Of a stretch of 64,000 nucleotides of DNA, positions 1-64,000 are shown one piece after another. The stretch is taken from assembly GCF_022846255.1 (NCBI RefSeq), contig NZ_AP025682.1; one strand, 5' to 3'. Both the position numbers and the translations under genes were made by a program. How positions within the stretch are numbered: position 1 is the stretch's first letter; the number at the start of each line of letters is the position of its first letter. This stretch comes from Escherichia coli (GTDB lineage Bacteria; Pseudomonadota; Gammaproteobacteria; Enterobacterales; Enterobacteriaceae). The notes beneath the pieces were generated by a model. The model ran no database searches and was not told the DNA's origin. It was given only the letters and a program-made list of their open reading frames with translations.

Positions 1-39332: not shown

Positions 39333-40217
39333 GGGATGAAGATGAGATGATTCGCAGGCCTGGGTAATAGTTGGAAAACAACGTCCGTTCCTGGCACAGA
39401 GCAGACCATCGGACTAAACTGAAGGTCCTCTCTGTGCGAGAAACGGAAGTTAGCAATTGTGATACAGACGTGGGGCATTACTCGCTTTACAGTGTGTTAA
39501 TCAATTGGAAACAGGTCAGAATTTATTGGGTGGAATGACACCTTTAAACTTCTTGCGCATCGCAAGGAATATCTCCACCAGACGGTAAGACAGTAGATTG
39601 CGCCACAAGTCCTCAGAATGCCCTTTGCTGGGTTAACCACACGTCGTAATCATCCTTCCAGTGCAGCGGATCAAGATCCGTAATGCTCATAGTCACGCGA
39701 TTTCAAATACAAGCCCAGTGGTGTTATCCGTGAGCTGGACAGTGCTTCCGGCAACATGACTGAGACAGACAAAAAATCAGTTAGTACAGCATTGACTCAG
39801 GTTGAGCAGGAGTTAAAACAAACTGGGCTGGAGCAGTAGAAGCCTGCAGTGAATTCCCTGAATCAGGCGATTAAGTTGGCTTAAGAGTCCGTGTATGCCA
39901 TGTGCCGCGAGATGTCGTGCTATACGTGAAAGTCAGCGATATATATCGTTTTGAAGATGATTTAGGTTACGGGAGTGTCTCTGGGTGATGTATTACTTCA
40001 TCGACATCGGCTACGCACGGGTTGCCGCGATGCAGCGGATGGAAGCTGTCTGGGAAAAGAAAGCTCCGCTTGCTAATATTAGTACATCCGATGAAAAATC
40101 GTGTGTGAAAGTTGCAGATTCGTAATATACTAATGAAGAATGGAGATGTATTTTATATAATAAAAACATCTAAGTAGAGCTTTTTATTTTAAATCCTTCA
40201 TTATTACTGGAGATTTT

Positions 40218-41996
40218 ATGGGTTTTTATAATGACGCACTGAGTAAAATATATAGTGAAGATGATGATTTCCTAATTATAGGATTAACAGGGAGGACGGG
40301 GTCAGGCTGTTCAACAGTTTCTAATATACTGTCATCAGAATCAAGTGAGATAAAGCATTCTCTATTTAACGGTGATTACCCTAAGTCGAATGAAGAAAGA
40401 AAAGAGCGGGTTCTATTTAAATATTTTTCCGTGTCATGGGTTCCATTTATAAAGATACAAGCAAGTTCCATACTGACATTGTGTTTATCAAAGGACTTTG
40501 ATGGTAAGCTGAATAAATTTATTCGGGAAGTGACGGAGTTAGGTAATGACCAAAGAATCCTAGAGTCAACAGTTAATGATCTTGAATCTATACTAAAAGA
40601 AATTAAAGCTAAAGATGAAAGCTCTGATCATGATATAGATGATAAGATAAAATTCATAAATGAATATCTAATAAAAGCGAATACACAAATTAAATCCATA
40701 TTTAAGAACAAGGCTGACTATATAAAACTATATCAAGCTATAGGTAATAATTATAGATCTAGTGGGATGTACCATGACAGTTCATTTAGTGATGATTTCC
40801 ATGGTTTTTTTCTTCCTAAAAAAATAAATGATATAATTCAAAGATTAAGAACCTTAGCAAAAGAAAAGAACACAAAAACTGGAGAAAAGAAACCTATTTA
40901 TATAGTTATTGATGCTATAAGAAATCCGTTCGAAGCAACATACTTCCAAGATAGATACTCATCATTTTATTTAATGGCTGTTTCTACAGAAGAGCATTAC
41001 AGGCATCAAAGGCTTAGAGAACAAGGTTTAACTGATGCTGAGATAAAAGATATTGATGCAAAAGAATACCGTAAATCATCTTTGGATGAGAAGTCATCAT
41101 ATATATATCAGAATATACAGTCTTGTTTAGAAATATCAGACATCTATGTTGAGAATCCGGAAGAGGAAAATGTTGTTTGTCGGTACTCAGGATTGGCTAA
41201 TCAATTAATTAAATTCACTTCATTAATGAAGCGTCCCGGTATAATAACTCCATCAAATGTTGAACGTTGCATGCAGATAGCATATACAGCTAAGTTGAAC
41301 TCTGGTTGTATATCCAGGCAGGTAGGCGCTGCAGTATCTGATAGTTCATTTTCAATTAAGTCTATTGGTTGGAATGATGTACCAAGTGGTCAAGTTCCTT
41401 GCTCTTTAAGGGATAGGTTTGATTTGTCTGAGGGGATTGATGATATTGCTTACTCTGAATTCGAAAAGAACGAAAATAGTTTCATTCGAAAAATAGATAG
41501 CACTAAGATTATTTTTTTAGATGTTAAAAATAAAGGAATGAGAGCTCCATTTTGTTTTAAAACAGAATGGAATAATATCCTTGATGATAAATACAAAGAA
41601 GATCTACGGGTCGAGCATAAGTTAAATGATGATGAGTTTGCTATTATTGACAAAATAAAGTCTAACGCTAATCAAGTTTTTACAAGATCACTTCATGCTG
41701 AAGAGAATGCTTTCTTACAAATATCTAAGTATGGTGGCGTTGGTATACAGAATGGTTTTTTGTTCACAACAGCAAGCCCTTGTGAATTATGTTCTAAAAA
41801 AGCGTATCAATTAGGGATCAAACAAATATATTACATAGATCCATACCCTGGTATAGCAATGAGGAATATTTTAAACGCAGGGAGCAATAAACCATTGCTT
41901 AAGCTTTTCAATGGTGCAATAGGTAAGGCATTCCATAATTTTTACACGCCAAGAATGGCTTATAAAGATGAGCTTTCAGCAAGATCTAGGGGGTGA
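40218..41996 (+). CDS. Two-domain P-loop NTPase / dCMP-cytidine deaminase protein (AvcD / kinase-Dcd-like anti-phage candidate)
   Basis: 592-aa ORF with GGAG Shine-Dalgarno. N-terminus has Walker-A-like GLTGRTGSGCST. C-terminus has HAEENA (about 41694) and PCELC (about 41778) zinc-binding deaminase motifs. Strongly AT-rich, with about 0.8 kb non-coding on each side. Confidence 0.7.
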   Translation: MGFYNDALSKIYSEDDDFLIIGLTGRTGSGCSTVSNILSSESSEIKHSLFNGDYPKSNEERKERVLFKYFSVSWVPFIKIQASSILTLCLSKDFDGKLNKFIREVTELGNDQRILESTVNDLESILKEIKAKDESSDHDIDDKIKFINEYLIKANTQIKSIFKNKADYIKLYQAIGNNYRSSGMYHDSSFSDDFHGFFLPKKINDIIQRLRTLAKEKNTKTGEKKPIYIVIDAIRNPFEATYFQDRYSSFYLMAVSTEEHYRHQRLREQGLTDAEIKDIDAKEYRKSSLDEKSSYIYQNIQSCLEISDIYVENPEEENVVCRYSGLANQLIKFTSLMKRPGIITPSNVERCMQIAYTAKLNSGCISRQVGAAVSDSSFSIKSIGWNDVPSGQVPCSLRDRFDLSEGIDDIAYSEFEKNENSFIRKIDSTKIIFLDVKNKGMRAPFCFKTEWNNILDDKYKEDLRVEHKLNDDEFAIIDKIKSNANQVFTRSLHAEENAFLQISKYGGVGIQNGFLFTTASPCELCSKKAYQLGIKQIYYIDPYPGIAMRNILNAGSNKPLLKLFNGAIGKAFHNFYTPRMAYKDELSARSRG

Positions 41997-42797
41997 AAAT
42001 ATTGATACAGGTAAAGGCAACGAACCAGAAATGCTCGAGACTATTCTGGCTAAGTCTGCCGGGCGATAAGCACGAGTGCATATGCTGTTCCAAAAGTCTT
42101 CTATTCAATAAATTACGAAGTGCTAACTAACTGACCATGTACAATAAGAACAAATCGCCTTGAATTGCTCTTGATTGAATGGTGAAGAATTATGAGGGTG
42201 ATAGTCCTTACCACCCTCAATTAAAATTAAAGGTATTTACGTGAGAAATTTTTCTTAACCACACTACTAATAAAACTATTTAGTCCATGCCCATCCTGGG
42301 CTAGCGCTTTCATCTTAGAGACCGTTGAAGCACCCAGTTTTGTAGAATCGTAACGTATTTCCATCCATCTTTAAACTGTACTGTGATAACATCGGGAGTA
42401 ATCTCATAAAACACTATTCCCGAATTACCGCCTTAATTAGCATAAGTTGGCATTTTTAATTCTTATTAAATTATTGCAGCAAGTCGCTGCACTCTAGTCA
42501 TATGACCCCATGCTAAACCTAATTGTTGAGCTAAGTCATAATTTCGATTATTTGATGAACGTAAGTTATTTGACAGGCAGAATTAACCATACACAGTAAT
42601 ATCCGTTTCTGGCACATAGCAGTCCTATAGATAGTGGCATACAGTCATAGATGGTCGATTGGAGGAGGTGCAAATTCTCCCATACAAAAAATACGTAAAA
42701 TCAATAACAGCTGGAAATTATTTAATAATCAAATTATCGGAAGTTCACCAGCCAGCCGCAGTATTCTGCCACGACAAGTTGCTGCGGCTTTTTATGT

Positions 42798-43085
42798 TTA
42801 ACGGATAAACAGCCAGACCAGCAGACACGCCACCGCGGGCACCGCAAAATCCATCAGACTTGCCACATCCCATGCACGAGGATCAAAACCGCCCCACCAC
42901 GGCATGTTAATCCGCTTGCCATGCCCGAACATTTCAATCCAGCGATATTCTGCCTGGGTGTGTTCACGCGCAATGAAGAACGTACAACCGGCTATCGCCC
43001 CGTAAGCCCAGTTTCCGGTAAAAAGACCAATCAGTAGCTGCGCAGCCACAGCACAAAGTGCATGAAGGAAAGGTGTTATATCCAT
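42798..43085 (-). CDS. Small hydrophobic hypothetical protein (prophage tail-fibre-distal region)
   Basis: Start placed at the ATG preceded by AAAGGAGGA (MDITPFLHAL...). Two predicted hydrophobic segments. Function unknown. Confidence 0.5.
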   Translation of the reverse strand: MDITPFLHALCAVAAQLLIGLFTGNWAYGAIAGCTFFIAREHTQAEYRWIEMFGHGKRINMPWWGGFDPRAWDVASLMDFAVPAVACLLVWLFIR

Positions 43086-43098
43086 TACTCCTCCTTTA

Positions 43099-43800
43099 TC
43101 AGATATCACTTCGGGAAGTTGATAACAACTTTAATTCTGACTCAAGTTCATCAACTCTTTCAGTCAGTTTCTGGATATGGTGAATCAGTGGAACAACCAG
43201 ACGTTCGTACATTACACCTTCGACAACAAGGCCATTGCTGGAAATAGCTTCAGGAGCATCATCTTCGTTAGCTGGTCGCCAGTGTACAAACTGAGGAGCA
43301 ATTTCTCCCACTTCCTCGGCAATCAATCCGTAGAATCCCCAGTCACTCCTGTCATTTTCGCATTGCGACCTGTACCACACAGGGCGCATCCTGAAAATGA
43401 GATCGGCGTGCTCTGAATCTATTGTCTCTACTGAATGTTTATAGCGAATAGACGATGTTGACCGCAGTACAGACGAAATTGCAGGGTCAGGATTAAGATA
43501 AAGATTTGCCGCCGCTGTAGTCGTGCCCAATTCCCATAAATAAAACGCTTCACGGCCAGTCAGCGGGTAAAAATCTCCACCATAACGACCGCTTTCCAGA
43601 TCGTTCACTTCCAGTTTGTTTTTCAGCTTATTATCAACTTCAGTTTTTGTGTATCTGGTGCTGATATCCTGCTTTGCACTGGTCATATCAGTCTGAAGCG
43701 TTGATACTTTTCCGTTAATTGAGGAAATATCTTCCTTAGTTTTACTGACATCTCCCTTTAGCGTGGTGATATCTCCTGGAATTACTGTCGATGTAGCCAT
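43099..43800 (-). CDS. Tail-fibre-associated protein with C-terminal intramolecular-chaperone-like domain
   Basis: 233-aa ORF with coiled-coil-like N-terminal half and C-terminal segment (GLIAEEVGEIAPQFV...ERLVVPLIHHIQKL) resembling the Peptidase_S74 / tail-fibre chaperone domain. Downstream of stf. Confidence 0.55.
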   Translation of the reverse strand: MATSTVIPGDITTLKGDVSKTKEDISSINGKVSTLQTDMTSAKQDISTRYTKTEVDNKLKNKLEVNDLESGRYGGDFYPLTGREAFYLWELGTTTAAANLYLNPDPAISSVLRSTSSIRYKHSVETIDSEHADLIFRMRPVWYRSQCENDRSDWGFYGLIAEEVGEIAPQFVHWRPANEDDAPEAISSNGLVVEGVMYERLVVPLIHHIQKLTERVDELESELKLLSTSRSDI

Positions 43801-43809
43801 TTGTCTCCC

Positions 43810-44091
43810 TCACATCCAGCCACGAAGTTGATGCTCAACAACAACCGCATATTTATCGAATATTGACGATTTTTTTGCATCATTAATGATGCGCACGTTT
43901 ACAAAATATCCGTCTTCCTTAACACATACCGGTTCGCCATCTTCAGTCAGTTCTCCGGTTTCTTTGTACACGTTACCTATCACGTCAATAAGAATATTAT
44001 CCTGCATCGACTCGTCATCATAATAGCCAGTGCTCTCCATAAAGGCCGAAAAGTCGGCCCTGTCTGCAAATTTGAGTGTTAAATCTTTCAT
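43810..44091 (-). CDS. Hypothetical 93-aa acidic protein
   Basis: ORF tightly packed between stf and the next gene. No recognisable motif. Confidence 0.45.
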   Translation of the reverse strand: MKDLTLKFADRADFSAFMESTGYYDDESMQDNILIDVIGNVYKETGELTEDGEPVCVKEDGYFVNVRIINDAKKSSIFDKYAVVVEHQLRGWM

Positions 44092-46472
44092 TAGATTGAC
44101 TCCCCCACCTGAGCATCAGTCAATGCCTTGTGCCATATTCTGAAATTCCTGACATGACCAAATAAATGACGTAACCCGGCAGTAGTCTGGCCTCCAATAC
44201 GGATAATTGCGGTGTTCTGAATACAGGACCATGTGGTTTTTGTTTCGCTGGATATACGCCCGTTACTTACTGAGCACGTAGACTGATCTGACTTTACACG
44301 CATCCCCATAACCATTTTTTCAAGCGATGCGTTTTCGTTTACCCGTCTGTTAGCTCCTCCAATATCGCAATAAGGAAATCCGTCGTAATCTGTTGAACGA
44401 CCGAAGCCAAGAATAATAGCCGCTCCGGTTTGATGACCGCCGGTGTCAAAAACACGCGGAGCTGCATTTGGCGTTTTATACCAGTTCTTATGTACCTCAC
44501 AAAGAACCGTAAAAGGAAGATTATAAAGATTATTCTTAATGGGAACTGTAACTATATCGCTTGCGCGGGTCGCCGCCGTCGTTCCTGATATAATAAAAGA
44601 TGATACACAAGGCCCATTTTCTACTTGTGGGGTGGCCAGATAAATATAGTCACCAGATACGGTTGCCCCGCCCTGCTTAGGAGAATACTGTATCTGAGAA
44701 CCTATTTTTAACTCCCCATCAATTGCCTGAATTGTTGCCTCTGCAAAAATCCATCCGGTAGCTTCGTCCTTTCTGACTCTCGCAGTAATCCTTGAGGCAG
44801 CACCGCCTGTCATATTAATTTCAAGCGTTTGTGTATCAATATACGCATCACCAAGAAAAGTTGTTGCGCTACCGTCATATTTATCAAACCGGATACGCAA
44901 CCTTACCTGCAGTTCTGTTTTAAAACGACATGAGGTTGTCACGTGTTTATTATCGCCTGAGACATCAACTGACTTTGTTGCAGCAATTGATGCCATATTA
45001 ATGGCTGAGGTTTGCCCAATCAGAGAATCGTTGCAGACAAACTTTCCATAGGTAAAACCAAAACTATCCGTCCCTGTTTCGGGCACATCCATATTTGACG
45101 ATCGCCCCCAACTGGCAGGGTTTTCCGAATTGAGCATGTAGTTTGTTCTTTGCCCCTCAATAAGCAGGCCATCACGTTCAAACCGTGGCTCGTCAATGGC
45201 AGCCTCTGTCAGCACACCAGATTTATTAATGTAAGTTGCTTTTGATGCGCGTTTAAACTTTACAACCTTATCGCCAGGCATCGTTATTTCATCATCACCA
45301 ATAACAATCTTTTTATATGACGGCGAAAAGCCCGTAATCATATCCAGTGAATCGTTAAACGGTATCCACACATCGGGAAGCGGCTGCAATACTTGTTTAT
45401 ACGGCTCCGCAGCCTGGCTTGCATACTCTCTGGCTGCGTCTTCACTTGCTTTTGCAGCCGTCTGGCTTGCAGCGGATGCTTTCGCCGAGTTAGCCGCCGC
45501 AGTCTCGCTCGCCTTTGCGTTGGTTTCACTGGTTTTTGCAGCTTTTTGACTGTTGGCTGATGCAGTGGCAGAAGCAGCCGCCGCGCTTGCAGAGCCAGCT
45601 GCAGCACTCTCGCTTTCGGCTGCTGCATCCTGACTGCTTTTCGCCGCAGTTTCACTGGCTTTGGCATTCGTTTCGCTGGTTTTCGCTGCCGTCTGGCTGG
45701 ACTTTGCGTTGGTTTCGCTGGTTTTTGCAGCTTTTTGACTGTTGGCTGATGCAGTGGCAGAAGAAGCCGCCGCACTTGCAGAACCAGCTGCAGCACTCTC
45801 GCTTTCGGCTGCTGCATCCTGACTGCTTTTCGCCGCAGTTTCACTGGCTTTGGCATTCGTTTCGCTGGTTTTCGCTGCCGTCTGGCTGGACTTTGCGTTG
45901 GTTTCGCTCGTCTTTGCGGCTGTCTCGCTGTTTTTCGCATTGGTTTCTGATTTTTTGGCTGCTGTCGCGGAGTTTGCCGATGCAGTCTGTGAGGTCGCTG
46001 CCGCCTGTGCGCTGTTAGCTGCATTCGTTTCTGAGGTTTTCGCCGCGTTCTTCGATGATGCCGCTGCAGTTTCGGATTTCTTTGCCGCCGCTGCGCTCTG
46101 AGAGGCGGCTTCGGCGTTGCGTGCCGCTTCTTCCACCATTTCCTGAAAACGGCGCAATGCCTCCGGCATGACATCATCTTCCGTCATGGCACCGAGAAAA
46201 TCATTCAGCGTCCCCGGACTGGAACCTTCATAGACGGTAATGGTCCCAACATGTGATGGCTGAGAACCCTCAATCCACAGGATGACGCTGTACTGACCAT
46301 ACTCAACGTCCATACTGTAACGCCCGGCTTCATCAGGATTTTCAGAGGTCACCGTGTTCACCAATACCGTGGTGCTGTTACGCTTTGCCTTCAGTTGAAT
46401 AGTGCAGTTCTGTATTGGTTTTCCCGCACCATCTTTCAGCACACCTGAGATTTTTACTGCTGCCATATCCAC
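44091..46472 (-). CDS. stf: Lambda-like side tail fibre protein Stf
   Basis: N-terminus MAAVKISGVLKDGAGKPIQNCTIQLKAKRNSTTVLVNTVTSENPDEAGRYSMDVEYGQYSV matches lambda Stf. Long Ala/Ser/Thr/Lys-rich repeat region and a divergent C-terminal domain. Confidence 0.9.
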   Translation of the reverse strand: MDMAAVKISGVLKDGAGKPIQNCTIQLKAKRNSTTVLVNTVTSENPDEAGRYSMDVEYGQYSVILWIEGSQPSHVGTITVYEGSSPGTLNDFLGAMTEDDVMPEALRRFQEMVEEAARNAEAASQSAAAAKKSETAAASSKNAAKTSETNAANSAQAAATSQTASANSATAAKKSETNAKNSETAAKTSETNAKSSQTAAKTSETNAKASETAAKSSQDAAAESESAAAGSASAAASSATASANSQKAAKTSETNAKSSQTAAKTSETNAKASETAAKSSQDAAAESESAAAGSASAAAASATASANSQKAAKTSETNAKASETAAANSAKASAASQTAAKASEDAAREYASQAAEPYKQVLQPLPDVWIPFNDSLDMITGFSPSYKKIVIGDDEITMPGDKVVKFKRASKATYINKSGVLTEAAIDEPRFERDGLLIEGQRTNYMLNSENPASWGRSSNMDVPETGTDSFGFTYGKFVCNDSLIGQTSAINMASIAATKSVDVSGDNKHVTTSCRFKTELQVRLRIRFDKYDGSATTFLGDAYIDTQTLEINMTGGAASRITARVRKDEATGWIFAEATIQAIDGELKIGSQIQYSPKQGGATVSGDYIYLATPQVENGPCVSSFIISGTTAATRASDIVTVPIKNNLYNLPFTVLCEVHKNWYKTPNAAPRVFDTGGHQTGAAIILGFGRSTDYDGFPYCDIGGANRRVNENASLEKMVMGMRVKSDQSTCSVSNGRISSETKTTWSCIQNTAIIRIGGQTTAGLRHLFGHVRNFRIWHKALTDAQVGESI
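45530..45890. repeat. Tandem direct repeat (about 180 bp x 2) inside stf
   Basis: Near-identical 180-nt units starting about 45538 and 45718, encoding a repeated 60-aa Ala/Ser/Thr/Lys-rich block. Confidence 0.75.
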
Positions 46473-46530
46473 TCCACAAAAAAGCCCGCCTGAACCGGCG
46501 GGCTGTCATAACACTGTGTTACCTGGCTAA

Positions 46531-47130
46531 TCAGAACTTATAACCGACACCCACGATGAAACCGTCAGTGCGCCAGTCGCCACTGCCGGAGCCTTCATAA
46601 GCAATATCAATGGCCACGGATTCGGTCGGGTTAAACTGCACGCCAGCTCCCCACGCCAGAGACGTGTTGCTGTGGCGATCGTCATCACTTCCGGTCAGCA
46701 CATCGTGCGTTTTCCCCTTGTTGTCAGTTACGCGGAGATAATCCCCGGAGAACGTCGAAACACGGCTGTAAGCCACACCTGCCATCGCATAAGCACTGAA
46801 CCATTCATTCACGCGTACAGATGGCCCCGCCATCATGCTGAACCAGCGGTTACGCACTGAATCTTCATGCCAGCGGGTATCGCTGTAATGCGTTTTTTGC
46901 TCATCTTTGGCATTGGCATAACTGAATGACGTCACCAGCCCCAGCGTGTCCGTAAACTCATAACGGTATTTCACGTTAATCCCGTTCAGATCATCGCTGC
47001 CTGGCATATCAGTATGGGTCTGAAGATACCCGGCGCTTAGTGTGGACTGATGCTCTGCTGCGCTTGCTGGCGTACCAGCGGCAACCAGCCAGACTACTGC
47101 GGACAGAATAACAGCACATAATTTACGCAT
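46531..47130 (-). CDS. lom: Lom outer-membrane protein (Ail/PagC/OmpX family)
   Basis: 199-aa ORF with signal peptide and beta-barrel character, between J and stf as in lambda. Confidence 0.9.
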   Translation of the reverse strand: MRKLCAVILSAVVWLVAAGTPASAAEHQSTLSAGYLQTHTDMPGSDDLNGINVKYRYEFTDTLGLVTSFSYANAKDEQKTHYSDTRWHEDSVRNRWFSMMAGPSVRVNEWFSAYAMAGVAYSRVSTFSGDYLRVTDNKGKTHDVLTGSDDDRHSNTSLAWGAGVQFNPTESVAIDIAYEGSGSGDWRTDGFIVGVGYKF

Positions 47131-47197
47131 AATTACCTCTCGCTTTTCTGCAATAAAAAAGGCGTCATTTCTGACGCCCGTATTGGGGTTATAAAAT

Positions 47198-50100
47198 TCA
47201 GCTGATACTGATGCCTGCGGTGGCTTTCTTCATCACCACAACCAGCAAATCGCTGATACTTGCTGTGGGATACCAGTCATTTACCAGCCATGCTGACACC
47301 GAAAACTCCAGCGTCATGTGACCGTGACCGGCAGGCATATCAATAACGCCACTGTAAATCAGCGTATTATCCAACGCGGTACGGTTATAAATTTCAGCAC
47401 CGTTTTTCCGCACTATCAGACGGCATGAGGAGTAAATATCAGTATGCTCTCTCTCATGTTTAGCGCCGCTGAATGCCACCGCCGGAATAACAATCTGCCG
47501 GTCAAACGGCTGATCGTCATAAATCCTGACGGTAATGGTCCCTGATGGCCACCGTTCCGGTGCACGGGAGTCCCGGGGGAAAGCTTTGCCCACTGTTTTA
47601 ACGAGATCGCCTTCAATCTGGTTCGCGGACAGTTTTCCCAGAACCCGGCAGTTCTCGTTAATCGTGACGTTGTTGAGCGTCCCGGAGTTCGCATTCACGT
47701 TACCGCTGATATCGGCATTTTTCGCCGTCAGCCGCCCGTCCGGTGTCAGGGAAAATGCCGGAGGATTACCGCCGCTGGTAATGGTGGGAGCCGTCAGATA
47801 TTTCAGGAACACTTCGTTCATGAATATCTGATCGCCCTGACCAACAAACATCGGCTTTGTGTTGCCATTTGCAGGATTAACCATCGCAATCCTGTCCGCC
47901 GCCAGCAGCACCTGACTCTGCATGCCGTCAGGGGTGTTCTCAATACCGGCACCAATACCCGCGATATAAAGGCGTCCGTCCCGCATCTGCTGCAGCTTCA
48001 CAGCCCACATGCTGTTCAGGTTATTATTTGTATCAACCTGAACCTTCTGTATCTGCTGAATTGCCGCACTCTGGTCTTCCAGTTTCTTATTGACGGTCTG
48101 CGTGATTTCATTGCTGACACCCGTAATGGACGTCCTGATTTCAGCCAGGTCAGGCGCAAGCTGACCGTTATCAATCTGCGTCCACAACTCCTGAGCCAGA
48201 TGGGTTTTCCCTATCTCTCCTTTGAAAAAATTCAGATAGCCGGATGCATCATCACTCGGCTGGCCAACAGCCTCCACAAATGCCGATTTGCCAACGGTGT
48301 TCACACTGCGGATGTAAAAATAATAATCATGGCCCGGTTTGATATTGATACTGGCGGCTATCCAGTACAGCGCCGTGCCAAGATAGCGTGCTGTGGTTTC
48401 AACCTGCCTGATATCCGCAATCCGCTTTTCCGAGAACCAGAACTCAAACTGTACCGTCGGATCATAAACCGCAAGATGCGGCGTGGCGGTTATCTGAAAA
48501 TACCCCGGTGTCAGCTCAATCTGCGACGGCGCTGCCGGTGCGGCAATCCGGAACGATACCGATGCCGGATCGCCCTGCTGCCCCCACGCATTTACCGCCC
48601 GGACTGTCAGCCTGTAGTTCCCCAGCGCCAGTTGCCTGAAGCGGTATGTGGTTTCCGTCGTCCGGGCCATGCTGACCAGCCGCTCACTGCCGTCGTCCGC
48701 TGCCACGGTAAGGCGAAGCAGGAAGCTCACGCCCTTCACCACCTTCGGCGTGTCCCATCGCGCCAGCACCTGATATTCCCCGCTGTCTGCGGTGACTTCG
48801 GCGGTCAGGTGCTGCACCGCTGGCGGCGTGACACCATTCACCGTGCCGCTCTGGTCGCCGTCAAAGTGCGCCCCGTTATCCACGATGGCTTCTTTTTCCG
48901 GTACATGCTGCACGGCGGTGATGGCATACGTACCGTCATCGTTCTCCCGGATACTCACACAGCGGAACAGGCGCTGGCGCAGCGTCGGCAGCTTCAGCCC
49001 CCATACGCTGTATTCAGCAACACCGTCAGGAACACGGCTCACTTTCACCTTCACGCCGTCGGTGACGGACTGAACCTCCACGCTGACCGGACTCCCCTGC
49101 CCGTCAACCAGGCTTATCAGCGTGGTGCCGGAGGATGGCAGCGTGATTTCACGGTCGAGCGTCAGCGTCCGGGTCTGGCTGTTTACCGCCAGCACGCGCC
49201 CGCCGGTGCTGATACCGGCATAGTCATCATCACAGATTTCAATGACATCGCCCGGCACATGGCGAAGCCCTTCTGCGCCCACGCTGAAGTCCACGGTCTG
49301 CGTTTCCAGCAGTTCTGTTTTAATCAGCCACAGCCCGGCGCGGTGTGCCTGCCCCCGGCTGGTACAGCCAAAAGCATCCATCTTCGTGACGTTACGACCG
49401 TAACGGGCAATGGCCTGCGTGTCCTCCACAAGCTCTGTCGCCGTCTCCCAGCCGTTGTTCGGGTCAATCCAGTTCACCTCAACGGCATTATGGCGGTCTT
49501 TCAGGGCGCTGAAGCTGTAGCGGAACGGCGCGCCATCATCCGGCATCACCACATTACTGCGGTTATAGGTCCACACCTTATCCGACGGTCGGTCCTGCAC
49601 GAACGTCAGCGTCTGCCCGTTCCATACCGGCATACAGCGCATCGCCGAGCAGAAATCACTGAGCACATCCCACGCCTTGCGCTGTGTGGTCAGGTACGCA
49701 TTACAGGTGATGCGCGGCTCCGTGCCGCCAAAACCGTCCGGCACTGACTGGTCGCAATACTGGCCGATGACATACAGCGCCCATTTATCCACATCTGCCG
49801 CACCAAGACGTTTCCCCATGCCGTAGCGCGGGTGGGTCAGCATATCCCACAGACACCAGGCCATGTTGTTGCTGTATGCTGGCTTAAACGTTCCGTCCCA
49901 GATACCGCTGTATTGCCGCGTCTGCGGGTTATAGTTCGACGGCACCTGCAGAATACGCCCGCGCAGATGATAATTACGGCTCACCTGCTGGCTGCCGAAC
50001 TGCTCCGAATCCACCTGCACGCCGACCAGTGCCGTGTTCGGGTAGCACTGTTTCACATCGATGATTTCGGTGTATGACGACCAGAGCGTTTTGTTCTGCA

Positions 50101-50677
50101 GCTGGTCTGTGGTGCTGTCCGGCGTCATCCTGCGCATCCGGATATTAAACGGGCGCGGCGGCAGGTTATCCACCACCACCGAGGCCAGATACTGCGAGGT
50201 GGTTTTGCCCTTAATGGTGATGTCTTTTTCCGTCACCCAGCCACCGTTACGTTGTATCTGAACCAGCAGGCGGACTTCCGATGGATTCCTGTCCCCCTTT
50301 GAGGTGGTTTCCACCAGTGCCTGCACACCGAAGGTAAAGCGCAGACGGTCGATGTTTGCCGACGTGATGGTGCGGGTGATCGGCGTGTCGTATTTCACTT
50401 CCGTACCCAGCACCGTCTCGGAACCGGAGGATTCAAATCCCTCCGGCGGTGTCTGCTCCTGCTCACCTGCCCGGAACACCACCGTGACACCGGAGATGTT
50501 GGTATTCCCCTCACTGTCCAGCACCGGCGTACTGTTCAGCAGCACGCTTTTTAATCCATCCACCGGACCTTCAACCGGCCCTTCACTGATGGCATCAATC
50601 ACACTCAGCAACTGCGTGGATTTCAGGTTGTCCTTCGCTTCGCGCGGGGTATGCCCCTTACTGCTGCCTTTACCCAT
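47198..50677 (-). CDS. J: Tail tip / host-specificity protein J
   Basis: 1159-aa ORF. The N-terminal about 800 aa match lambda J closely. The C-terminal receptor-binding part diverges. Confidence 0.95.
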
Positions 50678-50737
50678 TCGTCATGCTCCATAAACGACAA
50701 AACCGCCCGGAGGCGGTTTCACATAAAACATTTTGCA

Positions 50738-51409
50738 TCAGCGACCAATCACCACAACCTGACCACCGTCCCCTTCGTCTGCCGTGCTGATCTCCTGAGA
50801 AACCACGCGTGACCCCACGCGCATTTCCCCGTACAGAACAGGCAGAACATTGCCCTGGGCAACCATGTTATCCAGTGACGAGAAATACGTGTTCTGTTTG
50901 CCGTTATCTGTACTGGCTGCCGTGGGCGTCCTGGCTTTCGGTGCCAGCATCTGCGCCACACCACCAAGTACCATACTGGCACCGAGAGAAAACAGGATAC
51001 CGGTCATACCACCGGCCCCAATGGCTGCCCCCCATGCTGCAAGGGTGGCTCCGGCAGTAAAGAATGATCCGGCAATGGCGGCAGCCCCCAGAACAATCTG
51101 GAATACGCCCCCTGACTTGGCCCCGGCGACTCTGGGAACAATATGAATCACAGCGCCGTCAGGCAGAACCTCATGTAACTGCGCCGTCAATCCGGACGTG
51201 CTGACGTCCCGCCCGGAAATCCGTACCTGATACCAGCCGTCGCTCAGTTTCTGACGAAACGCCGGGAGCTGTGTGGCCAGCGCCCGAATGGCTTCAGCCC
51301 CCGTTTTCACACGAAGGTCGATGCGGCGGCCAAATCGTTGTAAATCCCCGTAAAGGCAGATGCGCGCCATGCCCGGTGACGCCAGAGGGAGTGTGTGCGT
51401 CGCTGCCAT
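50738..51409 (-). CDS. I: Tail assembly protein I
   Basis: 223-aa ORF overlapping the 3' end of K, as in lambda. Confidence 0.9.
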   Translation of the reverse strand: MAATHTLPLASPGMARICLYGDLQRFGRRIDLRVKTGAEAIRALATQLPAFRQKLSDGWYQVRISGRDVSTSGLTAQLHEVLPDGAVIHIVPRVAGAKSGGVFQIVLGAAAIAGSFFTAGATLAAWGAAIGAGGMTGILFSLGASMVLGGVAQMLAPKARTPTAASTDNGKQNTYFSSLDNMVAQGNVLPVLYGEMRVGSRVVSQEISTADEGDGGQVVVIGR

Positions 51410-52050
51410 TTGTCGGTATACCTCTCTCGTTTGCTCAGTTGTTCAGGAATATGGTGCAGCAGCTCGCCGTCGCCGCAGTAAATAGCGGCATGATTCGGCA
51501 CCGATGAACCAAAACAGCACAGCAGCACATCGCCCGGCTGCGCCGCTGACAACGGCACCTGATACAGCCCCGTTGCCTCCAGATTATCCAGATAGAGATT
51601 CTGACCGTGACGCCACCAGTCATCCTCACGATGAAAATCCGGCATCTCAATCCCCGCCAGATGATAAGCATCCCGGAACAGCGTGTAACAGTCCGTCACC
51701 CCGTGCTCAAAGCGCCGCCCGGTGAGATGCGGCACACAGCGGAACTTATGAATCGCCCCCCGGCAGACCAGCAACCACGGCAAATCACTCTGCACCTGCA
51801 GCCGCCGGTCGGCCTCACTCAGCCAGGGCAGACCACCGGGGTGGCTGTGGACCAGCGCCACAATCTCACCCTGCATTTCTGCCTGCAGCCAGTCTTCCGG
51901 CGACATACGGAAATACGCCTCCGGCTCACCGGAGATATTCACGCAGGGGAAATATCTTTCCCCCTCCGGCGTGCTTACCACGAAGCCGCACGACTCCGCT
52001 GGCGCACATCGCCGGGCGTGCGCCAGAATCGCTGATTCTGCCTGTGTCAT
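51307..52050 (-). CDS. K: Tail assembly protein K (MPN/JAMM + NlpC/P60 domains)
   Basis: ORF with HSHP JAMM-like motif and C-terminal NlpC/P60-like region. The exact start may lie downstream of the ORF-track start. Confidence 0.85.
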   Translation of the reverse strand: MTQAESAILAHARRCAPAESCGFVVSTPEGERYFPCVNISGEPEAYFRMSPEDWLQAEMQGEIVALVHSHPGGLPWLSEADRRLQVQSDLPWLLVCRGAIHKFRCVPHLTGRRFEHGVTDCYTLFRDAYHLAGIEMPDFHREDDWWRHGQNLYLDNLEATGLYQVPLSAAQPGDVLLCCFGSSVPNHAAIYCGDGELLHHIPEQLSKRERYTDKWQRRTHSLWRHRAWRASAFTGIYNDLAAASTFV

Positions 52051-52055
52051 GGGAT

Positions 52056-52754
52056 TTACTGCGAAAGTTTGTTAATGGAAAGGAAGCCGCCAAAGTTGCC
52101 GACGTTATTGCGGAACTTACAACCGCTCAGGCATTTGCTGCATTTATCCTTCGTGATATCGGACGTTGGCTGGTCATATTCATCCGCGACCGCCGGACCG
52201 TGATAACCGCACTCATCGCCGCGATAGGTCCAGGTGCAGGTGTTGGCCAGCATGATGCGCCCCGGAAAAACGGCACCATCCGTTTCCGTCGGTGTGGACA
52301 GTACAAAGGAGGCACTGACCGCACTCAGTTCGCTGCACTGCTCGATGCGCCAGCGGCTGATCACCTCCTGCTCCGGATCGGCGTCGCTGTTTCCGTTGAC
52401 GAAGTTCACCGCATCCAGAAAACGGGCGTAAACCTTACGCCTGACCACCGTTCCGCCGACCAGACTCTGCAGATCTTCCACCATCCCGGTGACCATACCG
52501 TACAGGTTAGAAACCGTCAGCGTGGGGCGCGTACTGGTGCCTTTGCCATTCAGTTCAAAACTACTCCCCTGAATGGGATACGGCTGATACTGTCGCCCCT
52601 GCCAGGTGACCGGCTCACCTTTTTCGTTCTGCTCATTACAGAAAAAATAACGTTCTCCACCGACCTCTGTCAGATCGATTTCCCAGAGCACCACGCTGGC
52701 CGACTGCTCCGCACGGGTGCATTCATTCAATGTTTCCTGCCGGATATCCTGCAT
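52056..52754 (-). CDS. L: Tail tip assembly protein L
   Basis: 232-aa ORF (MQDIRQETLNECTRAEQSASVVLWEIDL...) matching lambda L. Confidence 0.93.
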   Translation of the reverse strand: MQDIRQETLNECTRAEQSASVVLWEIDLTEVGGERYFFCNEQNEKGEPVTWQGRQYQPYPIQGSSFELNGKGTSTRPTLTVSNLYGMVTGMVEDLQSLVGGTVVRRKVYARFLDAVNFVNGNSDADPEQEVISRWRIEQCSELSAVSASFVLSTPTETDGAVFPGRIMLANTCTWTYRGDECGYHGPAVADEYDQPTSDITKDKCSKCLSGCKFRNNVGNFGGFLSINKLSQ

Positions 52755-53083
52755 CAGTTCACCACCTGTTCAAACTCTGCGCTGAACTCAACACGCAGCA
52801 TACTGACCCGCGACGACCATTTTGCGCAGGTCACCTTTATCTGCCGCCACTCATAAGGCGGCGTCCACAGAAAGGATTTCCAGCCCCCGTGCTCAGCCAG
52901 AAACGACTCCAGCGCCGTGGGCTCCCAACGGGGGACAGAAAGCGTCACGCTGTACGTTTTCAGGTTGGCATTCAGCCCGGCAGGCGCTCGCTGGGAATAG
53001 CCATCACCAAAGCGCACCTTTCTTACAGAAGGGGCCGAAGCCACATCCATACCGGGTTTCACTTTCCAGCGGAAGGTTTTCAT
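52754..53083 (-). CDS. M: Minor tail protein M
   Basis: 109-aa ORF between H and L. Confidence 0.93.
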   Translation of the reverse strand: MKTFRWKVKPGMDVASAPSVRKVRFGDGYSQRAPAGLNANLKTYSVTLSVPRWEPTALESFLAEHGGWKSFLWTPPYEWRQIKVTCAKWSSRVSMLRVEFSAEFEQVVN

Positions 53084-55641
53084 CGTCCACCTCCGGAGAA
53101 CAGGCCACCATCACGCATCTGTGTCTGAATTTCATCACGGGCACCCTTGCGGGCCATGTCATACACTGCCTTCATCATCTGTGGACCTGGCAGACCATTC
53201 GTACCGTCGTTCTGAATCACCACGTGATTGTTCTGATTAAAATTAATGCCTTCAGCCCGCCGCATCTGCGCCGGACTTCCGGCACCGCCCACATAACCAC
53301 CTTCCGCATAGCCCCGCATTAGGCGGTACAGGTTGCCGACACCAATCCGGCTGGTTGCCTCCTTCGTGAAGACAAACTCACCACGGTGAACAATCCCCGC
53401 TGGCTCATATTTGCCGCCGGTTCCCGTAAATCCTCCGGTTGCAAAATGGAATTTCGCCGCAGCGGCCTGAATGGCTGTACCGCCTGACGCGGATGCGCCG
53501 CCACCAACAGCCCCGCCAATGGCGCTGCCGATACTCCCGACAATCCCCACCATTGCCTGCTTAAGCAGAATTTCTGTCATCATGGACAGCACGGAACGGG
53601 TGAAGCTTCGCCAGTTCTGCTCACTGCCGGTCAGCATCGCCGCCATATTATGCGCAATACCATCAAAGGTCTGCGTGGCAGCACTTTTAACCTGCGACAT
53701 ACTGTCCGTGGCACTCTCTTTCCACTCGCTCCAGCCGGACCTGAGGCCTGCCATCCAGTTCCCGCGAAGCAGGTCTTCAGCCGCCCAGGTCTTTTTCTGC
53801 TCTGACATGACGTTATTCAGCGCCAGAGGATTATCGCCATACTGTTCCTTCAGGCGCTGTTCCGTGGCGTCCCGCGCTGCCTGCCGGTCAGTCAGCCCCC
53901 GGTTTTTCGCCTCAATGGCTGCCCGTTTTGCCCGTTGTTGCTGTGCGAATTTATCCGCCTGCTGCGCCAGCGCGTTCAGGCGCTCCTGATACGTAACCTT
54001 GTCGCCAAGTGCAGCCAGCTGGCGTTTGTACTCCAGCGTCTCATCTTTATGCGCCAGCAGGGATTTCTCCTGTACAGACAGCTGGCGACGTTGCGCCGCC
54101 TCCTCCAGTACCGCGAACTGACTCTCCGCCTTCCACAAATCCCGGCGCTGCTGGCTGATTTTCTCATTTGCTCCGGCATGCTTCTCCAGCGTCCGGAGTT
54201 CAGCCTGAAGCGTCAGCAGGGCAGCATGAGCACTGTCTTCCTGACGATCGCCCGCAGACACCTTCACGCCGGACTGTTTCGGCTTTTTCAGCGTCGCTTC
54301 ATAGTCCTTTTTCGCCGCCGCCATCAGCGTGTTGTAATCTGCCTGCAGAATTTTCCCGTCCTTCAGTGCCTTGTTCAGTTCTTCCTGACGGGCGGTATAT
54401 TTCTCCAGCGGCGTCTGCAGCCGTTCGTAAGCCTTCTGCGCCTCTTCGGTATATTTCAGCCGTGACGCTTCAGTATCGCTCTGCTGCTGCGCATTTTTGT
54501 CCTGTTGACTCTGCTGCTCAGCCTTCTTTCTCGCGGCTTCAAGCGCAAGACGGGCCTTTTCACGATCATCCCAGTAACGCGCCCGCGCTTCATCGTTAAC
54601 AAAATAATCATCCTTGCGCAGACTCCAGATGTCGTCCGCTTTCTTAAACGCAGCCTCTGCCTTAATCAGCATCTCCTGCGCGGTATCAGGACGACCAATA
54701 TCCAGCACCGCATCCCACATGGATTTGAATGCCCGCGCTGTCCTGTCTGCCCAGGTCTCCAGCGTACCCATGTTCTCTTTCAGGCGGCGGGTCTGGTCAT
54801 CAAACCCTTTCGTCGCGGCCTCGTTCGCCGCCTGCAATGCCCCGGCTTCATCGCCGGAACGCTGCAACTGAGCAACATACGCAATCTGCTCCGTCGTCAC
54901 GTTATGGAACTGGCGTGCCATCGCTGTCAGCCCTGACGTCGGGTCTGTGGTCAGCTTCCCGAAGGCTTCAGCGACCTTGTCCACCTCCACGCCGGATGCA
55001 GAGGAGAAACGCGCCACACTCTGGCTGATGGATGCAATCTGAGCCTCACCGCTTACTCCCGCCTTAACCAGTGCGCTGAGTGACTCGCTGGTCTGGTTAA
55101 ACGTCAGCCCTGCCGCCTGCCCGGCTCTGGACAGGACCAGCATGCGATCTGCCGTCAGACCCGACTGATTGCCGGAAAGGACCAGCGTTTTGTTGAAATC
55201 GGACAGGGTTGAGTTGCCCTGATACCAGGCATACGCCAGCGCACCGGTCGCCACCGCCAGCGAGGTGGCCCCGACCATCGGCAGGGTGATCGCACCGGCA
55301 AGCCCCCTGAACATGGGGATCATCCCGCCGAAGGAGTCCTTCACCTGCCCCCCCTGTTGCAGCAGGATCAGCCACGGACTTTGCCCGCCTGCAAGCTGCG
55401 TGGCCACGTCGGTGAACTGCGCAGGCAGCATACGCATGGCAGCTTTATACTGCCCGACGGAAATCCCCGCTTTCTGTGCAGCCAGTGCCTGTCGGCTCAG
55501 CGACTGTTCAACGACTGCCGCTGTTTTTTTCGCATCACTTTCCGTACCGGAAAAATGACGCCTGACTCTGGCCATCTGCTCGTCAAATCTGGCCGCATCC
55601 AGACTCAAATCAACGACCAGATCGCCTACCGGTTCAGCCAT
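53080..55641 (-). CDS. H: Tail tape measure protein H
   Basis: 853-aa ORF, the same length as lambda H. Coiled-coil-rich with a Gly-rich C-terminal region. Confidence 0.93.
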   Translation of the reverse strand: MAEPVGDLVVDLSLDAARFDEQMARVRRHFSGTESDAKKTAAVVEQSLSRQALAAQKAGISVGQYKAAMRMLPAQFTDVATQLAGGQSPWLILLQQGGQVKDSFGGMIPMFRGLAGAITLPMVGATSLAVATGALAYAWYQGNSTLSDFNKTLVLSGNQSGLTADRMLVLSRAGQAAGLTFNQTSESLSALVKAGVSGEAQIASISQSVARFSSASGVEVDKVAEAFGKLTTDPTSGLTAMARQFHNVTTEQIAYVAQLQRSGDEAGALQAANEAATKGFDDQTRRLKENMGTLETWADRTARAFKSMWDAVLDIGRPDTAQEMLIKAEAAFKKADDIWSLRKDDYFVNDEARARYWDDREKARLALEAARKKAEQQSQQDKNAQQQSDTEASRLKYTEEAQKAYERLQTPLEKYTARQEELNKALKDGKILQADYNTLMAAAKKDYEATLKKPKQSGVKVSAGDRQEDSAHAALLTLQAELRTLEKHAGANEKISQQRRDLWKAESQFAVLEEAAQRRQLSVQEKSLLAHKDETLEYKRQLAALGDKVTYQERLNALAQQADKFAQQQRAKRAAIEAKNRGLTDRQAARDATEQRLKEQYGDNPLALNNVMSEQKKTWAAEDLLRGNWMAGLRSGWSEWKESATDSMSQVKSAATQTFDGIAHNMAAMLTGSEQNWRSFTRSVLSMMTEILLKQAMVGIVGSIGSAIGGAVGGGASASGGTAIQAAAAKFHFATGGFTGTGGKYEPAGIVHRGEFVFTKEATSRIGVGNLYRLMRGYAEGGYVGGAGSPAQMRRAEGINFNQNNHVVIQNDGTNGLPGPQMMKAVYDMARKGARDEIQTQMRDGGLFSGGGR

Positions 55642-56068
55642 ACCGGACTCCTCCTGCGATCCCTTCTGATACTGTCATCAGCATTACGTCATCCTCCGTC
55701 ATGTCCGCCACATCCGGGGAAGCGGGGATAACTTCATTCCCGTCCGGGCCAAAGCGGACACCTCCGGCAAGCCCTGCCGCTTTCTGCATCAGCACATCAT
55801 CTTCAGGCTCTTCGTCAGCCTCGCGCCGGTTCAGCAGACTGAAATCCAGCGGATGCATATCCGGATCGCTGAAAAACAGGCTGAGTACGGTGTACGTCAG
55901 CCCGGAAAAGTGCATATCCAGCAGAACATCATGAAAATAATGGGTACTGTAAAAGCGGTGCCAGTCGGCATACTCCGTGGATGACATCCCGGCAAGCATG
56001 GCACGCCAGTCGGGTCGCCCCATCTCGCGCGCCAGTTTCAGGGCAAAACTCAGCTCACCGTCGAACAC
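55634..56068 (-). CDS. T: T segment of the G-T tail assembly chaperone (made by -1 frameshift from G)
   Basis: ORF in the -1 frame relative to G, beginning at the slippery site and overlapping the start of H. Confidence 0.8.
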   Translation of the reverse strand: MFDGELSFALKLAREMGRPDWRAMLAGMSSTEYADWHRFYSTHYFHDVLLDMHFSGLTYTVLSLFFSDPDMHPLDFSLLNRREADEEPEDDVLMQKAAGLAGGVRFGPDGNEVIPASPDVADMTEDDVMLMTVSEGIAGGVRYG

Positions 56069-56472
56069 TTTCCCGCAGAAACAGGCTCTGCAGGCCCGGC
56101 GTCCTCTGCCTGTTCAGGAGCATCATTCACCACAAACTCATACATACCGGACAGCCGGTACACCACGTTTTCAGCATGAGAAATTGCCTCTGTGGGCCAG
56201 GTGGTAAGCACTTCCCGCTCAATCTGTTTAACGGCTTCATTCATGGAAGGCAGCTTTGTCTTCTTCGGATGGTTATGCCACAGGGACATCGCCACCAGAA
56301 ACGCGCCGGTTCTGATGGCGTCTTCCACAGTAAACTTCCGGTTGCTGTCTGACTCCGCCTGTTCTGCCTGCCGTTTCATCAGGGCGAGATGCTCAATACG
56401 CTGCAGGGCTGACAGTTCAGAAAGCGTGACGGTCACACCGTTATGTTCAAATGATTCGGTTTTCAGGAACAT
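56050..56472 (-). CDS. G: Tail assembly chaperone G
   Basis: 140-aa ORF (MFLKTESFEHNGVTVTLSELSALQRIEHLALMKRQ...) matching lambda G. Confidence 0.9.
   Translation of the reverse strand: MFLKTESFEHNGVTVTLSELSALQRIEHLALMKRQAEQAESDSNRKFTVEDAIRTGAFLVAMSLWHNHPKKTKLPSMNEAVKQIEREVLTTWPTEAISHAENVVYRLSGMYEFVVNDAPEQAEDAGPAEPVSAGKCSTVS
56068..56074 (-). other. Programmed -1 ribosomal frameshift slippery heptamer G GGA AAG (G to G-T)
   Basis: GGGAAAG on the minus strand (plus-strand CTTTCCC) sits in the G frame seven codons before the G stop. A -1 shift here enters the T frame. Confidence 0.7.
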
Positions 56473-56487
56473 CGCTGACTCTCCGGA

Positions 56488-57228
56488 TTAACTGGCGGTG
56501 ACGTTGATTTCTGCAACCGCAGCAAGTTCACCATTACCGGATACGACCGGAATGTTGACCTTGCCTGCAGCAACACCTTTCACGGTGATGGTCATACCAC
56601 TGACCGACACGGTGGCTTTTGTTTTATCCGCAGACACCGCACGGAAGCTCTTGTCGGTTGCGCCCTCCGGCTGGAATGCCACGGTCAGCGTGGTGCTCTG
56701 CCCTTTCACTACGGAAGCACTGGCGGGTGTCACCGTCATGCCGGTTGTCGCCGTCACCGTGCTGCGATCTTCTGCCATCGACGGACGTCCCACATTGGTG
56801 ACCTTCACCGTGCGGGTAATCACTTCCTTCGCCGTCACCGCCTTACCGATACTGCTGACCCAGCCACGGAACACATCGACCGTGCCGTTCGGGAAGCGGA
56901 TTTTATAGGCACGGATATCACCTTCATTAAACCACGCCAGCAGCGCCTGCTGCCCCTGCTCTCCGGGCATCCACGCCAGCGTGAAGCTGGTATCTCCGGC
57001 AGATTTCTGCCCCTGCCCGGTCGCAGTCCAGTCTGCATCTTCATCATCGAGATAGCTGTCGTCATAGGACTCAGCGGTCAGTTCGCCGGGCGTCAGGTCT
57101 TTAACTTTTGCCAGACGCGACCAGTCAACGTCTGAAAGCGGGTTCGCATAAGGGTCACCGCTCCCCTTATAAACCCACAGGGTGGTCCCGGCACCTTTCA
57201 CCGGCATTGTAGGATTTGGTACAGGCAT
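56488..57228 (-). CDS. V: Major tail tube protein V
   Basis: Start placed at [23 protein letters not shown]-terminal Ig-like domain. Confidence 0.93.
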
Positions 57229-57235
57229 AGCGTCC

Positions 57236-57631
57236 TCACATTTCATAGGTAATGACATAAGTCAGATCGGCTGAACTCCACAGGCCCGCATCATCGTCGC
57301 GCCGGTAGTCATAGCCGCTGGCCACCATACTGGTGATCAAATCTGACAGTGCCGGGATATCGCTCATCACCGGGTAAATCCGGGACTCCATCCACGAATC
57401 CAGCTCTGAATCCGGCACCTGAGCAGGCAGGAAAACTTCGATATGCAGCTCCGCCTGCCAGGTATCGCTGTCCAGCTCTTCGCCCGTGTATTCAGCGCCG
57501 GTGAGATAAACGGCAACTGCCGGAAAATCCGCCTCATCAAAAACAGCGGGGCGACCATCAAAAAACGTCGCCCCGGTGTCATGCTTCTCCAGTGCATCCA
57601 GTACGGCTGCACGGAGTTCAGTATGTTTCAT
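57236..57631 (-). CDS. U: Tail terminator protein U
   Basis: 131-aa ORF ([26 protein letters not shown]...) matching lambda U. Confidence 0.93.
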
Positions 57632-58206
57632 CGCTTTATTACCATCCTCAGTTGATGCTGCAGCGCATAGCCCAGCTCTTTCGGAAGACGTTCACGCCGT
57701 ATCCGCTCAATATTTTGTTTAAACGCCGTGGTCAGCGGCACCGCCATCGGGATTTTCACTACATCAATGGGGTAACGGTTTTTCCCGGCCACACGCTGCA
57801 TGACATGCCACCGGCCATTTTTCAGTTGCTGAATAAACGCGCCGGGAATACGACGGTTACCCACCACAAGCACGCTGCCGCCACCTTTCAGGGATGAACG
57901 CTGCCCCTTTTTACGACGCCTGCGTCGGGACAGGACAATCCGCGCGTTACCCAGCTTTATTACGGGCAAATCCCCCCGGTTAACCCTGATTCTGGCCTGC
58001 GGATTTTTGACCGTGGCCCTTTTCAGCCTGGCCCTTTCCTTTACCAGTTTCCGGCGTACCTTTGTCTCACGGGCAACCTGTGACGCCGACTGCGATATCG
58101 CGGATGAAGCAACGCGGTTAATGGCCATTGCGGCGGCACCGGGCACCGCCGTTCTGCTGATACGGCTGAGGTTTTCAACGGCCTGCTCAAGACCTTTTAT
58201 GGCCAT
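57628..58206 (-). CDS. Z: Tail completion protein Z
   Basis: 192-aa ORF between FII and U. Confidence 0.9.
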   Translation of the reverse strand: MAIKGLEQAVENLSRISRTAVPGAAAMAINRVASSAISQSASQVARETKVRRKLVKERARLKRATVKNPQARIRVNRGDLPVIKLGNARIVLSRRRRRKKGQRSSLKGGGSVLVVGNRRIPGAFIQQLKNGRWHVMQRVAGKNRYPIDVVKIPMAVPLTTAFKQNIERIRRERLPKELGYALQHQLRMVIKR

Positions 58207-58217
58207 ACATCCCCCTT

Positions 58218-58571
58218 TCAGCGGCGACGGTTAACGGCAGGCGGTACGCCCCGCCCAAGCCAGAGATGACAGCTTCCGCCATCATCCGGCGAAATCCGGT
58301 CTATCCAGAAGTTTTCCTCACCGATGGTCAGCGTGTCGCCGCGCCGCAGCTGCCGCACATCATCAGTCCGGACAAACAGGGACGGGCTGGAGCCTTCAAC
58401 GCGCACGCCCTGTCCGGCATAGCTGATATTTTCAGGGTCATCAAAAACACCACGTATCACAGCACCGGACTGCTCACCGGATGTCATGGTGGCTGACGTT
58501 CCCATGTACCCGCGTATCGTTTCATCGGCGCGGGCAATGGCAGCATCGAACAGGTTATCGAAATCAGCCAC
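58218..58571 (-). CDS. FII: Head-tail joining protein FII
   Basis: 117-aa ORF (MADFDNLFDAAIARADETIRGYMG...). Confidence 0.9.
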   Translation of the reverse strand: MADFDNLFDAAIARADETIRGYMGTSATMTSGEQSGAVIRGVFDDPENISYAGQGVRVEGSSPSLFVRTDDVRQLRRGDTLTIGEENFWIDRISPDDGGSCHLWLGRGVPPAVNRRR

Positions 58572-58582
58572 AGCGCCTCCCG

Positions 58583-58978
58583 TTATTGCATTCTGGCCAG
58601 GCCGCGCTCTGTCATTTCGGCTGCCACACCGGCAGAGACACGAAACGCCGTTCCCGGCAGCACAAATGCCACAGGTTCATCCCGCGTGGCGTGAAGTGCA
58701 TCAGTATGCAGCGTCACCAGTGCCACAACCGTGACCAGATCAGCCGTATCAGTCACGGTATCCGGCTGCGCTGATACCACCTCATTTTCATGTCCGGTCA
58801 GCGCATTTTCCGGGCTGACAGATGTGTCCTGACCGGCAGCGTCATCCGTGTCATCAAGCTCCTCTTCCAGCTCTGCCACACGGAGCACCAGTTCTTCTTT
58901 CGTCCCCGTCAGGCTGACATCACGGTTCAGTTGTTCACCCAGCGAGCGGAGACGGGCAATCAGTTCATCTTTCGTCAT
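58583..58978 (-). CDS. FI: DNA-packaging protein FI
   Basis: Start placed at MTKDELIARLRSLGEQL, preceded by a GGAGGAG Shine-Dalgarno. The ORF-track call extends upstream in frame. Confidence 0.88.
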   Translation of the reverse strand: MTKDELIARLRSLGEQLNRDVSLTGTKEELVLRVAELEEELDDTDDAAGQDTSVSPENALTGHENEVVSAQPDTVTDTADLVTVVALVTLHTDALHATRDEPVAFVLPGTAFRVSAGVAAEMTERGLARMQ

Positions 58979-59018
58979 GGACTCCTCCACAGAGAGAAAT
59001 GGCCCCGAAGGGCCATGA

Positions 59019-60044
59019 TTACGCCAGTTGTACGGACACGAACTCATCAGGATCAGCCAGCAGCATTAGCGGTGCTGACTGAATCATGGTGAACTCACGC
59101 GCCGGATCGCCGGATGTCTTCCAGTTTTTCGGATAACGAGGAGACGCATTAATACCCTCACTCAATGCATCCGCATCCTGAATACAGCCATAGGTGCGCA
59201 GACCGCGAGCCTGAGTGTTCCCCAGCACCATCGTGTTGTCCGGCAGGAAGTTCTTTTTGACGCCGTTTTCCACGTACTGTCCGGAATACACGACGATGGC
59301 CACATCGCCATACATTCCCTTATAGGACACCGCTTTGCCCAGGTCTTTTACCGCTGTCTCCAGCTCGGAATGAGAGCCGCGACGGGTATCCAGCTTCTCC
59401 CTGACGGCTTTGAAGGAACGGAACAGCGCCCAGCCTTTCGGATCGAACACGATGATATTCACCACACCGCTGGCGTTCAGCGCGTAGGCTTCGATATCGT
59501 CGGTCGGGTCATACGTGGACTTGTCACGCTTGCTCCACTCCGTGCCGCCGGACTGCGTGATGTTATTCGCCGCACTGCGGCCCATATCCACCTCAACCGG
59601 ATCGAAGGCTTCACCGGTCATGGTGTATTTGCCCTTAAGCACGGCAGAAACTGCCTGCATCTCTTCGACCTGGGCAATGGCCAGCTCTTCGTCACGCATG
59701 TTCTGCATGATGATGCGACGGCGACGGTAAGCCGGATCCGCCAGATTCTGCGGATCTTCATCCGGCAGGCGACGCAGGGTCATCTGCGGATTCACTTCAT
59801 GCTTCGGCTTGACATATCCCGGCGTAAATTCAGAGGTGGAGCCGCCACGGGAGCGGATAACCTCACCGGAAACAATCGGCGAAACGTACAGCGCCATGTT
59901 TACCAGTCCCGGAATTTGTGAGAGATAGACTTTCTCCGTGGTGAAGGGATAGCTCTCACGGAAAAAGAGGCGCAGAAACAGCGGATCAAACTTAAATTTC
60001 TGCTCATTTGCCGCCAGCAGCTGGGCGGTTGTGTACATCGACAT
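59019..60044 (-). CDS. E: Major capsid protein E
   Basis: Start placed at MSMYTTAQLLAANEQKFKFDPLFLR (lambda E-like, about 341 aa). Coordinate derived from the ORF-track frame. Confidence 0.95.
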   Translation of the reverse strand: MSMYTTAQLLAANEQKFKFDPLFLRLFFRESYPFTTEKVYLSQIPGLVNMALYVSPIVSGEVIRSRGGSTSEFTPGYVKPKHEVNPQMTLRRLPDEDPQNLADPAYRRRRIIMQNMRDEELAIAQVEEMQAVSAVLKGKYTMTGEAFDPVEVDMGRSAANNITQSGGTEWSKRDKSTYDPTDDIEAYALNASGVVNIIVFDPKGWALFRSFKAVREKLDTRRGSHSELETAVKDLGKAVSYKGMYGDVAIVVYSGQYVENGVKKNFLPDNTMVLGNTQARGLRTYGCIQDADALSEGINASPRYPKNWKTSGDPAREFTMIQSAPLMLLADPDEFVSVQLA

Positions 60045-60099
60045 AAAAAAATCCCGTAAAAAAAGCCGCACAGGCGGCCTTTAGTGATGAAGGGTAAGG

Positions 60100-60432
60100 T
60101 TAAACGATGCTGATTGCCGTTCCGGCAAACGCGGTCCGTTTTTTCGTCTCATCGCTGGCAGCCTCCGGCCAGAGCACATCCTCATAACGGAACGTGCCGG
60201 ACTTGTAGAACGTCAGCGTGGTGCTGGTCTGGTCAGCATCAACCGCCAGAATGCCAACGGCAGCACCGTCGGTGGTGCCATCCCACGCAACCAGCTTACG
60301 GGTGGAGGTGTCCAGCATCAGCGGGGTCATTGCAGGCGCTTTCGCACTCAATCCGCCGGGCGCGGTTGCGGTATGAGCCGGGTCACTGTTGCCCAGCGGC
60401 TGGTAATGGGTAAAGGTTTCTTTGCTCGTCAT
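60100..60432 (-). CDS. D: Capsid decoration protein D
   Basis: Start placed at [12 protein letters not shown] (about 110 aa). Confidence 0.93.
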
Positions 60433-60441
60433 AAACATCCC

Positions 60442-61741
60442 TTACACTGGTGTGTTCAGCAAATCGTTAACGGCATCAGATGCCGGGTTACCTGCAGCCA
60501 GCGGTGCCGGTGCCCCCTGCATCAGACGATCCAGCGCAGTGTCACTGCGCGCCTGTGCACTCTGTGGTGCTGCGGCCAGAATGCGGCGGGCCGTTTCCAC
60601 GGTCATTCCGGGGGTTTCTGCCAGCACGCGTGCCTGTTCTTCGCGTCCGTGAGCCTCCTCACAGTTGAGGATCCCCATAATGCGGCTGTTTTCTGCCGCA
60701 ACCGCTGCGGTGATCTGCGCGTTCACGTCCGGCTGCGCCGCGCTGGCGTTCTCGCCCTCCGTCGCTGGCACCACGCCAGTAACGTCAGCCTGCGAAGCAG
60801 TGGCTGAAACAGTTGTTGATTGAGTCTCTTTGGTCATTCGCCCTCCTGAGAGACGGGATTTACGTGCATCCAGTGCATCACGCATGACGGTGATCGCATC
60901 GGTACTGTTAACAAGTTCATCAGCCAGTCCGGCATCAATGGCCTCCTGACCGCTGTACACTGCAGCCTCGGTATCCAGCACAGCCTGCACGGACAGGCCG
61001 GTATATGCCGACACCTTCTGTGCAAACATCCGGCGGGTTGCATCCATCCGGGACTGCAGTGTTTCCCGGACATCATCCGGTAGATGGCTGTAGGGGTTGC
61101 CATCCACCTTATGGCTGCCGCTGTAAATCAGCGTGATTTCCACGCCCTGTTTCTCCAGCGCAGCACCGTAATTACTGTGAGCCATCATGACGCCGATGGA
61201 GCCTGTCCGGGCGGTCTGCGTGACCAGACGTCGGGAGGCGGCGCTGGCAAGCAACTGACCTGCACTGCAGTTCATGTCGTTGGCCAGCGCCCATACCGGC
61301 TTTATGTCACGCACACGGGCGATGATGTCAGCGCAGTCAAATGCCCCTGCCACCATCCCGCCTGGCGTATCCATATCGAGCAGAATGCCGTCCACCATCG
61401 GGTCGCTGGCAGCCTGTTGCAGACGGGCGATAATGCCGTTGTAACCGGTCATCCCCGAATACGGCTGCAGCGCTCGCGTCCGACTGACCAGCGTGCCGGA
61501 CACCGGCAGCACGGCGATGCCGTTCATGACCTGATAACTGCGGGCCTGTCGTGGTCCGTCATCATCAACGGATAACGCCAGCGCCGCGGGTGCCTCTCCG
61601 GCAGTCAGGCTGTCGCCGGATACCGCATCCGTCATGCGGCTGATCCCAAGCTGGCCTGCAAGCGCACAAAAGAAAACCCGCGCATAGGCGGGTTCAAGCA
61701 TCAGCGGCTCATTAAAGGCCATACTGGCAATATGCGGGAGA

Positions 61742-61761
<20 letters not shown>
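60442..61761 (-). CDS. C: Capsid assembly protease C, with nested in-frame scaffold Nu3
   Basis: Start placed at a GTG preceded by GGAGGAG (VTAELRNLPHIASMAFNEPLML), overlapping the 3' end of B. ClpP/SppA-like protease region. The Nu3 scaffold is expected from an internal in-frame start, not mapped here. Confidence 0.88.

Positions 61762-64000
<2,239 letters not shown>

Follow-up and report, generated by a model that had tools for sequence, protein, structure and literature searches.

The AvcID system (DcdV-DifV) is carried by VSP-1 of V. cholerae, and homologues have been tested from V. parahaemolyticus, P. mirabilis and E. coli H10407. As described in the AvcID preprint, a deaminase-inhibiting RNA is encoded directly 5' of the deaminase gene, on the same strand, and is co-transcribed with it; 152-174 nt of the RNA are needed, and there is no sequence similarity between species. 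The AvcI transcript of V. parahaemolyticus is about 280 nt long. An AvcI-type RNA is further characterised by a promoter that precedes it, by an abundance far above that of the mRNA, by post-translational inhibition of the deaminase to which it binds, and by its lability once transcription ceases. Phage cargo has been described for the Z/fun locus of P2-like phages, where it is flanked by inverted repeats (Nilsson, Karlsson and Haggard-Ljungquist 2004, as summarised in PMC8987985), and cos-proximal recombination was put forward as a speculation in the 2021 preprint of the P2/P4 hotspot study. MobX is an accessory mobilization protein of small MobA/MobL (MOBQ-type) plasmids.

The locus described here is a gap at positions 39333-40217 of a stretch of 64,000 nt of Escherichia coli DNA (GCF_022846255.1, NZ_AP025682.1; the window), between a LysR regulator gene and a gene for a two-domain deaminase. 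The original prediction saw in it an AT-rich non-coding region with either an AvcI-like small RNA antitoxin or decayed gene remnants. The gap is read here, with a probability of roughly three in four, as a recombination joint together with captured junk and not as one functional element. As a gap it is ordinary and needs no special function; what makes it instructive is that two exchangeable defence/cargo cassettes can be seen to meet there.

Location and composition of the gap

The following features surround the gap in the window.

33547-34239: torR
34212-35240: torT
35368-35566: prophage-end DNA, 92% identical to the end of the lambdoid prophage adjoining ybhB/bio in O104:H4
35767-39332: genes for an MFS transporter, an alpha/beta hydrolase and a LysR regulator
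40218-41996, plus strand: intact gene for a two-domain anti-phage dCTP/dCMP deaminase (AvcD/DCD type, 592 aa) of a divergent subfamily
from 43099 rightwards, minus strand: lambdoid tail-fibre genes

A lambdoid prophage lies beside torT, and the stretch from 35.3 to 42.8 kb makes up its cargo ("b") region, as read from the prophage end on the left of this stretch and the tail-fibre genes on the right. Within it, the MFS, hydrolase and LysR genes are followed by the gap and then by the deaminase gene. torT passes directly into prophage-end DNA (35241-35766) and no torS was seen on that side, so that the prophage seems to sit in the torS-torT interval, its other end lying outside the window. This interval we take to be the attachment region of HK022. 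The tail-fibre gene at 44091-46472 (minus strand) contains a long, internally repeated segment rich in Ala, Ser, Thr and Lys (~45400-46200), in which the AT skew is extreme (down to -0.60) and which therefore produces long spurious ORFs on both strands.

The GC content of the gap is 44.3%, compared with 52.1% for the window and 33% for the deaminase gene. The AT-richness ascribed to it is real for 40114-40217 (24% GC) or 40089-40217 (26% GC), but not for the first ~780 nt (46-53% GC). As stated in the original prediction, no ORF of 60 aa or more is present, the longest being one of 55 aa (39371-39538, plus strand). The gap consists of five pieces.

39333-39379, plus strand: 3' tail of the LysR cassette, 47 nt, kept in H6/L003 (strain CFIAFB20120266)
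39380-39451, no strand assigned: 72-nt imperfect palindrome, the joint of two cargo cassettes, with an L-arm at 39384-39406 (TCCGTTCCTGGCACAGAGCAGAC), an 18-nt loop and an inverted arm at 39425-39447
39516-39772, minus strand: remnant of a small gene without assigned function, in three frames with two frameshifts (six-frame translation)
39723-40113, plus strand: pseudogene of the plasmid mobilization protein MobX, residues 46-176 of 194
40114-40217, plus strand: AT-rich leader of the deaminase gene, 104 nt, 24% GC; the part travelling with the gene starts at 40089

The first of these pieces is missing from five E. coli genomes that have the deaminase block. The suspicion of decayed genes was well founded, as two pseudogene fragments make up about 650 of the 885 nt. 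The larger of them, the MobX pseudogene, was absent from the original prediction, as was the palindrome.

The palindrome and the boundary motif

The palindrome is built from two copies of a boundary motif, a dyad of about 24 nt (GTCCGCTC-CTGGCACA-GAGCGGAC) with 8-bp arms and an 8-nt spacer, which occurs in L and R spacer variants. Two further copies delimit the cargo region of the window.

35691-35713, plus strand: R-type half-site (GTCTGCTATGAGCGAGGAGTGAT; variant GTCTGCTATGAGCGAGGAG..), left border of the MFS-hydrolase-LysR cassette (fuzzy search of the window and L003)
42602-42624: degenerate L-type motif, right border of the deaminase cassette (42597-42797, plus strand)

Two cassettes thus stand in tandem: R (35691), the MFS, hydrolase and LysR genes, and L (39384); then the inverted arm (39425), the deaminase block, and L (42602). 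Where they meet, the L-arm of the first cassette lies directly against the inverted arm of the second, and the two arms make up the palindrome at 39380-39451. Its arms are 31 nt long and 81% complementary; the core of the left arm, TCCGYTCCTGGCACAGAGCRGAC, is in turn an inverted repeat, with arms of 8 bp and a spacer of 8 nt. The predicted fold has a free energy of -39.3 kcal/mol (z = -5.8), and none of 200 shuffled sequences was as stable. No tRNA was found, which speaks against its being a tRNA or att site.

Homology to other genomes breaks at these sites. The MFS-hydrolase-LysR block of the window (35691-39406) is 99% identical to L003:4001-7712 and has the same R and L ends, the homology to this P2-borne cassette (H6/L003:4001) beginning exactly at the R site at 35691 and ending inside the L-arm. 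The L003 copy (E. coli O170:H18) lies in a P2-like prophage, between tail-sheath and tail-fibre-assembly genes. The same cassette is therefore carried by a lambdoid and a P2-like prophage, and moves between unrelated phage backbones. On the other side, homology with L001, L002 and L072 starts inside the L-arm and homology with L021 starts in the right arm. The segment 39381-40217 is present in only 5 of 5426 complete E. coli genomes and in one viral contig; all carriers have the same left breakpoint inside the palindrome and different left neighbours. Between the window, L001 and L002, GTCCGYTYY is variable and identity begins at TGGCACAGAGC; between the window and the P2-borne copy, identity extends up to TGGCACAGAGC and is lost after it. 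Breakpoints at TGGCACAGAGC suggest that exchange took place in the centre of the L-arm. The arms of the palindrome would accordingly be cassette-exchange sites with the crossover in the central TGGCACAGAGC of the L-arm, and the exchange could be brought about by a site-specific recombinase or by short-homology phage recombination.

The motif is not confined to the window. The scan of viral contigs for its core yielded 50 loci, and a fuzzy search over viral and E. coli loci gave 104 matches, compared with none in shuffled sequences (chance matches expected: 0). It is mostly intergenic, with 9 of 88 copies inside ORFs of at least 120 aa as against 79% of random positions, and the distance from one element to the next is 0.8-4 kb. 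One grammar is common to about 45 loci of prophages or viruses: a single cassette is written R...L and an array R...L R...L; in arrays, L and R stand 42 nt apart and form palindromes of 64-74 nt. The cassettes bounded in this way carry PD-T4-3, AbiV, retron Eco8 or the present deaminase, with genes in either direction.

Arrays in P2-like prophages, located just past the tail-fibre genes and made of two to four cassettes (0.8-3 kb each) with palindromes of 64-74 nt between them, were seen in L054 (7966-10659), L030 (six arm matches between 2245 and 5309), L024, L035, L044 and L045, with up to four cassettes in L030 and L054. Their cargo includes PD-T4-3, AbiV, a glyoxalase/bleomycin-resistance-like protein and small two-gene modules. 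Partial or short genes for tyrosine recombinases/integrases were also observed in three E. coli loci, 1.3-2.2 kb to the left of the palindrome (L001:4445-4738, L002:4072-4275, L008:1857-2459).

Tentatively, and with less than even probability, the motif might serve as core site for a system dedicated to site-specific exchange. Such a system would build integron-like arrays of defence cassettes in P2-like and lambdoid prophages, and the deaminase block (39421-42626) would be one such mobile cassette.

The palindrome might instead act mainly at the RNA level, as a REP-like 3' stabiliser, terminator or insulator of the LysR-cassette transcript, its position at a border being a by-product. The very stable hairpin 47 nt past the LysR stop codon, the largely intergenic position of the motifs and one compensatory change between the window copy and L007 would agree with such a role. 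However, the plus strand has no U-run after the palindrome, lone arms occur at outer borders (35691, 42602 and the P2-type loci), the cassette genes point either way, and the homology breakpoints fall inside the arms. Moreover, the sequence itself is conserved, including the positions of the mismatches, and not the pairing alone: in 18 aligned palindromes the mismatches are at fixed positions and covariation is slight (2 of 16 pairs), a pattern more in keeping with a sequence-specific DNA site than with a simple RNA hairpin. A primarily RNA-level function is therefore considered unlikely, and the palindrome continues to be treated as a joint between cassettes.

Several other identities were considered for the palindrome and rejected. 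As an intrinsic terminator it fails because the minus-strand hairpin has a U-run only beside the LysR cassette, and none in L001, L002 or lambda. It ends in YAAC...GTT like an integron attC site, but inspection of the 18 aligned palindromes showed that the flanks miss the RYYYAAC/GTTRRRY consensus. Nor is it a relic of the C-terminus of a DNA invertase (pin/gin): in phi458 the invertase fragment lies beside the motif, on the opposite strand, and not over it, and one relic cannot explain arrays.

The captured remnants

The frameshifted small gene that had been placed on the minus strand near 39560-39700 is present, and the reading MSITDLDPLHWKDDYDVWLTQQRAF does continue in a second frame (..DLWRNLLSYRLVEIFLAMRKKFKGVIPPNKF*), but its extent was underestimated, as a third frame lies upstream and carries the remnant to 39772. 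No PHROG or NCBIfam family was matched. Its uninterrupted counterpart is a 79-aa ORF (P0121; 87% identical) on contig L021, which shares a block of 456 nt (39432-39887) with the window at 93% identity. The first ~12 codons of the remnant are antisense to the start of the MobX remnant, so that it is probably a truncated C-terminal piece. The L021 block (L021:4871-5329, 93% identical) runs from the right arm of the palindrome through the minus-strand ORF into the beginning of the MobX remnant; it sits between IS91-family (Y2 transposase) genes on an unrelated contig and has fewer disabling mutations. In this respect, a stop codon of the MobX remnant in the window reads CAG in L021.

The MobX remnant was recognized by tblastn (7e-44, 68-78% amino acid identity) and is 70-72% identical at the nucleotide level to mobX in more than 100 E. 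coli plasmids (blastn), in agreement with the annotation of L005 and L006. Its reading frame is interrupted by four in-frame stops and a single frameshift and has lost both termini, so that it is a pseudogene. Presumably, the deaminase gene once followed closely on mobX in a small mobilizable plasmid, and this flank was captured together with it. Among the plasmids of PLSDB, tblastn found none with an intact mobX followed by this deaminase, all matches being below 60% identity; the proposed plasmid origin is thus read from the pseudogene. In L009, the replicon with the closest relative of the gene (see below), just the last ~25 nt of mobX (..CDEKPCV*) are retained, which suggests that the link between the end of mobX and the deaminase is old and points to an origin downstream of mobX.

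The deaminase gene and its leader

The deaminase has the two domains of the AvcID partner, a P-loop kinase-like domain and a deoxycytidylate deaminase domain. It matches the PADLOC profile dCTPase (5e-127) and Pfam PF00383, dCMP_cyt_deam_1 (3.5e-11, residues 347-539). With NCBIfam NF041025 ("anti-phage dCTP deaminase") it scores 370.7 bits, under the cut-off of 400 bits, which accounts for the RefSeq label "hypothetical protein" in all five genomes; defence censuses built on that model would miss this subfamily. The E. coli proteins named dCTP deaminase are only ~38% identical to it. A PDB sequence search returned classical dCMP deaminases only and no AvcD-RNA complex, and the viral-contig scan for close relatives returned the same prophage only.

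The closest relative elsewhere (90% amino acid identity) is found on a Rep3 plasmid-like contig (L009), beside a restriction-modification system. On this contig of 9.2 kb, two DNA methylases and a BpuJI-like endonuclease adjoin the deaminase (L009:1-7354), and the replicon is small and consists almost wholly of defence genes. The alignment with L009 begins at 40089, 129 nt before the ATG, at 87% nucleotide identity. Only the last 104-129 nt of the gap therefore stay with the deaminase in another replicon. The homologues that are 71% (L010) and 59% (L016) identical share no sequence with the window upstream of the ATG; their upstream gaps measure 60 and 200 nt, and those of more distant homologues 45, 58, 113, 396, 428 and 508 nt. 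Homologues with gaps of 45-60 nt stand behind unrelated genes.

The leader is proposed to hold a weak sigma-70 promoter of the gene itself, a 5' UTR and a ribosome-binding site, with transcription starting at about 40138-40168. Our own promoter scan predicted a perfect -10 box (TATAAT, 40156-40161) with a weak -35 box (3/6 in the hexamer), and an alternative -10 box (TATACT) at 40126-40131; a Shine-Dalgarno sequence (GGAG) is at 40209-40212. The best -10 boxes would leave a UTR of 50-80 nt, that at 40156-40161 about 50 nt. This promoter is missed at the standard scan threshold of 9/12, at which no promoter site was returned anywhere in 39333-40217, and there is no terminator-like site in the same interval.

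An AvcI-like antitoxin RNA could be encoded on the plus strand in the 130-300 nt before the deaminase gene (the MobX tail and the leader), co-transcribed with the gene and keeping the enzyme inactive until a phage stops host transcription. In favour are the AvcD/DCD type of the deaminase and the example of the four AvcID systems tested, whose RNA is encoded directly 5' in the same orientation, frequently where a small ORF has been annotated; a 46-aa ORF (39985-40125) has the matching position and orientation. The scrap of mobX 3' end kept beside the gene in two different replicons would also suit such an RNA, and known AvcI RNAs share no sequence similarity, so that no sequence signature is to be expected. 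However, the 129 nt that travel with the gene fall short of the minimal AvcI and of the full transcript, homologues of 71% and ~50% identity have gaps of 45-113 nt behind unrelated genes, and the candidate DNA is demonstrably a decaying protein-coding gene. The fold z-scores of the last 129, 148 and 298 nt are unremarkable (-0.3, -0.9 and -1.0), and no fold is conserved in L009, the leader of which scores +1.4. The Rfam scan of 38000-44000 at a permissive threshold gave only chance matches of miRNA hairpins to the palindrome, no tandem repeats such as define ToxI-like type III antitoxins, where they are processed into pseudoknot units, occur in 39300-40217, and there is no promoter-like site upstream of 40100. 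A distant blastn search found no similarity between the gap and any other E. coli deaminase locus. The limit of linkage at 129 nt, the very short gaps of homologues and the null scans together argue against a separate RNA gene. The AvcI-like antitoxin that had been named as a possibility thus finds no backing in Rfam matches, repeats, leader fold, promoters at 9/12 or terminators, and it is regarded as improbable; the leader is preferably read as promoter, UTR and ribosome-binding site.

It is far less probable still that one of the short ORFs of the gap, the 46-aa ORF or that of 55 aa at 39371-39538, encodes a functional small protein partner of the deaminase. Both ORFs exist, but the former is the out-of-frame tail of the MobX pseudogene and is absent from L009, and the latter crosses the palindrome; PGAP annotates nothing within the gap in the five genomes, and neither ORF matched a family.

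The downstream gap and the right border

The gap on the other side of the deaminase gene (41997-42797) was correctly described as gene-free and AT-rich, with a GC content of 37.8% and no intact gene. It is likewise not one unit, and contains the following features to the left and right of the L-type motif.

42193-42219, minus strand: terminator-like hairpin, after the phrog_17428-like fragment
42227-42414, minus strand: frameshifted fragment of a phage gene; the repaired 60-aa translation corresponds to positions 81-138 of 768 of phrog_17428 (E = 2.8e-10)
to 42797: lambdoid backbone, 200 nt, homologous to lambda 24190-24354
42754-42789/42799, plus strand: hairpin with a U-run, facing the end of a convergent 103-aa phage gene

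The convergent gene matches phrog_1443. The segment 42597-42761 is 84% identical at the nucleotide level to the intergenic region of lambda between ea31 and ea47, and the homology begins at the motif at 42602-42624. The motif copy of lambda itself (L004:1495-1530) lies at about 24330-24360, and the GenBank record of lambda lists a misc_recomb feature at 24389-24390, ~35 nt from it.

Comparison with known systems

The locus resembles AvcID in its two-domain P-loop and dCMP/dCTP deaminase carried on a mobile element, and in the same-strand non-coding DNA just upstream with a small ORF-like stretch. It differs from AvcID in the low identity to the named dCTP deaminases and the sub-cut-off profile score, in that the upstream DNA is a MobX pseudogene, and in that the linked 129 nt are shorter than the minimal AvcI, with nothing to indicate a separate RNA gene. 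The mere presence of non-coding DNA beside a deaminase gene does not argue for an AvcI-type RNA, and the frequent position of this subfamily 45-60 nt behind an unrelated gene raises the question of whether the enzyme needs an RNA antitoxin at all.

Compared with the mobX genes of small MobA/MobL (MOBQ-type) plasmids, the remnant agrees in the order of its segments over residues 46-176, but it is truncated and interrupted, has no mobA beside it and lies inside a prophage. The b region of lambda has a single motif arm of its own between ea31 and ea47, whereas in the window this motif closes the deaminase cassette. The arrays are similar to those of integron attC sites in having short, mostly single-gene cassettes, often of defence genes, between imperfect palindromes of 64-74 nt with fixed mismatches; they are unlike them in having no RYYYAAC/GTTRRRY core sites, genes in both orientations and single arms at the outer borders, and no intI, attI or Pc was noticed.

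Like the cargo of the Z/fun locus of P2, as summarised for the 2004 report, the cargo described here is situated just past the tail-fibre genes, between inverted repeats in which the breakpoints fall. Unlike it, the backbone in the window is lambdoid (b region), two cassettes stand in tandem, and their arms meet as a 72-nt palindrome. The P2-type loci found here occupy the same Z/fun locus, and the motif of the window (GTCCGCTCCTGGCACAGAGCGGAC) accordingly appears to be the same element as the P2 repeats of 2004, a match made by location only; a literature string search for the motif sequence returned nothing relevant. Its occurrence in a lambdoid b region and the multi-cassette arrays may extend what the summary gives of that report. 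The motif brackets defence genes in the cargo hotspots of two unrelated types of temperate phage, and homology breaks inside it. The gap shows defence genes swapped as cassettes between prophages and, for the rapid turnover of prophage defence hotspots, the motif is a concrete candidate site.

Follow-up and report, generated by a model that had tools for sequence, protein, structure and literature searches.

The locus considered here raises the question of whether a gene labelled a hypothetical protein in RefSeq, located past the tail-fibre end of a lambdoid prophage, could encode an enzyme that defends Escherichia coli against phage infection. The window, that is, the whole 64,000-nucleotide stretch of contig NZ_AP025682.1 that was analysed, had been given a preliminary description in which an ORF of 592 codons was read as a P-loop NTPase fused to a dCMP/cytidine deaminase of the AvcD/kinase-Dcd type, with profile-HMM searches and structure prediction proposed as checks. 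The ORF was found exactly as claimed (Table 1). It is intact, starts with ATG at the same residue as its homologues and is preceded by a ribosome-binding site, GGAG, at 40209-40212. The proposed family also stood, as profile HMMs, the alignment with the enzyme of E. coli AW1.7, the conservation of essential residues and a structure model all agree on it. We consider it probable, at about 85%, that the gene is cargo of a lambdoid prophage and specifies a functional enzyme of the dCTP deaminase/AvcD family, one that acts against phages as a single protein by depleting nucleotides.

Table 1. Features of the deaminase gene and its surroundings (coordinates in the window; residues are those of the 592-aa protein)
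Feature	Position	Strand	Evidence
24-bp direct repeat, left copy, at module junction	39384..39407	+	0 matches expected by chance
Pseudogene, 5'-truncated remnant of the accessory gene following mobA in small MOBQ mobilizable plasmids	39717..40140	+	tblastn
Upstream 129 bp travelling with the gene; candidate -10 box and GGAG	40089..40217	+	Homology with L009 starts at 40089
Predicted anti-phage dCTP/dCMP deaminase gene (AvcD/dCTPdeaminase family), 592 aa	40218..41996	+	ORF, PADLOC, NCBIfam, AW1.7 alignment, dN/dS
N-terminal P-loop kinase-like domain, ~residues 18-312	40269..41153	+	AF2 strands, Foldseek
Non-canonical Walker A GLTGRTGSGCST, residues 22-33, Cys31 in the kinase Lys position	40281..40316	+	Family and AW1.7 alignment
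C-terminal zinc-dependent dCMP-deaminase (CDA-fold) domain, ~residues 345-592	41250..41993	+	PF00383, PDB, Foldseek
Stretch from Cys364 (NSGC, 41307-41309) to Cys395 (QVPC, 41400-41402)	41307..41402	+	Both cysteines invariant (80/80)
Insertion of 26-27 residues (~453-479) specific to the clade, immediately ahead of the catalytic helix	41574..41654	+	Family alignment, AF2
Catalytic motif H493-A494-E495	41694..41702	+	Invariant (80/80); aligns with HAE of T4 and S-TIM5 dCMP deaminases
Zinc-binding motif P521-C522-E-L-C525	41778..41792	+	C522 and C525 invariant (80/80)
OLD-family ATP-dependent nuclease remnant, last 18 codons and stop	42012..42069	+	Comparison with L002
Pseudogene of 75-aa protein, in-frame stop and frameshift	42230..42453	-	tblastn, L002 8212-8439 product against window
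24-bp direct repeat, right copy (21/24 identical), marking the second module junction	42602..42625	+	Repeat search

Family membership and domain architecture

By sequence and predicted fold, the window protein is a diverged member of the anti-phage dCTP deaminase/AvcD family. It is matched by the PADLOC dCTPase model PDLC02373 with 423 bits (E=5e-127), and its sole strong family match in NCBIfam is to NF041025, 'anti-phage dCTP deaminase' (370.7 bits, E=1e-110). The latter score falls below the curated equivalog cut-off of 400 bits, which is an annotation threshold and not a biological criterion, and it is only for this reason that RefSeq calls the product a hypothetical protein. The sub-branch to which the protein belongs scores 366-401 bits against the same model (P0003 386, P0004 366, P0005 391.5, P0051 385.6 and P0090 401), and the AW1.7 and TW10598 proteins reach 449 and 415.5 bits, respectively. 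Pfam dCMP_cyt_deam_1 (PF00383) matches with E=3.5e-11, its model positions 3-100 being stretched across residues 347-539, and Pfam P-loop models match the N-terminal part weakly. Given the Pfam deaminase and PADLOC values, the architecture is not a product of chance. With regard to the inclusion criteria of Tal et al., the protein is longer than 350 aa, joins an N-terminal kinase to a C-terminal deaminase and has a defence/mobile-DNA association, the last judged from the gene content of the loci.

The enzyme of E. coli AW1.7 (WP_045268677.1, 576 aa; Tal et al. 2021/2022), listed as 'dCTPdeaminase' in PADLOC and DefenseFinder, has the same two-domain architecture and is colinear with the window protein over its whole length (38% identity over residues 8-586, E=6e-123, with the AW1.7 sequence taken from the AW1.7 genome record). 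An ETEC homologue is likewise 38% identical from end to end. The window and AW1.7 proteins have in common the lysine-less Walker A GRTGSGC[ST]T, the essential residues, HAE and PCELC, and both are encoded by single genes on mobile DNA. They differ in that the AW1.7 gene is part of an integrase-flanked island at tRNA-Phe and the window gene of a lambdoid prophage cargo slot, in that the window protein, only 38% identical, has an insertion of 26-27 residues and the substitutions H488F and H550N, and in that AW1.7 has been validated whereas the window protein is assigned by sequence.

The AlphaFold (AF2) model, with a pLDDT of 92.3 and a pTM of 0.90, resembles a dephospho-CoA kinase in its N-terminal domain and has a dCMP-deaminase fold in its C-terminal domain. 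Strands of the N-terminal domain were modelled at residues 18-24, 227-232, 250-256 and 309-312, and Foldseek returned for this domain the dephospho-CoA kinases 8dv0, 1uf9 and 1vht together with the adenylate-kinase-like 3lw7, at a modest significance (E ~5e-3). The C-terminal domain was matched to dCMP deaminases with TM scores of 0.64-0.83, and sequence matches in the PDB were to T4 Cd (1vq2) and the S-TIM5 enzyme (4p9c). No solved full-length relative was found by PDB sequence search or Foldseek, and no structure of AvcD or of a dCTP deaminase in the literature searched.

The Walker-A-like P-loop and the HAEENA...PCELC signature that had first drawn attention to the ORF lie at residues 22-33, 493-498 and 521-525. 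Within the P-loop, GRTGSGCST (residues 25-33) follows the family form G-x-x-G-x-G-C-[ST], in which lysine is lacking; G30 is present in 80 of 80 family members and C31 in 76 of 80. These two residues align with G29 and C30 of AW1.7, whose change to alanine led to a loss of defence (Tal et al., bioRxiv 10.1101/2021.04.26.441389). In the deaminase domain C364 and C395 align with C370 and C401 of AW1.7, and in T4 dCMP deaminase their counterparts are the cysteines of CC and VNC; alanine substitution of the AW1.7 pair abolished both defence and dCTP depletion (bioRxiv 10.1101/2021.04.26.441389). Together with C446 they make three invariant cysteines, which point to one catalytic site and possibly to another. 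All residues found to be essential in the AW1.7 mutagenesis are kept in the window protein.

Another reading of the same architecture is that the gene is an auxiliary metabolic gene which, like T4 Cd, would provide dUMP for dTMP synthesis in the prophage's own replication. The gene is phage-borne, and the closest solved structures are phage or cellular dCMP deaminases, including those of T4 and S-TIM5 and the bifunctional dCMP/dCTP deaminase of PBCV-1. The CDA fold and the H-A-E/P-C-x-x-C zinc site are the same in T4 Cd (1VQ2), S-TIM5 (4P9C), human DCTD (2W4L) and PBCV-1 bi-DCD (7FH4). However, housekeeping and phage dCMP deaminases of this kind are single-domain, biosynthetic proteins of ~130-190 aa, whereas the window protein has a kinase-like N-terminal domain of ~330 aa and large insertions within its deaminase domain. 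It scores 36.6 bits against the ComEB model TIGR02571, for which the cut-off is 219.45, and over residues 488-543 only. This kinase fusion, and the end-to-end homology to validated defence enzymes, argue against a metabolic role, and with the genomic context described below they make it extremely unlikely.

The prophage cargo slot and its contents

The gene lies in a variable cargo slot beyond the tail-fibre genes. Its GC content is 0.329 overall and ranges from 0.29 to 0.36 along its length, as against 0.44-0.58 in the left flank and 0.41-0.49 in the right, in keeping with the earlier remark that it is more AT-rich than both. The 886 bp upstream and ~800 bp downstream hold pseudogene remnants only, and the tail-fibre, Lom and J genes of the lambdoid prophage then follow on the minus strand, opposite to the deaminase gene, according to the annotation of near-identical RefSeq loci. 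To the left is a block of MFS, hydrolase and LysR genes. These are mobile cargo, since the same block, 99.1% identical, occurs inside a P2-like prophage elsewhere. The location first given for the gene, between cargo genes and the tail-fibre end, was borne out. Position 39369 was considered as a prophage end (att) and rejected, since mobile cargo continues to the left of it and the core tor genes are not reached until ~35240.

Both immediate neighbours of the gene are broken. The mobilisation-gene remnant upstream contains several in-frame stops and one frameshift; it was recognised by 72% and 71% amino acid identity (E=1e-50) to proteins of Yersinia pB-8086-2 and Proteus pPM16-1, and its DNA matches many small plasmids. 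On the other side the OLD nuclease remnant begins 15 bp past the deaminase stop codon and reads KGNEPEMLETILAKSAGR before its own stop, compared with KGNVPEMLETILAKSAGR in L002. The similarity to L002 extends over 42012-42619 (92.9% identical to L002 8001-8604), and the intact OLD-family protein of that locus matches the PADLOC Old, AriA and GajA models. In other prophages the 75-aa protein, of which a pseudogene remains here, is encoded downstream of the OLD-family nuclease gene. At the left junction homology with the cargo trio of L013 stops at 39406 and homology with Z247/SF-468 begins at 39369/39381, and the left copy of the direct repeat found there also forms the first arm of an imperfect 31-nt hairpin (39380-39410/39421-39451). 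At the right junction homology with L002 stops at 42619.

With pseudogenes on either side and an annotation as hypothetical, the gene might itself be suspected of being a relic, intact in appearance and functionally inert, among decayed cargo. We find this scarcely credible. Every copy keeps the 592-codon frame open, and the dN/dS of 0.083-0.087 measured against relatives in other contexts indicates that the gene is under purifying selection, at a ratio of ~0.085 while the adjacent pseudogene gathers stops. The catalytic and essential residues are, moreover, all retained.

Among 5,426 complete E. coli genomes the deaminase gene is present in five, compared with 1,886 genomes for the tail-fibre module; nearly all related prophages are without the gene. 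This, together with its position in an accessory slot and on the strand opposite to the tail genes, does not fit a gene for the prophage's own replication, and neither does the outcome of a tblastn search of 50,697 phage genome records, in which no full-length homologue was found. The matches in those records were partial, at 25-27% identity, and were to deaminases of Burkholderia phage phiE094 and two faecal phage contigs only. Apart from the prophage cargo slot, the contexts of the gene include single-gene chromosomal insertions and a Rep3 plasmid, where a 90%-identical homologue (L009) stands beside a restriction-modification system. In a related prophage the same slot is occupied by a DRT reverse transcriptase and a SLATT system, and elsewhere its contents include genes that do not serve defence, for instance those for a diguanylate cyclase and for transporters. 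Several relatives of the gene are found in housekeeping-looking neighbourhoods, after uvrA or beside glyS or nrdD.

Some of the observations made here count against the favoured reading. They are the score of the window protein below the NF041025 cut-off, its insertion with H488F and H550N, the failure to detect a conserved AvcI-type RNA upstream, the housekeeping-like surroundings of some relatives and the non-defence cargo of the slot.

Upstream DNA and the control of activity

In the AvcD-AvcI (DcdV-DifV) system of the Vibrio cholerae VSP-I island, with homologues in V. parahaemolyticus, Proteus mirabilis and ETEC (Hsueh et al. 2022, 2023), a deaminase of the same family is held in check by an RNA co-transcribed from the 5' side of its gene, ~280 nt long in full and 152-174 nt at its minimal size. 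The 5' DNA of the window gene is different, being a pseudogene remnant that evolves at the synonymous, or neutral, rate (90.6% identity, compared with 88% at four-fold sites), and the upstream DNA in common with the plasmid homologue L009 amounts to 129 bp only. Within these 129 bp there is a candidate -10 box, TATAAT, at 40156-40161, and we infer that a promoter is present. A consensus scan gave no strong sigma-70 promoter before the gene, promoter-like sites being fewer than in shuffled sequence, and a scan after the gene gave no convincing plus-strand terminator.

No conserved AvcI-like RNA was detected upstream by Rfam, folding, comparison of upstream DNA or the neutral-rate test. A Rfam scan of 39300-42900 at a permissive E-value returned no sRNA family, only chance-level miRNA-like matches on a palindrome at 39379-39452. 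The folding of 40089-40217 (z=-0.31 against shuffled sequence) and of 39920-40217 (z=-1.0) gave no sign of a structured RNA. When six loci (the window, L009, L007, L003, AW1.7 and TW10598) were compared by blastn for a common upstream element, the only similarity was that between the window and L009. Upstream gaps in relatives from the clade are 45-200 bp, and in the single-gene chromosomal relatives 45-60 bp. AvcI homologues have been reported to show no sequence conservation (bioRxiv 10.1101/2021.03.31.437871), and for this reason the absence of an AvcI cannot be proved from sequence. The preliminary statement that the gene sits alone therefore holds for protein-coding partners, there being no partner ORF in the 886 bp upstream or ~800 bp downstream, but is to be qualified for an AvcI-type RNA, which may or may not be encoded here.

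These findings also bear on the idea that the protein is mainly an addiction toxin, checked by a labile RNA or other inhibitor, which stabilises its mobile element, at first a small plasmid and now the prophage, with defence secondary or absent. AvcD and AvcI do behave like the toxin and antitoxin of a type III-like system, and E. coli is poisoned by AvcD homologues when these are over-expressed (bioRxiv 10.1101/2021.03.31.437871; PMC10511110). In addition, what is left of a plasmid mobilisation gene forms part of the cassette, and the 90%-identical copy is on a Rep3 plasmid. Yet no cognate antitoxin is detectable, the upstream DNA being a decaying pseudogene that changes at the neutral rate, and relatives occur as single chromosomal genes with a mere 45-60 bp upstream. 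We regard addiction as the main role as very unlikely; nor is it a true alternative to defence, because in the characterised systems toxin-antitoxin behaviour and defence are one mechanism.

The clade of the window protein has its own structural peculiarity, which could alter regulation or activity. Between N452 and N485 nearly all of 80 family members have a loop of 8 residues, and only in the window protein and P0002-P0004 is this loop 34-35 residues long. In the AF2 model the insertion forms two helices, for which confidence is lower, with block means falling as far as 57. H488F and H550N, which affect positions that are His in ~85% of the family, could have similar effects. It is conceivable, though unlikely, that the clade (the window protein and P0001-P0004) is a self-contained AvcD variant needing no AvcI RNA, with the helical insertion, packed beside the catalytic helix, and the two substitutions forming a built-in autoinhibitory or sensor element. 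If true, this would explain how cassettes can consist of a bare single gene with as little as 60 bp upstream.

Predicted action and significance

If the window protein is a defence enzyme, as we favour, its action can be outlined from its homologues. By homology the zinc deaminase domain (H493/E495/C522/C525) would turn dCTP, and probably also dCMP, into deoxyuridine nucleotides; this is the chemistry predicted in common with V. cholerae AvcD, which we compared from its published description. The kinase-like domain, with its lysine-less P-loop (GSGC31ST), probably serves in nucleotide phosphate binding or regulation and not in phosphate transfer. It would be needed for activity, both domains being required in AvcD (bioRxiv 10.1101/2021.03.31.437871). 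We infer that the enzyme is kept inactive in the uninfected lysogen, whether by an AvcI-like labile RNA or by other means. AvcD is triggered when a shut-off of host transcription leads to the loss of its labile inhibitor (PMC10511110), and by analogy the same trigger would be expected here. An infecting phage that shuts off host transcription would thereby switch the enzyme on, the dCTP pool would collapse and replication of the phage DNA would stall, and the lysogen, and hence the prophage, would be protected from superinfection. The logic of depleting one dNTP during infection is that of the defensive dGTPases (Sp-dGTPase) and of human SAMHD1 (bioRxiv 10.1101/2021.04.26.441389), although those are HD-domain triphosphohydrolases, unrelated in fold and chemistry to a zinc deaminase.

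The family has already been described and is recognised by PADLOC, and nothing in its understanding is changed by this locus. What the locus adds is of value for annotation, in that a whole sub-branch, ~50% identical to named members, sits just under the NCBI naming threshold, so that RefSeq E. coli genomes give its members as 'hypothetical protein' although PADLOC recognises them. The locus also illustrates the movement of defence genes, with the stump of a mobilisation gene on one side, the stump of an OLD nuclease on the other and a slot that takes varied cargo. Expression of the gene from the prophage, if it occurs, would make the lysogen resistant to superinfection.

Family assignment and predicted structure

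The family to which the deaminase gene belongs was first described in 2021-2022; the gene is a diverged and previously unnamed member that defence-finder models in current use already recognise. The PADLOC model 'dCTPase' (PDLC02373) matched the window protein at 423 bits (E=5e-127), and the sole strong NCBIfam match was NF041025, 'anti-phage dCTP deaminase', at 370.7 bits (E=1e-110), which is under the curated cut-off of 400 bits for that model. The profile search proposed as a check for the deaminase domain returned Pfam dCMP_cyt_deam_1, a model of 102 positions that the protein matches, with long insertions, over residues 347-539 (E=3.5e-11). P-loop matches in Pfam (CoaE, AAA_18 and ABC_tran among them) were weak. 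Distant blastn matches in complete E. coli genomes included genes labelled 'anti-phage dCTP deaminase', among them that of strain AW1.7, and it is this 576-residue AW1.7 protein that Tal et al. validated (bioRxiv 10.1101/2021.04.26.441389). Aligned with the AW1.7 enzyme, the gene of which was taken from the genome record, the window protein is colinear over residues 8-586 with 38% identity (E=6e-123), and the figures for the homologue from ETEC are the same.

The AlphaFold2 model built from an 80-sequence family alignment is confident (mean pLDDT 92.3, pTM 0.90). Foldseek comparison with the PDB matched its C-terminal domain to dCMP deaminases, namely T4 Cd (1vq2, E=4e-8) and those of cyanophage S-TIM5 (4p9c, TM 0.81-0.83), S. 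mutans (2hvw) and human (DCTD, 2w4l), and to the bifunctional dCMP/dCTP deaminase of PBCV-1 (7fh4). The N-terminal domain resembled dephospho-CoA kinases (8dv0, 1uf9, 1vht) and the adenylate-kinase-like 3lw7, with E of ~5e-3 to 2e-2. No solved full-length relative was found by PDB sequence search or Foldseek. The preliminary description had proposed a P-loop kinase-like domain fused to a dCMP deaminase, and this family and architecture are supported by PADLOC, NCBIfam, Pfam, the AW1.7 alignment and the structure model. The motifs on which it drew are present as quoted (GLTGRTGSGCST at residues 22-33, HAEENA at 493-498 and PCELC at 521-525), and its placement of the reading frame holds; the start residue is the same as that of the homologues.

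It is unlikely that this is a housekeeping dCMP deaminase or one that serves the prophage. The ComEB model, with a cut-off of 219 bits, gives 36.6 bits, the protein carries the kinase fusion, the gene is missing from almost all related prophages, and there was no full-length homologue among 50,697 phage records.

Features of the deaminase cassette and its surroundings in the window
Feature	Position (nt)	Strand	Remarks
Core genes agp, cbpA, torD, torA, torC, torR, torT	25951-35240		end approximate
MFS transporter, alpha/beta hydrolase, LysR regulator block	35691-39406		followed by deaminase region
Hairpin	39380-39451		31-nt imperfect inverted repeat
24-bp direct repeat	39384-39407 and 42602-42625		21/24 identical; 0 expected by chance
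Pseudogene	39717-40140	+	5'-truncated; several in-frame stops, one frameshift
Ribosome-binding site	40209-40212		GGAG, 5' of deaminase ORF
Deaminase ORF	40218-41996	+	592 codons; start ATG
C364	41307-41309		non-catalytic Cys, invariant 80/80
C395	41400-41402		non-catalytic Cys, invariant 80/80
C446	41553-41555		non-catalytic Cys, invariant 80/80
Residue 488	41679-41681		usually His; Phe in small clade
Residue 550	41865-41867		usually His; Asn in small clade
OLD-family nuclease gene stump	42012-42069	+	last 18 codons, encoding KGNEPEMLETILAKSAGR and stop; begins 15 bp past deaminase stop
Disrupted 75-aa gene (pseudogene)	42230-42453	-	within L002-like downstream DNA
Small membrane-protein gene, tail-fibre genes, lom, J	from 42798	-	lambdoid, by annotation of near-identical RefSeq loci

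Conserved residues and the small clade

In the AW1.7 enzyme, defence and dCTP depletion were both abolished by substitutions in the 'kinase' P-loop (G29A/C30A) and in the deaminase domain (C370A/C401A; bioRxiv 10.1101/2021.04.26.441389). The counterparts of these residues in the window protein are G30/C31 and C364/C395. Across the family alignment G30, R180, C364, C395, C446, H493, A494, E495, C522 and C525 are invariant, and D232 is near-invariant (79/80). Because C31 is likewise kept in 76 of the 80 members, a Walker A motif with Cys in place of the kinase Lys is a family trait, and the missing lysine points to probable nucleotide binding rather than phosphotransfer. The invariance of C364, C395 and C446, which lie outside the catalytic site, suggests that there may be a second metal site as in T4 dCMP deaminase.

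The idea that the gene is an inert relic is contradicted by its intact catalytic residues and by purifying selection: dN/dS is 0.083 in the comparison with a 97%-identical copy (L025) and 0.087 in that with a plasmid copy of 90% identity (L009). The reading frame is open in all copies found, unlike the adjoining DNA, which has decayed to pseudogenes.

The family is large, with more than 4,500 matches in a 90%-clustered database; a match with E<=1e-3 is reached by 3,257 of the 50%-identity representatives, and one with E<=1e-30 by 441. The close relatives of the window protein are four proteins found only in Logan/ENA assemblies (P0001-P0004; 97, 90, 71 and 59% identity), followed by a broad set of 550-565 residues and ~50% identity, in which most entries are called 'hypothetical protein' and an occasional one 'anti-phage dCTP deaminase'. 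This naming follows from NF041025 scores relative to the 400-bit cut-off: homologues P0004, P0051, P0003 and P0005 score 366, 385.6, 386 and 391.5 bits, and homologue P0090, the TW10598 homologue and the AW1.7 enzyme 401, 415.5 and 449 bits. In the small clade, window protein included, the loop N452-N485 has 34-35 residues, compared with 8 in nearly all other family members. The insertion of 26-27 residues stands immediately before the NQV(H/F)TRSLHAEE catalytic segment and is modelled, with lower confidence, as two helices. This clade alone also has Phe at position 488 and Asn at position 550, where His is found in 71 of 80 family members and in 65 of the 76 remaining members, respectively.

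Control of the enzyme

AvcD of V. cholerae and three tested homologues are inhibited by AvcI, an RNA of ~280 nt (minimal size 152-174 nt) whose coding sequence directly precedes the deaminase gene on the same strand. The two are co-transcribed, the sequence of the RNA is not conserved from one species to another, and the RNA is lost once transcription stops (bioRxiv 10.1101/2021.03.31.437871; PMC10511110). A pure addiction toxin would not really be distinct from the known AvcID mechanism. The searches at the deaminase locus gave no support for an element of this kind, which, given the lack of conservation of AvcI, is no proof of absence. Rfam gave no match, and folds of the upstream DNA were no more stable than those of shuffled sequence. 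Upstream identity is 90.6% to L025 and ~81% to L009, where four-fold sites give 88% and 77%, so that the upstream DNA, a pseudogene, diverges at the synonymous-site rate.

The corresponding upstream gaps in relatives are 45 bp (after uvrA), 60, 132, 200 and 496 bp. In a Neisseria-like metagenome scaffold (L023, 2955-3001) a family member lies 45 bp past uvrA, and in locus L003 (5940-6001) another lies 60 bp past a DUF3748 gene beside glyS, both on the same strand as the preceding gene; these members, of ~50-70% identity, have a much lower GC than the DNA around them (0.27 against 0.40). Those situated 45-60 bp past housekeeping genes are bare single-gene insertions with no space for a separate upstream sRNA gene. 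Transcription running on through the pseudogene, or the 5' end of the mRNA itself, could be the source of an AvcI-like RNA. Self-regulation of the small clade, perhaps by way of its insertion, seems improbable.

Prophage setting and probable origin of the cassette

Core genes lie to the left and torS is absent from beside torT. The apparent insertion site of the cargo and the lambdoid prophage is the interval between torS and torT, the attachment site of HK022; the far end of the prophage falls outside the window. The MFS/hydrolase/LysR block is present at 95-99% identity in ~103 genomes. A P2-like prophage in E. coli CFIAFB20120266 (L013) carries it at 99.1% identity, between tail-sheath and tail-fibre-assembly genes, so that the same cargo is mobile between prophages of unrelated types. 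As had been noted, the gene is more AT-rich than its flanks: GC is 0.29-0.36 across it (0.329 for the gene by itself), 0.44-0.58 to the left and 0.41-0.49 to the right.

Only five of 5,426 complete E. coli genomes carry the gene, each time beside the same tail-fibre module (present in 1,886 genomes) and with a different left neighbour. In related prophages the slot holds a DRT-type reverse transcriptase (UG17) with a SLATT protein, a diguanylate cyclase, a methyltransferase with DinI, transporters, appY/ompT, or nothing. The location first described, among cargo next to the tail-fibre end of a lambdoid prophage, is correct, but because of this variety the slot is a general cargo site and not a dedicated defence hotspot. 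In a related lambdoid prophage of E. coli 30821_1#335 (L014), the slot, which corresponds to window ~42700, encodes at 4047-5946 a SLATT-domain protein (RTasSLATT, E=5e-57) and a UG17-class defence reverse transcriptase (RT_UG17, E=1e-158; both PADLOC), with DinI-like and DUF4760 genes nearby.

Small mobilizable plasmids of the MOBQ type have an accessory gene next after mobA, and from this gene the upstream pseudogene derives (72%/71% amino acid identity, E=1e-50). The RefSeq name of that gene, 'tRNA modification GTPase', looks a misnomer. In Proteus pPM16-1 the place after it is taken by a retron Ec67-type reverse transcriptase. Sequence in common with the window spans 39489-42011 in L025 and only 40089-41988 in L009, where the final few codons of the mob gene survive. 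Given this and the mob-gene remnant upstream, it was probably on a small mobilizable plasmid that the cassette began, as cargo.

In a Qin-like prophage (L002), the corresponding place is taken by an intact gene for an OLD-family ATP-dependent nuclease with PADLOC Old/AriA/GajA matches. Window 42012-42619 is 92.9% identical to L002 8001-8604, comprising the nuclease stump and then the downstream DNA of that locus. Since the stump directly follows the deaminase stop, the cassette displaced most of another defence gene. The first 185 bp of the L002-like piece were also found in 28 other E. coli genomes. The two copies of the direct repeat coincide exactly with the outer junctions of the modules, the points at which similarity to other loci begins or ends. 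The left copy is an arm of the hairpin just downstream of the LysR gene, and a related hairpin is present at the matching junction of L013 (8482-8540). The repeat may serve as a linker for recombination, or it may belong to a terminator hairpin, perhaps a shared one. The chief value of the locus lies in the annotation gap that it reveals and in its clear footprints of cassette exchange among plasmid, prophage and defence genes.

Follow-up and report, generated by a model that had tools for sequence, protein, structure and literature searches.

An AvcD-type anti-phage deaminase encoded in an Escherichia coli prophage has a cysteine, Cys31, in the column where canonical P-loop NTPases carry the invariant Walker A lysine. 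The cysteine is unvaried across a large clade of the family (clade A), which spans several phyla and includes the enzyme of E. coli AW1.7. A second branch (clade B) has Leu, Ile or Val at the position in 113/113 proteins and, by sequence, no sampled clade of the AvcD family carries the canonical Walker A lysine. The N-terminal kinase-like domain is probably, if only modestly so, a non-transferring pseudokinase that binds phosphate or a nucleotide and is required by the deaminase.

Gene, Protein, and Prophage Setting

The 592-aa ORF begins at an ATG with the ribosome-binding site GGAG 7 nt to its 5′ side (Table 1). RefSeq lists the identical protein as WP_060710333.1, under the label "hypothetical protein," and it is found unchanged in E. 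coli SF-468 and MS15052. The gene lies between the prophage tail-fiber genes and the prophage/chromosome junction (~39370). Its GC content is 32.9%, vs. 52.1% for the window (the whole 64,000-nt stretch of DNA that was analyzed). It is AT-rich cargo at the tail-fiber end of a lambdoid prophage of E. coli, and prophages in other chromosomal contexts carry the same cassette. The carriage on mobile elements that marks the AvcD family is found here in the prophage location and the low GC content (33 vs. 52%).

TABLE 1. Features of the avcD-type locus, with positions in the window.
Feature	Residues	Coordinates	Strand	Evidence
Non-coding stretch, prophage/chromosome junction to avcD; expected site of an AvcI-type antitoxin RNA		39369..40217	+	
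avcD-type gene, anti-phage dCTP/dCMP deaminase (592 aa)		40218..41996	+	PADLOC, NCBIfam, and Pfam matches
N-terminal nucleotide-kinase-fold domain	1-341	40218..41240	+	
Variant Walker A/P-loop GLTGRTGSGCST	22-33	40281..40316	+	Alignment to CoaE and 3lw7 P-loops
TGT codon at the Walker A lysine position	Cys31	40308..40310	+	C in 115/115 diverse clade members
GNNYRSSG motif, R180 invariant	176-183	40743..40766	+	115/115; G, N, and R kept in clade B too
Walker B-like strand and next motif YIVIDAIRNPFE (D232, R235, P237, E239)	228-239	40899..40934	+	
LID-like RHQRL	262-266	41001..41015	+	Aligned with "RYKRM" of 3lw7
C-terminal zinc-dependent dCMP-deaminase-fold domain		41241..41993	+	Pfam, sequence matches, Foldseek
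~25-aa insertion in deaminase domain, subclade-specific	454-478	41577..41651	+	Homolog alignment
H493-A-E495 of zinc/catalytic site	493-495	41694-41702	+	Invariant in alignments
P521-C522-E-L-C525 (PCxxC) of zinc site	521-525	41778-41792	+	Invariant in alignments

Family Assignment and Deaminase Domain

The ORF is, judging from its profile matches, a divergent member of the AvcD/anti-phage dCTP deaminase family, and deamination and phage protection are predicted for it. The PADLOC dCTPase model PDLC02373 matches residues 8-585 (E 5.3e-127, 423 bits). NCBIfam NF041025 is matched over the full model, 1-437, with 370.7 bits (E 1e-110), which is below its curated equivalog cut-off of 400. Other clade A members also fall below the cut-off (P0005 with 391 bits; P0146, P0166, P0204, and P0250 with 346-366), and the model is centered on clade B, whose proteins score 460-505 bits. 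The shortfall is due to divergence and insertions, not to an absent domain, and the "hypothetical protein" label in RefSeq follows from it. Both domains of the family architecture are present, a P-loop-kinase-like domain at the N-terminus and a dCMP-deaminase fold at the C-terminus, and the full-length AlphaFold model has a pTM of 0.78. The family, domain, and fold matches all agree with the first-pass annotation, which had taken the protein for an AvcD or kinase-dCMP-deaminase fusion.

Pfam PF00383 (dCMP_cyt_deam_1) matches residues 347-539. The C-terminal domain has sequence matches to the dCMP deaminases of T4, S-TIM5, and S. mutans, and its best Foldseek matches are dCMP deaminases. The HAE…PCxxC zinc/catalytic motif of the AvcD family is present and invariant among homologs. 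The insertion within this domain is predicted with low confidence (pLDDT 38-61). In characterized relatives, the zinc-dependent deaminase domain turns dCTP/dCMP into dU nucleotides after the phage shuts off host transcription, and phage DNA synthesis is thereby starved. Searches of the PDB by sequence and with Foldseek returned no AvcD chain, and no AvcD structure was found in the literature searched.

The Variant P-Loop

The N-terminal domain matches kinases in both profile and fold comparisons (AlphaFold pLDDT 89). It contains the β1–glycine-rich loop–α1 arrangement within a kinase-type α/β fold, and a helical insertion (about residues 82-221) stands at the place of the NMP-binding module of NMP kinases. 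The codons at 40281-40316 (GGA TTA ACA GGG AGG ACG GGG TCA GGC TGT TCA ACA) run from G22 to T33. A cysteine in place of the lysine of GxxxxGK[ST] had been reported from the translation, and we find it there, on the P-loop lysine column; the range originally given, 40281-40320, encloses the motif but runs four bases past its end at 40316.

In the HMM profile of the domain, C31 lies column-for-column on the Walker A lysine of the dephospho-CoA kinases 1uf9, 2grj, and 4i1u, and on that of the Sulfolobus AdkA-like protein 3lw7. Alignment with known P-loops, the failure of which had been named as grounds for dropping the claim, thus succeeds against all four structures. In the AlphaFold model, C31 is the first residue of helix α1, past strand β1 and the loop. 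Farther along the domain, YIVIDAIRNPFE aligns with "vfDGVRSLAE" of 3lw7 and with "IIDQLKHPaE" of clade B. Position 31 is never a lysine in the approximately 300 clade A and 113 clade B sequences compared.

Conservation in Clade A

Counts of C31 took in only relatives with a readable loop. The nearest 90%-identity clusters all keep the cysteine (120/120), as does a diverse set of near-full-length members (115/115) that extends down to 28% identity. The residue is also kept in 72/72 assessable genome loci, which were chosen via the deaminase domain alone with the P-loop ignored in selection. A search with the N-terminal domain (E ≤ 0.001) matched 742 representatives of 50%-identity clusters, and the nearest 150 of these all have the cysteine. 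This conservation is far beyond chance. A cysteine limited to a small subclade was rejected on the strength of the 150 representatives and the 72 genomes. The check first proposed, whether homologs conserve the cysteine in a subclade, thus has its answer: the residue is invariant over a whole large clade, while the second clade has L/I/V.

The residues around the cysteine are under similar constraint. Among the same 115 members, G28, G30, and R180 are each found in 115, E239 in 114, D232 (the Walker B Asp) in 113, and R262 and L266 in 112. Position 32, the Walker A Ser/Thr, is S in 63 and T in 52; position 235 is R in 105 and K in 10; and R26, in the same loop as C31, is R in 97 and K in 10. 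The Walker A Ser/Thr and Walker B Asp that act as Mg2+ ligands in canonical P-loop kinases are thus both in place. "Degenerate," one of the terms first offered for this domain, does not apply in the sense of decay; the invariance of G28, G30, C31, and R180 indicates strong purifying selection. C303 is the sole other well-conserved Cys of the domain. Clade B has Thr there, and 6/115 members of clade A have Ser; a disulfide or metal pairing of C31 with C303 is therefore unlikely as a universal feature.

The data refute both a lysine codon misread through an error of sequencing or assembly and a pseudogene in decay. The lysine codons AAA/AAG differ from TGT/TGC at all three positions, so the single-base difference that the first-pass annotation had warned of could not exchange the two residues. 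The motif DNA is identical in three independent complete E. coli genomes with 99.6-99.7% gene identity; two further E. coli genomes match the gene at the same level, and TGT is kept in all five of these other genomes. Differences elsewhere in the gene among these copies are mostly synonymous. Both TGT and TGC are used for Cys31 in clade A, including in homologs at 38% identity. No break interrupts the 592-aa ORF, and clade A has the cysteine throughout.

The Second Clade

Clade B was uncovered by a search seeded from remote phage matches, and its members include proteins of Pseudomonas and phage phiE094. The L/I/V found there excludes a cysteine universal in the whole family. The clade B loop has degenerated further, to G[AP]VGCNL, without G30 and S/T32, and the N-terminal domain is compact and lacks the helical insertion. 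In the B3 proteins of this clade, the loop reads GA[IV]GSGV[KR], with Val at the lysine position and no Cys. R180, D232, R/K235, P237, E239, R262, and D308 are common to both clades. A gapped alignment that placed the clade B cysteine (GCNL) on C31 was dropped for an ungapped one, which is preferred because hhalign gives it and because G-x-x-G-S-G-V-K of B3 is then in register with G-R-T-G-S-G-C-S. V. cholerae AvcD probably belongs to clade B, where it is placed solely by its reported features (GCND, D-Q, and the loop Ser).

A Putative Pseudokinase and Its Alternatives

The lysine is absent in every sampled clade while other phosphate-binding residues are kept, and for this reason we favor a pseudokinase. 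The analysis above establishes what the protein is, which fold it has, that its Cys aligns with the Lys, and how the residues are conserved; what we infer is ligand binding without phosphotransfer. By fold the domain is a small nucleotide kinase (UPF0200/AdkA-like, CoaE-like) with a P-loop of the form GSGC[ST]. It retains the loop glycines, the Mg-binding S32, D232 of Walker B, and R180, R/K235, and R262 as arginines of the kinase type. With these it may still bind a phosphate-bearing ligand, which could be a dC nucleotide or some other nucleotide effector. It would transfer no phosphate, and the deaminase would need it for activity and/or control. Among the options in the first-pass annotation, an unusual nucleotide-binding mode is therefore the best reading. 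We did not find any biochemistry on clade A (binding, phosphotransfer, or hydrolysis) in the literature searched. In V. cholerae DcdV/AvcD, the Walker A change S52K and the Walker B change D162A+Q163A abolish filamentation with the protein level kept (bioRxiv 10.1101/2021.03.31.437871). This mutational support comes from a protein that by its reported features is of clade B, not clade A. The clade B loop is hydrophobic and lacks G30 and S/T32; if the clades work alike, the loop may bind no phosphate at all.

A purely structural role is possible, although we consider it rather unlikely. The former P-loop would then bind no ligand, Cys31 would be a small hydrophobic packing residue that starts α1, and the domain would control the deaminase as a scaffold, an oligomerization surface, or a docking surface for AvcI RNA. 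The 113/113 clade B proteins with L/I/V at the aligned position and a loop degenerated to G[AP]VGCNL would fit such a role. So would the AvcI-insensitive changes E123K, A126T, and K201R, which fall in the kinase-like domain of V. cholerae AvcD, and the kinase-like domain of S. pombe Tad2, which is catalytically dead and yet required by its deaminase. However, GSG, S/T32, and D232, which make up the full Mg-phosphate cradle minus the lysine, hardly vary in clade A, and a packing site should accept Ala, Ser, or Val somewhere, whereas none was seen in >300 diverse sequences. A reactive thiol, for which the absolute invariance without any conservative replacement speaks, would gate the deaminase: Cys31 could serve as a switch sensitive to redox state or electrophiles, bind a metal, or act covalently as a phospho-Cys-type nucleophile. 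Cys31 lies in the first turn of α1 in the model and may have a lowered pKa because it sits at a helix N-terminus beside an anion hole, and the nearly invariant basic R26 (97 R/10 K of 115) is in the same loop. Purification of DcdV in active form is also reported to have failed, and the authors suspected that some cofactor or condition was lacking (bioRxiv 10.1101/2021.03.31.437871). This reading is nonetheless unlikely, and the evidence for it is indirect. The domain has no invariant partner Cys/His (C303 is replaced as described above), clade B functions with L/I/V at the position, and AvcI decay after transcription shut-off explains the activation of the characterized systems (PMC10511110). 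Some clade A members have no space for a 5′ AvcI RNA, and a thiol that acts independently of RNA would fit such loci; we see a slim chance that an active Cys31 gives clade A a second, RNA-independent means of infection sensing or triphosphate processing.

Less probable still, and in our view very unlikely, is a genuine kinase or NTPase in which the lysine is functionally replaced, e.g., by charge from R26, and phosphate is transferred on dC nucleotides. The retained S/T32, D232, and LID-like arginines, and an R or K at position 26 in 107/115, are what such an enzyme would be expected to show. P-loop enzymes that lose the Walker A lysine, however, retain little or no phosphoryl transfer. The lysine, G30, and S/T32 are all missing in clade B, which is nevertheless part of the same functional family, and the literature that we examined reports no ATP requirement. 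Phosphotransfer was proposed with the remark that lysates funnel dCTP to dUMP (bioRxiv 10.1101/2021.03.31.437871), but host Dut explains the conversion of dUTP to dUMP in lysates.

Upstream Region

The DNA upstream of the avcD-type gene consists of 849 nt of non-coding sequence. No conserved or structured element recognizable as an AvcI-type RNA was found in these 849 nt by homolog alignment. About 150 nt are shared with a 90% homolog and nothing with 71 and 59% homologs. An Rfam scan of the region gave no relevant match, and a scan for promoters and terminators was uninformative. AvcI sequences are not conserved between AvcD homologs. The 71% homolog has only 60 nt upstream of its gene. In some clade A loci a 5′ AvcI RNA would not fit, and another control input is therefore conceivable.

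Comparison with Known Systems

The anti-phage dCTP deaminase of E. coli AW1.7 (RefSeq WP_045268677.1) has reportedly been validated experimentally. It shares with the ORF here the two-domain architecture, membership in clade A, 38% identity over the full length, the HAE…PCxxC site, and a variant loop, GLTGRTGSGCTT, with the Cys. It too is mobile and adjoins an integrase, although it lies in a tRNA-Phe island and not at a prophage tail-fiber end. It lacks the ~25-aa insertion in the deaminase domain and, with 449 bits against NF041025, scores above the cut-off that the ORF here falls short of.

V. cholerae AvcD/DcdV likewise combines a kinase-like N-terminal domain with a dCMP-deaminase-fold C-terminal domain, belongs to the same NCBIfam and PADLOC family, and is carried on a mobile island; its toxicity needs both domains. 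Compared by reported features, its Ser52 in the "Walker A," D162-Q163, and GCND match clade B3, which has Val at the lysine position. An AvcI RNA has been demonstrated there, in contrast to the locus here, where none was recognized upstream. The UPF0200/AdkA-like (PDB 3lw7) and CoaE kinases have the catalytic lysine in place of the cysteine, and lack the extra helical insertion of ~140 residues and the fused deaminase. In S. pombe Tad2, a eukaryotic tRNA adenosine deaminase (PDB 7eey; PMC8217354), the N-terminal domain most resembles uridine-cytidine kinase. The likeness of that domain to the one here is taken as an analogy, not as evidence of homology.

Nucleotide depletion by AvcD-type dCTP deaminases is an established defense, for which the kinase-like half is essential. 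The founding description took the Walker A motif to be canonical and assumed phosphotransfer (bioRxiv 10.1101/2021.03.31.437871), and no mention of a cysteine in the AvcD P-loop was found in the literature searched. A P-loop without lysine across the sampled clades would reframe the kinase-like half as a pseudokinase, and it is probably no working kinase. The NF041025 cut-off also misses divergent AvcD members such as the prophage-borne copy here; this copy is labeled "hypothetical protein" in RefSeq, and the family is therefore under-counted in E. coli.

The cysteine loop and its gene

The loop G22-L-T-G-R-T-G-S-G-C31-S-T33 lies near the N-terminal end of a 592-aa ORF that is intact and has a GGAG ribosome-binding site upstream (see table). 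The first-pass annotation had read it as a P-loop with Cys in place of the Walker A Lys, and the translation bears this out. Its caveat of a single-base change does not apply to Lys, as AAA and AAG are unlike TGT at all three codon positions. The same gene is found in five complete E. coli genomes (identity 99.6-99.7%). Three of these were fetched: the protein is identical in two and carries I114V in one, the motif DNA is identical, and the few nucleotide differences, mostly synonymous, fall outside the motif. The three-base codon distance and the shared motif DNA refute a sequencing or assembly error; the Cys loop is genuine and not a chance feature.

PADLOC assigns the protein to its dCTPase model (E 5e-127), and the match to NCBIfam covers the whole of NF041025 ('anti-phage dCTP deaminase') at 370.7 bits against a curated 400; RefSeq labels it 'hypothetical'. 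The one confident Pfam match is the dCMP/cytidine deaminase zinc-binding domain; at residues 19-73 there are faint matches to P-loop families (CoaE, AAA_18, ABC_tran). The catalytic residues H493-A-E495 and P521-C522-x-x-C525 are present and are invariant among relatives. Over its full length the protein is 38% identical to the E. coli AW1.7 enzyme, reportedly the one studied by Tal et al. Its subclade (homologs P0001-P0004, including the window protein) has ~25 extra residues in the deaminase domain and further extras in the N-domain (residues 1-341), and these insertions explain the score below the NF041025 cut-off. The gene belongs to a known defence family, as a new member that scores slightly under the threshold.

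The 400-bit cut-off fits the compact Pseudomonas/Vibrio-type clade. Many full-length proteins of clade A, the branch with the window protein and the AW1.7 enzyme, score 346-392 bits (window ORF, P0005, P0146, P0166, P0204, P0250 and P0196 examined) and are therefore unnamed in RefSeq, so that the family is under-annotated. A recurrent variant of ~790-830 aa, with many examples in Clostridia/Lachnospiraceae, has ~250-300 extra residues after the deaminase domain (P0146, P0160, P0166, P0173, P0179, P0182, P0184, P0208, P0218, P0219 and others; loci L051, L067, L068, L072, L079); NCBIfam does not recognize this C-terminal extension.

Features of the window, residue counts in clade A and loop forms in clade B
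Feature	Window coordinates	Strand	Count or form	Source
E. coli chromosome	1-39332
Folded segment around hairpin	39365-39465
Hairpin	39379-39452
Low-GC island	~40100-42700
avcD-type ORF	40218..41996	+
Loop G22 to T33	40281-40316			translation
Cys31 codon	40308-40310	+	TGT
3' low-GC region	41997-42797
Part found in other prophages	42012-42620
C31			115/115	115-sequence alignment
G28			115/115	115-sequence alignment
G30			115/115	115-sequence alignment
R180			115/115	115-sequence alignment
Position 32			63 S / 52 T	115-sequence alignment
D232			113/115	115-sequence alignment
R262			112/115	115-sequence alignment
R235			105 R / 10 K	115-sequence alignment
R26			97 R / 10 K	115-sequence alignment
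C303			109 C / 6 S	115-sequence alignment
Clade B loop form 1			G[AP]VGCNL
Clade B loop form 2			GP[LV]GCGI
Clade B loop form 3			GA[IV]GSGV[KR]

Conservation of the loop

An alignment-based AlphaFold model of the N-domain (pLDDT 89; full length, pLDDT 80 and pTM 0.78) has a strand at 18-24, then a loop, then a helix from residue 31. Its fold matches include dephospho-CoA kinases, UMP/CMP/guanylate/adenylate kinases and other small kinases. A profile built from 25 diverse N-domains was compared with PDB sequences, among which, as among the structures searched, there was no AvcD-type chain. The profile loop 'iGLTGrtGSGCttva' aligned to 'iGiTGniGSGKStVa' (1uf9), 'iGvTGkiGtGKStV' (2grj), 'iGLTGgiGSGKttva' (4i1u) and 'iTGmpGSGKSefa' (3lw7), the Cys column falling exactly on the Walker A Lys column each time; the loop is therefore a true Walker A homolog with K replaced by C. 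Residues 224-319 (motifs 'viDaiRnPlE' and 'R..RL') also aligned to 3lw7.

All of the nearest 120 90%-identity clusters (47-97% identity) have GSGC; two deviate from the strict pattern by S or D at G25, with the Cys kept. A search with the N-domain alone found 742 representatives of 50%-identity clusters, and among the best 150 of these, which reach down to 28% identity, the Cys is present wherever the sequence covers the loop. The residue counts in the table come from 115 diverse near-full-length members. A further 80 species genomes were selected solely by the deaminase-domain peptides NSGC[IL]SRQV and [TS]R[AS]LH[AG]EE[NK]; this sample is not circular, because the selection ignored the P-loop. 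Its genomes come from Gamma- and Betaproteobacteria, Bacteroidota, Clostridia, Chlorobium, one cyanobacterium and Desulfobacterota, and the Cys is in 72/72 readable loops (seven others are cut by contig ends and one lacks the segment). E. coli homologs encode the Cys as TGT or TGC in fully diverged synonymous backgrounds. Across these sequences the Cys is a clade-wide invariant and not a peculiarity of the window locus. One locus, L057 (Flavisolibacter longurius, loop ~nt 1960), reads TGRTCSGCTT, with G28 replaced by Cys and C31 kept, and is the sole clade A variant seen without a loop glycine.

A second large clade, clade B, was reached through weak tblastn matches to phage sequences, namely gp47 of Burkholderia phage phiE094 and a contig of a faecal phage. 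Its members are mostly Pseudomonas proteins with the NCBI name 'anti-phage dCTP deaminase'. They score 460-505 bits with NF041025, which is therefore centred on this clade, and PADLOC puts both clades in the same family. The N-domain alignments of the two clades match in hhalign at 98.7% probability with no gap across the loop, so the C31 position corresponds to L, I or V in clade B (96, 11 and 6 of 113); the S29 position has Cys in 102 and Ser in 11. The GSGV form confirms the register. R180, D232, R/K235, P237, E239, R262 and D308 are common to both clades, and the P-loop has diverged. Clade A is invariably marked by Cys at the Lys position, and the canonical Lys is absent from every clade sampled. 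In addition, a GCND motif and an I-D-Q-L-K Walker B are present in the GSGV subgroup, in agreement with what was published for V. cholerae DcdV/AvcD (S52 in the 'Walker A', D162+Q163, GCND; Hsueh preprint, 10.1101/2021.03.31.437871), which most likely belongs to this subgroup.

In the gp47-gp49 region of phiE094 (L095), a temperate, P2-like phage, the gene for the deaminase (clade B, NF041025 460 bits) directly follows two genes for AAA-family ATPases. The loop of this deaminase, GPMGTPL, has neither Cys, Ser nor Lys.

Possible function of the N-domain

The Walker A Lys of P-loop enzymes stabilizes the beta and gamma phosphates during phosphoryl transfer, and its absence from all clades argues against phosphotransfer. 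Clade A retains the glycine cradle, S/T32, D232 and the kinase-type Arg residues, which suggests that a phosphate-bearing ligand is probably still bound. In characterized relatives, AvcD deaminates dCTP and dCMP and is kept off by the sRNA AvcI, whose gene lies directly 5′ and points the same way (10.1101/2021.03.31.437871; PMC10511110); when phage shut off host transcription, AvcI decays and AvcD is freed (PMC10511110). The S52K loop mutant and the Walker B mutant of V. cholerae AvcD lost toxicity with no drop in the amount of protein, which shows that the enzyme needs its kinase-like domain; the same preprint takes the Walker A to be canonical and assumes that phosphate is transferred (10.1101/2021.03.31.437871). 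We favour, with some reserve, a reading from sequence in which the N-domain is a pseudokinase that would bind a nucleotide, as substrate or effector, and on which activation or control of the deaminase would depend. The window protein has GWND where dCMP deaminases have G[YW]NG, their classical motif for allostery by dCTP/dTTP, and this makes a replacement sensor plausible.

A purely structural or AvcI-docking role of the N-domain is supported by the hydrophobic residue at the C31 position in clade B and has a precedent in S. pombe Tad2 (PMC8217354); we consider it unlikely, though worth keeping in view. That Cys31 acts as a reactive thiol seems improbable, and a true kinase in which R26 compensates for the lost Lys more improbable still, given the argument against phosphotransfer. 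The accessible literature searched contained no mention of the missing Lys and no AvcD structure. What our analysis adds is modest: the 'P-loop NTPase' domain of this family is without its catalytic Lys throughout, a point absent from that literature.

Upstream DNA and genomic setting

AvcI is not conserved in sequence between characterized systems (10.1101/2021.03.31.437871; PMC10511110), and the 849 nt from the prophage junction to the ATG hold no recognizable conserved or Rfam-known RNA. Only ~150 AT-rich nt before the ATG are common with the 90%-identical homolog, and the upstream comparison found nothing in common with the 71% and 59% homologs. The gene of the 71% homolog (P0003; L008/L009/L010, 4001-5788) sits tightly between housekeeping genes (spoT-rpoZ-gmk ... 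glyS-glyQ), with gaps of 60 nt on its 5′ side and 82 nt on its 3′ side, which leaves no space for a separate AvcI RNA of 150-280 nt. The E. coli LF82 homolog (L005), in an ICE, follows a small 132-aa 'hypothetical' ORF after a 58-nt gap.

Genes for an MFS transporter, a hydrolase and a LysR regulator lie immediately upstream in chromosomal DNA that thousands of E. coli genomes match. A low-GC island by the prophage attachment end has the ORF (GC 32.9% vs 52.1% for the window) at its core, which makes the gene prophage cargo (a 'moron'). Its subclade occurs in 5/5426 complete E. coli genomes; family members occur in 43 of them in all (distant-blastn search).

The ~800 nt 3′ of the gene are low in GC and without a notable ORF. 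The first ~600 nt downstream are also found, with ~92% identity, in ~60 other E. coli prophages without this avcD, where the region holds two small hypothetical ORFs near hokD, Rac/Qin-like (L094); the whole looks like a mosaic prophage fragment. A very stable hairpin stands exactly at the left boundary of the DNA common to other prophages (MFE -42.6 kcal/mol for the folded segment, z = -7.3 vs shuffles), with spurious miRNA-precursor Rfam matches on both strands. This hairpin, directly after the LysR gene, may be associated with the att site or may be a terminator-like element.

Follow-up and report, generated by a model that had tools for sequence, protein, structure and literature searches.

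The side tail fibre of phage lambda is composed of a single segment and needs a chaperone supplied in trans. The S74 domains found in proteins such as endosialidase and T5 pb1 act in cis on the chain that carries them and are then cleaved off. Fibres built from more than one protein have also been described. The branched fibres of the DT57C type are formed by two fibre proteins, one fastened to the other (PMC10743462), and in the BASEL collection the T5-like phage IrisVonRoten was modelled with Gp22 as a proximal fibre bearing a galectin-like domain and Gp24 as the distal fibre attached to it, an attachment that rests on AlphaFold-Multimer models (PMC11990801). Rcc01080 of RcGTA, which binds capsule, is flexible and functions as one subunit (PMC7296036, PMC10218006). 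A lateral-fibre module of several genes that also occurs in virulent coliphages has been noticed earlier (PMC11990801, PMC8594841).

Here we analysed a lambda-like prophage of Escherichia coli in which three small genes, encoding proteins of 93, 233 and 95 residues (p93, p233 and p95), lie behind stf within a 64-kb stretch of DNA (hereafter the window). Neither p93 nor p95 is discussed in the BASEL, Gifsy-1, Ur-lambda and receptor-prediction papers. The analysis indicated that the three genes belong to a widespread, tfa-free two-segment fibre module with a small membrane protein behind it, and not to a one-off swap. The operon is likely to encode a two-segment side tail fibre together with a trailing protein directed at the host envelope.

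Layout of the operon

As summarized in Table 1, J, lom and stf follow one another in the order known from lambda minus tfa, and the three small genes occupy the tfa position as intact ORFs on the minus strand, in line with the initial annotation. Its claim that tfa is absent was likewise borne out, in that a tblastn search with lambda Tfa against the whole 64-kb window gave no match (best E 0.42), and the Pfam, NCBIfam and PHROG scans contained no Tfa match.

Table 1. Positions of the genes and protein segments of the fibre operon in the window.
Feature	Position	Strand	Description
p95 gene	42798-43085	-	ATG ORF, 95 aa; phrog_1443; last gene in operon
p233 gene	43099-43800	-	intact ORF, 233 aa; Peptidase_S74
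p233 S74 intramolecular chaperone domain	43102-43455	-	codons 116-233; Ser116/Lys121 dyad and C-terminal coiled helix
p233 N-terminal docking peptide (putative) MATSTVIPGDITTLKGDVS	43723-43800	-	codons 1-26; conserved motif
p93 gene	43810-44091	-	intact ORF, 93 aa; phrog_1361
stf	44091-46472	-	793 aa; lambda-type N-terminal domain, Ala-rich repeat shaft, C-terminal module
Stf C-terminal module	44094-45425	-	aa ~350-793; RcGTA head-spike fibre-like domain
Stf tandem repeat	45495-45921	-	shaft; 189 bp (63 aa), 2.3 copies; Tandem Repeats Finder 94% matches, score 770
lom	46531-47130		
J	47198-50677		

The stop codon of stf overlaps the start codon of p93 (TAATG), p233 starts 10 nt past the p93 stop and p95 starts 14 nt past the p233 stop, with a Shine-Dalgarno sequence ahead of each of the latter two genes; stf, p93, p233 and p95 are thus a single, tightly spaced late operon. 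The p95 reading frame can be opened either at a GTG (42798-43109, 103 aa) or at the ATG at 43085 (95 aa), and the ATG is the true start, since it is preceded by AGGAGG and the alignment to phrog_1443 begins at residue 9. A hairpin behind the p95 stop codon (42755-42788) was considered as a terminator and rejected, because shuffled sequence scored no worse (z -1.1) and a U-run was lacking. Comparison with prophage alleles revealed purifying selection on p93, p233 and p95 (median dN/dS 0.29, 0.14 and 0.14, respectively), and identical protein sequences of all three have already been recorded in E. coli.

The proximal fibre and its putative small acidic partner

Residues 5-134 of Stf constitute an N-terminal attachment domain (Pfam phage_tail_N, PF08400; E 2e-63), as in the lambda Stf family. 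Residues 5-97 matched 9e7m, a solved fragment of the tail fibre of lambda (E 3.5e-46), lambda orf-401, which represents the N-terminal part of Stf, showed 57.6% identity to the window in tblastn, and phrog_1419 was aligned across 793/793 Stf positions. The C-terminal part, in contrast, was not of the orf-314/T4 gp37 type, and tblastn with lambda orf-314 against the whole 64-kb window gave no match. An alignment profile of this region instead matched Rcc01080 (PDB 6tb9) with an E of 2.7e-18 over Stf residues ~390-650, and the NCBIfam model GTA_spike_fiber scored 52.6 bits, its cut-off being 36. The divergence of the Stf C-terminus from lambda, which had been noted before, was hence confirmed and given a homologue. 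A LamG identity for the Stf tip had also been entertained; it rested on a C-terminal motif, Pfam called no lectin domain in the C-terminal region, and the Rcc01080 homology was put in its place. Within the module, residues 354-453 and the last 40 residues are conserved and residues 454-753 are variable; the latter presumably bind the receptor.

The Rcc01080-like domain of Stf is not accompanied by a trans-chaperone homologue. Given that Rcc01080 is a single subunit, the C-terminal domain of Stf would be able to fold without a trimerising chaperone, so that tfa would be dispensable and the module independent of Tfa. The same module is also found at the end of lateral fibres in Drexlerviridae, Dhillonvirus, Nonagvirus, T5-like and rV5-like phages, and it shares 38-76% identity with its counterparts in IrisVonRoten, tunus, rolling, JenP2, ESCO3 and EmilHeitz.

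The acidic character of p93 indicated by the initial annotation was verified (pI 4.37; 19 D+E versus 10 K+R). The protein belongs to phrog_1361 (E 2.6e-46), and its AF2 model reached a pLDDT of 84. Searches for a functional family in Pfam, NCBIfam, PHROG and PADLOC were negative, a p93 profile had no match among PDB sequences, the RcGTA spike base included, and the fold comparison gave no informative match. In 181 phage records, homologues of p93 immediately follow the gene of a tail fibre or lateral fibre, and the preceding fibre ended in a homologue of Stf residues 350-793 in all nine p93 loci examined in detail. A distal fibre with a shared N-terminal motif follows p93 by 3-13 nt in 20 of 24 diverse representatives. 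Pairwise distances of p93 were correlated with those of the distal N-terminus (Spearman r 0.66) more than with those of the Stf segments (0.27-0.43) in a mirror-tree comparison that is uncorrected for phylogeny and linkage. These data point to p93 as a putative accessory protein of the fibre joint.

A probable short distal fibre and the extent of the module

The intramolecular-chaperone segment that had been suspected in the 233-residue protein proved genuine: Pfam Peptidase_S74 (PF13884) matched residues 116-172 with 26.7 bits, above the gathering cut-off of 22. Among PDB sequences, phmmer matched p233 to the DT57C L-shaped fibre 8hqz_d (E 2e-7) and to MYRF 7dc3. The Ser-Lys dyad of the S74 domain is intact (Ser116/Lys121). 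In MYRF 7dc3, an Ala at what we take to be the mutated catalytic Ser position is aligned with Ser116, and the MYRF Lys five residues on is aligned with Lys121; the surrounding signature S[SD]xR[YL]K is conserved in 13/15 aligned distal fibres. At its other end, p233 begins with MATSTVIPGDITTLKGDVS, which fits a motif, M[AVT]T[SKVL]T[VIN]IPxDIxxLK, common to otherwise unrelated distal fibres of 151-586 aa. Overall, the profile and structure-based searches that had been proposed for the three proteins assigned a functional family to p233 through its S74 domain, but none to p93 or p95. These features indicated that p233 is a minimal distal fibre in which a conserved N-terminal peptide is followed by a coiled coil, then a small tip and finally the S74 chaperone; the peptide would serve docking and the chaperone would cleave itself off.

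p233 could alternatively be viewed as the decayed 3' remnant of a long fibre gene without a function of its own, given that it aligns to positions 1147-1384 of the 1385-position phrog_3299 and also to the C-termini of other long-fibre PHROGs. This view was rejected as largely refuted, and we regard it as highly improbable: the gene has its own ATG and Shine-Dalgarno sequence and the low dN/dS of 0.14, its length is conserved (233-234 aa in 13 of the 15 members listed from a cluster of 2928), its N-terminal motif is that of complete distal fibres, and full-length homologues of 200-245 aa with 57-61% identity occur in the compact genomes of many virulent Drexlerviridae.

The synteny comparison suggested at the outset was carried out and revealed an order of Stf, p93, distal fibre and p95 that is fixed across 80 prophage loci. 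Within this fixed order, identity in the C-terminal domain of Stf varies between 38% and 100% while p93 stays at 89-100%, and two unrelated distal alleles (233/234 aa versus 346 aa) assort independently. In addition, a block of DNA sharing 95% identity with the virulent phage ESCO3 stops ~22 codons into the p233 gene. The order of Stf, p93 and distal fibre was also found in lambda-like phages and prophages, Drexlerviridae, Dhillonvirus, Nonagvirus and T5-like phages, and part of the cassette is present in about a third of the complete E. coli genomes (1892/5426). The present prophage combines an Rcc01080-like ("galectin-like") proximal end, an overlapping phrog_1361 gene and the distal N-terminal peptide, as the two-segment module does elsewhere. 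The locus is therefore largely ordinary by virtue of this wide distribution, although p93 and p95 have no known function. As for the swapped tip/chaperone cassette that had been proposed, its recombining nature was upheld by the 80 loci, but the three genes do not constitute one unit that replaces Tfa.

A closely related possibility is that p93 is an analogue of Tfa and p233 an S74 chaperone acting in trans on the Stf tip, neither being a separate fibre segment. Indeed, p93 sits in the exact tfa position, apparently coupled to stf in translation, and is invariably found together with the Stf C-terminal module; the Lambda_2E9 clade and rV5-like phages, in which the distal fibre is missing, retain both. 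Furthermore, the chaperone domain takes up more than half of p233, leaving a mature part of only ~115 aa, and bas06_0035 of KarlJaspers, a p233 homologue, was annotated by the BASEL authors as a "putative lateral tail fiber chaperone". We nevertheless consider this arrangement unlikely. S74 domains act in cis, and p93 is devoid of similarity to Tfa (hhalign probability 0.1% for the p93 profile against lambda Tfa; no Caudo_TAP match). Moreover, the N-terminal peptide of p233 is also found on proteins of 330-586 aa that are evidently fibres, such as IrisVonRoten Gp24 (PMC11990801), and Rcc01080, to which the C-terminal domain of Stf is homologous, functions in RcGTA as a single subunit (PMC7296036). 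The S74 domain of p233 thus serves p233 itself and not Stf.

The small hydrophobic protein p95

The hydrophobicity ascribed to the 95-residue protein was confirmed (GRAVY 0.57), and its AF2 model (pLDDT 97.9) consists of helices at residues 4-23, 26-53 and 74-94. The family comprises 342 clusters at 50% identity, and its invariant residues are R40, E41, Q44, A45, E46 and W72. It matched no entry in Pfam, NCBIfam or PADLOC and no PHROG with a function, and the literature held nothing on "Ybl63", the UniProt name for one p95 relative.

Genomes were scanned for p95 with a 12-sequence alignment, the 75-sequence alignment being too diverse. In temperate phages of the lambda-, P22- and P2-like types, p95 trails receptor-binding genes: it lies behind the tailspike in the P22-like JEP4 and 611R6, in the latter beside the O-acetylase OafA, and behind Tfa in the P2-like phiHAP-1. 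A gene resembling the Stf C-terminus was found within 1.6 kb upstream in 5/80 genome loci (three Comamonas, one Pantoea and one Chelativorans). Homologues were also found in Kdo-capsule loci of Sphingomonadales, with no phage genes near the capsule-locus copies. Among the 80 species-level loci, p95 lies within 5 kb of kpsD/kpsC-S/kpsF/kdsB-type genes in 25, and in 15 a gene of the Poly_export or Capsule_synth family is no more than 125 bp away; 44 contexts were left unclassified. Judging from annotations, no p95 follows the distal fibre in the virulent-phage modules examined, and the genera of module-bearing virulent phages are missing among the p95 tblastn matches listed.

The initial annotation had offered a membrane-acting moron as an alternative for this protein. 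Considering that p95 is absent from the virulent modules, trails unrelated receptor-binding genes and occurs in capsule loci, this alternative turned out to be the better reading, and p95 is probably an envelope-acting moron outside the fibre, putatively a non-virion protein.

With three helices and ~95 aa, p95 has the size of a class I holin and is co-transcribed with late genes, so that a role in phage lysis or assembly, as a holin-like or fibre-export factor, had to be weighed against the moron. Partial p95-like tblastn matches were obtained in large virulent phages as well, and a single member out of 75 in the family matched Phage_holin_8, weakly (E 0.0036). p95 itself, on the other hand, matched no holin family and has no charged C-terminal tail, the sequence stopping right after helix 3; the invariant RE-x2-QAE...W polar motif is unlike holins, and neither the homologues in bacterial capsule loci devoid of phage genes nor the absence from virulent phages with the same fibre module agrees with such a role, which we judge quite improbable.

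Taking the moron as the preferred reading, a broader and tentative proposal, which we hold to be possible but by no means probable, can be put forward. p95 may represent an undescribed family of ~95 aa with three helices and the RE-x2-QAE...W motif that is native to Kdo-type capsule loci and was captured repeatedly by temperate phages of alpha-, beta- and gamma-proteobacteria. Set directly behind polysaccharide-binding receptor-binding genes, it might modify or prevent the assembly of whichever surface glycan is recognised by the co-encoded fibre, for superinfection exclusion or protection of progeny. In the same proposal, p93 might be a new type of protein at the fibre joint, where it would connect lectin-type tips, which are monomeric, with a distal fibre that is trimeric.

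Proposed assembly and comparison with known systems

In the proposed mechanism, Stf would form the proximal fibre, with its lambda-type N-terminus on the tail tip and the Ala-rich repeat shaft next, and each chain would end in the Rcc01080-like domain, which is predicted to bind polysaccharide. p93 would be made by translational coupling with Stf and would most likely stabilise or cap the distal end of Stf and help the distal fibre to dock. The N-terminal peptide of p233, ~20 residues in length, may dock at the Stf/p93 joint and would be followed by a coiled coil and a tip of ~50 residues. The S74 chaperone would trimerise p233 and then cut itself off at or next to Ser116, yielding a mature subunit of ~115 residues. 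As suggested by its charge distribution, p95 would reside in the inner membrane with the invariant polar cluster probably on the cytoplasmic side, where it would most likely act on the assembly of host surface polysaccharide, through receptor masking or superinfection exclusion.

For E. coli prophages whose Stf carries the RcGTA-type C-terminus, the absence of tfa is no defect, and the downstream genes annotated as "hypothetical" are conserved parts of a fibre module. The conserved joint, made up of p93 together with the C-terminal ~40 residues of Stf and the N-terminal ~25 residues of the distal fibre, marks where recombination breaks these genes in nature, and chimeric lambda-type fibres could be designed accordingly. 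Both p93 and p95 stand for abundant families that are strongly conserved and whose structures are modelled with confidence, and the link of p95 with capsule loci is a concrete clue, open to testing, to the way in which temperate phages deal with the glycans that serve their own fibres as receptors.

Of the known systems, lambda (Ur-lambda) shares with the prophage the N-terminal domain and part of the shaft of Stf, as well as the place of the fibre genes after J and lom, but orf-314 and Tfa have no counterpart here. IrisVonRoten shows the same three-gene order with overlapping or tight junctions (bas32_0022/0023/0024); its proximal fibre and Stf share 52% identity over 744 aa, its p93 homologue is 37% identical, and its distal fibre has the same N-terminal motif and an S74 chaperone end like p233. 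That distal fibre, however, is 574 aa long, and a T shape carrying two receptor-binding domains has been predicted for it, p233 being a minimal version of 233 aa, and IrisVonRoten is virulent and lacks p95. The nearest relatives of p233 outside prophages belong to the Drexlerviridae (tunus_81-83; KarlJaspers bas06_0037-0035), where the Stf C-terminal module reaches 76% identity over Stf 246-793 in tunus and p93 50%; their fibre N-terminus suits a different tail, and neither lom nor p95 is present.

The RcGTA protein Rcc01080/GhsB (6tb9, 6tsu), a capsular polysaccharide binder, is homologous to the C-terminal domain of Stf, but is anchored on capsid pentons via an N-terminal Leu-Gly peptide, whereas the Stf domain is fused to a trimeric shaft. 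We know of no p93 or distal fibre in RcGTA. Like p233, T5 pb1, DT57C LtfA/LtfB and endosialidase possess a C-terminal intramolecular chaperone, and the DT57C structure 8hqz shares with p233 the S74 domain, the Ser-Lys dyad and "TxYTKTEVD" shaft repeats. These proteins are, however, ~1000 aa or more in length as opposed to the ~115-aa mature part of p233, which would attach through a different N-terminal peptide. Finally, p95 is a small membrane protein without sequence or fold relation to products of receptor-masking and seroconversion genes such as Cor, T5 Llp or the gtrABC and oac/OafA products of P22-like phages, but its gene shares their placement, namely last after the receptor-binding genes and adjoining int/att.

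Genes downstream of stf and the prophage end

The initial annotation had reported three ORFs behind the side tail fibre gene stf, and these were recovered at the reported coordinates as an acidic 93-aa product (p93, pI 4.37), a 233-aa product (p233) and a hydrophobic 95-aa product (p95, GRAVY 0.57). The stf stop and p93 start overlap in TAATG with GGGGGAG ahead, p93 and p233 are separated by 10 nt with GGGAG ahead of p233, and the ATG of p95 at 43085, which agrees with the phrog_1443 start, follows the p233 stop by 14 nt and is preceded by AGGAGG. These junctions are those of one operon. Since the median dN/dS values against prophage alleles were 0.29, 0.14 and 0.14, respectively, p93, p233 and p95 are real genes. 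As also claimed there, lambda tfa is missing and the Stf C-terminus is divergent: neither the tail fibre assembly protein Tfa nor orf-314, the lambda Stf C-terminus, found a match anywhere in the 64-kb window (best E 0.42). Lambda orf-401 was 57.6% identical to the Stf N-terminal part, and Lom has a 45% matching counterpart.

Features of the fibre operon and the adjoining prophage end
Feature	Position	Strand	Remarks
J	47198-50677	-	
lom	46531-47130	-	
stf	44091-46472	-	793 aa
Tandem repeat in Ala-rich Stf shaft	45495-45921	-	189 bp (63 aa), 2.3 copies, 94% matches
p93	43810-44091	-	93 aa; directly after stf
p233	43099-43800	-	233 aa; after p93
p95	42798-43085	-	95 aa; after p233; alternative GTG at 43109 gives 103 aa
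Anti-phage dCTP deaminase	40218-41996	+	592 aa; low GC (0.27-0.38)
Probable prophage/chromosome junction with att core	39381-39406		

Homology to prophage-free E. coli chromosomes stops at 39406, and that to the prophage arm of strain SF-468 begins at 39381. The dCTP deaminase gene, labelled 'hypothetical' by RefSeq in SF-468, is cargo between the fibre operon and this end; its product combines an N-terminal P-loop with a C-terminal cytidine deaminase domain and scored 423 bits for PADLOC dCTPase and 370.7 bits for NCBIfam NF041025, slightly below the cut-off of 400. From the p95 stop, some 580 bp of AT-rich DNA without a convincing ORF (42193-42797) extend to a minus-strand hairpin resembling a terminator (42219-42193; stem of 11 bp followed by TAATTCTTCA), and a hairpin straight after p95 (42755-42788) was no better than shuffled sequence. 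The Stf shaft repeat also accounts for long antisense and off-frame ORFs (45338-46177 and 45515-46018).

Of 5426 complete E. coli genomes, 1892 contained part of the 1.9-kb cassette region and 236 at least 80% of it. Identical p93, p233 and p95 sequences have already been recorded from E. coli, and RefSeq labels the cassette 'tail fiber domain-containing protein', 'prophage tail fiber N-terminal domain-containing protein' and, twice, 'hypothetical proteins'.

The proximal fibre Stf and the probable distal fibre p233

A lambda attachment domain (PF08400, E 2e-63) forms the Stf N-terminus, which also matches the solved lambda fragment 9e7m. The profile of its C-terminal module matched the RcGTA head-spike fibre Rcc01080 (PDB 6tb9, E 2.7e-18), in agreement with NCBIfam GTA_spike_fiber. 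In RcGTA, Rcc01080 is a single flexible, capsule-binding subunit (PMC7296036, PMC10218006). By analogy, each Stf chain would end in a self-folding polysaccharide-binding domain, and such independent folding would explain the absence of Tfa.

Stand-alone homologues of this C-terminal module (~400-490 aa) also occur in beta- and alphaproteobacterial prophages lacking p93 and the Ala-rich shaft. The Comamonas loci L187, L199 and L202 carry J, a 250-aa protein, the Stf-C-terminal-like gene and a p95 homologue within 0.6-1.6 kb, with a 188-aa ORF intervening between the last two in L199 and L202; in Chelativorans (L203) the p95 homologue follows directly. In the isolated phage Lambda_4C10 (L002), an IS66-type element with three 'mobile element protein' genes (2139-4555) breaks the stf 3' end, p93 and p95 downstream being intact; sitABCD cargo comes next in Lambda_4C10 and Lambda_2E9.

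The chaperone-like C-terminal segment proposed for p233 was borne out by Pfam Peptidase_S74 (intramolecular chaperone), above threshold at residues 116-172. With phmmer, p233 matched the DT57C L-shaped fibre and MYRF. Ser116 is aligned with a MYRF Ala that we take to be the mutated catalytic Ser, Lys121 pairs with the MYRF Lys five residues after it, and S[SD]xR[YL]K is kept across distal fibres (p233 and its counterparts). Mature p233 would comprise ~115 residues, namely a docking peptide, a coiled coil carrying 'TRYTKTEVDNKL' shaft repeats and a ~50-residue tip. Despite the match of p233 to the C-termini of long-fibre PHROGs, a gene remnant is excluded by full-length homologues (57-61% identity) in many virulent Drexlerviridae, a 2928-member cluster with 13 of 15 listed members at 233-234 aa, and the dN/dS of 0.14.

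The trailing protein p95

No Pfam family was found for p95, whose AF2 model (pLDDT 97.9) has three helices (4-23, 26-53 and 74-94). Its family falls into 342 clusters (50% identity), every member being a stand-alone protein of ~90-110 aa; R40, E41, Q44, A45, E46 and W72 are invariant and H8, R58 and P83 nearly so. Judged by the distribution of charges, the conserved segment 40-73 would face the cytoplasm.

In temperate phages, p95 is the last gene behind unrelated receptor-binding genes: P22-like JEP4 has a tailspike in front of it, 611R6 a tailspike with OafA and a fibre fragment, Halomonas phiHAP-1 Tfa, and a metagenome contig a beta-helix tailspike. According to annotations, it is missing after the distal fibre in the virulent-phage modules examined, and their genera were absent among the p95 matches listed. 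A survey of one genome per species (motif [TA]QAEYRWI in 93 loci, 80 kept) placed 25 of the 80 no more than 5 kb from a Poly_export, Capsule_synth, KpsF or KdsB gene, 15 (mostly Sphingomonadales) at most 125 bp from Poly_export or Capsule_synth, and 11 adjoining phage J or Stf-C-terminal-like genes; the context of 44 was unclassified. Five (3 Comamonas, 1 Pantoea, 1 Chelativorans) had an Stf-C-terminal-like gene at most 1.6 kb upstream. Our conclusion is that p95 is most likely a moron: its product would belong to the host envelope, and its gene travels with receptor-binding genes, just downstream of them. This favours the membrane-acting option of the initial annotation, and surface-glycan assembly is a plausible target.

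In Sphingomonadales (L205-L262), p95-family genes lie within Kdo-type capsule loci (e.g., L208 5980-6309, L213 3218-3535, L220 5998-6333), often <125 bp from neighbours, which include Poly_export, Capsule_synth (KpsC/S), KpsF, KdsB, GT2 and sulfatase-type genes. These genes appear to represent a conserved component of such loci that has not been described before.

The proposed fibre joint and related lateral fibres

By tblastn, p93 homologues occurred in 181 phage records, including lambda-like phages, Drexlerviridae (tunus, KarlJaspers), Dhillonvirus (rolling), Nonagvirus (ESCO3, JenP2), T5-like (IrisVonRoten) and rV5-like myoviruses (EmilHeitz), and the gene directly upstream was a tail or lateral-fibre gene in every listed row. 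At the nine loci inspected closely, every upstream fibre has a homologue of Stf ~350-793 as its C-terminal part (38-76% identity). Of 24 diverse representatives, 20 have, starting 3-13 nt behind p93, a gene whose product begins with M[AVT]T[SKVL]T[VIN]IPxDIxxLK; such distal proteins (151 to 586 aa) are unrelated in sequence beyond the motif. Exceptions are the Lambda_2E9-type clade, where p95 directly follows p93, and the rV5-like phages.

The synteny comparison called for by the initial annotation showed constant Stf-p93-distal-p95 order and spacing across 80 IMG/VR prophage loci, with Stf C-terminal domain identities from 38% to 100% and two independently assorting distal alleles (233/234 aa and 346 aa) alike only in the first ~28 residues. 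Among divergent alleles, Stf is conserved at residues 354-453 (83-91%) and over its final 40 aa (74-78%) and variable at residues 454-753 (40-69%). In the virulent Nonagvirus ESCO3, a stretch of DNA 95% identical to the window begins ~300 nt before the end of stf, spans p93 and stops near codon 22 of the distal gene. On these comparisons, the conserved unit is the joint (Stf end, p93 and distal N-terminus), with variable receptor-binding parts on either side.

p93 belonged to no Pfam, NCBIfam or PADLOC family and lacked similarity to Tfa; its AF2 model is a small beta-alpha-alpha-beta4 domain (pLDDT 84, pTM 0.70). It is a constant partner of the Stf C-terminal module, also where the distal fibre is missing, and its pairwise distances followed the distal N-terminus (r 0.66) more closely than they did the neighbouring end of Stf (r 0.42), which is only suggestive with this uncorrected measure. 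We read p93 as a fibre-joint accessory that caps or stabilises the Stf end and aids docking; the alternative is a purely transient chaperone.

In the BASEL collection, siphovirus lateral fibres are built from a single protein, from two or from more, with conservation limited to the far N-termini (PMC8594841). In IrisVonRoten, Gp22, Gp23 and Gp24 are the homologues of Stf, p93 and p233; Gp22 was predicted as a proximal fibre from whose C-terminus a galectin-like domain protrudes and Gp24 as a T-shaped distal fibre with an intramolecular chaperone, Gp23 not being discussed as such in that account (PMC11990801). The KarlJaspers trio is annotated 'lateral tail fiber protein / hypothetical protein / putative lateral tail fiber chaperone'. 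The module was therefore already known in outline, and the swapped tip/chaperone cassette first envisaged holds only in part: the locus represents a two-segment lateral-fibre module that is known and widespread, with a probable membrane moron trailing it.

Follow-up and report, generated by a model that had tools for sequence, protein, structure and literature searches.

The side tail fibre gene stf (44091-46472, minus strand) in the window, i.e. the whole 64,000-nucleotide stretch of Escherichia coli DNA analyzed here, contains a tandem array that likely reflects an old in-frame 189-bp duplication in the proximal coiled-coil rod of a lambda-type Stf protein, with the copy number shifted by unequal homologous exchange. 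The array is a genuine length polymorphism of an ordinary kind, with related E. coli prophages having one, two or perhaps three blocks.

The product of the gene is a side tail fibre of the lambda type, and the prophage is lambdoid. Counted from the GTG codon, the open reading frame (ORF) spans 793 aa; annotations of the homologues start at the ATG at 46466, which yields 791 aa. [quoted passage not shown] By analogy with this structure, the protein would be a homotrimer that forms a collar where the tail tube meets the tail tip. A BLASTP comparison with lambda orf-401 shows 58% identity over 341 aa (E-value 5e-75). The genomic context is also that of lambda and related loci, with genes in the order J, lom, stf, all on the minus strand of the late tail operon: J, the central tail fibre/host-specificity protein (47198-50677, minus strand), is an ORF of 1159 aa annotated as gpJ with J Pfam domains in homologous loci, and lom, immediately upstream of stf, encodes an Ail/Lom outer-membrane protein (46531-47130, minus strand; PF06316, E-value 2.9e-128). 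The domain matches, the similarity to lambda and the position after J and lom bear out the preliminary description, in which the gene had been named a side tail fibre gene. A further feature shared with lambda (Ur-lambda) Stf is a long rod of xxSxxxA heptads directly after the collar.

The resemblance to lambda does not extend to the distal part of the protein. The BLASTP comparison with lambda orf-401 detects no similarity past aa 342, and the C-terminal region (aa 437-637; 44562-45164, minus strand) instead matches NCBIfam NF048003, GTA_spike_fiber, a family of GTA head-spike-fibre-like domains (E-value 7.6e-14, 52.6 bits, cutoff 36), and presumably belongs to the receptor-binding module. 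Lambda Stf has a hinge, a T4 gp37-like distal domain and the gene for the Tfa assembly protein downstream, whereas neither a gp37-like distal part nor a downstream Tfa chaperone gene was found at this locus. The genes that follow stf encode a 93-aa protein (43810-44091, minus strand; phrog_1361), which directly follows stf in all related loci, and a 233-aa short fibre-like protein (43099-43800, minus strand) with a C-terminal intramolecular chaperone domain (Peptidase_S74, PF13884, aa 116-172) and matches to tail-fibre C-terminal PHROGs. Thus, the N-terminal two-thirds of the protein make it a member of the Stf family, whose distal module is here swapped for another. Three other long ORFs in this region, on the plus strand at 45515-46018 and 45850-46101 and in another frame of the minus strand at 45338-46177, were rejected as genes given that they overlap the strongly supported stf frame; such spurious ORFs result from the stop-poor, repetitive, GCN/AGC-rich sequence.

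The array (45513-45917, minus strand) comprises 2.14 copies of a unit of 189 bp, i.e. 63 codons or nine heptads. Tandem Repeats Finder reports a period of 189 with 2.3 copies and 94% matches at 45495-45921, and an offset scan of the region yields a single standout self-match, at offset 189 (score 192, compared to 15 for the next-best offset), in which 45513-45728 pairs with 45702-45917 (216 nt, 6 mismatches, 97.2% identity). When the sequence is shuffled in 21-nt (heptad) blocks, the top self-match score is 45, and in a codon shuffle it is 17; the match at offset 189 is well above chance as well as above the background heptad periodicity, so that at least two head-to-tail copies are present. 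The preliminary description had reported a perfect-looking duplication of a 180-bp, 60-aa unit at 45530-45890. These positions, which fall inside the array, do contain a near-identical tandem duplication, and self-alignment shows that the units are not substantially diverged, but the array is longer, the repeat is near-perfect rather than perfect, and the unit size has to be corrected to 189 bp. The correction is structurally relevant because 63 residues make nine heptads, whereas 60 residues would not divide evenly into heptads.

Mapping of the self-match onto the reading frame places unit 1 at aa 187-249 (45726-45914, minus strand), where it consists of the heptads KTSETNA, KSSQTAA, KTSETNA, KASETAA, KSSQDAA, AESESAA, AGSASAA, ASSATAS and ANSQKAA. 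Unit 2 (aa 250-312; 45537-45725, minus strand) differs from it at 5 of the 189 nucleotides, with four synonymous changes and one replacement of Ser by Ala, and the longest tract of perfect identity between the two is 125 nt. The offset self-match also includes the first 24 nt of a third unit (KTSETNAK; 45513-45536, minus strand), a short direct homology flanking the array that could seed re-duplication.

The part of the protein that contains the array is a predicted alpha-helical rod (aa 101-362; 45387-46172, minus strand). It includes 33 uninterrupted xxSxxxA heptads without a register break (aa 124-354; 45411-46103), with serine in position 3 in 32 and alanine in position 7 in 29 of these; alanine occupies the core position 'a' and serine the core position 'd'. 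An AF2 model of aa 95-377 (pLDDT 79.5) contains two helices, aa 101-233 and aa 240-362, and folds the monomer back at aa 234-239 into a helical hairpin (pTM 0.33) that is presumably a monomer artefact. Only the secondary structure was taken from this model; for a rod that is trimeric, the matches of such a hairpin in a fold search would be meaningless. The rod aligns in register with the heptads of the proximal trimeric coiled coil of lambda Stf, a protein that consists of a collar (residues 1-91), a linker, a proximal coiled coil (residues 102-393), a hinge and a distal part (PMC12617516). By homology to lambda, the rod of the window protein would be a trimeric coiled coil as well, and the Ala/Ser/Thr/Lys-rich shaft to which the preliminary description had assigned the duplicated block is indeed the counterpart of the proximal lambda coiled coil (PMC12617516). 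The lambda rod contains about 39 heptads and lacks a near-identical 63-aa duplication, whereas the window protein has 33 heptads with the duplication. The rod lies between the N-terminal collar, which would fix the fibre to the tail tip, and the presumed C-terminal receptor-binding module.

Since each unit comprises exactly nine heptads, the coiled-coil register is preserved when a unit is gained or lost. The rod should lengthen by about 9.3 nm (63 x 0.148 nm) per unit with the heptad phase kept, so that rods with one, two and three units would be about 29, 39 and 48 nm long, respectively; rod length may, in turn, affect adsorption. It is quite unlikely that the Ala/Ser-rich region is instead a flexible low-complexity linker, in which case the duplication would be neutral, with no defined effect on fibre geometry. 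Such a linker is compatible with the strongly biased composition (Ala, Ser, Thr, Lys, Glu), with a coiled-coil core that would hold only the small residues Ala and Ser, with the low complexity of the DNA that is manifest in the antisense and alternative-frame ORFs, and with two natural length variants that are out of heptad phase, namely BEC1-S17-ESBL-09, which lacks 41 aa, and P0125, which lacks 16 aa at the distal end. (P0125, with 774 aa, had been taken for lambda Stf but is actually a close relative of the window protein, and the real lambda sequence was used instead.) Against the linker stand the regularity of the 33 consecutive in-register heptads, the AF2 helices over aa 101-362 and the modelling of the homologous lambda region as a proximal coiled-coil domain in the Ur-lambda cryo-ET/AlphaFold3 work (PMC12617516). 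The evolutionary evidence points the same way: in the old, diverged pairs of units, 17-19 of the 28-29 nucleotide differences are synonymous, which implies purifying selection on the protein, and about 99% of the carriers retain two units.

Comparison of repeat number among related prophages reveals three classes of protein length, 728, 791 and 854 aa, that correspond to one, two and three units and differ by steps of exactly 63 aa, i.e. by whole units; the preliminary description had anticipated that copy number could vary. The two-unit class is dominant, with 4554 member sequences in one cluster alone, and also includes the deposited phage genome records 2G7b, HannyBb, Tritos and PhiR63_1, which match over the whole gene without gaps. 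One-unit alleles were identified in the complete genomes MSB1_4I, AVS0655, CB209 and FFFEB2 and in the isolated phage IdasGreatGrand. Three-unit alleles are present in only three draft assemblies (GCA_016595135.1, GCA_016108505.1 and GCA_036902485.1), and junction-specific queries found none in complete genomes. EFF60 and SCU-306, which had been considered as variants of intermediate length, are IS-disrupted or frameshifted pseudogenes and were left out of the counts.

The frequencies of these forms were estimated in a census of 5,426 complete genomes with junction-specific queries of 294 nt. These replaced the earlier three-unit queries, both synthetic and real, because with the latter overlapping pieces are joined and two-unit alleles are also covered at 100%, so that copy number can be read only from the span of the record. 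The unit is present in about 1,049 genomes, with one unit in about 0.5% of the carriers; a one-unit query was covered at 80% or more in only 10 records. Units 1 and 2 are only about 85% identical in most genomes, and the window allele belongs to a minority that makes up about 26 of roughly 1,089 records: in the census, the window-type junction is found at 95% identity or higher in 26 records, compared to 976 records at 80-90%.

The preliminary description also cautioned that such repeats can collapse in assemblies, and this caution is legitimate. The 125 nt of perfect identity between the window units is longer than most short-read k-mers, so that copy number could be misjudged, and a one-unit chimera is the expected product of a short-read collapse. 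More generally, in drafts, collapse of the de Bruijn graph or an extra loop through the shared tract mimics one-unit chimeras and three-unit chimeras of the type found in one of the three-unit alleles (L001, see below), which makes variants from draft assemblies weaker evidence. The two-unit structure in the window could, accordingly, be suspected of being an assembly artefact, with a true count of one (a spurious extra loop) or of three or more (collapse), all the more so as one-unit and three-unit forms do occur in the databases. Such an artefact is highly improbable. The 5 positions that differ between the window units imply at least two distinct units in the real genome, the complete genome of E. 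coli CFSAN018748 contains a unit 2 identical to that of the window and a unit 1 that is 5 nt off, and two units are the overwhelming consensus among both complete genomes and deposited phage genome records.

Mapping of informative sites shows that the units of one-unit alleles are chimeric: they switch from unit-1 to unit-2 states between unit nucleotides 16-83, 73-119 or 110-119. The middle unit of the three-unit allele L001 is the reciprocal product of these single-unit chimeras, as expected of misaligned exchange in a copy-number-variable repeat, although graph mis-assembly could mimic this pattern in drafts. The other two three-unit alleles, L014 and L015, show a pattern different from that of L001, which implies at least two expansion events. 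The chimeric junction units are as predicted from recombination, in agreement with the original proposal that the array is recombination-prone. The first 83 nt of the unit are nearly identical between units 1 and 2, and unequal homologous exchange in this tract, or elsewhere in the unit, would remove or add exactly one unit and leave chimeric units as products. Under this scenario, the duplication would be old, given the roughly 85% identity and mainly synonymous differences of the units in most alleles. Both window units carry the chimeric pattern of a one-unit allele, with a unit-1 5-prime part and a unit-2 3-prime part, which suggests a contraction followed by re-duplication; the most economical history of the window allele would therefore be contraction to one unit, re-duplication, and then 5 substitutions or conversion patches. 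Partners for ectopic recombination are offered by paralogous fibre genes, which occupy a median of 2-3 and up to 13 places per genome. For phage Rad52-like recombinases, 23-27 bp of identical sequence suffices and divergence is tolerated, and stf is a place where lambda recombines with defective prophages (PMC3945230).

Repeated gain and loss of units in independent events that differ in exchange point, the presence of both one-unit and two-unit forms among the deposited phage genome records and the repeated occurrence of in-register block duplications across the Stf family (independent duplications of 14, 42 and 140 aa were detected in other members) could also be taken to indicate an adaptive, contingency-like locus with frequent switching, by which fibre reach would be adjusted to the thickness of the host surface. 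That the array is such a locus is very unlikely: the variants are rare, with three units seen in no complete genome, the divergence of the units in most alleles implies lower switching rates, and a 189-bp unit in two copies is unlike a typical hypermutable tract.

In streptococcal M proteins and in the stalks of trimeric autotransporter adhesins, the size of the coiled coil varies through intragenic recombination between repeat blocks. The similarity to stf lies in the heptad-based blocks and in the in-frame length variants generated by unequal homologous exchange; however, those are bacterial surface proteins under immune selection, whereas Stf is a virion fibre in which variants are rare. 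Among phage proteins, tandem duplications in the tip of the T4 tail fibre gp37 reportedly expand the host range (Tetart et al. 1996), and duplications or deletions in tape-measure proteins are said to change tail length (work of Katsura and Hendrix). These cases resemble the stf repeat in being in-frame changes, such as tandem duplications, in a phage tail or fibre gene that would alter a physical property of the virion, but the gp37 duplications affect the receptor-binding tip and the tape-measure changes alter the tail tube, whereas the stf repeat is in the shaft of a fibre. [quoted passage not shown] A search of the literature for heptad-block duplication in Stf or in fibre shafts found nothing specific.

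It is conceivable, albeit unlikely, that the nine-heptad block is a modular 'spacer' that is gained and lost reversibly in steps of about 9 nm, matching the reach of the side fibre to the thickness of the O-antigen or capsule or to the length of the J fibre. If so, shaft length, and not just the receptor-binding tip, would be a selectable host-range or adsorption-rate trait, and the 14-, 42- and 140-aa block duplications in other Stf proteins would be further examples. For phage engineering, in which chimeras of lambda Stf already serve as delivery vehicles (PMC11338833), the present case suggests that whole nine-heptad blocks could be inserted into or taken out of the proximal rod with the heptad register kept, and both one-unit and two-unit forms exist among deposited phage genomes; this would be a natural means of varying fibre reach. 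On the practical side, the stf region can be mis-assembled, and caution is advisable where short reads indicate one or two units. The stf repeat is an ordinary case, a further instance of a known phenomenon that does not overturn the current understanding; it is a small, clean case of concerted evolution and unequal exchange in a virion gene, with both reciprocal products represented in public data.

The repeat lies within a gene (44091-46472, minus strand; 793 aa from a GTG codon, or 791 aa from the ATG at 46466, at which homologues are annotated to start) whose identification as a side tail fibre gene, stf, in the preliminary description is well founded. Amino acids 5-134 match PF08400, “prophage tail fibre N-terminal” (E 2e-63), and aa 5-97 match PDB entries 9e7m/9mgh (Ur-lambda Stf residues 1-94, the sole solved part of that protein; E 3.5e-46). 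A BLASTP alignment with lambda orf-401 (58% identity over 341 aa, E 5e-75) covers the collar domain and extends into the Ala/Ser-rich region. Upstream are lom (46531-47130, minus strand; PF06316, E 3e-128) and J (47198-50677, minus strand), in the order J, lom, stf found in lambda. In contrast, the C-terminal half of the protein is unrelated to that of lambda Stf: aa 437-637 (44562-45164, minus strand) match NCBIfam NF048003, “GTA_spike_fiber”, a phage head spike fibre domain (E 7.6e-14), a sequence search finds no PDB relative of this module, and no tfa (Tfa) homologue is encoded downstream of stf in the window. Given the N-terminal matches, the distinct C-terminal half and the lack of tfa, the protein is, by sequence comparison, a lambda-type Stf over the N-terminal two-thirds and carries a different distal module. 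Directly after stf, a 93-aa protein of unknown function (phrog_1361; 43810-44091, minus strand) is conserved, followed by a 233-aa protein (43099-43800, minus strand; 234 or 346 aa in relatives) with an N-terminal coiled-coil-like segment and a Peptidase_S74 intramolecular-chaperone domain, which could represent a second short fibre or an Stf accessory. An IS200C transposase is inserted between lom and stf in strains CFSAN018748 and EFF60; in the latter, stf is additionally broken up.

At the prophage end, a 592-aa gene (40218-41996, plus strand) matches the PADLOC “dCTPase” model (E 5e-127), which represents dCTP-deaminase anti-phage defence. The encoded protein has a cytidine/dCMP deaminase domain (aa 347-539), and the gene looks like defence cargo carried by the prophage. 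The chromosomal match (LysR regulator, alpha/beta hydrolase) stops at ~39406 and the prophage-type match begins at ~39381, so that 39381-39406 is the probable prophage/chromosome junction, and the ~26-bp overlap could be the att core. The sole tRNA in the window, tRNA-Ser (GGA) at 5754-5841 (plus strand), is far from the prophage end and has no obvious relation to it.

The 45300-46100 region is GC-rich and strongly periodic. Tandem Repeats Finder identifies an array at 45495-45921 (period 189, 2.3 copies, 94% matches), with weaker sub-periods of 21 and 42 nt, and in an offset scan one self-match stands out, at offset 189 (score 192, against 15 for the runner-up), which pairs 45513-45728 with 45702-45917 over 216 nt with 6 mismatches (97.2%). 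Shuffles of 21-nt blocks, which keep the heptad background, score at most 45, and codon shuffles at most 17; low complexity thus does not account for the repeat, which is real. Thus, the tandem duplication reported in stf holds, as does its location at 45530-45890, with the array being slightly wider (45513-45917); the unit, however, is not 180 nt (60 aa) but 189 nt (63 codons). Unit 1 spans 45726-45914 (aa 187-249) and unit 2 spans 45537-45725 (aa 250-312), both on the minus strand, and the first 8 codons of the unit are repeated directly after unit 2 (45513-45536, minus strand). Each unit consists of exactly nine heptads: KTSETNA KSSQTAA KTSETNA KASETAA KSSQDAA AESESAA AGSASAA A(S/A)SATAS ANSQKAA. 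The “perfect-looking” repeat is near-identical, with 5 nt separating the two full units (4 synonymous changes and one Ser/Ala replacement). With these five differences, this genome must contain at least two distinct units (copy number as assembled); short-read assembly could misjudge the copy number because the units share a 125-nt perfect tract. Long stop-free ORFs over the array (45515-46018 and 45850-46101, plus strand; 45338-46177, minus strand, other frame) were rejected as genes, being by-products of repetitive GCN/AGC-rich coding sequence; in the matching region of lambda (1248-1868), the reference annotation still carries an antisense ORF, orf206b.

As the preliminary description anticipated, the number of units varies among related prophages. 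By length, the 120 best database homologues form classes of 728 aa (one unit, 5 clusters), about 790 aa (two units, about 110 clusters, one with 4554 member sequences) and 854 aa (three units, 3 clusters), separated by exactly 63 aa; a heptad-by-heptad printout reveals the presence or absence of the whole block as the sole difference. Ungapped whole-gene matches identify two units in the deposited phage genome records 2G7b, HannyBb, Tritos and PhiR63_1, and phage IdasGreatGrand has one. The unit is present in about 1,049 of 5,426 complete E. coli genomes, only 10 records of which cover a synthetic one-unit query by at least 80%. The one-unit form is based on four complete genomes with clean alleles (MSB1_4I, AVS0655, CB209 and FFFEB2, of which CB209 and FFFEB2 carry one-unit and two-unit alleles side by side), one phage genome, and other gene contexts in which a single unit occurs, including the 1014-aa protein P0123 and a fibre gene of a 106-kb plasmid. 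The latter (NZ_OZ369471.1, 52423-54753; 776 aa, “phage head spike fiber domain-containing protein”; about 25 sibling plasmids) shares one unit with the window stf, at 97% identity for the unit and its 3-prime flank; its match stops short of the 5-prime part of the query and no prophage tail fibre N-terminal domain is annotated, which suggests a mosaic joint within the heptad array. No three-unit allele was found among the 5,426 complete genomes, and the three 854-aa alleles all come from draft assemblies. The collapse risk noted in the preliminary description is genuine, given the 125-nt tract: graph collapse would yield one-unit chimeras. Since such collapse, or an extra loop, mimics one-unit chimeras and those of the type seen in the three-unit allele L001, variants from draft assemblies, above all the three-unit form, are tentative.

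Comparison of the units suggests how copy number changes. In the common alleles (protein P0072, FDAARGOS_1304 and APEC O1), the units differ at 28-29 of 189 nt (~85% identity), with 17-19 of the differences in synonymous codons and only 6-7 amino-acid changes; this mostly synonymous divergence marks the duplication as old and protein-constrained. Nearly all these differences fall within unit nt 84-189, leaving nt 1-83 almost unchanged between the units, with a 5-prime tract of ~68 nt of perfect identity. Informative sites were mapped for switches between unit-1 and unit-2 states in each variant unit. The single unit of MSB1_4I matches unit 1 at sites 9 and 15 and unit 2 from site 84 onward, site 108 excepted; that of the one-unit allele L002 switches between nt 73 and 119, and that of IdasGreatGrand between nt 110 and 119, with isolated exceptions at sites 45 and 151. 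The middle unit of L001 is the reciprocal chimera (unit-2 states at 9 and 15, unit-1 states from 84). In the three-unit alleles L014 and L015, units one and two differ at sites 186 and 189 only, a pattern unlike that of L001, which implies at least two separate expansion events. These chimeras with varied switch points bear out the expectation that the repeats are recombination-prone and are the products expected of misaligned homologous exchange, whereby unequal exchange between units would add or remove a whole unit and leave a chimeric one. For phage Rad52-type recombinases, as little as 23-27 bp of identity is enough, and they act on sequences down to 78% identical; and lambda recombines with defective prophages at stf (PMC3945230). 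With such low demands, multiple related fibre segments per genome (median 2-3, maximum 13) and, in some genomes (CB209 and FFFEB2 among them), alleles of both lengths, the conditions for misaligned exchange are present.

In the window allele, both units have unit-1 states at all four 5-prime informative sites and unit-2 states at the 3-prime sites (from 120), except site 141 in unit 1, so that both carry the mosaic that marks a one-unit allele. At unit 2 the complete genome CFSAN018748 has exactly the window's sequence; the window's unit 1 departs from its CFSAN018748 counterpart in a five-site block (nt 89-123) that matches unit 2 and looks like a conversion patch. Two conversion events could have produced this allele equally well; the best explanation offered is contraction to one unit followed by re-duplication. 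Such re-duplication may have been seeded by the 24-27 nt unit-start repeat after the array. The window-type “type 2 / type 2” junction occurs at 80-90% identity in 976 records and at 95% identity or higher in only 26 of about 1,089, so the “perfect-looking” appearance is a property of a minority lineage.

The units belong to a rod of 33 unbroken heptads (aa 124-354), with Ser at position 3 in 32 of 33 and Ala at position 7 in 29 of 33, that is, a coiled-coil register with Ala at “a” and Ser at “d”; lambda Stf has the same register over ~39 heptads. Ur-lambda Stf is a trimeric fibre of five parts: collar (1-91), linker (92-101), proximal coiled coil (102-393), hinge and distal domain (PMC12617516). 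An AlphaFold2 single-chain model of aa 95-377 predicts helix at aa 101-233 and 240-362 (mean pLDDT 79.5) and folds back at aa 234-239, which tends to be the usual outcome when a trimeric rod is modelled as a monomer. At ~0.148 nm per coiled-coil residue, 63 residues would add ~9.3 nm, and the helical span of ~262 residues (aa 101-362) would measure ~39 nm, compared with ~29 nm for one unit and ~48 nm for three. Preservation of the heptads is the rule but not absolute. Strains 203740 and ATCC 43886 and protein P0124 lack one heptad; in BEC1-S17-ESBL-09 (2264227-2266476), an apparently intact stf has a 41-aa rod deletion that shifts the heptad phase by one residue, a “skip”-type discontinuity, which shows that the rod can accommodate at least one break in register.

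Among representatives with the Stf collar domain clustered at 50% identity, the run of heptads varies from a few to about 36, with independent in-register block duplications of 140 aa (20 heptads) in P0264 and 42 aa in P0234 and P0236, and a 14-aa block repeated eight times, in register, in P0220; hence block duplication is a general way in which the rod changes across this family. Variants are rare and two diverged units have long been retained, which suggests that the two-unit length is under stabilising selection and does not often switch adaptively. Since the side fibres of Ur-lambda exceed the central fibre in length and are probably the first to touch the cell (PMC12617516), rod length could, by analogy, affect reach and adsorption rate. 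The duplication is an ordinary case of something already known, in which a tandem repeat within a fibrous phage protein changes through unequal recombination; one reading of greater import is that rod length might be a tuned host-interaction trait.

Follow-up and report, generated by a model that had tools for sequence, protein, structure and literature searches.

Does the lom gene of a lambda-like prophage serve the bacterium that carries it, as cargo of lysogenic conversion, or does it serve the phage? The question is raised by a 64,000-nucleotide stretch of Escherichia coli DNA (hereafter the window), in which the first-pass annotation had placed a lom-type outer-membrane moron within a prophage, together with expression from lysogens and the adhesion and serum-resistance phenotypes associated with Lom. 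We investigated the gene and its predicted fold, its neighbours and transcription signals, its frequency, and its variation among related prophages, and we weighed these results against what is reported for lambda Lom. The coordinates of the features are collected in Table 1.

Table 1 Features of the lom region and of the prophage end, with positions in the window.
Feature	Position	Strand	Content and basis
Anti-phage dCTP deaminase	40218..41996	plus (opposite to lom)	592 aa, P-loop + cytidine-deaminase; PADLOC dCTPase, E 5e-127
Side tail fibre, Stf-like	44091..46472	minus	793 aa from the listed GTG 46472; PF08400 phage_tail_N, E 2e-63
Conserved boundary block	46473..46620	minus	Final ~28 lom codons + lom-stf spacer; ~90% nt identity to lambda after ~1.6 kb of divergence
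Terminator-like stem-loop lom/stf	46478..46504	minus	AGCCCGCC GGTTCA GGCGGGCT then T-run; stem 46504..46483; consensus scan
lom CDS	46531..47130	minus	ATG start, 199 codons, TGA stop (ORF); predicted precursor of an eight-stranded outer-membrane beta-barrel
lom C-terminal strand	46534..46563	minus	GFIVGVGYKF, Phe last; Y197 and F199 invariant in the alignment, OmpX included
lom signal peptide, residues 1-24	47059..47130	minus	MRKLCAVILSAVVWLVAAGTPASA then AEHQ
lom Shine-Dalgarno	47136..47141	minus	GAGAGG, 5 nt before the ATG; kept in lambda and all aligned loci
Terminator-like stem-loop J/lom	47155..47179	minus	GGGCGTC AGAAAT GACGCC then T6; stem 47179..47160; consensus scan
Tail-tip attachment protein J	47198..50677	minus	1159 aa; NCBIfam lambda_TipJ, 2389 bits, + seven Pfam J domains

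We found lom to be intact and of the 199-aa type common in E. coli prophages; its product differs from the RefSeq protein WP_001228252.1 of E. coli CE10 by a single residue change (N49K). Inspection of the translation revealed a predicted cleavable signal peptide with a basic N-end (MRK), a hydrophobic core and an A-S-A cleavage motif (ASA followed by AE), and no lipobox within it; the same segment forms the low-pLDDT N-terminal helix that precedes strand 1 in the AlphaFold2 model, and the lambda Lom signal peptide aligns with it. An aromatic C-terminal strand is the usual insertion signal for outer-membrane barrels, and by inspection the protein combines such a C-terminal signal with its signal peptide, as is characteristic of the family. 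The mature protein would comprise ~175 aa (19.5 kDa, pI ~5.1), and a tblastn search found no further lom copies in the 64-kb window. Among 52 distinct full-length copies of the 199-aa type, all of them intact, dN/dS was 0.12 for the barrel and 0.21 for the loops; these values indicate that purifying selection maintains lom and that the gene is not decaying. We also considered diversifying selection on the loops of this type and rejected it, as the loop value is itself one of purifying selection.

Assignment to the lom-type family was borne out by profile and structure comparisons. The Pfam profile PF06316 (Ail_Lom) was matched over its full length (positions 1-199 of 199; 425.8 bits, where the cut-off is 23; E 2.9e-128), PF13505 (OMP_b-brl) also matched the ORF (E 5.9e-23), and the solved structures matched were lambda Lom (9wso_C, E 2e-49), OmpX (E 4e-19) and Ail (E 2e-18). 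With 21 aligned sequences as input, AlphaFold2 gave a model (mean pLDDT 83.6, pTM 0.71) that consists of an N-terminal helix followed by eight long beta-strands (residues 29-40, 47-58, 63-81, 86-106, 111-135, 141-166, 172-183 and 186-198), and Foldseek aligned this model with Ail (3QRA, E 1.5e-14, TM 0.85) and OmpX (1QJ9, E 8.6e-14, TM 0.85). In the model, the eight strands of Lom close into an outer-membrane barrel of the Ail/Lom family with four external loops, and since strands 3-6 are 19-26 residues long, loops L2 and L3 are predicted to stand well above the membrane. Barrel and family similarity, the two properties by which the annotation could be judged, are thus both present.

The relationship is one of family membership, not of equivalence. 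Ail of Yersinia (3QRA), OmpX of E. coli (1QJ8/1QJ9), and Rck and PagC of Salmonella share the eight-stranded barrel and the conserved strand motifs of Lom at ~30% identity; however, L2 and L3 of Lom are much longer than those of OmpX (~25 extra residues), and the genes for these relatives are chromosomal or plasmid-borne, whereas lom lies in a phage late operon. Consistently, the NCBIfam equivalog scores fell well under their cut-offs, both for Rck/PagC (NF011777, 120.4 versus 258) and for OmpX (NF006917, 105.3 versus 176). By these sequence scores the protein is a Lom, related to Ail, Rck and OmpX but the equivalent of none of them.

Its placement within a prophage was likewise confirmed. The gene is flanked by J and stf, and beyond J lie lambda-type I, K, L, H (tape measure), V (tube), E (capsid), C (protease) and B (portal) genes, which together identify a lambda-like prophage; the order J-lom-stf, all on the minus strand, is that of lambda. 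The likely start of stf, from alignment with the lambda stf start, is the ATG at 46466 with GGAG upstream, with reading through from lom, and the side tail fibre has a match in the PDB (9e7m, 'Tail fiber protein'). Host synteny extends up to ~39406 (a LysR regulator, a hydrolase and an MFS transporter, with tor, rut, put and efe genes further left), and prophage-type similarity starts at ~39381. This boundary indicates that the window covers one end of a lambda-like prophage together with its late half.

We then compared the locus with lambda. Lambda Lom (NP_040601; 9wso chain C) occupies the same slot between J and stf and shares the family, the signal peptide, the eight-strand plan and the Shine-Dalgarno; the two proteins are nevertheless only 45% identical (93 of 207 aligned positions; 206 aa in lambda, 199 aa in the window), and loop L1 of the window protein is 8 residues shorter. 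With ~10 residues beside each periplasmic turn counted as membrane-embedded, identity was 68% in the transmembrane strands and 20%, 21% and 25% in L1, L2 and L3, respectively, with 8 gap columns in L1, whereas loop L4 and strands 7-8 are identical protein in both. The last 27 residues and the hairpin downstream are nearly identical in lambda.

At the nucleotide level (sliding identity), the window and lambda are 95% identical over J residues 1-830, 57% over J residues 831-1159, 44% in the J-lom spacer, 52% over lom codons 1-172, 90% over lom codons 173-199 and 91% in the lom-stf spacer. Divergence is thus unbroken from J residue ~830 through lom codon ~170. The C-terminal third of J (about 47198..48250) is its receptor-binding end, and it falls within this same stretch; over the last 140 aa the two J proteins share 42% identity. 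From this identity profile, one contiguous divergent block takes in both the receptor-binding end of J and the part of lom that encodes the loops. Because the receptor-binding end of J differs from that of lambda, a partnership of lambda Lom with LamB, the maltoporin considered below, cannot simply be transferred to the window protein.

The label 'moron' implies an autonomous transcription unit, and we examined the locus for a promoter and a terminator of its own. Terminator-like hairpins bracket the gene. The J/lom hairpin folds at -16.7 kcal/mol (z -2.6), and across 80 related IMG/VR loci its stem occurs as GCGTC/GACGC (21 loci), GCGCC/GGCGC (40) and GCACC/GGTGC (17), all Watson-Crick paired, the two remaining intermediates both being G.U pairs; such compensatory changes are a pattern produced by selection on RNA structure. 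Lambda has a different hairpin with a T-run at this position. The lom/stf hairpin folds at -20.9 kcal/mol, is identical in 51 of the 57 loci where it was found, and is ~91% conserved with lambda, so that it is nearly identical between two phages whose lom bodies are only ~52% alike in DNA. Hairpin/T-run sites in the region number 2 against 2.4 expected, no excess over chance, and the case for terminators therefore rests on position and conservation. Tandem late-operon terminators were reportedly mapped just past J in lambda by Luk and Szybalski (1983), which would fit these hairpins.

No promoter stood out. A sigma-70 consensus search over 45800..48000 returned 0 sites against 2.1 expected, and the best score of a weight-matrix scan over the 600 nt upstream of lom (7.1) was at background, since scores this high occur ~2.7 times per kb on each strand throughout the window; between the T-run of the upstream hairpin and the lom ATG there are only ~24 nt. 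A weak promoter, or one that is not of the sigma-70 type, may nevertheless be present. Two individual candidates were rejected: TATAAC at 47193..47188 is conserved, but lacks a -35 that could serve it and would place the transcript start at the hairpin itself, and the TATTAT/TATAAA that follows the J/lom hairpin in lambda is not conserved in the window (TATTGC). An Rfam scan of 39000..51000 gave chance-level hits only. The base composition of lom (GC 0.532, GC3 0.56) lies between those of J (0.567) and stf (0.489) and is not foreign. In HK97, by comparison, J (15141-19031) and stf (19239-20204) are direct neighbours and no lom separates them, which marks lom as an optional insert. The moron label therefore holds in part: an optional insert with a terminator-like hairpin downstream agrees with it, whereas neither a promoter above background nor a foreign composition accompanies them. 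Judged from the DNA, lom is an optional insert bracketed by terminator-like hairpins, and nothing in the sequence points to an autonomous transcription unit.

We next considered how common the gene is. A 901-base query comprising the gene and its flanks matched 4752 of 5426 complete E. coli genomes (~88%) in ~15,400 places altogether, with a median of 2 places per genome and a maximum of 14; the best genome identity was 99.2%, and the matched gene is annotated as 'Ail/Lom family outer membrane beta-barrel protein'. The same query matched 218 phage records, many Stx phages among them, and clusters of near-identical Lom proteins have thousands to tens of thousands of members. The 199-aa Ail/Lom proteins of PhiR46_1, 2G7b, VT1-Sakai and Stx phages occur in the J-lom-stf order found here, and the 901-base query is 88-98% identical to the listed phages; the CE10 prophage differs in that the tail fibre downstream of lom is fragmented there and intact in the window, with otherwise no difference of substance. 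In one E. coli genome, an IS1 is inserted within lom. The lom gene of the window is thus an ordinary, ubiquitous, previously annotated and already known gene, and its identification by itself, a correct call of a very common prophage gene, matters little.

What makes the locus informative is the relation between Lom and the neighbouring tail-tip protein. From 160 IMG/VR loci, the window and lambda, we obtained 150 loci with a full-length Lom and a usable J end; the IMG/VR loci had been picked by Lom similarity, with the 199-aa type and lambda Lom as queries, and Lom and its neighbours were typed at 80% identity. Lom type agreed with the type of the last 140 aa of J at an adjusted Rand index of 0.69 (pairwise identity r 0.64), compared to 0.14-0.33 (r 0.24) for Stf residues 1-140, which lie equally close on the other side, 0.28 (r 0.37) for Stf residues 161-300, and 0.10-0.33 (r 0.37) for the middle of J. 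Across the 150 loci, Lom type therefore follows the receptor-binding end of J far better than it follows the equally close N-terminus of Stf. Clonal relatedness was only partly removed from these statistics by collapsing identical pairs.

The association is also evident type by type. The 199-aa Lom type adjoins a window-type J end in 88 of 98 loci, the lambda Lom type adjoins the lambda J end in 5 of 5, and in 38 of 40 loci a 207-aa Lom type, 61% identical to lambda Lom, has an A8-like J end beside it. A natural prophage variant, the A8 J end has been shown to use OmpC, and the closest solved relative of the J end in the window is the OmpC-binding chimera 'A8 gpJ' (~58% identity over the last 131 aa). 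Strict one-to-one coupling was considered and rejected: ~10% of the 199-type Lom copies adjoin other J ends, and four loci (L039, L071, L074 and L079) pair a 94-97% identical Lom with a 59-66% identical J end. As drawn from these sequences, the link appears to be a statistical association only, and linkage, combined with a hot spot of recombination in the conserved 3' end of lom that would uncouple stf, could be an alternative cause of it.

The receptor of lambda is LamB, and two newer lines of evidence favour a phage-directed role of lambda Lom. Over-expressed lambda Lom gave strong defence against lambda-vir and none against T7, and its expression climbs sharply late in infection; the authors proposed that Lom prevents non-productive adsorption, and reported that the Lom level in a lambda lysogen does not block lambda-vir under laboratory conditions (bioRxiv 10.1101/2025.02.28.640651). 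Furthermore, a LamB search showed that PDB entry 9wso contains lambda Lom together with maltoporin LamB, the LamB sequence being the same as in the gpJ-LamB entry 8xcj; sequence searches placed neither J nor Stf in 9wso, and a literature search found no paper describing the entry. From the co-deposition we infer that 9wso is a Lom-LamB complex, a reading that fits the lambda-vir-specific block. A phage-directed role of Lom in lambda is evidently already under study by others.

On this basis we prefer, as unproven and with a likelihood that we place slightly short of even, the reading that Lom masks the receptor of its phage's own J type, with lambda Lom and LamB as the model. It is supported by the block confined to lambda-vir, by the presence of Lom and LamB in one entry, and by Lom type tracking the J end; it is weakened by the distance of the window protein from lambda Lom, which is greatest in the loops. 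The late-operon position suggests that lom would be made mainly by Q-antiterminated late transcription reading through both hairpins; if the repressed prophage expresses lom at all, it would do so from a promoter not recognisable in the sequence. The variable surface loops of Lom would then bind the outer-membrane receptor used by the tail tip J of the same phage, and with this receptor masked, fewer kin phage would adsorb to lysogens, to cells undergoing lysis and to debris of their membranes; attachment to animal cells would be a by-product, or a second use of the protein. No PADLOC model matches Lom.

Small envelope proteins encoded beside the tail-tip or receptor-binding gene, Cor (phi80, N15, HK022, T1) and Llp (T5), inactivate the phage's own receptor FhuA. 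They offer a possible functional analogy; however, Cor and Llp are lipoproteins or small membrane proteins and not barrels, they are unrelated to Lom in sequence and fold, and blocking activity on the Lom side is that of over-expressed lambda Lom only.

Lambda has a serum-resistance gene, which is bor. Lists of the genes that lambda lysogens express usually name lom alongside rexAB and bor. This listing belongs to the alternative closest to the original annotation, that Lom is an adhesin or virulence factor of lysogenic conversion, made from the repressed prophage, with loops that bind animal-cell or matrix ligands and aid colonisation or resistance to host defences. Membership in the family of Ail, Rck and PagC speaks for it, as does the phi24B Lom orthologue, whose expression is similar in lysogens and induced cells, and lambda lom is credited with the adhesion of E. 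coli K-12 to human buccal cells, the basis being a single 1997 study. That study concerns a protein that is only 45% identical to the one in the window and has different loops. Serum resistance has been reported for Ail and Rck, and a review of the family states that Lom does not share complement resistance (PMC4198210), so that the claim reduces to a family-level property that the review denies for Lom. Caution is thus due wherever Lom is taken to mean virulence or serum resistance, a label of the family that the literature does not support for Lom itself.

Several of the results above also count against a role as adhesin. The window protein scores far under the Rck/PagC and OmpX equivalog cut-offs, and a gene region that 88% of complete genomes match, at 2 places in the median genome and at 14 in the richest, is not a pathotype marker. 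No promoter of its own is visible, and one array study, which noted how little is known of the lambda lom promoter, saw no expression of the gene in a lambda lysogen. Moreover, such a role leaves the agreement between Lom type and the J receptor-binding end unexplained. We consider it doubtful.

Lambda lom is dispensable for plaque formation, a fact that bears on a further alternative, in which Lom acts late in the lytic cycle on the outer membrane at lysis or release (with holin or spanin, on membrane stability, or through vesicles) and not on receptors. Its position in the late operon and the absence of a recognisable promoter upstream would suit such a helper of the envelope; expression of lambda lom is strong during the lytic cycle, and among lambdoid phages the gene co-transfers with a holin family (PMC9836094). 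In Y. pestis, loss of the relative Ail affected membrane lipid balance and cell integrity (PMC8508112). Besides its conflict with dispensability, however, this alternative predicts neither blocking that is specific to phage type, nor Lom and LamB in one PDB entry, nor the tie to the J end, and we judge it unlikely. It is highly improbable that lom is a decaying or silent passenger carried along with the tail genes and devoid of current function, since, although many database relatives are truncated or lack 14-27 internal residues, a loss that would break the barrel, IS1 interrupts one copy and HK97 has none, the window copy is full length with its signal peptide and C-terminal signal intact, all 52 distinct full-length copies are intact under the low dN/dS given above (0.12-0.21), and the flanking RNA hairpin has been kept by compensatory changes.

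Receptor masking, the preferred reading, could be extended to Lom proteins as a whole. Lom proteins would then be receptor-matched masking factors that move with the J receptor-binding end as one exchange module, in which lambda Lom would be paired with LamB, the 207-aa type with the OmpC-binding A8-like J, and the 199-aa type with the receptor of the window J; we put this forward tentatively, as a possibility with the balance against it. If it were true, the loop type of Lom would predict, and could help to find, the receptors of lambdoid prophages that are uncharacterised and number in the thousands, and the multiple lom copies of an E. coli genome would represent layered, kin-specific control of adsorption and not virulence cargo. 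Should the link between Lom and J prove functional, lom would serve the phage by controlling adsorption and would help in predicting prophage receptors.

For cargo that serves the host, a better candidate lies at the end of the same prophage. The dCTP deaminase gene listed in Table 1 scored 371 bits against the NCBIfam 'anti-phage dCTP deaminase' model, just below its cut-off of 400, and judging by these profile matches it best fits the part of host-serving cargo, as a stronger candidate than lom. Its GC content is 0.329, compared to ~0.5 in its surroundings.

Several features besides lom, the Ail/Lom-family outer-membrane barrel gene, were noted in the prophage region of the window. A dCTP deaminase candidate (Table), judged from its sequence, would be a moron or defence cargo gene, and a far clearer case than lom. 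Its product matched PADLOC "dCTPase" (E 5e-127) and scored 370.7 bits against the NCBIfam model "anti-phage dCTP deaminase", below the cut-off of 400. The gene has a GC content of 0.33 (GC3 0.25) in surroundings of approximately 0.5, and is located on the strand opposite to the late operon, with the tail-fibre genes on one side and the prophage/host junction on the other.

Table Features around lom and stf (window coordinates unless stated).
Feature	Position	Strand	Description
lom-stf spacer	46473..46530; lambda counterpart 19586..19649	-	58 nt
Tandem repeat in stf	45495..45921	stf (-)	189-bp unit, 2.3 copies, 94% matches
93-aa ORF	43810..44091	-	downstream of stf
233-aa protein	43099..43800	-	Peptidase_S74 "chaperone of endosialidase" domain
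Hydrophobic 103-aa ORF	42798..43109	-	downstream of stf
Anti-phage dCTP deaminase candidate	40218..41996	+	592 aa; P-loop N-terminal, cytidine/dCMP deaminase domain C-terminal
Prophage/host junction	~39381..39406	n/a	overlap of host-type and prophage-type similarity, ~26 bp

Mosaicism was also evident within the Lom genes, from the aligned database proteins and the locus types. Certain proteins of 207 aa (P0061, P0074) carry a lambda-like long first surface loop (L1) and signal peptide fused to the body of the common 199-aa type; other forms (P0045, P0056, P0099, P0111) have in-frame deletions of 14–27 residues that remove strands. Such deletions would break the barrel, and these are probably defective copies. 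In E. coli SBF22 (NZ_CP067235.1, 250438-252115), an IS1 element is inserted within a lom that is otherwise 99% identical, which is one example of inactivation in the wild.

PDB entry 9wso contains lambda Lom together with the maltoporin LamB, whose sequence is the same as that of LamB in the gpJ–LamB entry 8xcj (gpJ, lambda J). Because lambda Lom and LamB share this single solved entry, a direct Lom–receptor complex is suggested; our literature search found no paper describing 9wso.

Of the 80 related loci, most share one and the same lom-stf spacer sequence, which is approximately 91% identical to its lambda counterpart; conservation of the spacer thus exceeds that of the lom coding sequence. 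Ahead of its terminator-like hairpin lies a second, small hairpin (GUAACAC...GUGUUAU). The spacer may have a regulatory role, or it may mark a mosaic boundary.

The side tail fibre gene stf (44091..46472, minus strand) is intact in the window (793 aa), whereas in strain CE10 it is broken up into pseudogene fragments. Its tandem repeat has 42- and 21-bp periods nested inside the unit, shows strong AT skew, and encodes an Ala/Ser/Thr/Lys-rich run ("AAKTSETNAKSSQTAAKTSETNAKASETAAKSSQDAAAESESAAAGSASAAA..."). Comparison of related loci indicated that the three ORFs 3' of stf are exchanged independently of lom. The Peptidase_S74 domain marks a putative second tail-fibre or spike component; family searches with the 93-aa and 103-aa ORFs returned no match.

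Similarity to prophage-free E. coli genomes stops at ~39406 and similarity to prophage-bearing genomes begins at ~39381, making the overlap a candidate attachment-site core. Rfam hairpin matches over 39379..39454 were weak, at chance level. The junction lies a short distance 3' of a LysR-family gene (38445..39332).

Follow-up and report, generated by a model that had tools for sequence, protein, structure and literature searches.

The open reading frame (ORF) that we analysed in the window, a 64,000-nucleotide stretch of Escherichia coli DNA (contig NZ_AP025682.1), is a complete lambda-type J protein, and it is likely that this protein represents a four-module J assembled by recombination, with a tip that binds the porin OmpC. 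The original prediction had held that roughly the first 800 residues follow lambda J closely, that about 350 C-terminal residues diverge from it, and that the divergence points to a host receptor other than LamB. The alignments and the published data described below bear out all three statements, and they extend them in that OmpC can be named as the most likely receptor, the divergence is resolved into a mosaic of three pieces, and the tip allele proves to be common and already characterised.

J gene and its prophage surroundings

The J reading frame was uninterrupted, with 1159 codons followed by a stop codon, and a Pfam search of the protein detected six J-specific domains in the expected order, with E values of 1e-31 to 2e-43 (Table 1). 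A sequence search of the PDB matched lambda J to it at E = 0. An identical 1159-aa protein is present in NCBI (BDH33930.1 / WP_244331534.1), where it is annotated as host specificity protein J, and the RefSeq label on the matching genes is "phage attachment tail tip protein J". J is full-length and functional-looking, and its four modules would have been put together by recombination, judging from the alignments.

Table 1. Positions of J, its domains and modules, and neighbouring genes in the window
Feature	Window position	Strand	J residues	Basis or remark
MFS transporter	35770-36960			between torT and prophage
alpha/beta hydrolase	37141-38289			between torT and prophage
LysR regulator	38445-39329			between torT and prophage
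dCTPase gene, 592-aa ORF	40218-41993	+		PADLOC dCTPase model, E 5e-127
stf, intact side tail fibre gene, 793 aa	44091..46472	-		Pfam phage_tail_N, E 2e-63
lom homologue, directly downstream of J	46531..47130	-		Pfam Ail_Lom, E 3e-128, full length
J gene, tail tip attachment / central tail fibre protein	47198..50677	-		intact ORF, Pfam domains
Module 1, lambda-like hub domains and two FNIII/Ig domains	48263..50677	-	1-805	17 substitutions relative to lambda J
Module 2, long putative alpha-helical shaft and upper beta-prism fibre, phage 21 type	47813..48262	-	806-955	
Extra-residue region within module 2	48080..48172	-	836-866	28 residues (836-856 and 860-866)
Module 3, lower beta-prism junction	47654..47812	-	956-1008	conserved in every J compared
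Module 4, Ig-like receptor-binding domain and stop codon, 1A2 / VT1-Sakai / PhiR55_1 type	47198..47653	-	1009-1159	predicted OmpC binder
FNIII-A_GpJ			86-207	Pfam
Phage-tail_3			330-498	Pfam
Ig_J			610-714	Pfam
Ig_J_second			716-818	Pfam
Phage_Tail_Tip			872-1000	Pfam
Ig_GpJ_C, C-terminal receptor-binding domain			1029-1159	Pfam, E 3e-37

The genes around J were arranged in the lambda-like tail gene order H-M-L-K-I-J-lom-stf. The ORFs upstream of J encode 853, 109, 232, 247 and 223 aa; those of H, M, L and I (853, 109, 232 and 223 aa) have the lambda lengths, and the 247-aa K ORF has the length of K in phage 21, lambda K being annotated with 199 aa. The stf gene of laboratory lambda, unlike the intact stf in the window, is frameshifted. 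The window Stf was 65% identical to that of PhiR55_1, a phage closely related in J, and this value reflects a mosaic: the N-terminal half, which carries Ala/Ser/Thr-rich repeats, hardly differs between the two, and in the C-terminal half the identity is only about 50%. Because the C-terminal half is unlike that of PhiR55_1, the second host-range determinant differs from that of the closest phage. Downstream of stf, three small ORFs were observed (43813-44091, 43102-43800 and 42801-43109, all on the minus strand), of which the second, encoding 233 aa, contains a Peptidase_S74 (chaperone of endosialidase) domain, a domain typical of the self-cleaving chaperone modules of tail fibres and tailspikes, whereas the other two, of 93 and 103 aa, gave no Pfam match. 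The products of these small ORFs may help in fibre assembly or act as accessory fibre proteins.

The prophage starts at about position 42808. The flanking chromosome, with rut, wrbA, agp and torDACRT, is 99.1% identical to that of E. coli, and it is collinear with the E. coli chromosomes that match best only as far as torT (34212-35240); no ORF of the size of torS was found after torT in the interval 35565-42800. This suggests that an island and the prophage were inserted at the torS-torT site. The genes in the interval include the dCTPase gene, the product of which begins with a kinase-like AAA_18 region and ends with a cytidine/dCMP deaminase region; the PADLOC model that it matched stands for dCTP deaminase anti-phage defence. 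The gene is situated in DNA of low GC content (0.36-0.38 at 42000-42750), immediately beyond the prophage end that carries the tail-fibre genes.

It could be considered that J resides in a defective prophage and has no role in infection, so that its receptor specificity is without a current biological role. The prophage runs past the end of the window, with the early genes, the integrase and the lysis genes beyond view, and the VT1-Sakai J gene, which carries the same tip, is frameshifted. However, J and the other tail and head ORFs within view are all intact, with lambda-like lengths, and J is 99% identical at the amino acid level to the J protein of PhiR55_1 (PV340571), a temperate, plaque-forming phage that was induced from an ECOR strain and propagated on E. 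coli C. We therefore regard the defective state as rather unlikely, and it can in any case be compatible with the assembly of J from four modules and with an OmpC-binding tip.

Mosaic structure of J

BLASTP alignment with lambda J (NC_001416, 1132 aa) indicated an overall identity of 83%, which was distributed very unevenly. Only 17 substitutions were found in residues 1-805 (97.9% identity), in agreement with the predicted lambda-like body, and the ten next differences crowded into residues 806-829 in a five-sequence protein alignment, placing the break at residue 806 and leaving 354 divergent residues, close to the number originally proposed. When the identity to lambda J was scored per 40-residue block of the protein alignment, it was 92-100% in the blocks up to residue 800, 52% in residues 801-840, 12% with a gap in residues 841-880, 45% in residues 881-920, 70% in residues 921-960, 95% in residues 961-1000 and 32-50% in residues 1001-1159. 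The divergent tail is, accordingly, not uniform but is broken by a conserved stretch at residues 956-1008. The DNA alignment gave a consistent picture, with 90-98% identity to lambda until about position 48281 and a break at about 48262-48280, where the GC content falls from 0.58-0.64 upstream to about 0.49-0.55. The region at 47198-48300, on which the prediction had been focused, corresponds to J residues 793-1159, the 3' third of the gene, and the DNA break lies inside it.

To delineate the modules, the last 1500 nt of J were aligned with those of lambda, phage 21, VT1-Sakai, 2G7b, PhiR55_1 and 434. The DNA alignment with these six reference phages and prophages resolved clean mosaic blocks with visible boundaries. 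In module 2, the DNA identity was 93-100% to phage 21 and 95-100% to PhiR55_1 but just 10-83% to lambda. This module includes 84 nt, or 28 codons, for which the DNA of lambda, 434 and 2G7b shows two gaps (63 and 21 nt), and the protein alignment repeated the 28-residue gaps in the J proteins of these three; the extra shaft residues are common to the window J, phage 21, BP-4795, VT1-Sakai and PhiR55_1. In the lambda structure, the stretch after the second FNIII domain is an alpha-helical shaft that refolds as the tail opens (PMC11101478). Because the stretch carrying the gaps corresponds to this shaft, the window J would have a longer shaft than lambda J. An AlphaFold2 (AF2) monomer model covering residues 793-1159 was confident for the binding domain alone (pLDDT 70-95); it drew residues ~811-890 as a helix at pLDDT below 50 and thus only weakly suggests a helical shaft, such low values in the shaft and prism being expected of a trimeric fibre.

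Modular swapping of the J tip among lambdoid phages is textbook knowledge, and module 3 is likely to be the recombination point for tip exchange, as far as can be judged from the aligned sequences. 2G7b changes from the lambda type to the window type at alignment columns ~870-886 (residues ~950-954), just upstream of module 3, and in the engineered chimeras described below the joint lies at ADISG within the junction in 1A2 and just downstream, after NANSGTL, in A8. The switch in 2G7b and the joints in 1A2 and A8 fit the use of residues 956-1008 as a crossover for tip exchange. Moreover, the length of the shaft is not tied to the type of tip: 2G7b combines a short shaft with a window-type tip and phage 21 combines a long shaft with another tip.

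The tip and its predicted receptor

To classify the tip, its identity was determined over the last 160 residues of J. It was 100% to PhiR55_1; 96-98% to VT1-Sakai, PPompW, several Stx-phage J proteins and 2G7b; 65% to phage 21; 62% to BP-4795; 44% to lambda; and 43.5% to 434. A highly identical C-terminal domain, which would have spoken against the predicted divergence, was thus absent from the pairwise alignment with lambda J. Three known types of tip were considered and rejected: a LamB-binding lambda-type tip, in view of the above identity and of that per block past residue 1000; a 434-type OmpC-binding tip, from which the window tip is also separated by several indels; and a tip of the A8 / phage 21 / BP-4795 type, which forms a sister class at 62-65% identity and of which the NFNSNNQQSYWYS insertion is absent. 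In the PDB, the best sequence match of the C-terminal part was "A8 gpJ 713" (9wca/9wcb), ahead of lambda J, and a Foldseek search with the AF2 model likewise ranked 9wca first, with 9wca/9wcb (A8 gpJ) as the best matches, followed by 8xck/8xcj (lambda). According to the PDB titles, 9wca is A8 gpJ alone and 9wcb is A8 gpJ bound to EDL933 OmpC.

Direct evidence on a tip of this class comes from Brodel et al. (Nature, 2024), who fused natural C-terminal parts of E. coli gpJ to lambda gpJ in order to redirect the particles from LamB to OmpC; 1A2 and A8 are chimeras from that work (PMC11338833). As the 1A2 DNA in the supplement is recoded and was read by machine from a PDF with dropped bases, we aligned it with the window protein by a frameshift-tolerant procedure, plain tblastn having given broken fragments. 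Over the C-terminal segment that starts at about residue 993, 170 of the 191 positions were identical and 12 were unreadable. The clear differences from the window to 1A2 were I1052V, R1076K, D1134N and S1157T, all of them conservative, with F1069L uncertain, and the readable 1A2 residues at the differing positions are exactly those of the VT1-Sakai allele. The two tips thus belong to the same allele class at about 97% identity, with 4-5 differing positions at which the range of accepted OmpC variants could shift.

DNA delivery by 1A2 in a K-12 host with a double deletion of lamB and ompC needs a suitable OmpC to be supplied, and at the highest MOI it exceeded 75% with 20 of the 23 OmpC variants examined in that host (PMC11338833). 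The three failures were G1, the values of which are those of the MG1655 OmpC panel, G2 and G40; delivery was 2% with MG1655 OmpC, whereas EDL933 OmpC, which is variant G17, was accepted, and A8, unlike 1A2, also accepts K-12 OmpC (PMC11338833). A follow-up preprint, in which 1A2 is aimed at O157 strains, restates OmpC, rather than LamB, as the receptor. Because a near-identical domain was tested in the 1A2 chimera, we infer that OmpC is the most likely receptor of the window J, which most probably prefers OmpC variants other than that of K-12. A receptor-prediction preprint (10.64898/2026.04.02.716166) was set aside, as it deals with GpJ of Drexlerviridae and explicitly excludes the lambda tip.

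A variation of this assignment is that the tip uses OmpC but that I1052, R1076, D1134 and S1157 confer another range of OmpC variants or a second receptor. Position 1134 is indeed polymorphic among near-identical alleles, the window and PhiR55_1 having D, VT1-Sakai and 1A2 having N, and 2G7b having G; A8 and 1A2 differ in the OmpC variants that they accept; and Gifsy-1 J binds several outer-membrane proteins, namely OmpC, OmpX and BtuB. However, all four changes are conservative in a domain 97% identical to the tested one, and there is no evidence that the four positions contact the receptor, so that a shifted range seems unlikely. That the tip still uses LamB, its divergence being neutral drift within a LamB-binding domain, is highly improbable, because, although the fold and the core motifs DDxxFDRQ, NG, DMPAG and KK..GIS are kept and lambda J remains a significant match, less than half of the residues are identical to the lambda binding domain, and 1A2 delivered at 5% into LamB-positive wild-type MG1655 at an MOI of 50 and worked in the lamB deletion host once OmpC was supplied (PMC11338833). 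The use of a receptor other than LamB, as originally predicted, is therefore well supported, and OmpC remains the preferred candidate.

The tip is widespread. A search with the tip DNA (last 453 nt) against 5426 complete E. coli genomes retrieved 2551 records at an identity of at least 95% and 554 records at an identity of at least 99%, the median number of J copies in tip-positive genomes being two, and the 90%-identity cluster of the J protein contains 34,633 members. The tip allele is among the commonest in E. coli prophages and has already been characterised, so that nothing about it is new here. As a discovery it matters little; roughly every second complete E. coli genome has this tip, and it is already in use in engineered lambda delivery particles. 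Its practical value lies in annotation, where the central fibre can be labelled as probably OmpC-specific (1A2 / VT1-Sakai type) and not as LamB-specific, and the former label predicts that the phage would not plate on K-12 via the native K-12 OmpC.

Proposed mechanism and comparison with known systems

Because residues 1-805 are 97.9% identical to the structurally solved lambda J, we infer that the window J forms a trimer by which the tail tip is kept closed until a receptor is bound. In the proposed mechanism, residues 1-805, which are essentially those of lambda, would form the hub and the two FNIII/Ig domains that plug the tail tube; residues 806-955 would provide the phage 21-type shaft and the upper beta-prism; the DNA encoding the conserved lower prism (residues 956-1008) would have served as the crossover point for tip swaps; and the tip of residues 1009-1159 would bind the trimeric porin OmpC rather than LamB, accepting most natural OmpC variants with the exception of that of K-12. 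By analogy with the lambda-LamB and A8-OmpC complexes, the three binding domains could dock on the porin trimer with their distal ends spreading, after which the prism would twist, the helical shaft would flip and partly turn into beta-sheet, and the FNIII strings would come apart, so that the hub opens for DNA ejection. This sequence of spreading, twisting, shaft flip, FNIII dissociation and hub opening is taken from lambda J (PMC11101478). The same two states are seen in the sister class, where the OmpC-binding A8 is closed in 9wca and open in OmpC-bound 9wcb.

There is a small chance that the combination of the long phage 21-type shaft with a 1A2-like tip carrying D1134, R1076, I1052 and S1157 may act unlike the 1A2 chimera. 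If this is the case, the longer shaft might reach further through the O-antigen or capsule or might alter the helix-to-sheet trigger, and the polymorphic position 1134 might retune the acceptance of OmpC variants.

Among the known systems, lambda J (PDB 8iyk, 8xck and 8xcj) shares the domain order and the conserved lower prism with the window J, and its triggering mechanism is expected to be the same, but its shaft is 28 residues shorter and its binding domain, 44% identical, binds LamB. The J protein of 434 (OL657226) has the same architecture but a short shaft, and its binding domain represents a separate class at 43.5% identity; it is the classical OmpC-using lambdoid tip, with OmpC as its reported receptor (PMC11101478). 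In phage 21 (OL657228), the body and the long shaft are 93-100% identical to the window J at the nucleotide level until about residue 960, whereas its tip, together with that of A8, falls into the sister class of binding domains, in which the loops differ from those of the window tip, for example by six inserted residues (NFNSNN) and by a shortened segment behind FPR. The A8 tip also uses OmpC, like the predicted receptor of the window tip.

The tip class of the window J occurs in many O157 prophages, and 1A2 has its natural counterpart in the J tip of the VT1-Sakai, PPompW and Stx2a prophages of E. coli O157:H7. Within this class, the J gene of VT1-Sakai (AP000400, 2129-5601) is frameshifted and annotated as two overlapping truncated CDSs, and its body (residues ~360-720) is just 42-82% identical to the window J; the same tip allele is thus kept in an apparently inactive J. 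The J protein of 2G7b (LR595866, 588-3983), with 1131 aa, joins a lambda-type short shaft to a window-type binding domain, and the crossover, visible inside the conserved CAGATATTCATGAACGA stretch, makes it a natural counterpart of the engineered tip swap. The 1A2 chimera itself was joined in the same conserved ADISG region that is found in the window J, but it has the short lambda shaft instead of the long phage 21-type shaft. The paper naming PhiR55_1 (bioRxiv 10.1101/2025.11.03.685801) tested its ManYZ dependence and gives no receptor for it. PhiR55_1 J has the same tip and the same long shaft, with a few substitutions in the body, and at 97.6% nucleotide and 99% amino acid identity over the full length, it belongs to the closest phage.

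What the first reader, a model, noticed from the sequence alone, without database searches (positions are those of the whole stretch)
56050..56080. Conserved G-T programmed -1 frameshift signal
The slippery heptamer G GGA AAG lies in frame near the end of G, with the T ORF in the -1 frame continuing to the H start, as in lambda. It indicates a functional tail assembly module.
Basis: partly seen in the sequence, partly recalled or inferred. Interest (0 to 1): 0.3.

Follow-up and report, generated by a model that had tools for sequence, protein, structure and literature searches.

The report
Lambda-type G/GT tail chaperone frameshift site
This is the well-known programmed -1 ribosomal frameshift site of phage lambda's tail-assembly chaperone genes G and T, sitting intact in a lambda-like prophage of E. 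coli; it is real but ordinary and already explained.

Summary
GGGAAAG lies at 56074..56068(-) and is read G GGA AAG (Gly134-Lys135) in the zero frame of a 140-aa G gene (56472..56050). The -1 frame is open from 56113 to a TGA at 55636..55634, overlapping the tape-measure (H) ATG at 55641 by 8 nt, exactly as in lambda. The 901-nt region is 98.3% identical to lambda 9683-10583; T is 100% and G 95.7% identical in protein, and no substitution touches the heptamer. G and T hit Pfam Phage_TAC_2 and Phage_tail_T. The bare heptamer is not rare (11 in the window, 8 expected). However, it is the only in-frame X_XXA_AAG among 5122 late-gene codons, and the chance of one in the 64-nt overlap is about 0.5%. 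In 74 of 75 complete related loci T is in -1, with a slippery heptamer ending 18 nt before the end of the G stop codon. Diverged relatives use AAAAAAG or GGAAAAG at the same spot. All lambda morphogenesis genes from W to I are full length, and J is present but diverged. A predicted hairpin 7 nt downstream is retained in relatives but cannot be told apart from coding constraint. Verdict: already known, low interest.

The parts
56050..56472 (-). Gene G, tail assembly chaperone, 140 aa. ATG at 56472, TGA stop at 56052..56050. Shine-Dalgarno-like GGAGAG at 56484..56479.
   Evidence: ORF; Pfam PF06894 Phage_TAC_2 E=1.1e-58; 95.7% aa identity to lambda G over 140/140 residues.
56068..56074 (-). Slippery heptamer G GGA AAG (Gly134-Lys135 of G); site of the tandem -1 slip to GGG AAA.
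   Evidence: Phase computed; identical to the lambda heptamer at 10109-10115; conserved at the same position in 72 of 75 complete IMG/VR loci, AAAAAAG in 2; annotated as slippery in the N15 and LLS records.
55634..56068 (-). T segment, 144 codons in the -1 frame, translated only as the C-terminal part of gpGT. The fusion CDS is join(56472..56068, 56068..55634) = 279 aa.
   Evidence: The -1 frame is open from 56113 to the stop at 55636..55634; Pfam PF06223 Phage_tail_T E=2.1e-14; PHROG 32165, a 290-position profile, matches both G (profile 1-142) and T (profile 140-285); 100% aa identity to lambda T.
56050..56113 (-). 64-nt zone where the G zero frame and the -1 frame are both open; the heptamer lies inside it and ends 18 nt before the end of the G stop.
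53080..55641 (-). Gene H, tape measure protein, 853 aa. Its ATG at 55641 overlaps the T stop by 8 nt; strong Shine-Dalgarno AGGAGGAG lies inside the 3' end of T.
   Evidence: Pfam TMP_2 and Tape_meas_lam_C; 95.9% identity to lambda H; sequence read.
56488..57228 (-). Gene V, major tail tube protein, 246 aa from the lambda-equivalent start; immediately upstream of G.
   Evidence: Pfam Phage_TTP_12 and Big_2; 97.2% identity to lambda V.
55990..56060 (-). Tentative RNA hairpin starting 7 nt after the heptamer. Outer helix 56060-56053 with 55997-55990; inner helix 56034-56019 with 56014-55999. Not established as functional.
   Evidence: MFE -40.3 kcal/mol, z=-2.1; consensus fold in 10 relatives; 95.9-98.9% of cells paired but only one real compensatory pair; no drop in synonymous diversity; z=-1.8 against synonymous recoding.

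Best explanation
This is the lambda-type G/GT programmed -1 ribosomal frameshift site in the tail-assembly chaperone genes of a lambda-like prophage integrated beside torT in an E. coli chromosome. Most ribosomes translate G (140 aa) and stop at the TGA 18 nt past the heptamer. A small fraction (about 4% in lambda) slip back one base. This happens while tRNA-Gly sits on GGA in the P site and tRNA-Lys (anticodon mnm5s2UUU) sits on AAG in the A site. Both tRNAs re-pair with GGG AAA, and translation continues in the -1 frame through T to give the 279-aa fusion gpGT. gpG and the G part of gpGT coat the tape measure protein H. The T part recruits the tail tube protein V. Both chaperones then leave, and neither is in the finished virion. 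The slip rate sets the roughly 30:1 G:GT ratio needed for correct tail assembly. Shown here: sequence, phase, open frame, gene order V-G-T-H, homology and conservation. Inferred from lambda experiments: that slippage actually occurs, its rate, and the protein interactions.
For: Heptamer phase and open -1 frame. Region 98.3% identical to lambda 9683-10583 and 99.0% to phage 434. Same gene coordinates and 8-nt T/H overlap as lambda. Of 15 nucleotide differences from lambda none is in the heptamer; the nearest are synonymous changes 18 nt upstream and 41 nt downstream. T is 100% and G 95.7% identical to lambda in protein. Pfam Phage_TAC_2 and Phage_tail_T, flanked by the tail tube and tape measure genes. 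A PHROG built on the fusion covers both G and T. In relatives down to about 72% DNA identity T is always -1, and a heptamer ending in AAAG ends 18 nt before the end of the G stop in all but Kp4865-4: GGGAAAG, AAAAAAG or GGAAAAG. 74 of 75 complete IMG/VR loci keep the arrangement. It is the only in-frame X_XXA_AAG in 5122 late-gene codons; chance about 0.5%. Literature: lambda slippery sequence GGGAAAG, zero frame kept about 96% of the time, tRNA-Lys U34 thiolation modulates the rate (PMC3296357; PMC7618472); 30:1 ratio, gpG binds gpH, T domain binds gpV, neither is in virions (PMC5009743).
Against: Nothing in the sequence argues against it. Caveats: no expression or protein data exist for this particular prophage. 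The prophage half beyond position 64000 (lysis, regulation, integrase) was not seen, so it could be defective. The bare heptamer is not statistically enriched in the window, so the case rests on context and homology.
Confidence: 0.96

Rival explanations
1. T is an independent gene translated from its own start (the GTG at 56068, as in the historical lambda annotation 'T, 144 aa'), and the heptamer is incidental.
For: The mechanical ORF list reports a 144-aa GTG-initiated ORF at 55634..56068. The lambda records J02459 and NC_001416 still annotate T as a separate CDS.
Against: No Shine-Dalgarno motif lies at a usable distance from that GTG. The only purine-rich stretch is the heptamer itself, 2 nt upstream, whereas G and H have clear GGAGAG and AGGAGGAG 6 nt upstream. 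In relatives the homologous codon is GTC, GCA or GCC, not a start codon (alignment A1), yet the T frame stays open and conserved. The literature describes T as made only as the frameshift fusion (PMC5009743). Newer records annotate a joined CDS or slippery site.
Confidence: 0.02
2. The site is an inert relic: the prophage is defective and the G/T genes, though lambda-like, are no longer expressed or selected.
For: Lambda-like G/T regions are very common in E. coli (3703 of 5426 complete genomes, median 2 copies) and many such prophages are cryptic. One IMG/VR relative (L013) has an indel that truncates G upstream of the heptamer. The window does not include the regulatory half of the prophage.
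Against: All lambda morphogenesis genes in the window (W, B, C, D, E, FI, FII, Z, U, V, G, T, H, M, L, K, I, J) are full length without frame disruption. Substitutions in T relative to lambda are 0 non-synonymous and 2 synonymous, which indicates continuing purifying selection or very recent acquisition.
Confidence: 0.05
3. The fusion arises by transcriptional slippage of RNA polymerase rather than by ribosomal slippage.
For: Some phage and secretion-system fusions use transcriptional slippage on A or T runs (PMC5009743). The Stx1/VT1-Sakai variant has a run of six A.
Against: This site has only three consecutive A and three G, far shorter than the long homopolymer runs associated with polymerase slippage (my own knowledge of that literature). 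Frameshifting in lambda responds to tRNA-Lys anticodon modification, which is a ribosomal signature (PMC3296357).
Confidence: 0.01

Closest known systems
Bacteriophage lambda G / G-T programmed -1 frameshift (Levin, Hendrix & Casjens 1993; Xu, Hendrix & Duda 2004, 2013, 2014)
   Same: Identical heptamer, phase, distance to the G stop (18 nt), lengths (G 140, T 144, H 853 aa), V-G-T-H order and 8-nt T/H overlap. 98.3% DNA identity; T protein identical.
   Different: Six amino-acid substitutions in G (Q70K, Q73K, M74L, Q86R, N117D, T122A) and 9 synonymous changes across G and T. The host prophage sits beside torT rather than at attB-lambda and carries a different J C-terminus, lom, tail fibres and cargo.
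Phage 434 and other lambdoid phages or prophages (HK630, mEp332, phiSTEC1575-Stx2k, E. coli prophages)
   Same: 99.0% identity to phage 434 and 99.9% to prophages in several E. coli genomes over the 901-nt region, with the same annotation as tail assembly chaperone G / protein T.
   Different: No exact (100%) match was found among complete E. coli genomes or phage records for this 901-nt stretch.
N15 / phi80-like (mEp213, LLS) and Stx1-phage G/T frameshift sites
   Same: Homologous G and T proteins and the same -1 arrangement. The heptamer is at the same distance from the G stop, except in Kp4865-4, whose G stops only 6 nt after it. The T N-terminal motif LARE[MF]GR[PA]DWRAMLAGM is near-invariant.
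   Different: They use G GAA AAG (non-canonical P-site re-pairing) or A AAA AAG instead of G GGA AAG, and their T domains are shorter, 113-117 aa.

Membership tests
Lambda-type G/GT tail assembly chaperone -1 PRF | Two overlapping ORFs located between the major tail (tube) gene and the tape measure gene | tested here: met
   Order V (56488-57228) - G - T - H (53080-55641), all on the minus strand.
Lambda-type G/GT tail assembly chaperone -1 PRF | Downstream ORF is in the -1 frame relative to the upstream ORF and is open from the overlap to its stop | tested here: met
   Frame offset 2 (= -1) has no stop from 56113 to 55636; same in 10 of 10 fetched relatives and 74 of 75 complete IMG/VR loci.
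Lambda-type G/GT tail assembly chaperone -1 PRF | [quoted passage not shown] | tested here: met
   G GGA AAG at 56074..56068, codons 134-135 of 140; chance about 0.5% for X_XXA_AAG.
Lambda-type G/GT tail assembly chaperone -1 PRF | Sequence homology of the two parts to gpG (PF06894) and gpT (PF06223) | tested here: met
   E=1.1e-58 and 2.1e-14, both above the curated cut-offs; 95.7% and 100% identity to lambda G and T.
Lambda-type G/GT tail assembly chaperone -1 PRF | Downstream ORF lacks its own translation initiation signal | tested here: inconclusive
   By reading the sequence, no Shine-Dalgarno lies at a workable distance from GTG 56068, and the homologous codon is not a start codon in relatives. 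No quantitative initiation model was run.
Lambda-type G/GT tail assembly chaperone -1 PRF | A fusion protein is actually produced at a low fixed rate (about 3-4%) and is required for tail assembly | not testable with these tools
   Shown experimentally for lambda (PMC3296357, PMC5009743). The window is identical to lambda from 17 nt upstream to 40 nt downstream of the heptamer.
Structured-RNA-stimulated -1 PRF (dnaX / IS3 type: heptamer plus 3' hairpin or 5' Shine-Dalgarno) | Conserved downstream stem-loop 5-9 nt after the heptamer, supported by covariation or reduced synonymous variation | tested here: inconclusive
   A hairpin is predicted 7 nt downstream (z=-2.1) and kept in relatives (96-99% of cells paired). 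Only one compensatory pair exists. Synonymous diversity is 0.158 against 0.164 elsewhere in T. z=-1.8 against synonymous recoding. No Rfam family matches.
Structured-RNA-stimulated -1 PRF (dnaX / IS3 type: heptamer plus 3' hairpin or 5' Shine-Dalgarno) | Shine-Dalgarno-like stimulator 6-17 nt upstream of the heptamer | tested here: not met
   The upstream sequence GCAGAGCCTGTTTCTGC contains no GGAGG/AGGA-type motif, and the upstream region is not conserved among relatives.

The most novel reading that the evidence does not exclude
The retained hairpin that begins 7 nt after the heptamer (55990-56060) could be a real 3' stimulator or tuner of the G/GT slip rate, shared by lambda, Stx-phage, N15 and phi80-like lineages. 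Part of the extreme conservation of the T N-terminal motif would then be RNA-driven rather than purely protein-driven. The evidence neither excludes nor supports this beyond weak statistics. I could not retrieve the primary lambda paper to see what deletion analysis already showed.
Probability: 0.12. Interest if true: 0.3.

Novelty: already known. Interest (0 to 1): 0.06.

Why it matters
Its value is for annotation. G and T should be annotated as G plus a joined GT product made by ribosomal slippage, not as two separate genes, and the intact site is one sign that the prophage tail module is not decayed. It adds nothing new to biology. The mechanism, its rate, its dependence on tRNA-Lys modification and its role in setting the G:GT ratio have been worked out in lambda, whose sequence is identical here around the site.

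Tried and rejected
(1) Enrichment of the bare heptamer in the window: not significant (11 against 8.0 +/- 2.9), so it cannot serve as evidence on its own.

(2) Downstream RNA stimulator. I tested single-sequence folding, a consensus fold, pair counts with shuffled and slid controls, a 60-sequence pairing check, a synonymous-recoding control and synonymous-site diversity. The result is inconclusive and largely explained by the invariant T N-terminal peptide. The short 48-nt fold is no better than shuffles (z=+0.59).

(3) Upstream Shine-Dalgarno stimulator: none seen.

(4) Rfam: no family at the site.

(5) PDB by sequence: no solved structure for G. The only hits for T are spurious short matches to a glycine-rich stretch in WD40-type designed proteins.

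(6) Retrieving Xu et al. 2013 (PMC3762263) failed because it is not held, and Levin et al. 1993 is not in the library. The question of whether lambda deletion analysis implicated downstream sequence therefore stays open here.

(7) Lambda att core next to the attP-arm similarity at 35329-35709: not present within 3 mismatches.

(8) The other minus-strand GGGAAAG at 51956-51962, upstream of K, is not in X XXY YYZ phase with the ORF there (my arithmetic).

Full report
**Observation**

The genes in this part of the window are on the minus strand. A 140-aa ORF runs 56472..56050(-). Its last codons are GCG GGA AAG TGT TCG ACG GTG AGC TGA, so GGGAAAG at 56074..56068 is phased G GGA AAG (Gly134-Lys135) in the zero frame. 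The -1 frame has no stop from 56113 to the TGA at 55636..55634. The next gene, an 853-aa ORF, starts with ATG at 55641, so the -1 ORF overlaps it by 8 nt. A conceptual slip (reading through AAG, then re-reading its G) gives a 279-aa protein, 135 + 144 residues.

**Is it more than chance?**

The heptamer alone is not. It occurs 11 times in the window on both strands, against 7.99 +/- 2.86 in shuffles. Context changes that:
- In simulated 64-nt overlap zones of late-region composition, an in-frame X_XXA_AAG appears in 0.48% of trials and G_GGA_AAG in 0.22%.
- Among 5122 codon positions of the 16 late genes tested, this is the only in-frame X_XXA_AAG.

**What it is**

The 901 nt around the site are 98.3% identical to phage lambda 9683-10583 and 99.0% identical to phage 434.
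- Lambda's G (9711-10133), T (10115-10549) and H (10542-) have the same lengths and overlaps as here.
- Of 15 nucleotide differences from lambda, none touches the heptamer. The nearest are synonymous changes 18 nt upstream and 41 nt downstream.
- G carries six amino-acid changes and T carries none.
- Pfam assigns G to Phage_TAC_2 (E=1e-58) and T to Phage_tail_T (2e-14). The flanking genes are the lambda tail tube protein V and the tape measure protein H.
- One PHROG profile of 290 positions covers G with its first half and T with its second, so it was built on fusion proteins.

**Wider context**

Window 48181-64000 is collinear with lambda 18002-2179 in reverse orientation, at 96.8% identity.
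- Every lambda morphogenesis protein from W to I is present at full length with 89-100% identity.
- A is cut by the window end, and J is present at 83% identity with gaps.
- Upstream of the prophage end lie torT, torR, torCAD, cbpAM and further E. coli chromosome.

The window is therefore an E. coli chromosome carrying a lambda-like prophage beside torT. Homologous G/T regions occur in 3703 of 5426 complete E. coli genomes, with a median of two copies in each genome that has any.

**Conservation**

I fetched ten relatives down to about 72% DNA identity: lambda, HK630, PhiR12_1, an Stx2a phage, an Stx1a phage, VT1-Sakai, N15, Klebsiella phage Kp4865-4, mEp213 and LLS.
- In all of them T is in the -1 frame.
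- A heptamer ending in AAAG ends exactly 18 nt before the end of the G stop codon in all but Kp4865-4, whose G stops only 6 nt after it.
- The heptamer itself differs by lineage: GGGAAAG, AAAAAAG, or the non-canonical GGAAAAG.
- The N15 and LLS records annotate that position as the slippery site.
- The codon homologous to the supposed GTG start of T is GTC, GCA or GCC in relatives, so it is not a start codon there.

In an IMG/VR sample, 74 of 75 complete loci keep the arrangement: 72 with GGGAAAG and 2 with AAAAAAG. The exception, L013, has an indel about 40 nt upstream that truncates G. It looks like a decayed or mis-assembled copy.

**Mechanism**

Shown here: the signal, its phase, the open frame, the gene order, the homology and the conservation.

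Taken from lambda experiments:
- The zero frame is kept about 96% of the time.
- The slip occurs on GGGAAAG, which encodes Gly-Lys in both frames.
- tRNA-Lys (UUU) reads both AAG and AAA.
- Loss of its U34 thiolation raises slippage and lowers phage yield (PMC3296357; PMC7618472).
- The G:GT ratio of about 30:1 is critical for tail assembly.
- gpG and the G part of gpGT bind the tape measure protein, and the T part binds the tail tube protein.
- Neither chaperone is in the virion (PMC5009743).

The sequence is identical to lambda from 17 nt upstream to 40 nt downstream of the heptamer. I therefore infer the same behaviour here with high confidence.

**Stimulatory elements**

No Shine-Dalgarno-like motif lies upstream of the heptamer, and the upstream sequence is not conserved among relatives.

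Downstream, the 93 nt after the heptamer fold to -40.3 kcal/mol (z=-2.1 against dinucleotide shuffles), with a helix starting 7 nt after the heptamer. A 48-nt piece folds no better than shuffles.

In favour of a conserved structure:
- RNAalifold recovers the same two-helix structure in the ten relatives.
- 96-99% of cells are paired, against 22-44% in slid registers.
- Against synonymous recodings that keep the peptide, the native sequence is only modestly more stable (z=-1.8; 3.7% of recodings fold as well).

Against it:
- 14 of 22 pairs never vary, and only one pair shows a convincing compensatory change (16:84, GC to AU).
- The covariation term is only -0.35 kcal/mol.
- The region encodes the near-invariant T motif LARE[MF]GR[PA]DWRAMLAGM.
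- Pairwise synonymous diversity in the hairpin zone (0.158) is the same as in the rest of T (0.164).
- No Rfam family matches the site.

I regard the hairpin as unproven and largely a by-product of coding constraint. It is the only aspect with any residual novelty.

**Comparison and verdict**

This is a member of the lambda G/GT frameshift family by every defining feature that can be tested in silico. It differs from the type example only by a few substitutions in G. It is already known, and routinely annotated in newer phage records. Interest is low. Its practical value is correct annotation of a joined GT product, and as one indicator that the tail module is intact.

Noticed in passing
window 40218-41993 (+), within the low-GC stretch 40001-42000: A 592-aa ORF in a 33% GC island matches the PADLOC 'dCTPase' model (E=5e-127) and the Pfam cytidine/deoxycytidylate deaminase domain. 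It is probably a nucleotide-depleting anti-phage defence gene carried as prophage cargo between the tail-fibre genes and the attachment end.
   Followed up: partly
window 35501-42846: About 7.3 kb absent from the best-matching E. coli genome (NZ_OZ282436). It encodes an MFS transporter (35767-36960 -), an alpha/beta hydrolase (37138-38289 -), a LysR regulator (38445-39332 +) and the deaminase ORF above. It sits in the position of lambda's b region.
   Followed up: partly
window 35329-35709: 91.9% identical to the lambda attP P-arm (27327-27708), right next to torT (34212-35240 -), but the lambda core GCTTTTTTATACTAA is not present within 3 mismatches. A lambda-like arm seems to be combined with a different integration site beside torT.
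   Followed up: partly
window 43099-48181: The host-range end of the tail module is swapped relative to lambda. The J C-terminal part diverges (83% overall, with gaps, and collinearity with lambda ends at 48181). Lom is 45% identical and the side tail fibre 58%. The fibre genes carry a Peptidase_S74 chaperone domain and a prophage tail fibre N-terminal domain.
   Followed up: no
loci L004-L011 (slip sites listed): Three different heptamers occupy the homologous position in G/T relatives: G GGA AAG, A AAA AAG and the non-canonical G GAA AAG. All end in AAAG. All but Kp4865-4 end 18 nt before the end of the G stop, so position and the A-site Lys codon are more conserved than the P-site codon.
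   Followed up: partly
L013 (IMGVR_UViG_2695420576_000005), about 1560-1610: This relative keeps GGGAAAG and an intact T frame but has an indel about 40 nt upstream that puts a premature stop in G. It is either a decaying prophage or an assembly error.
   Followed up: partly
window 56109-56265 (G) against 55634-56068 (T): Relative to lambda, G has 6 amino-acid substitutions clustered at codons 70-86 and 117-122, while T has none (2 synonymous changes only). Constraint is uneven, or there is a mosaic junction inside the chaperone pair.
   Followed up: no
window 58586-58978 (-): FI (DNA packaging chaperone) is the most diverged head gene, at 89.4% identity with one gap, against 96-100% for its neighbours.
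   Followed up: no
window 64-155, 5754-5841, 7213-7406, 29013-29091: Rfam and ARAGORN hits in the host flank: ES056 sRNA, tRNA-Ser(GGA), Ysr251 antisense RNA, and naRNA4 (a REP-derived RNA). The naRNA4 hit lies in window 28963-29076, between cbpM and torD, where NZ_OZ282436 carries an IS1397 insertion that the window lacks.
   Followed up: no
window 51307-52050 (-): The ORF containing K is open for 247 aa from an ATG just after L, whereas lambda K is annotated as 199 aa (start equivalent to 51906). K may have a longer N-terminus than the classical annotation.
   Followed up: no
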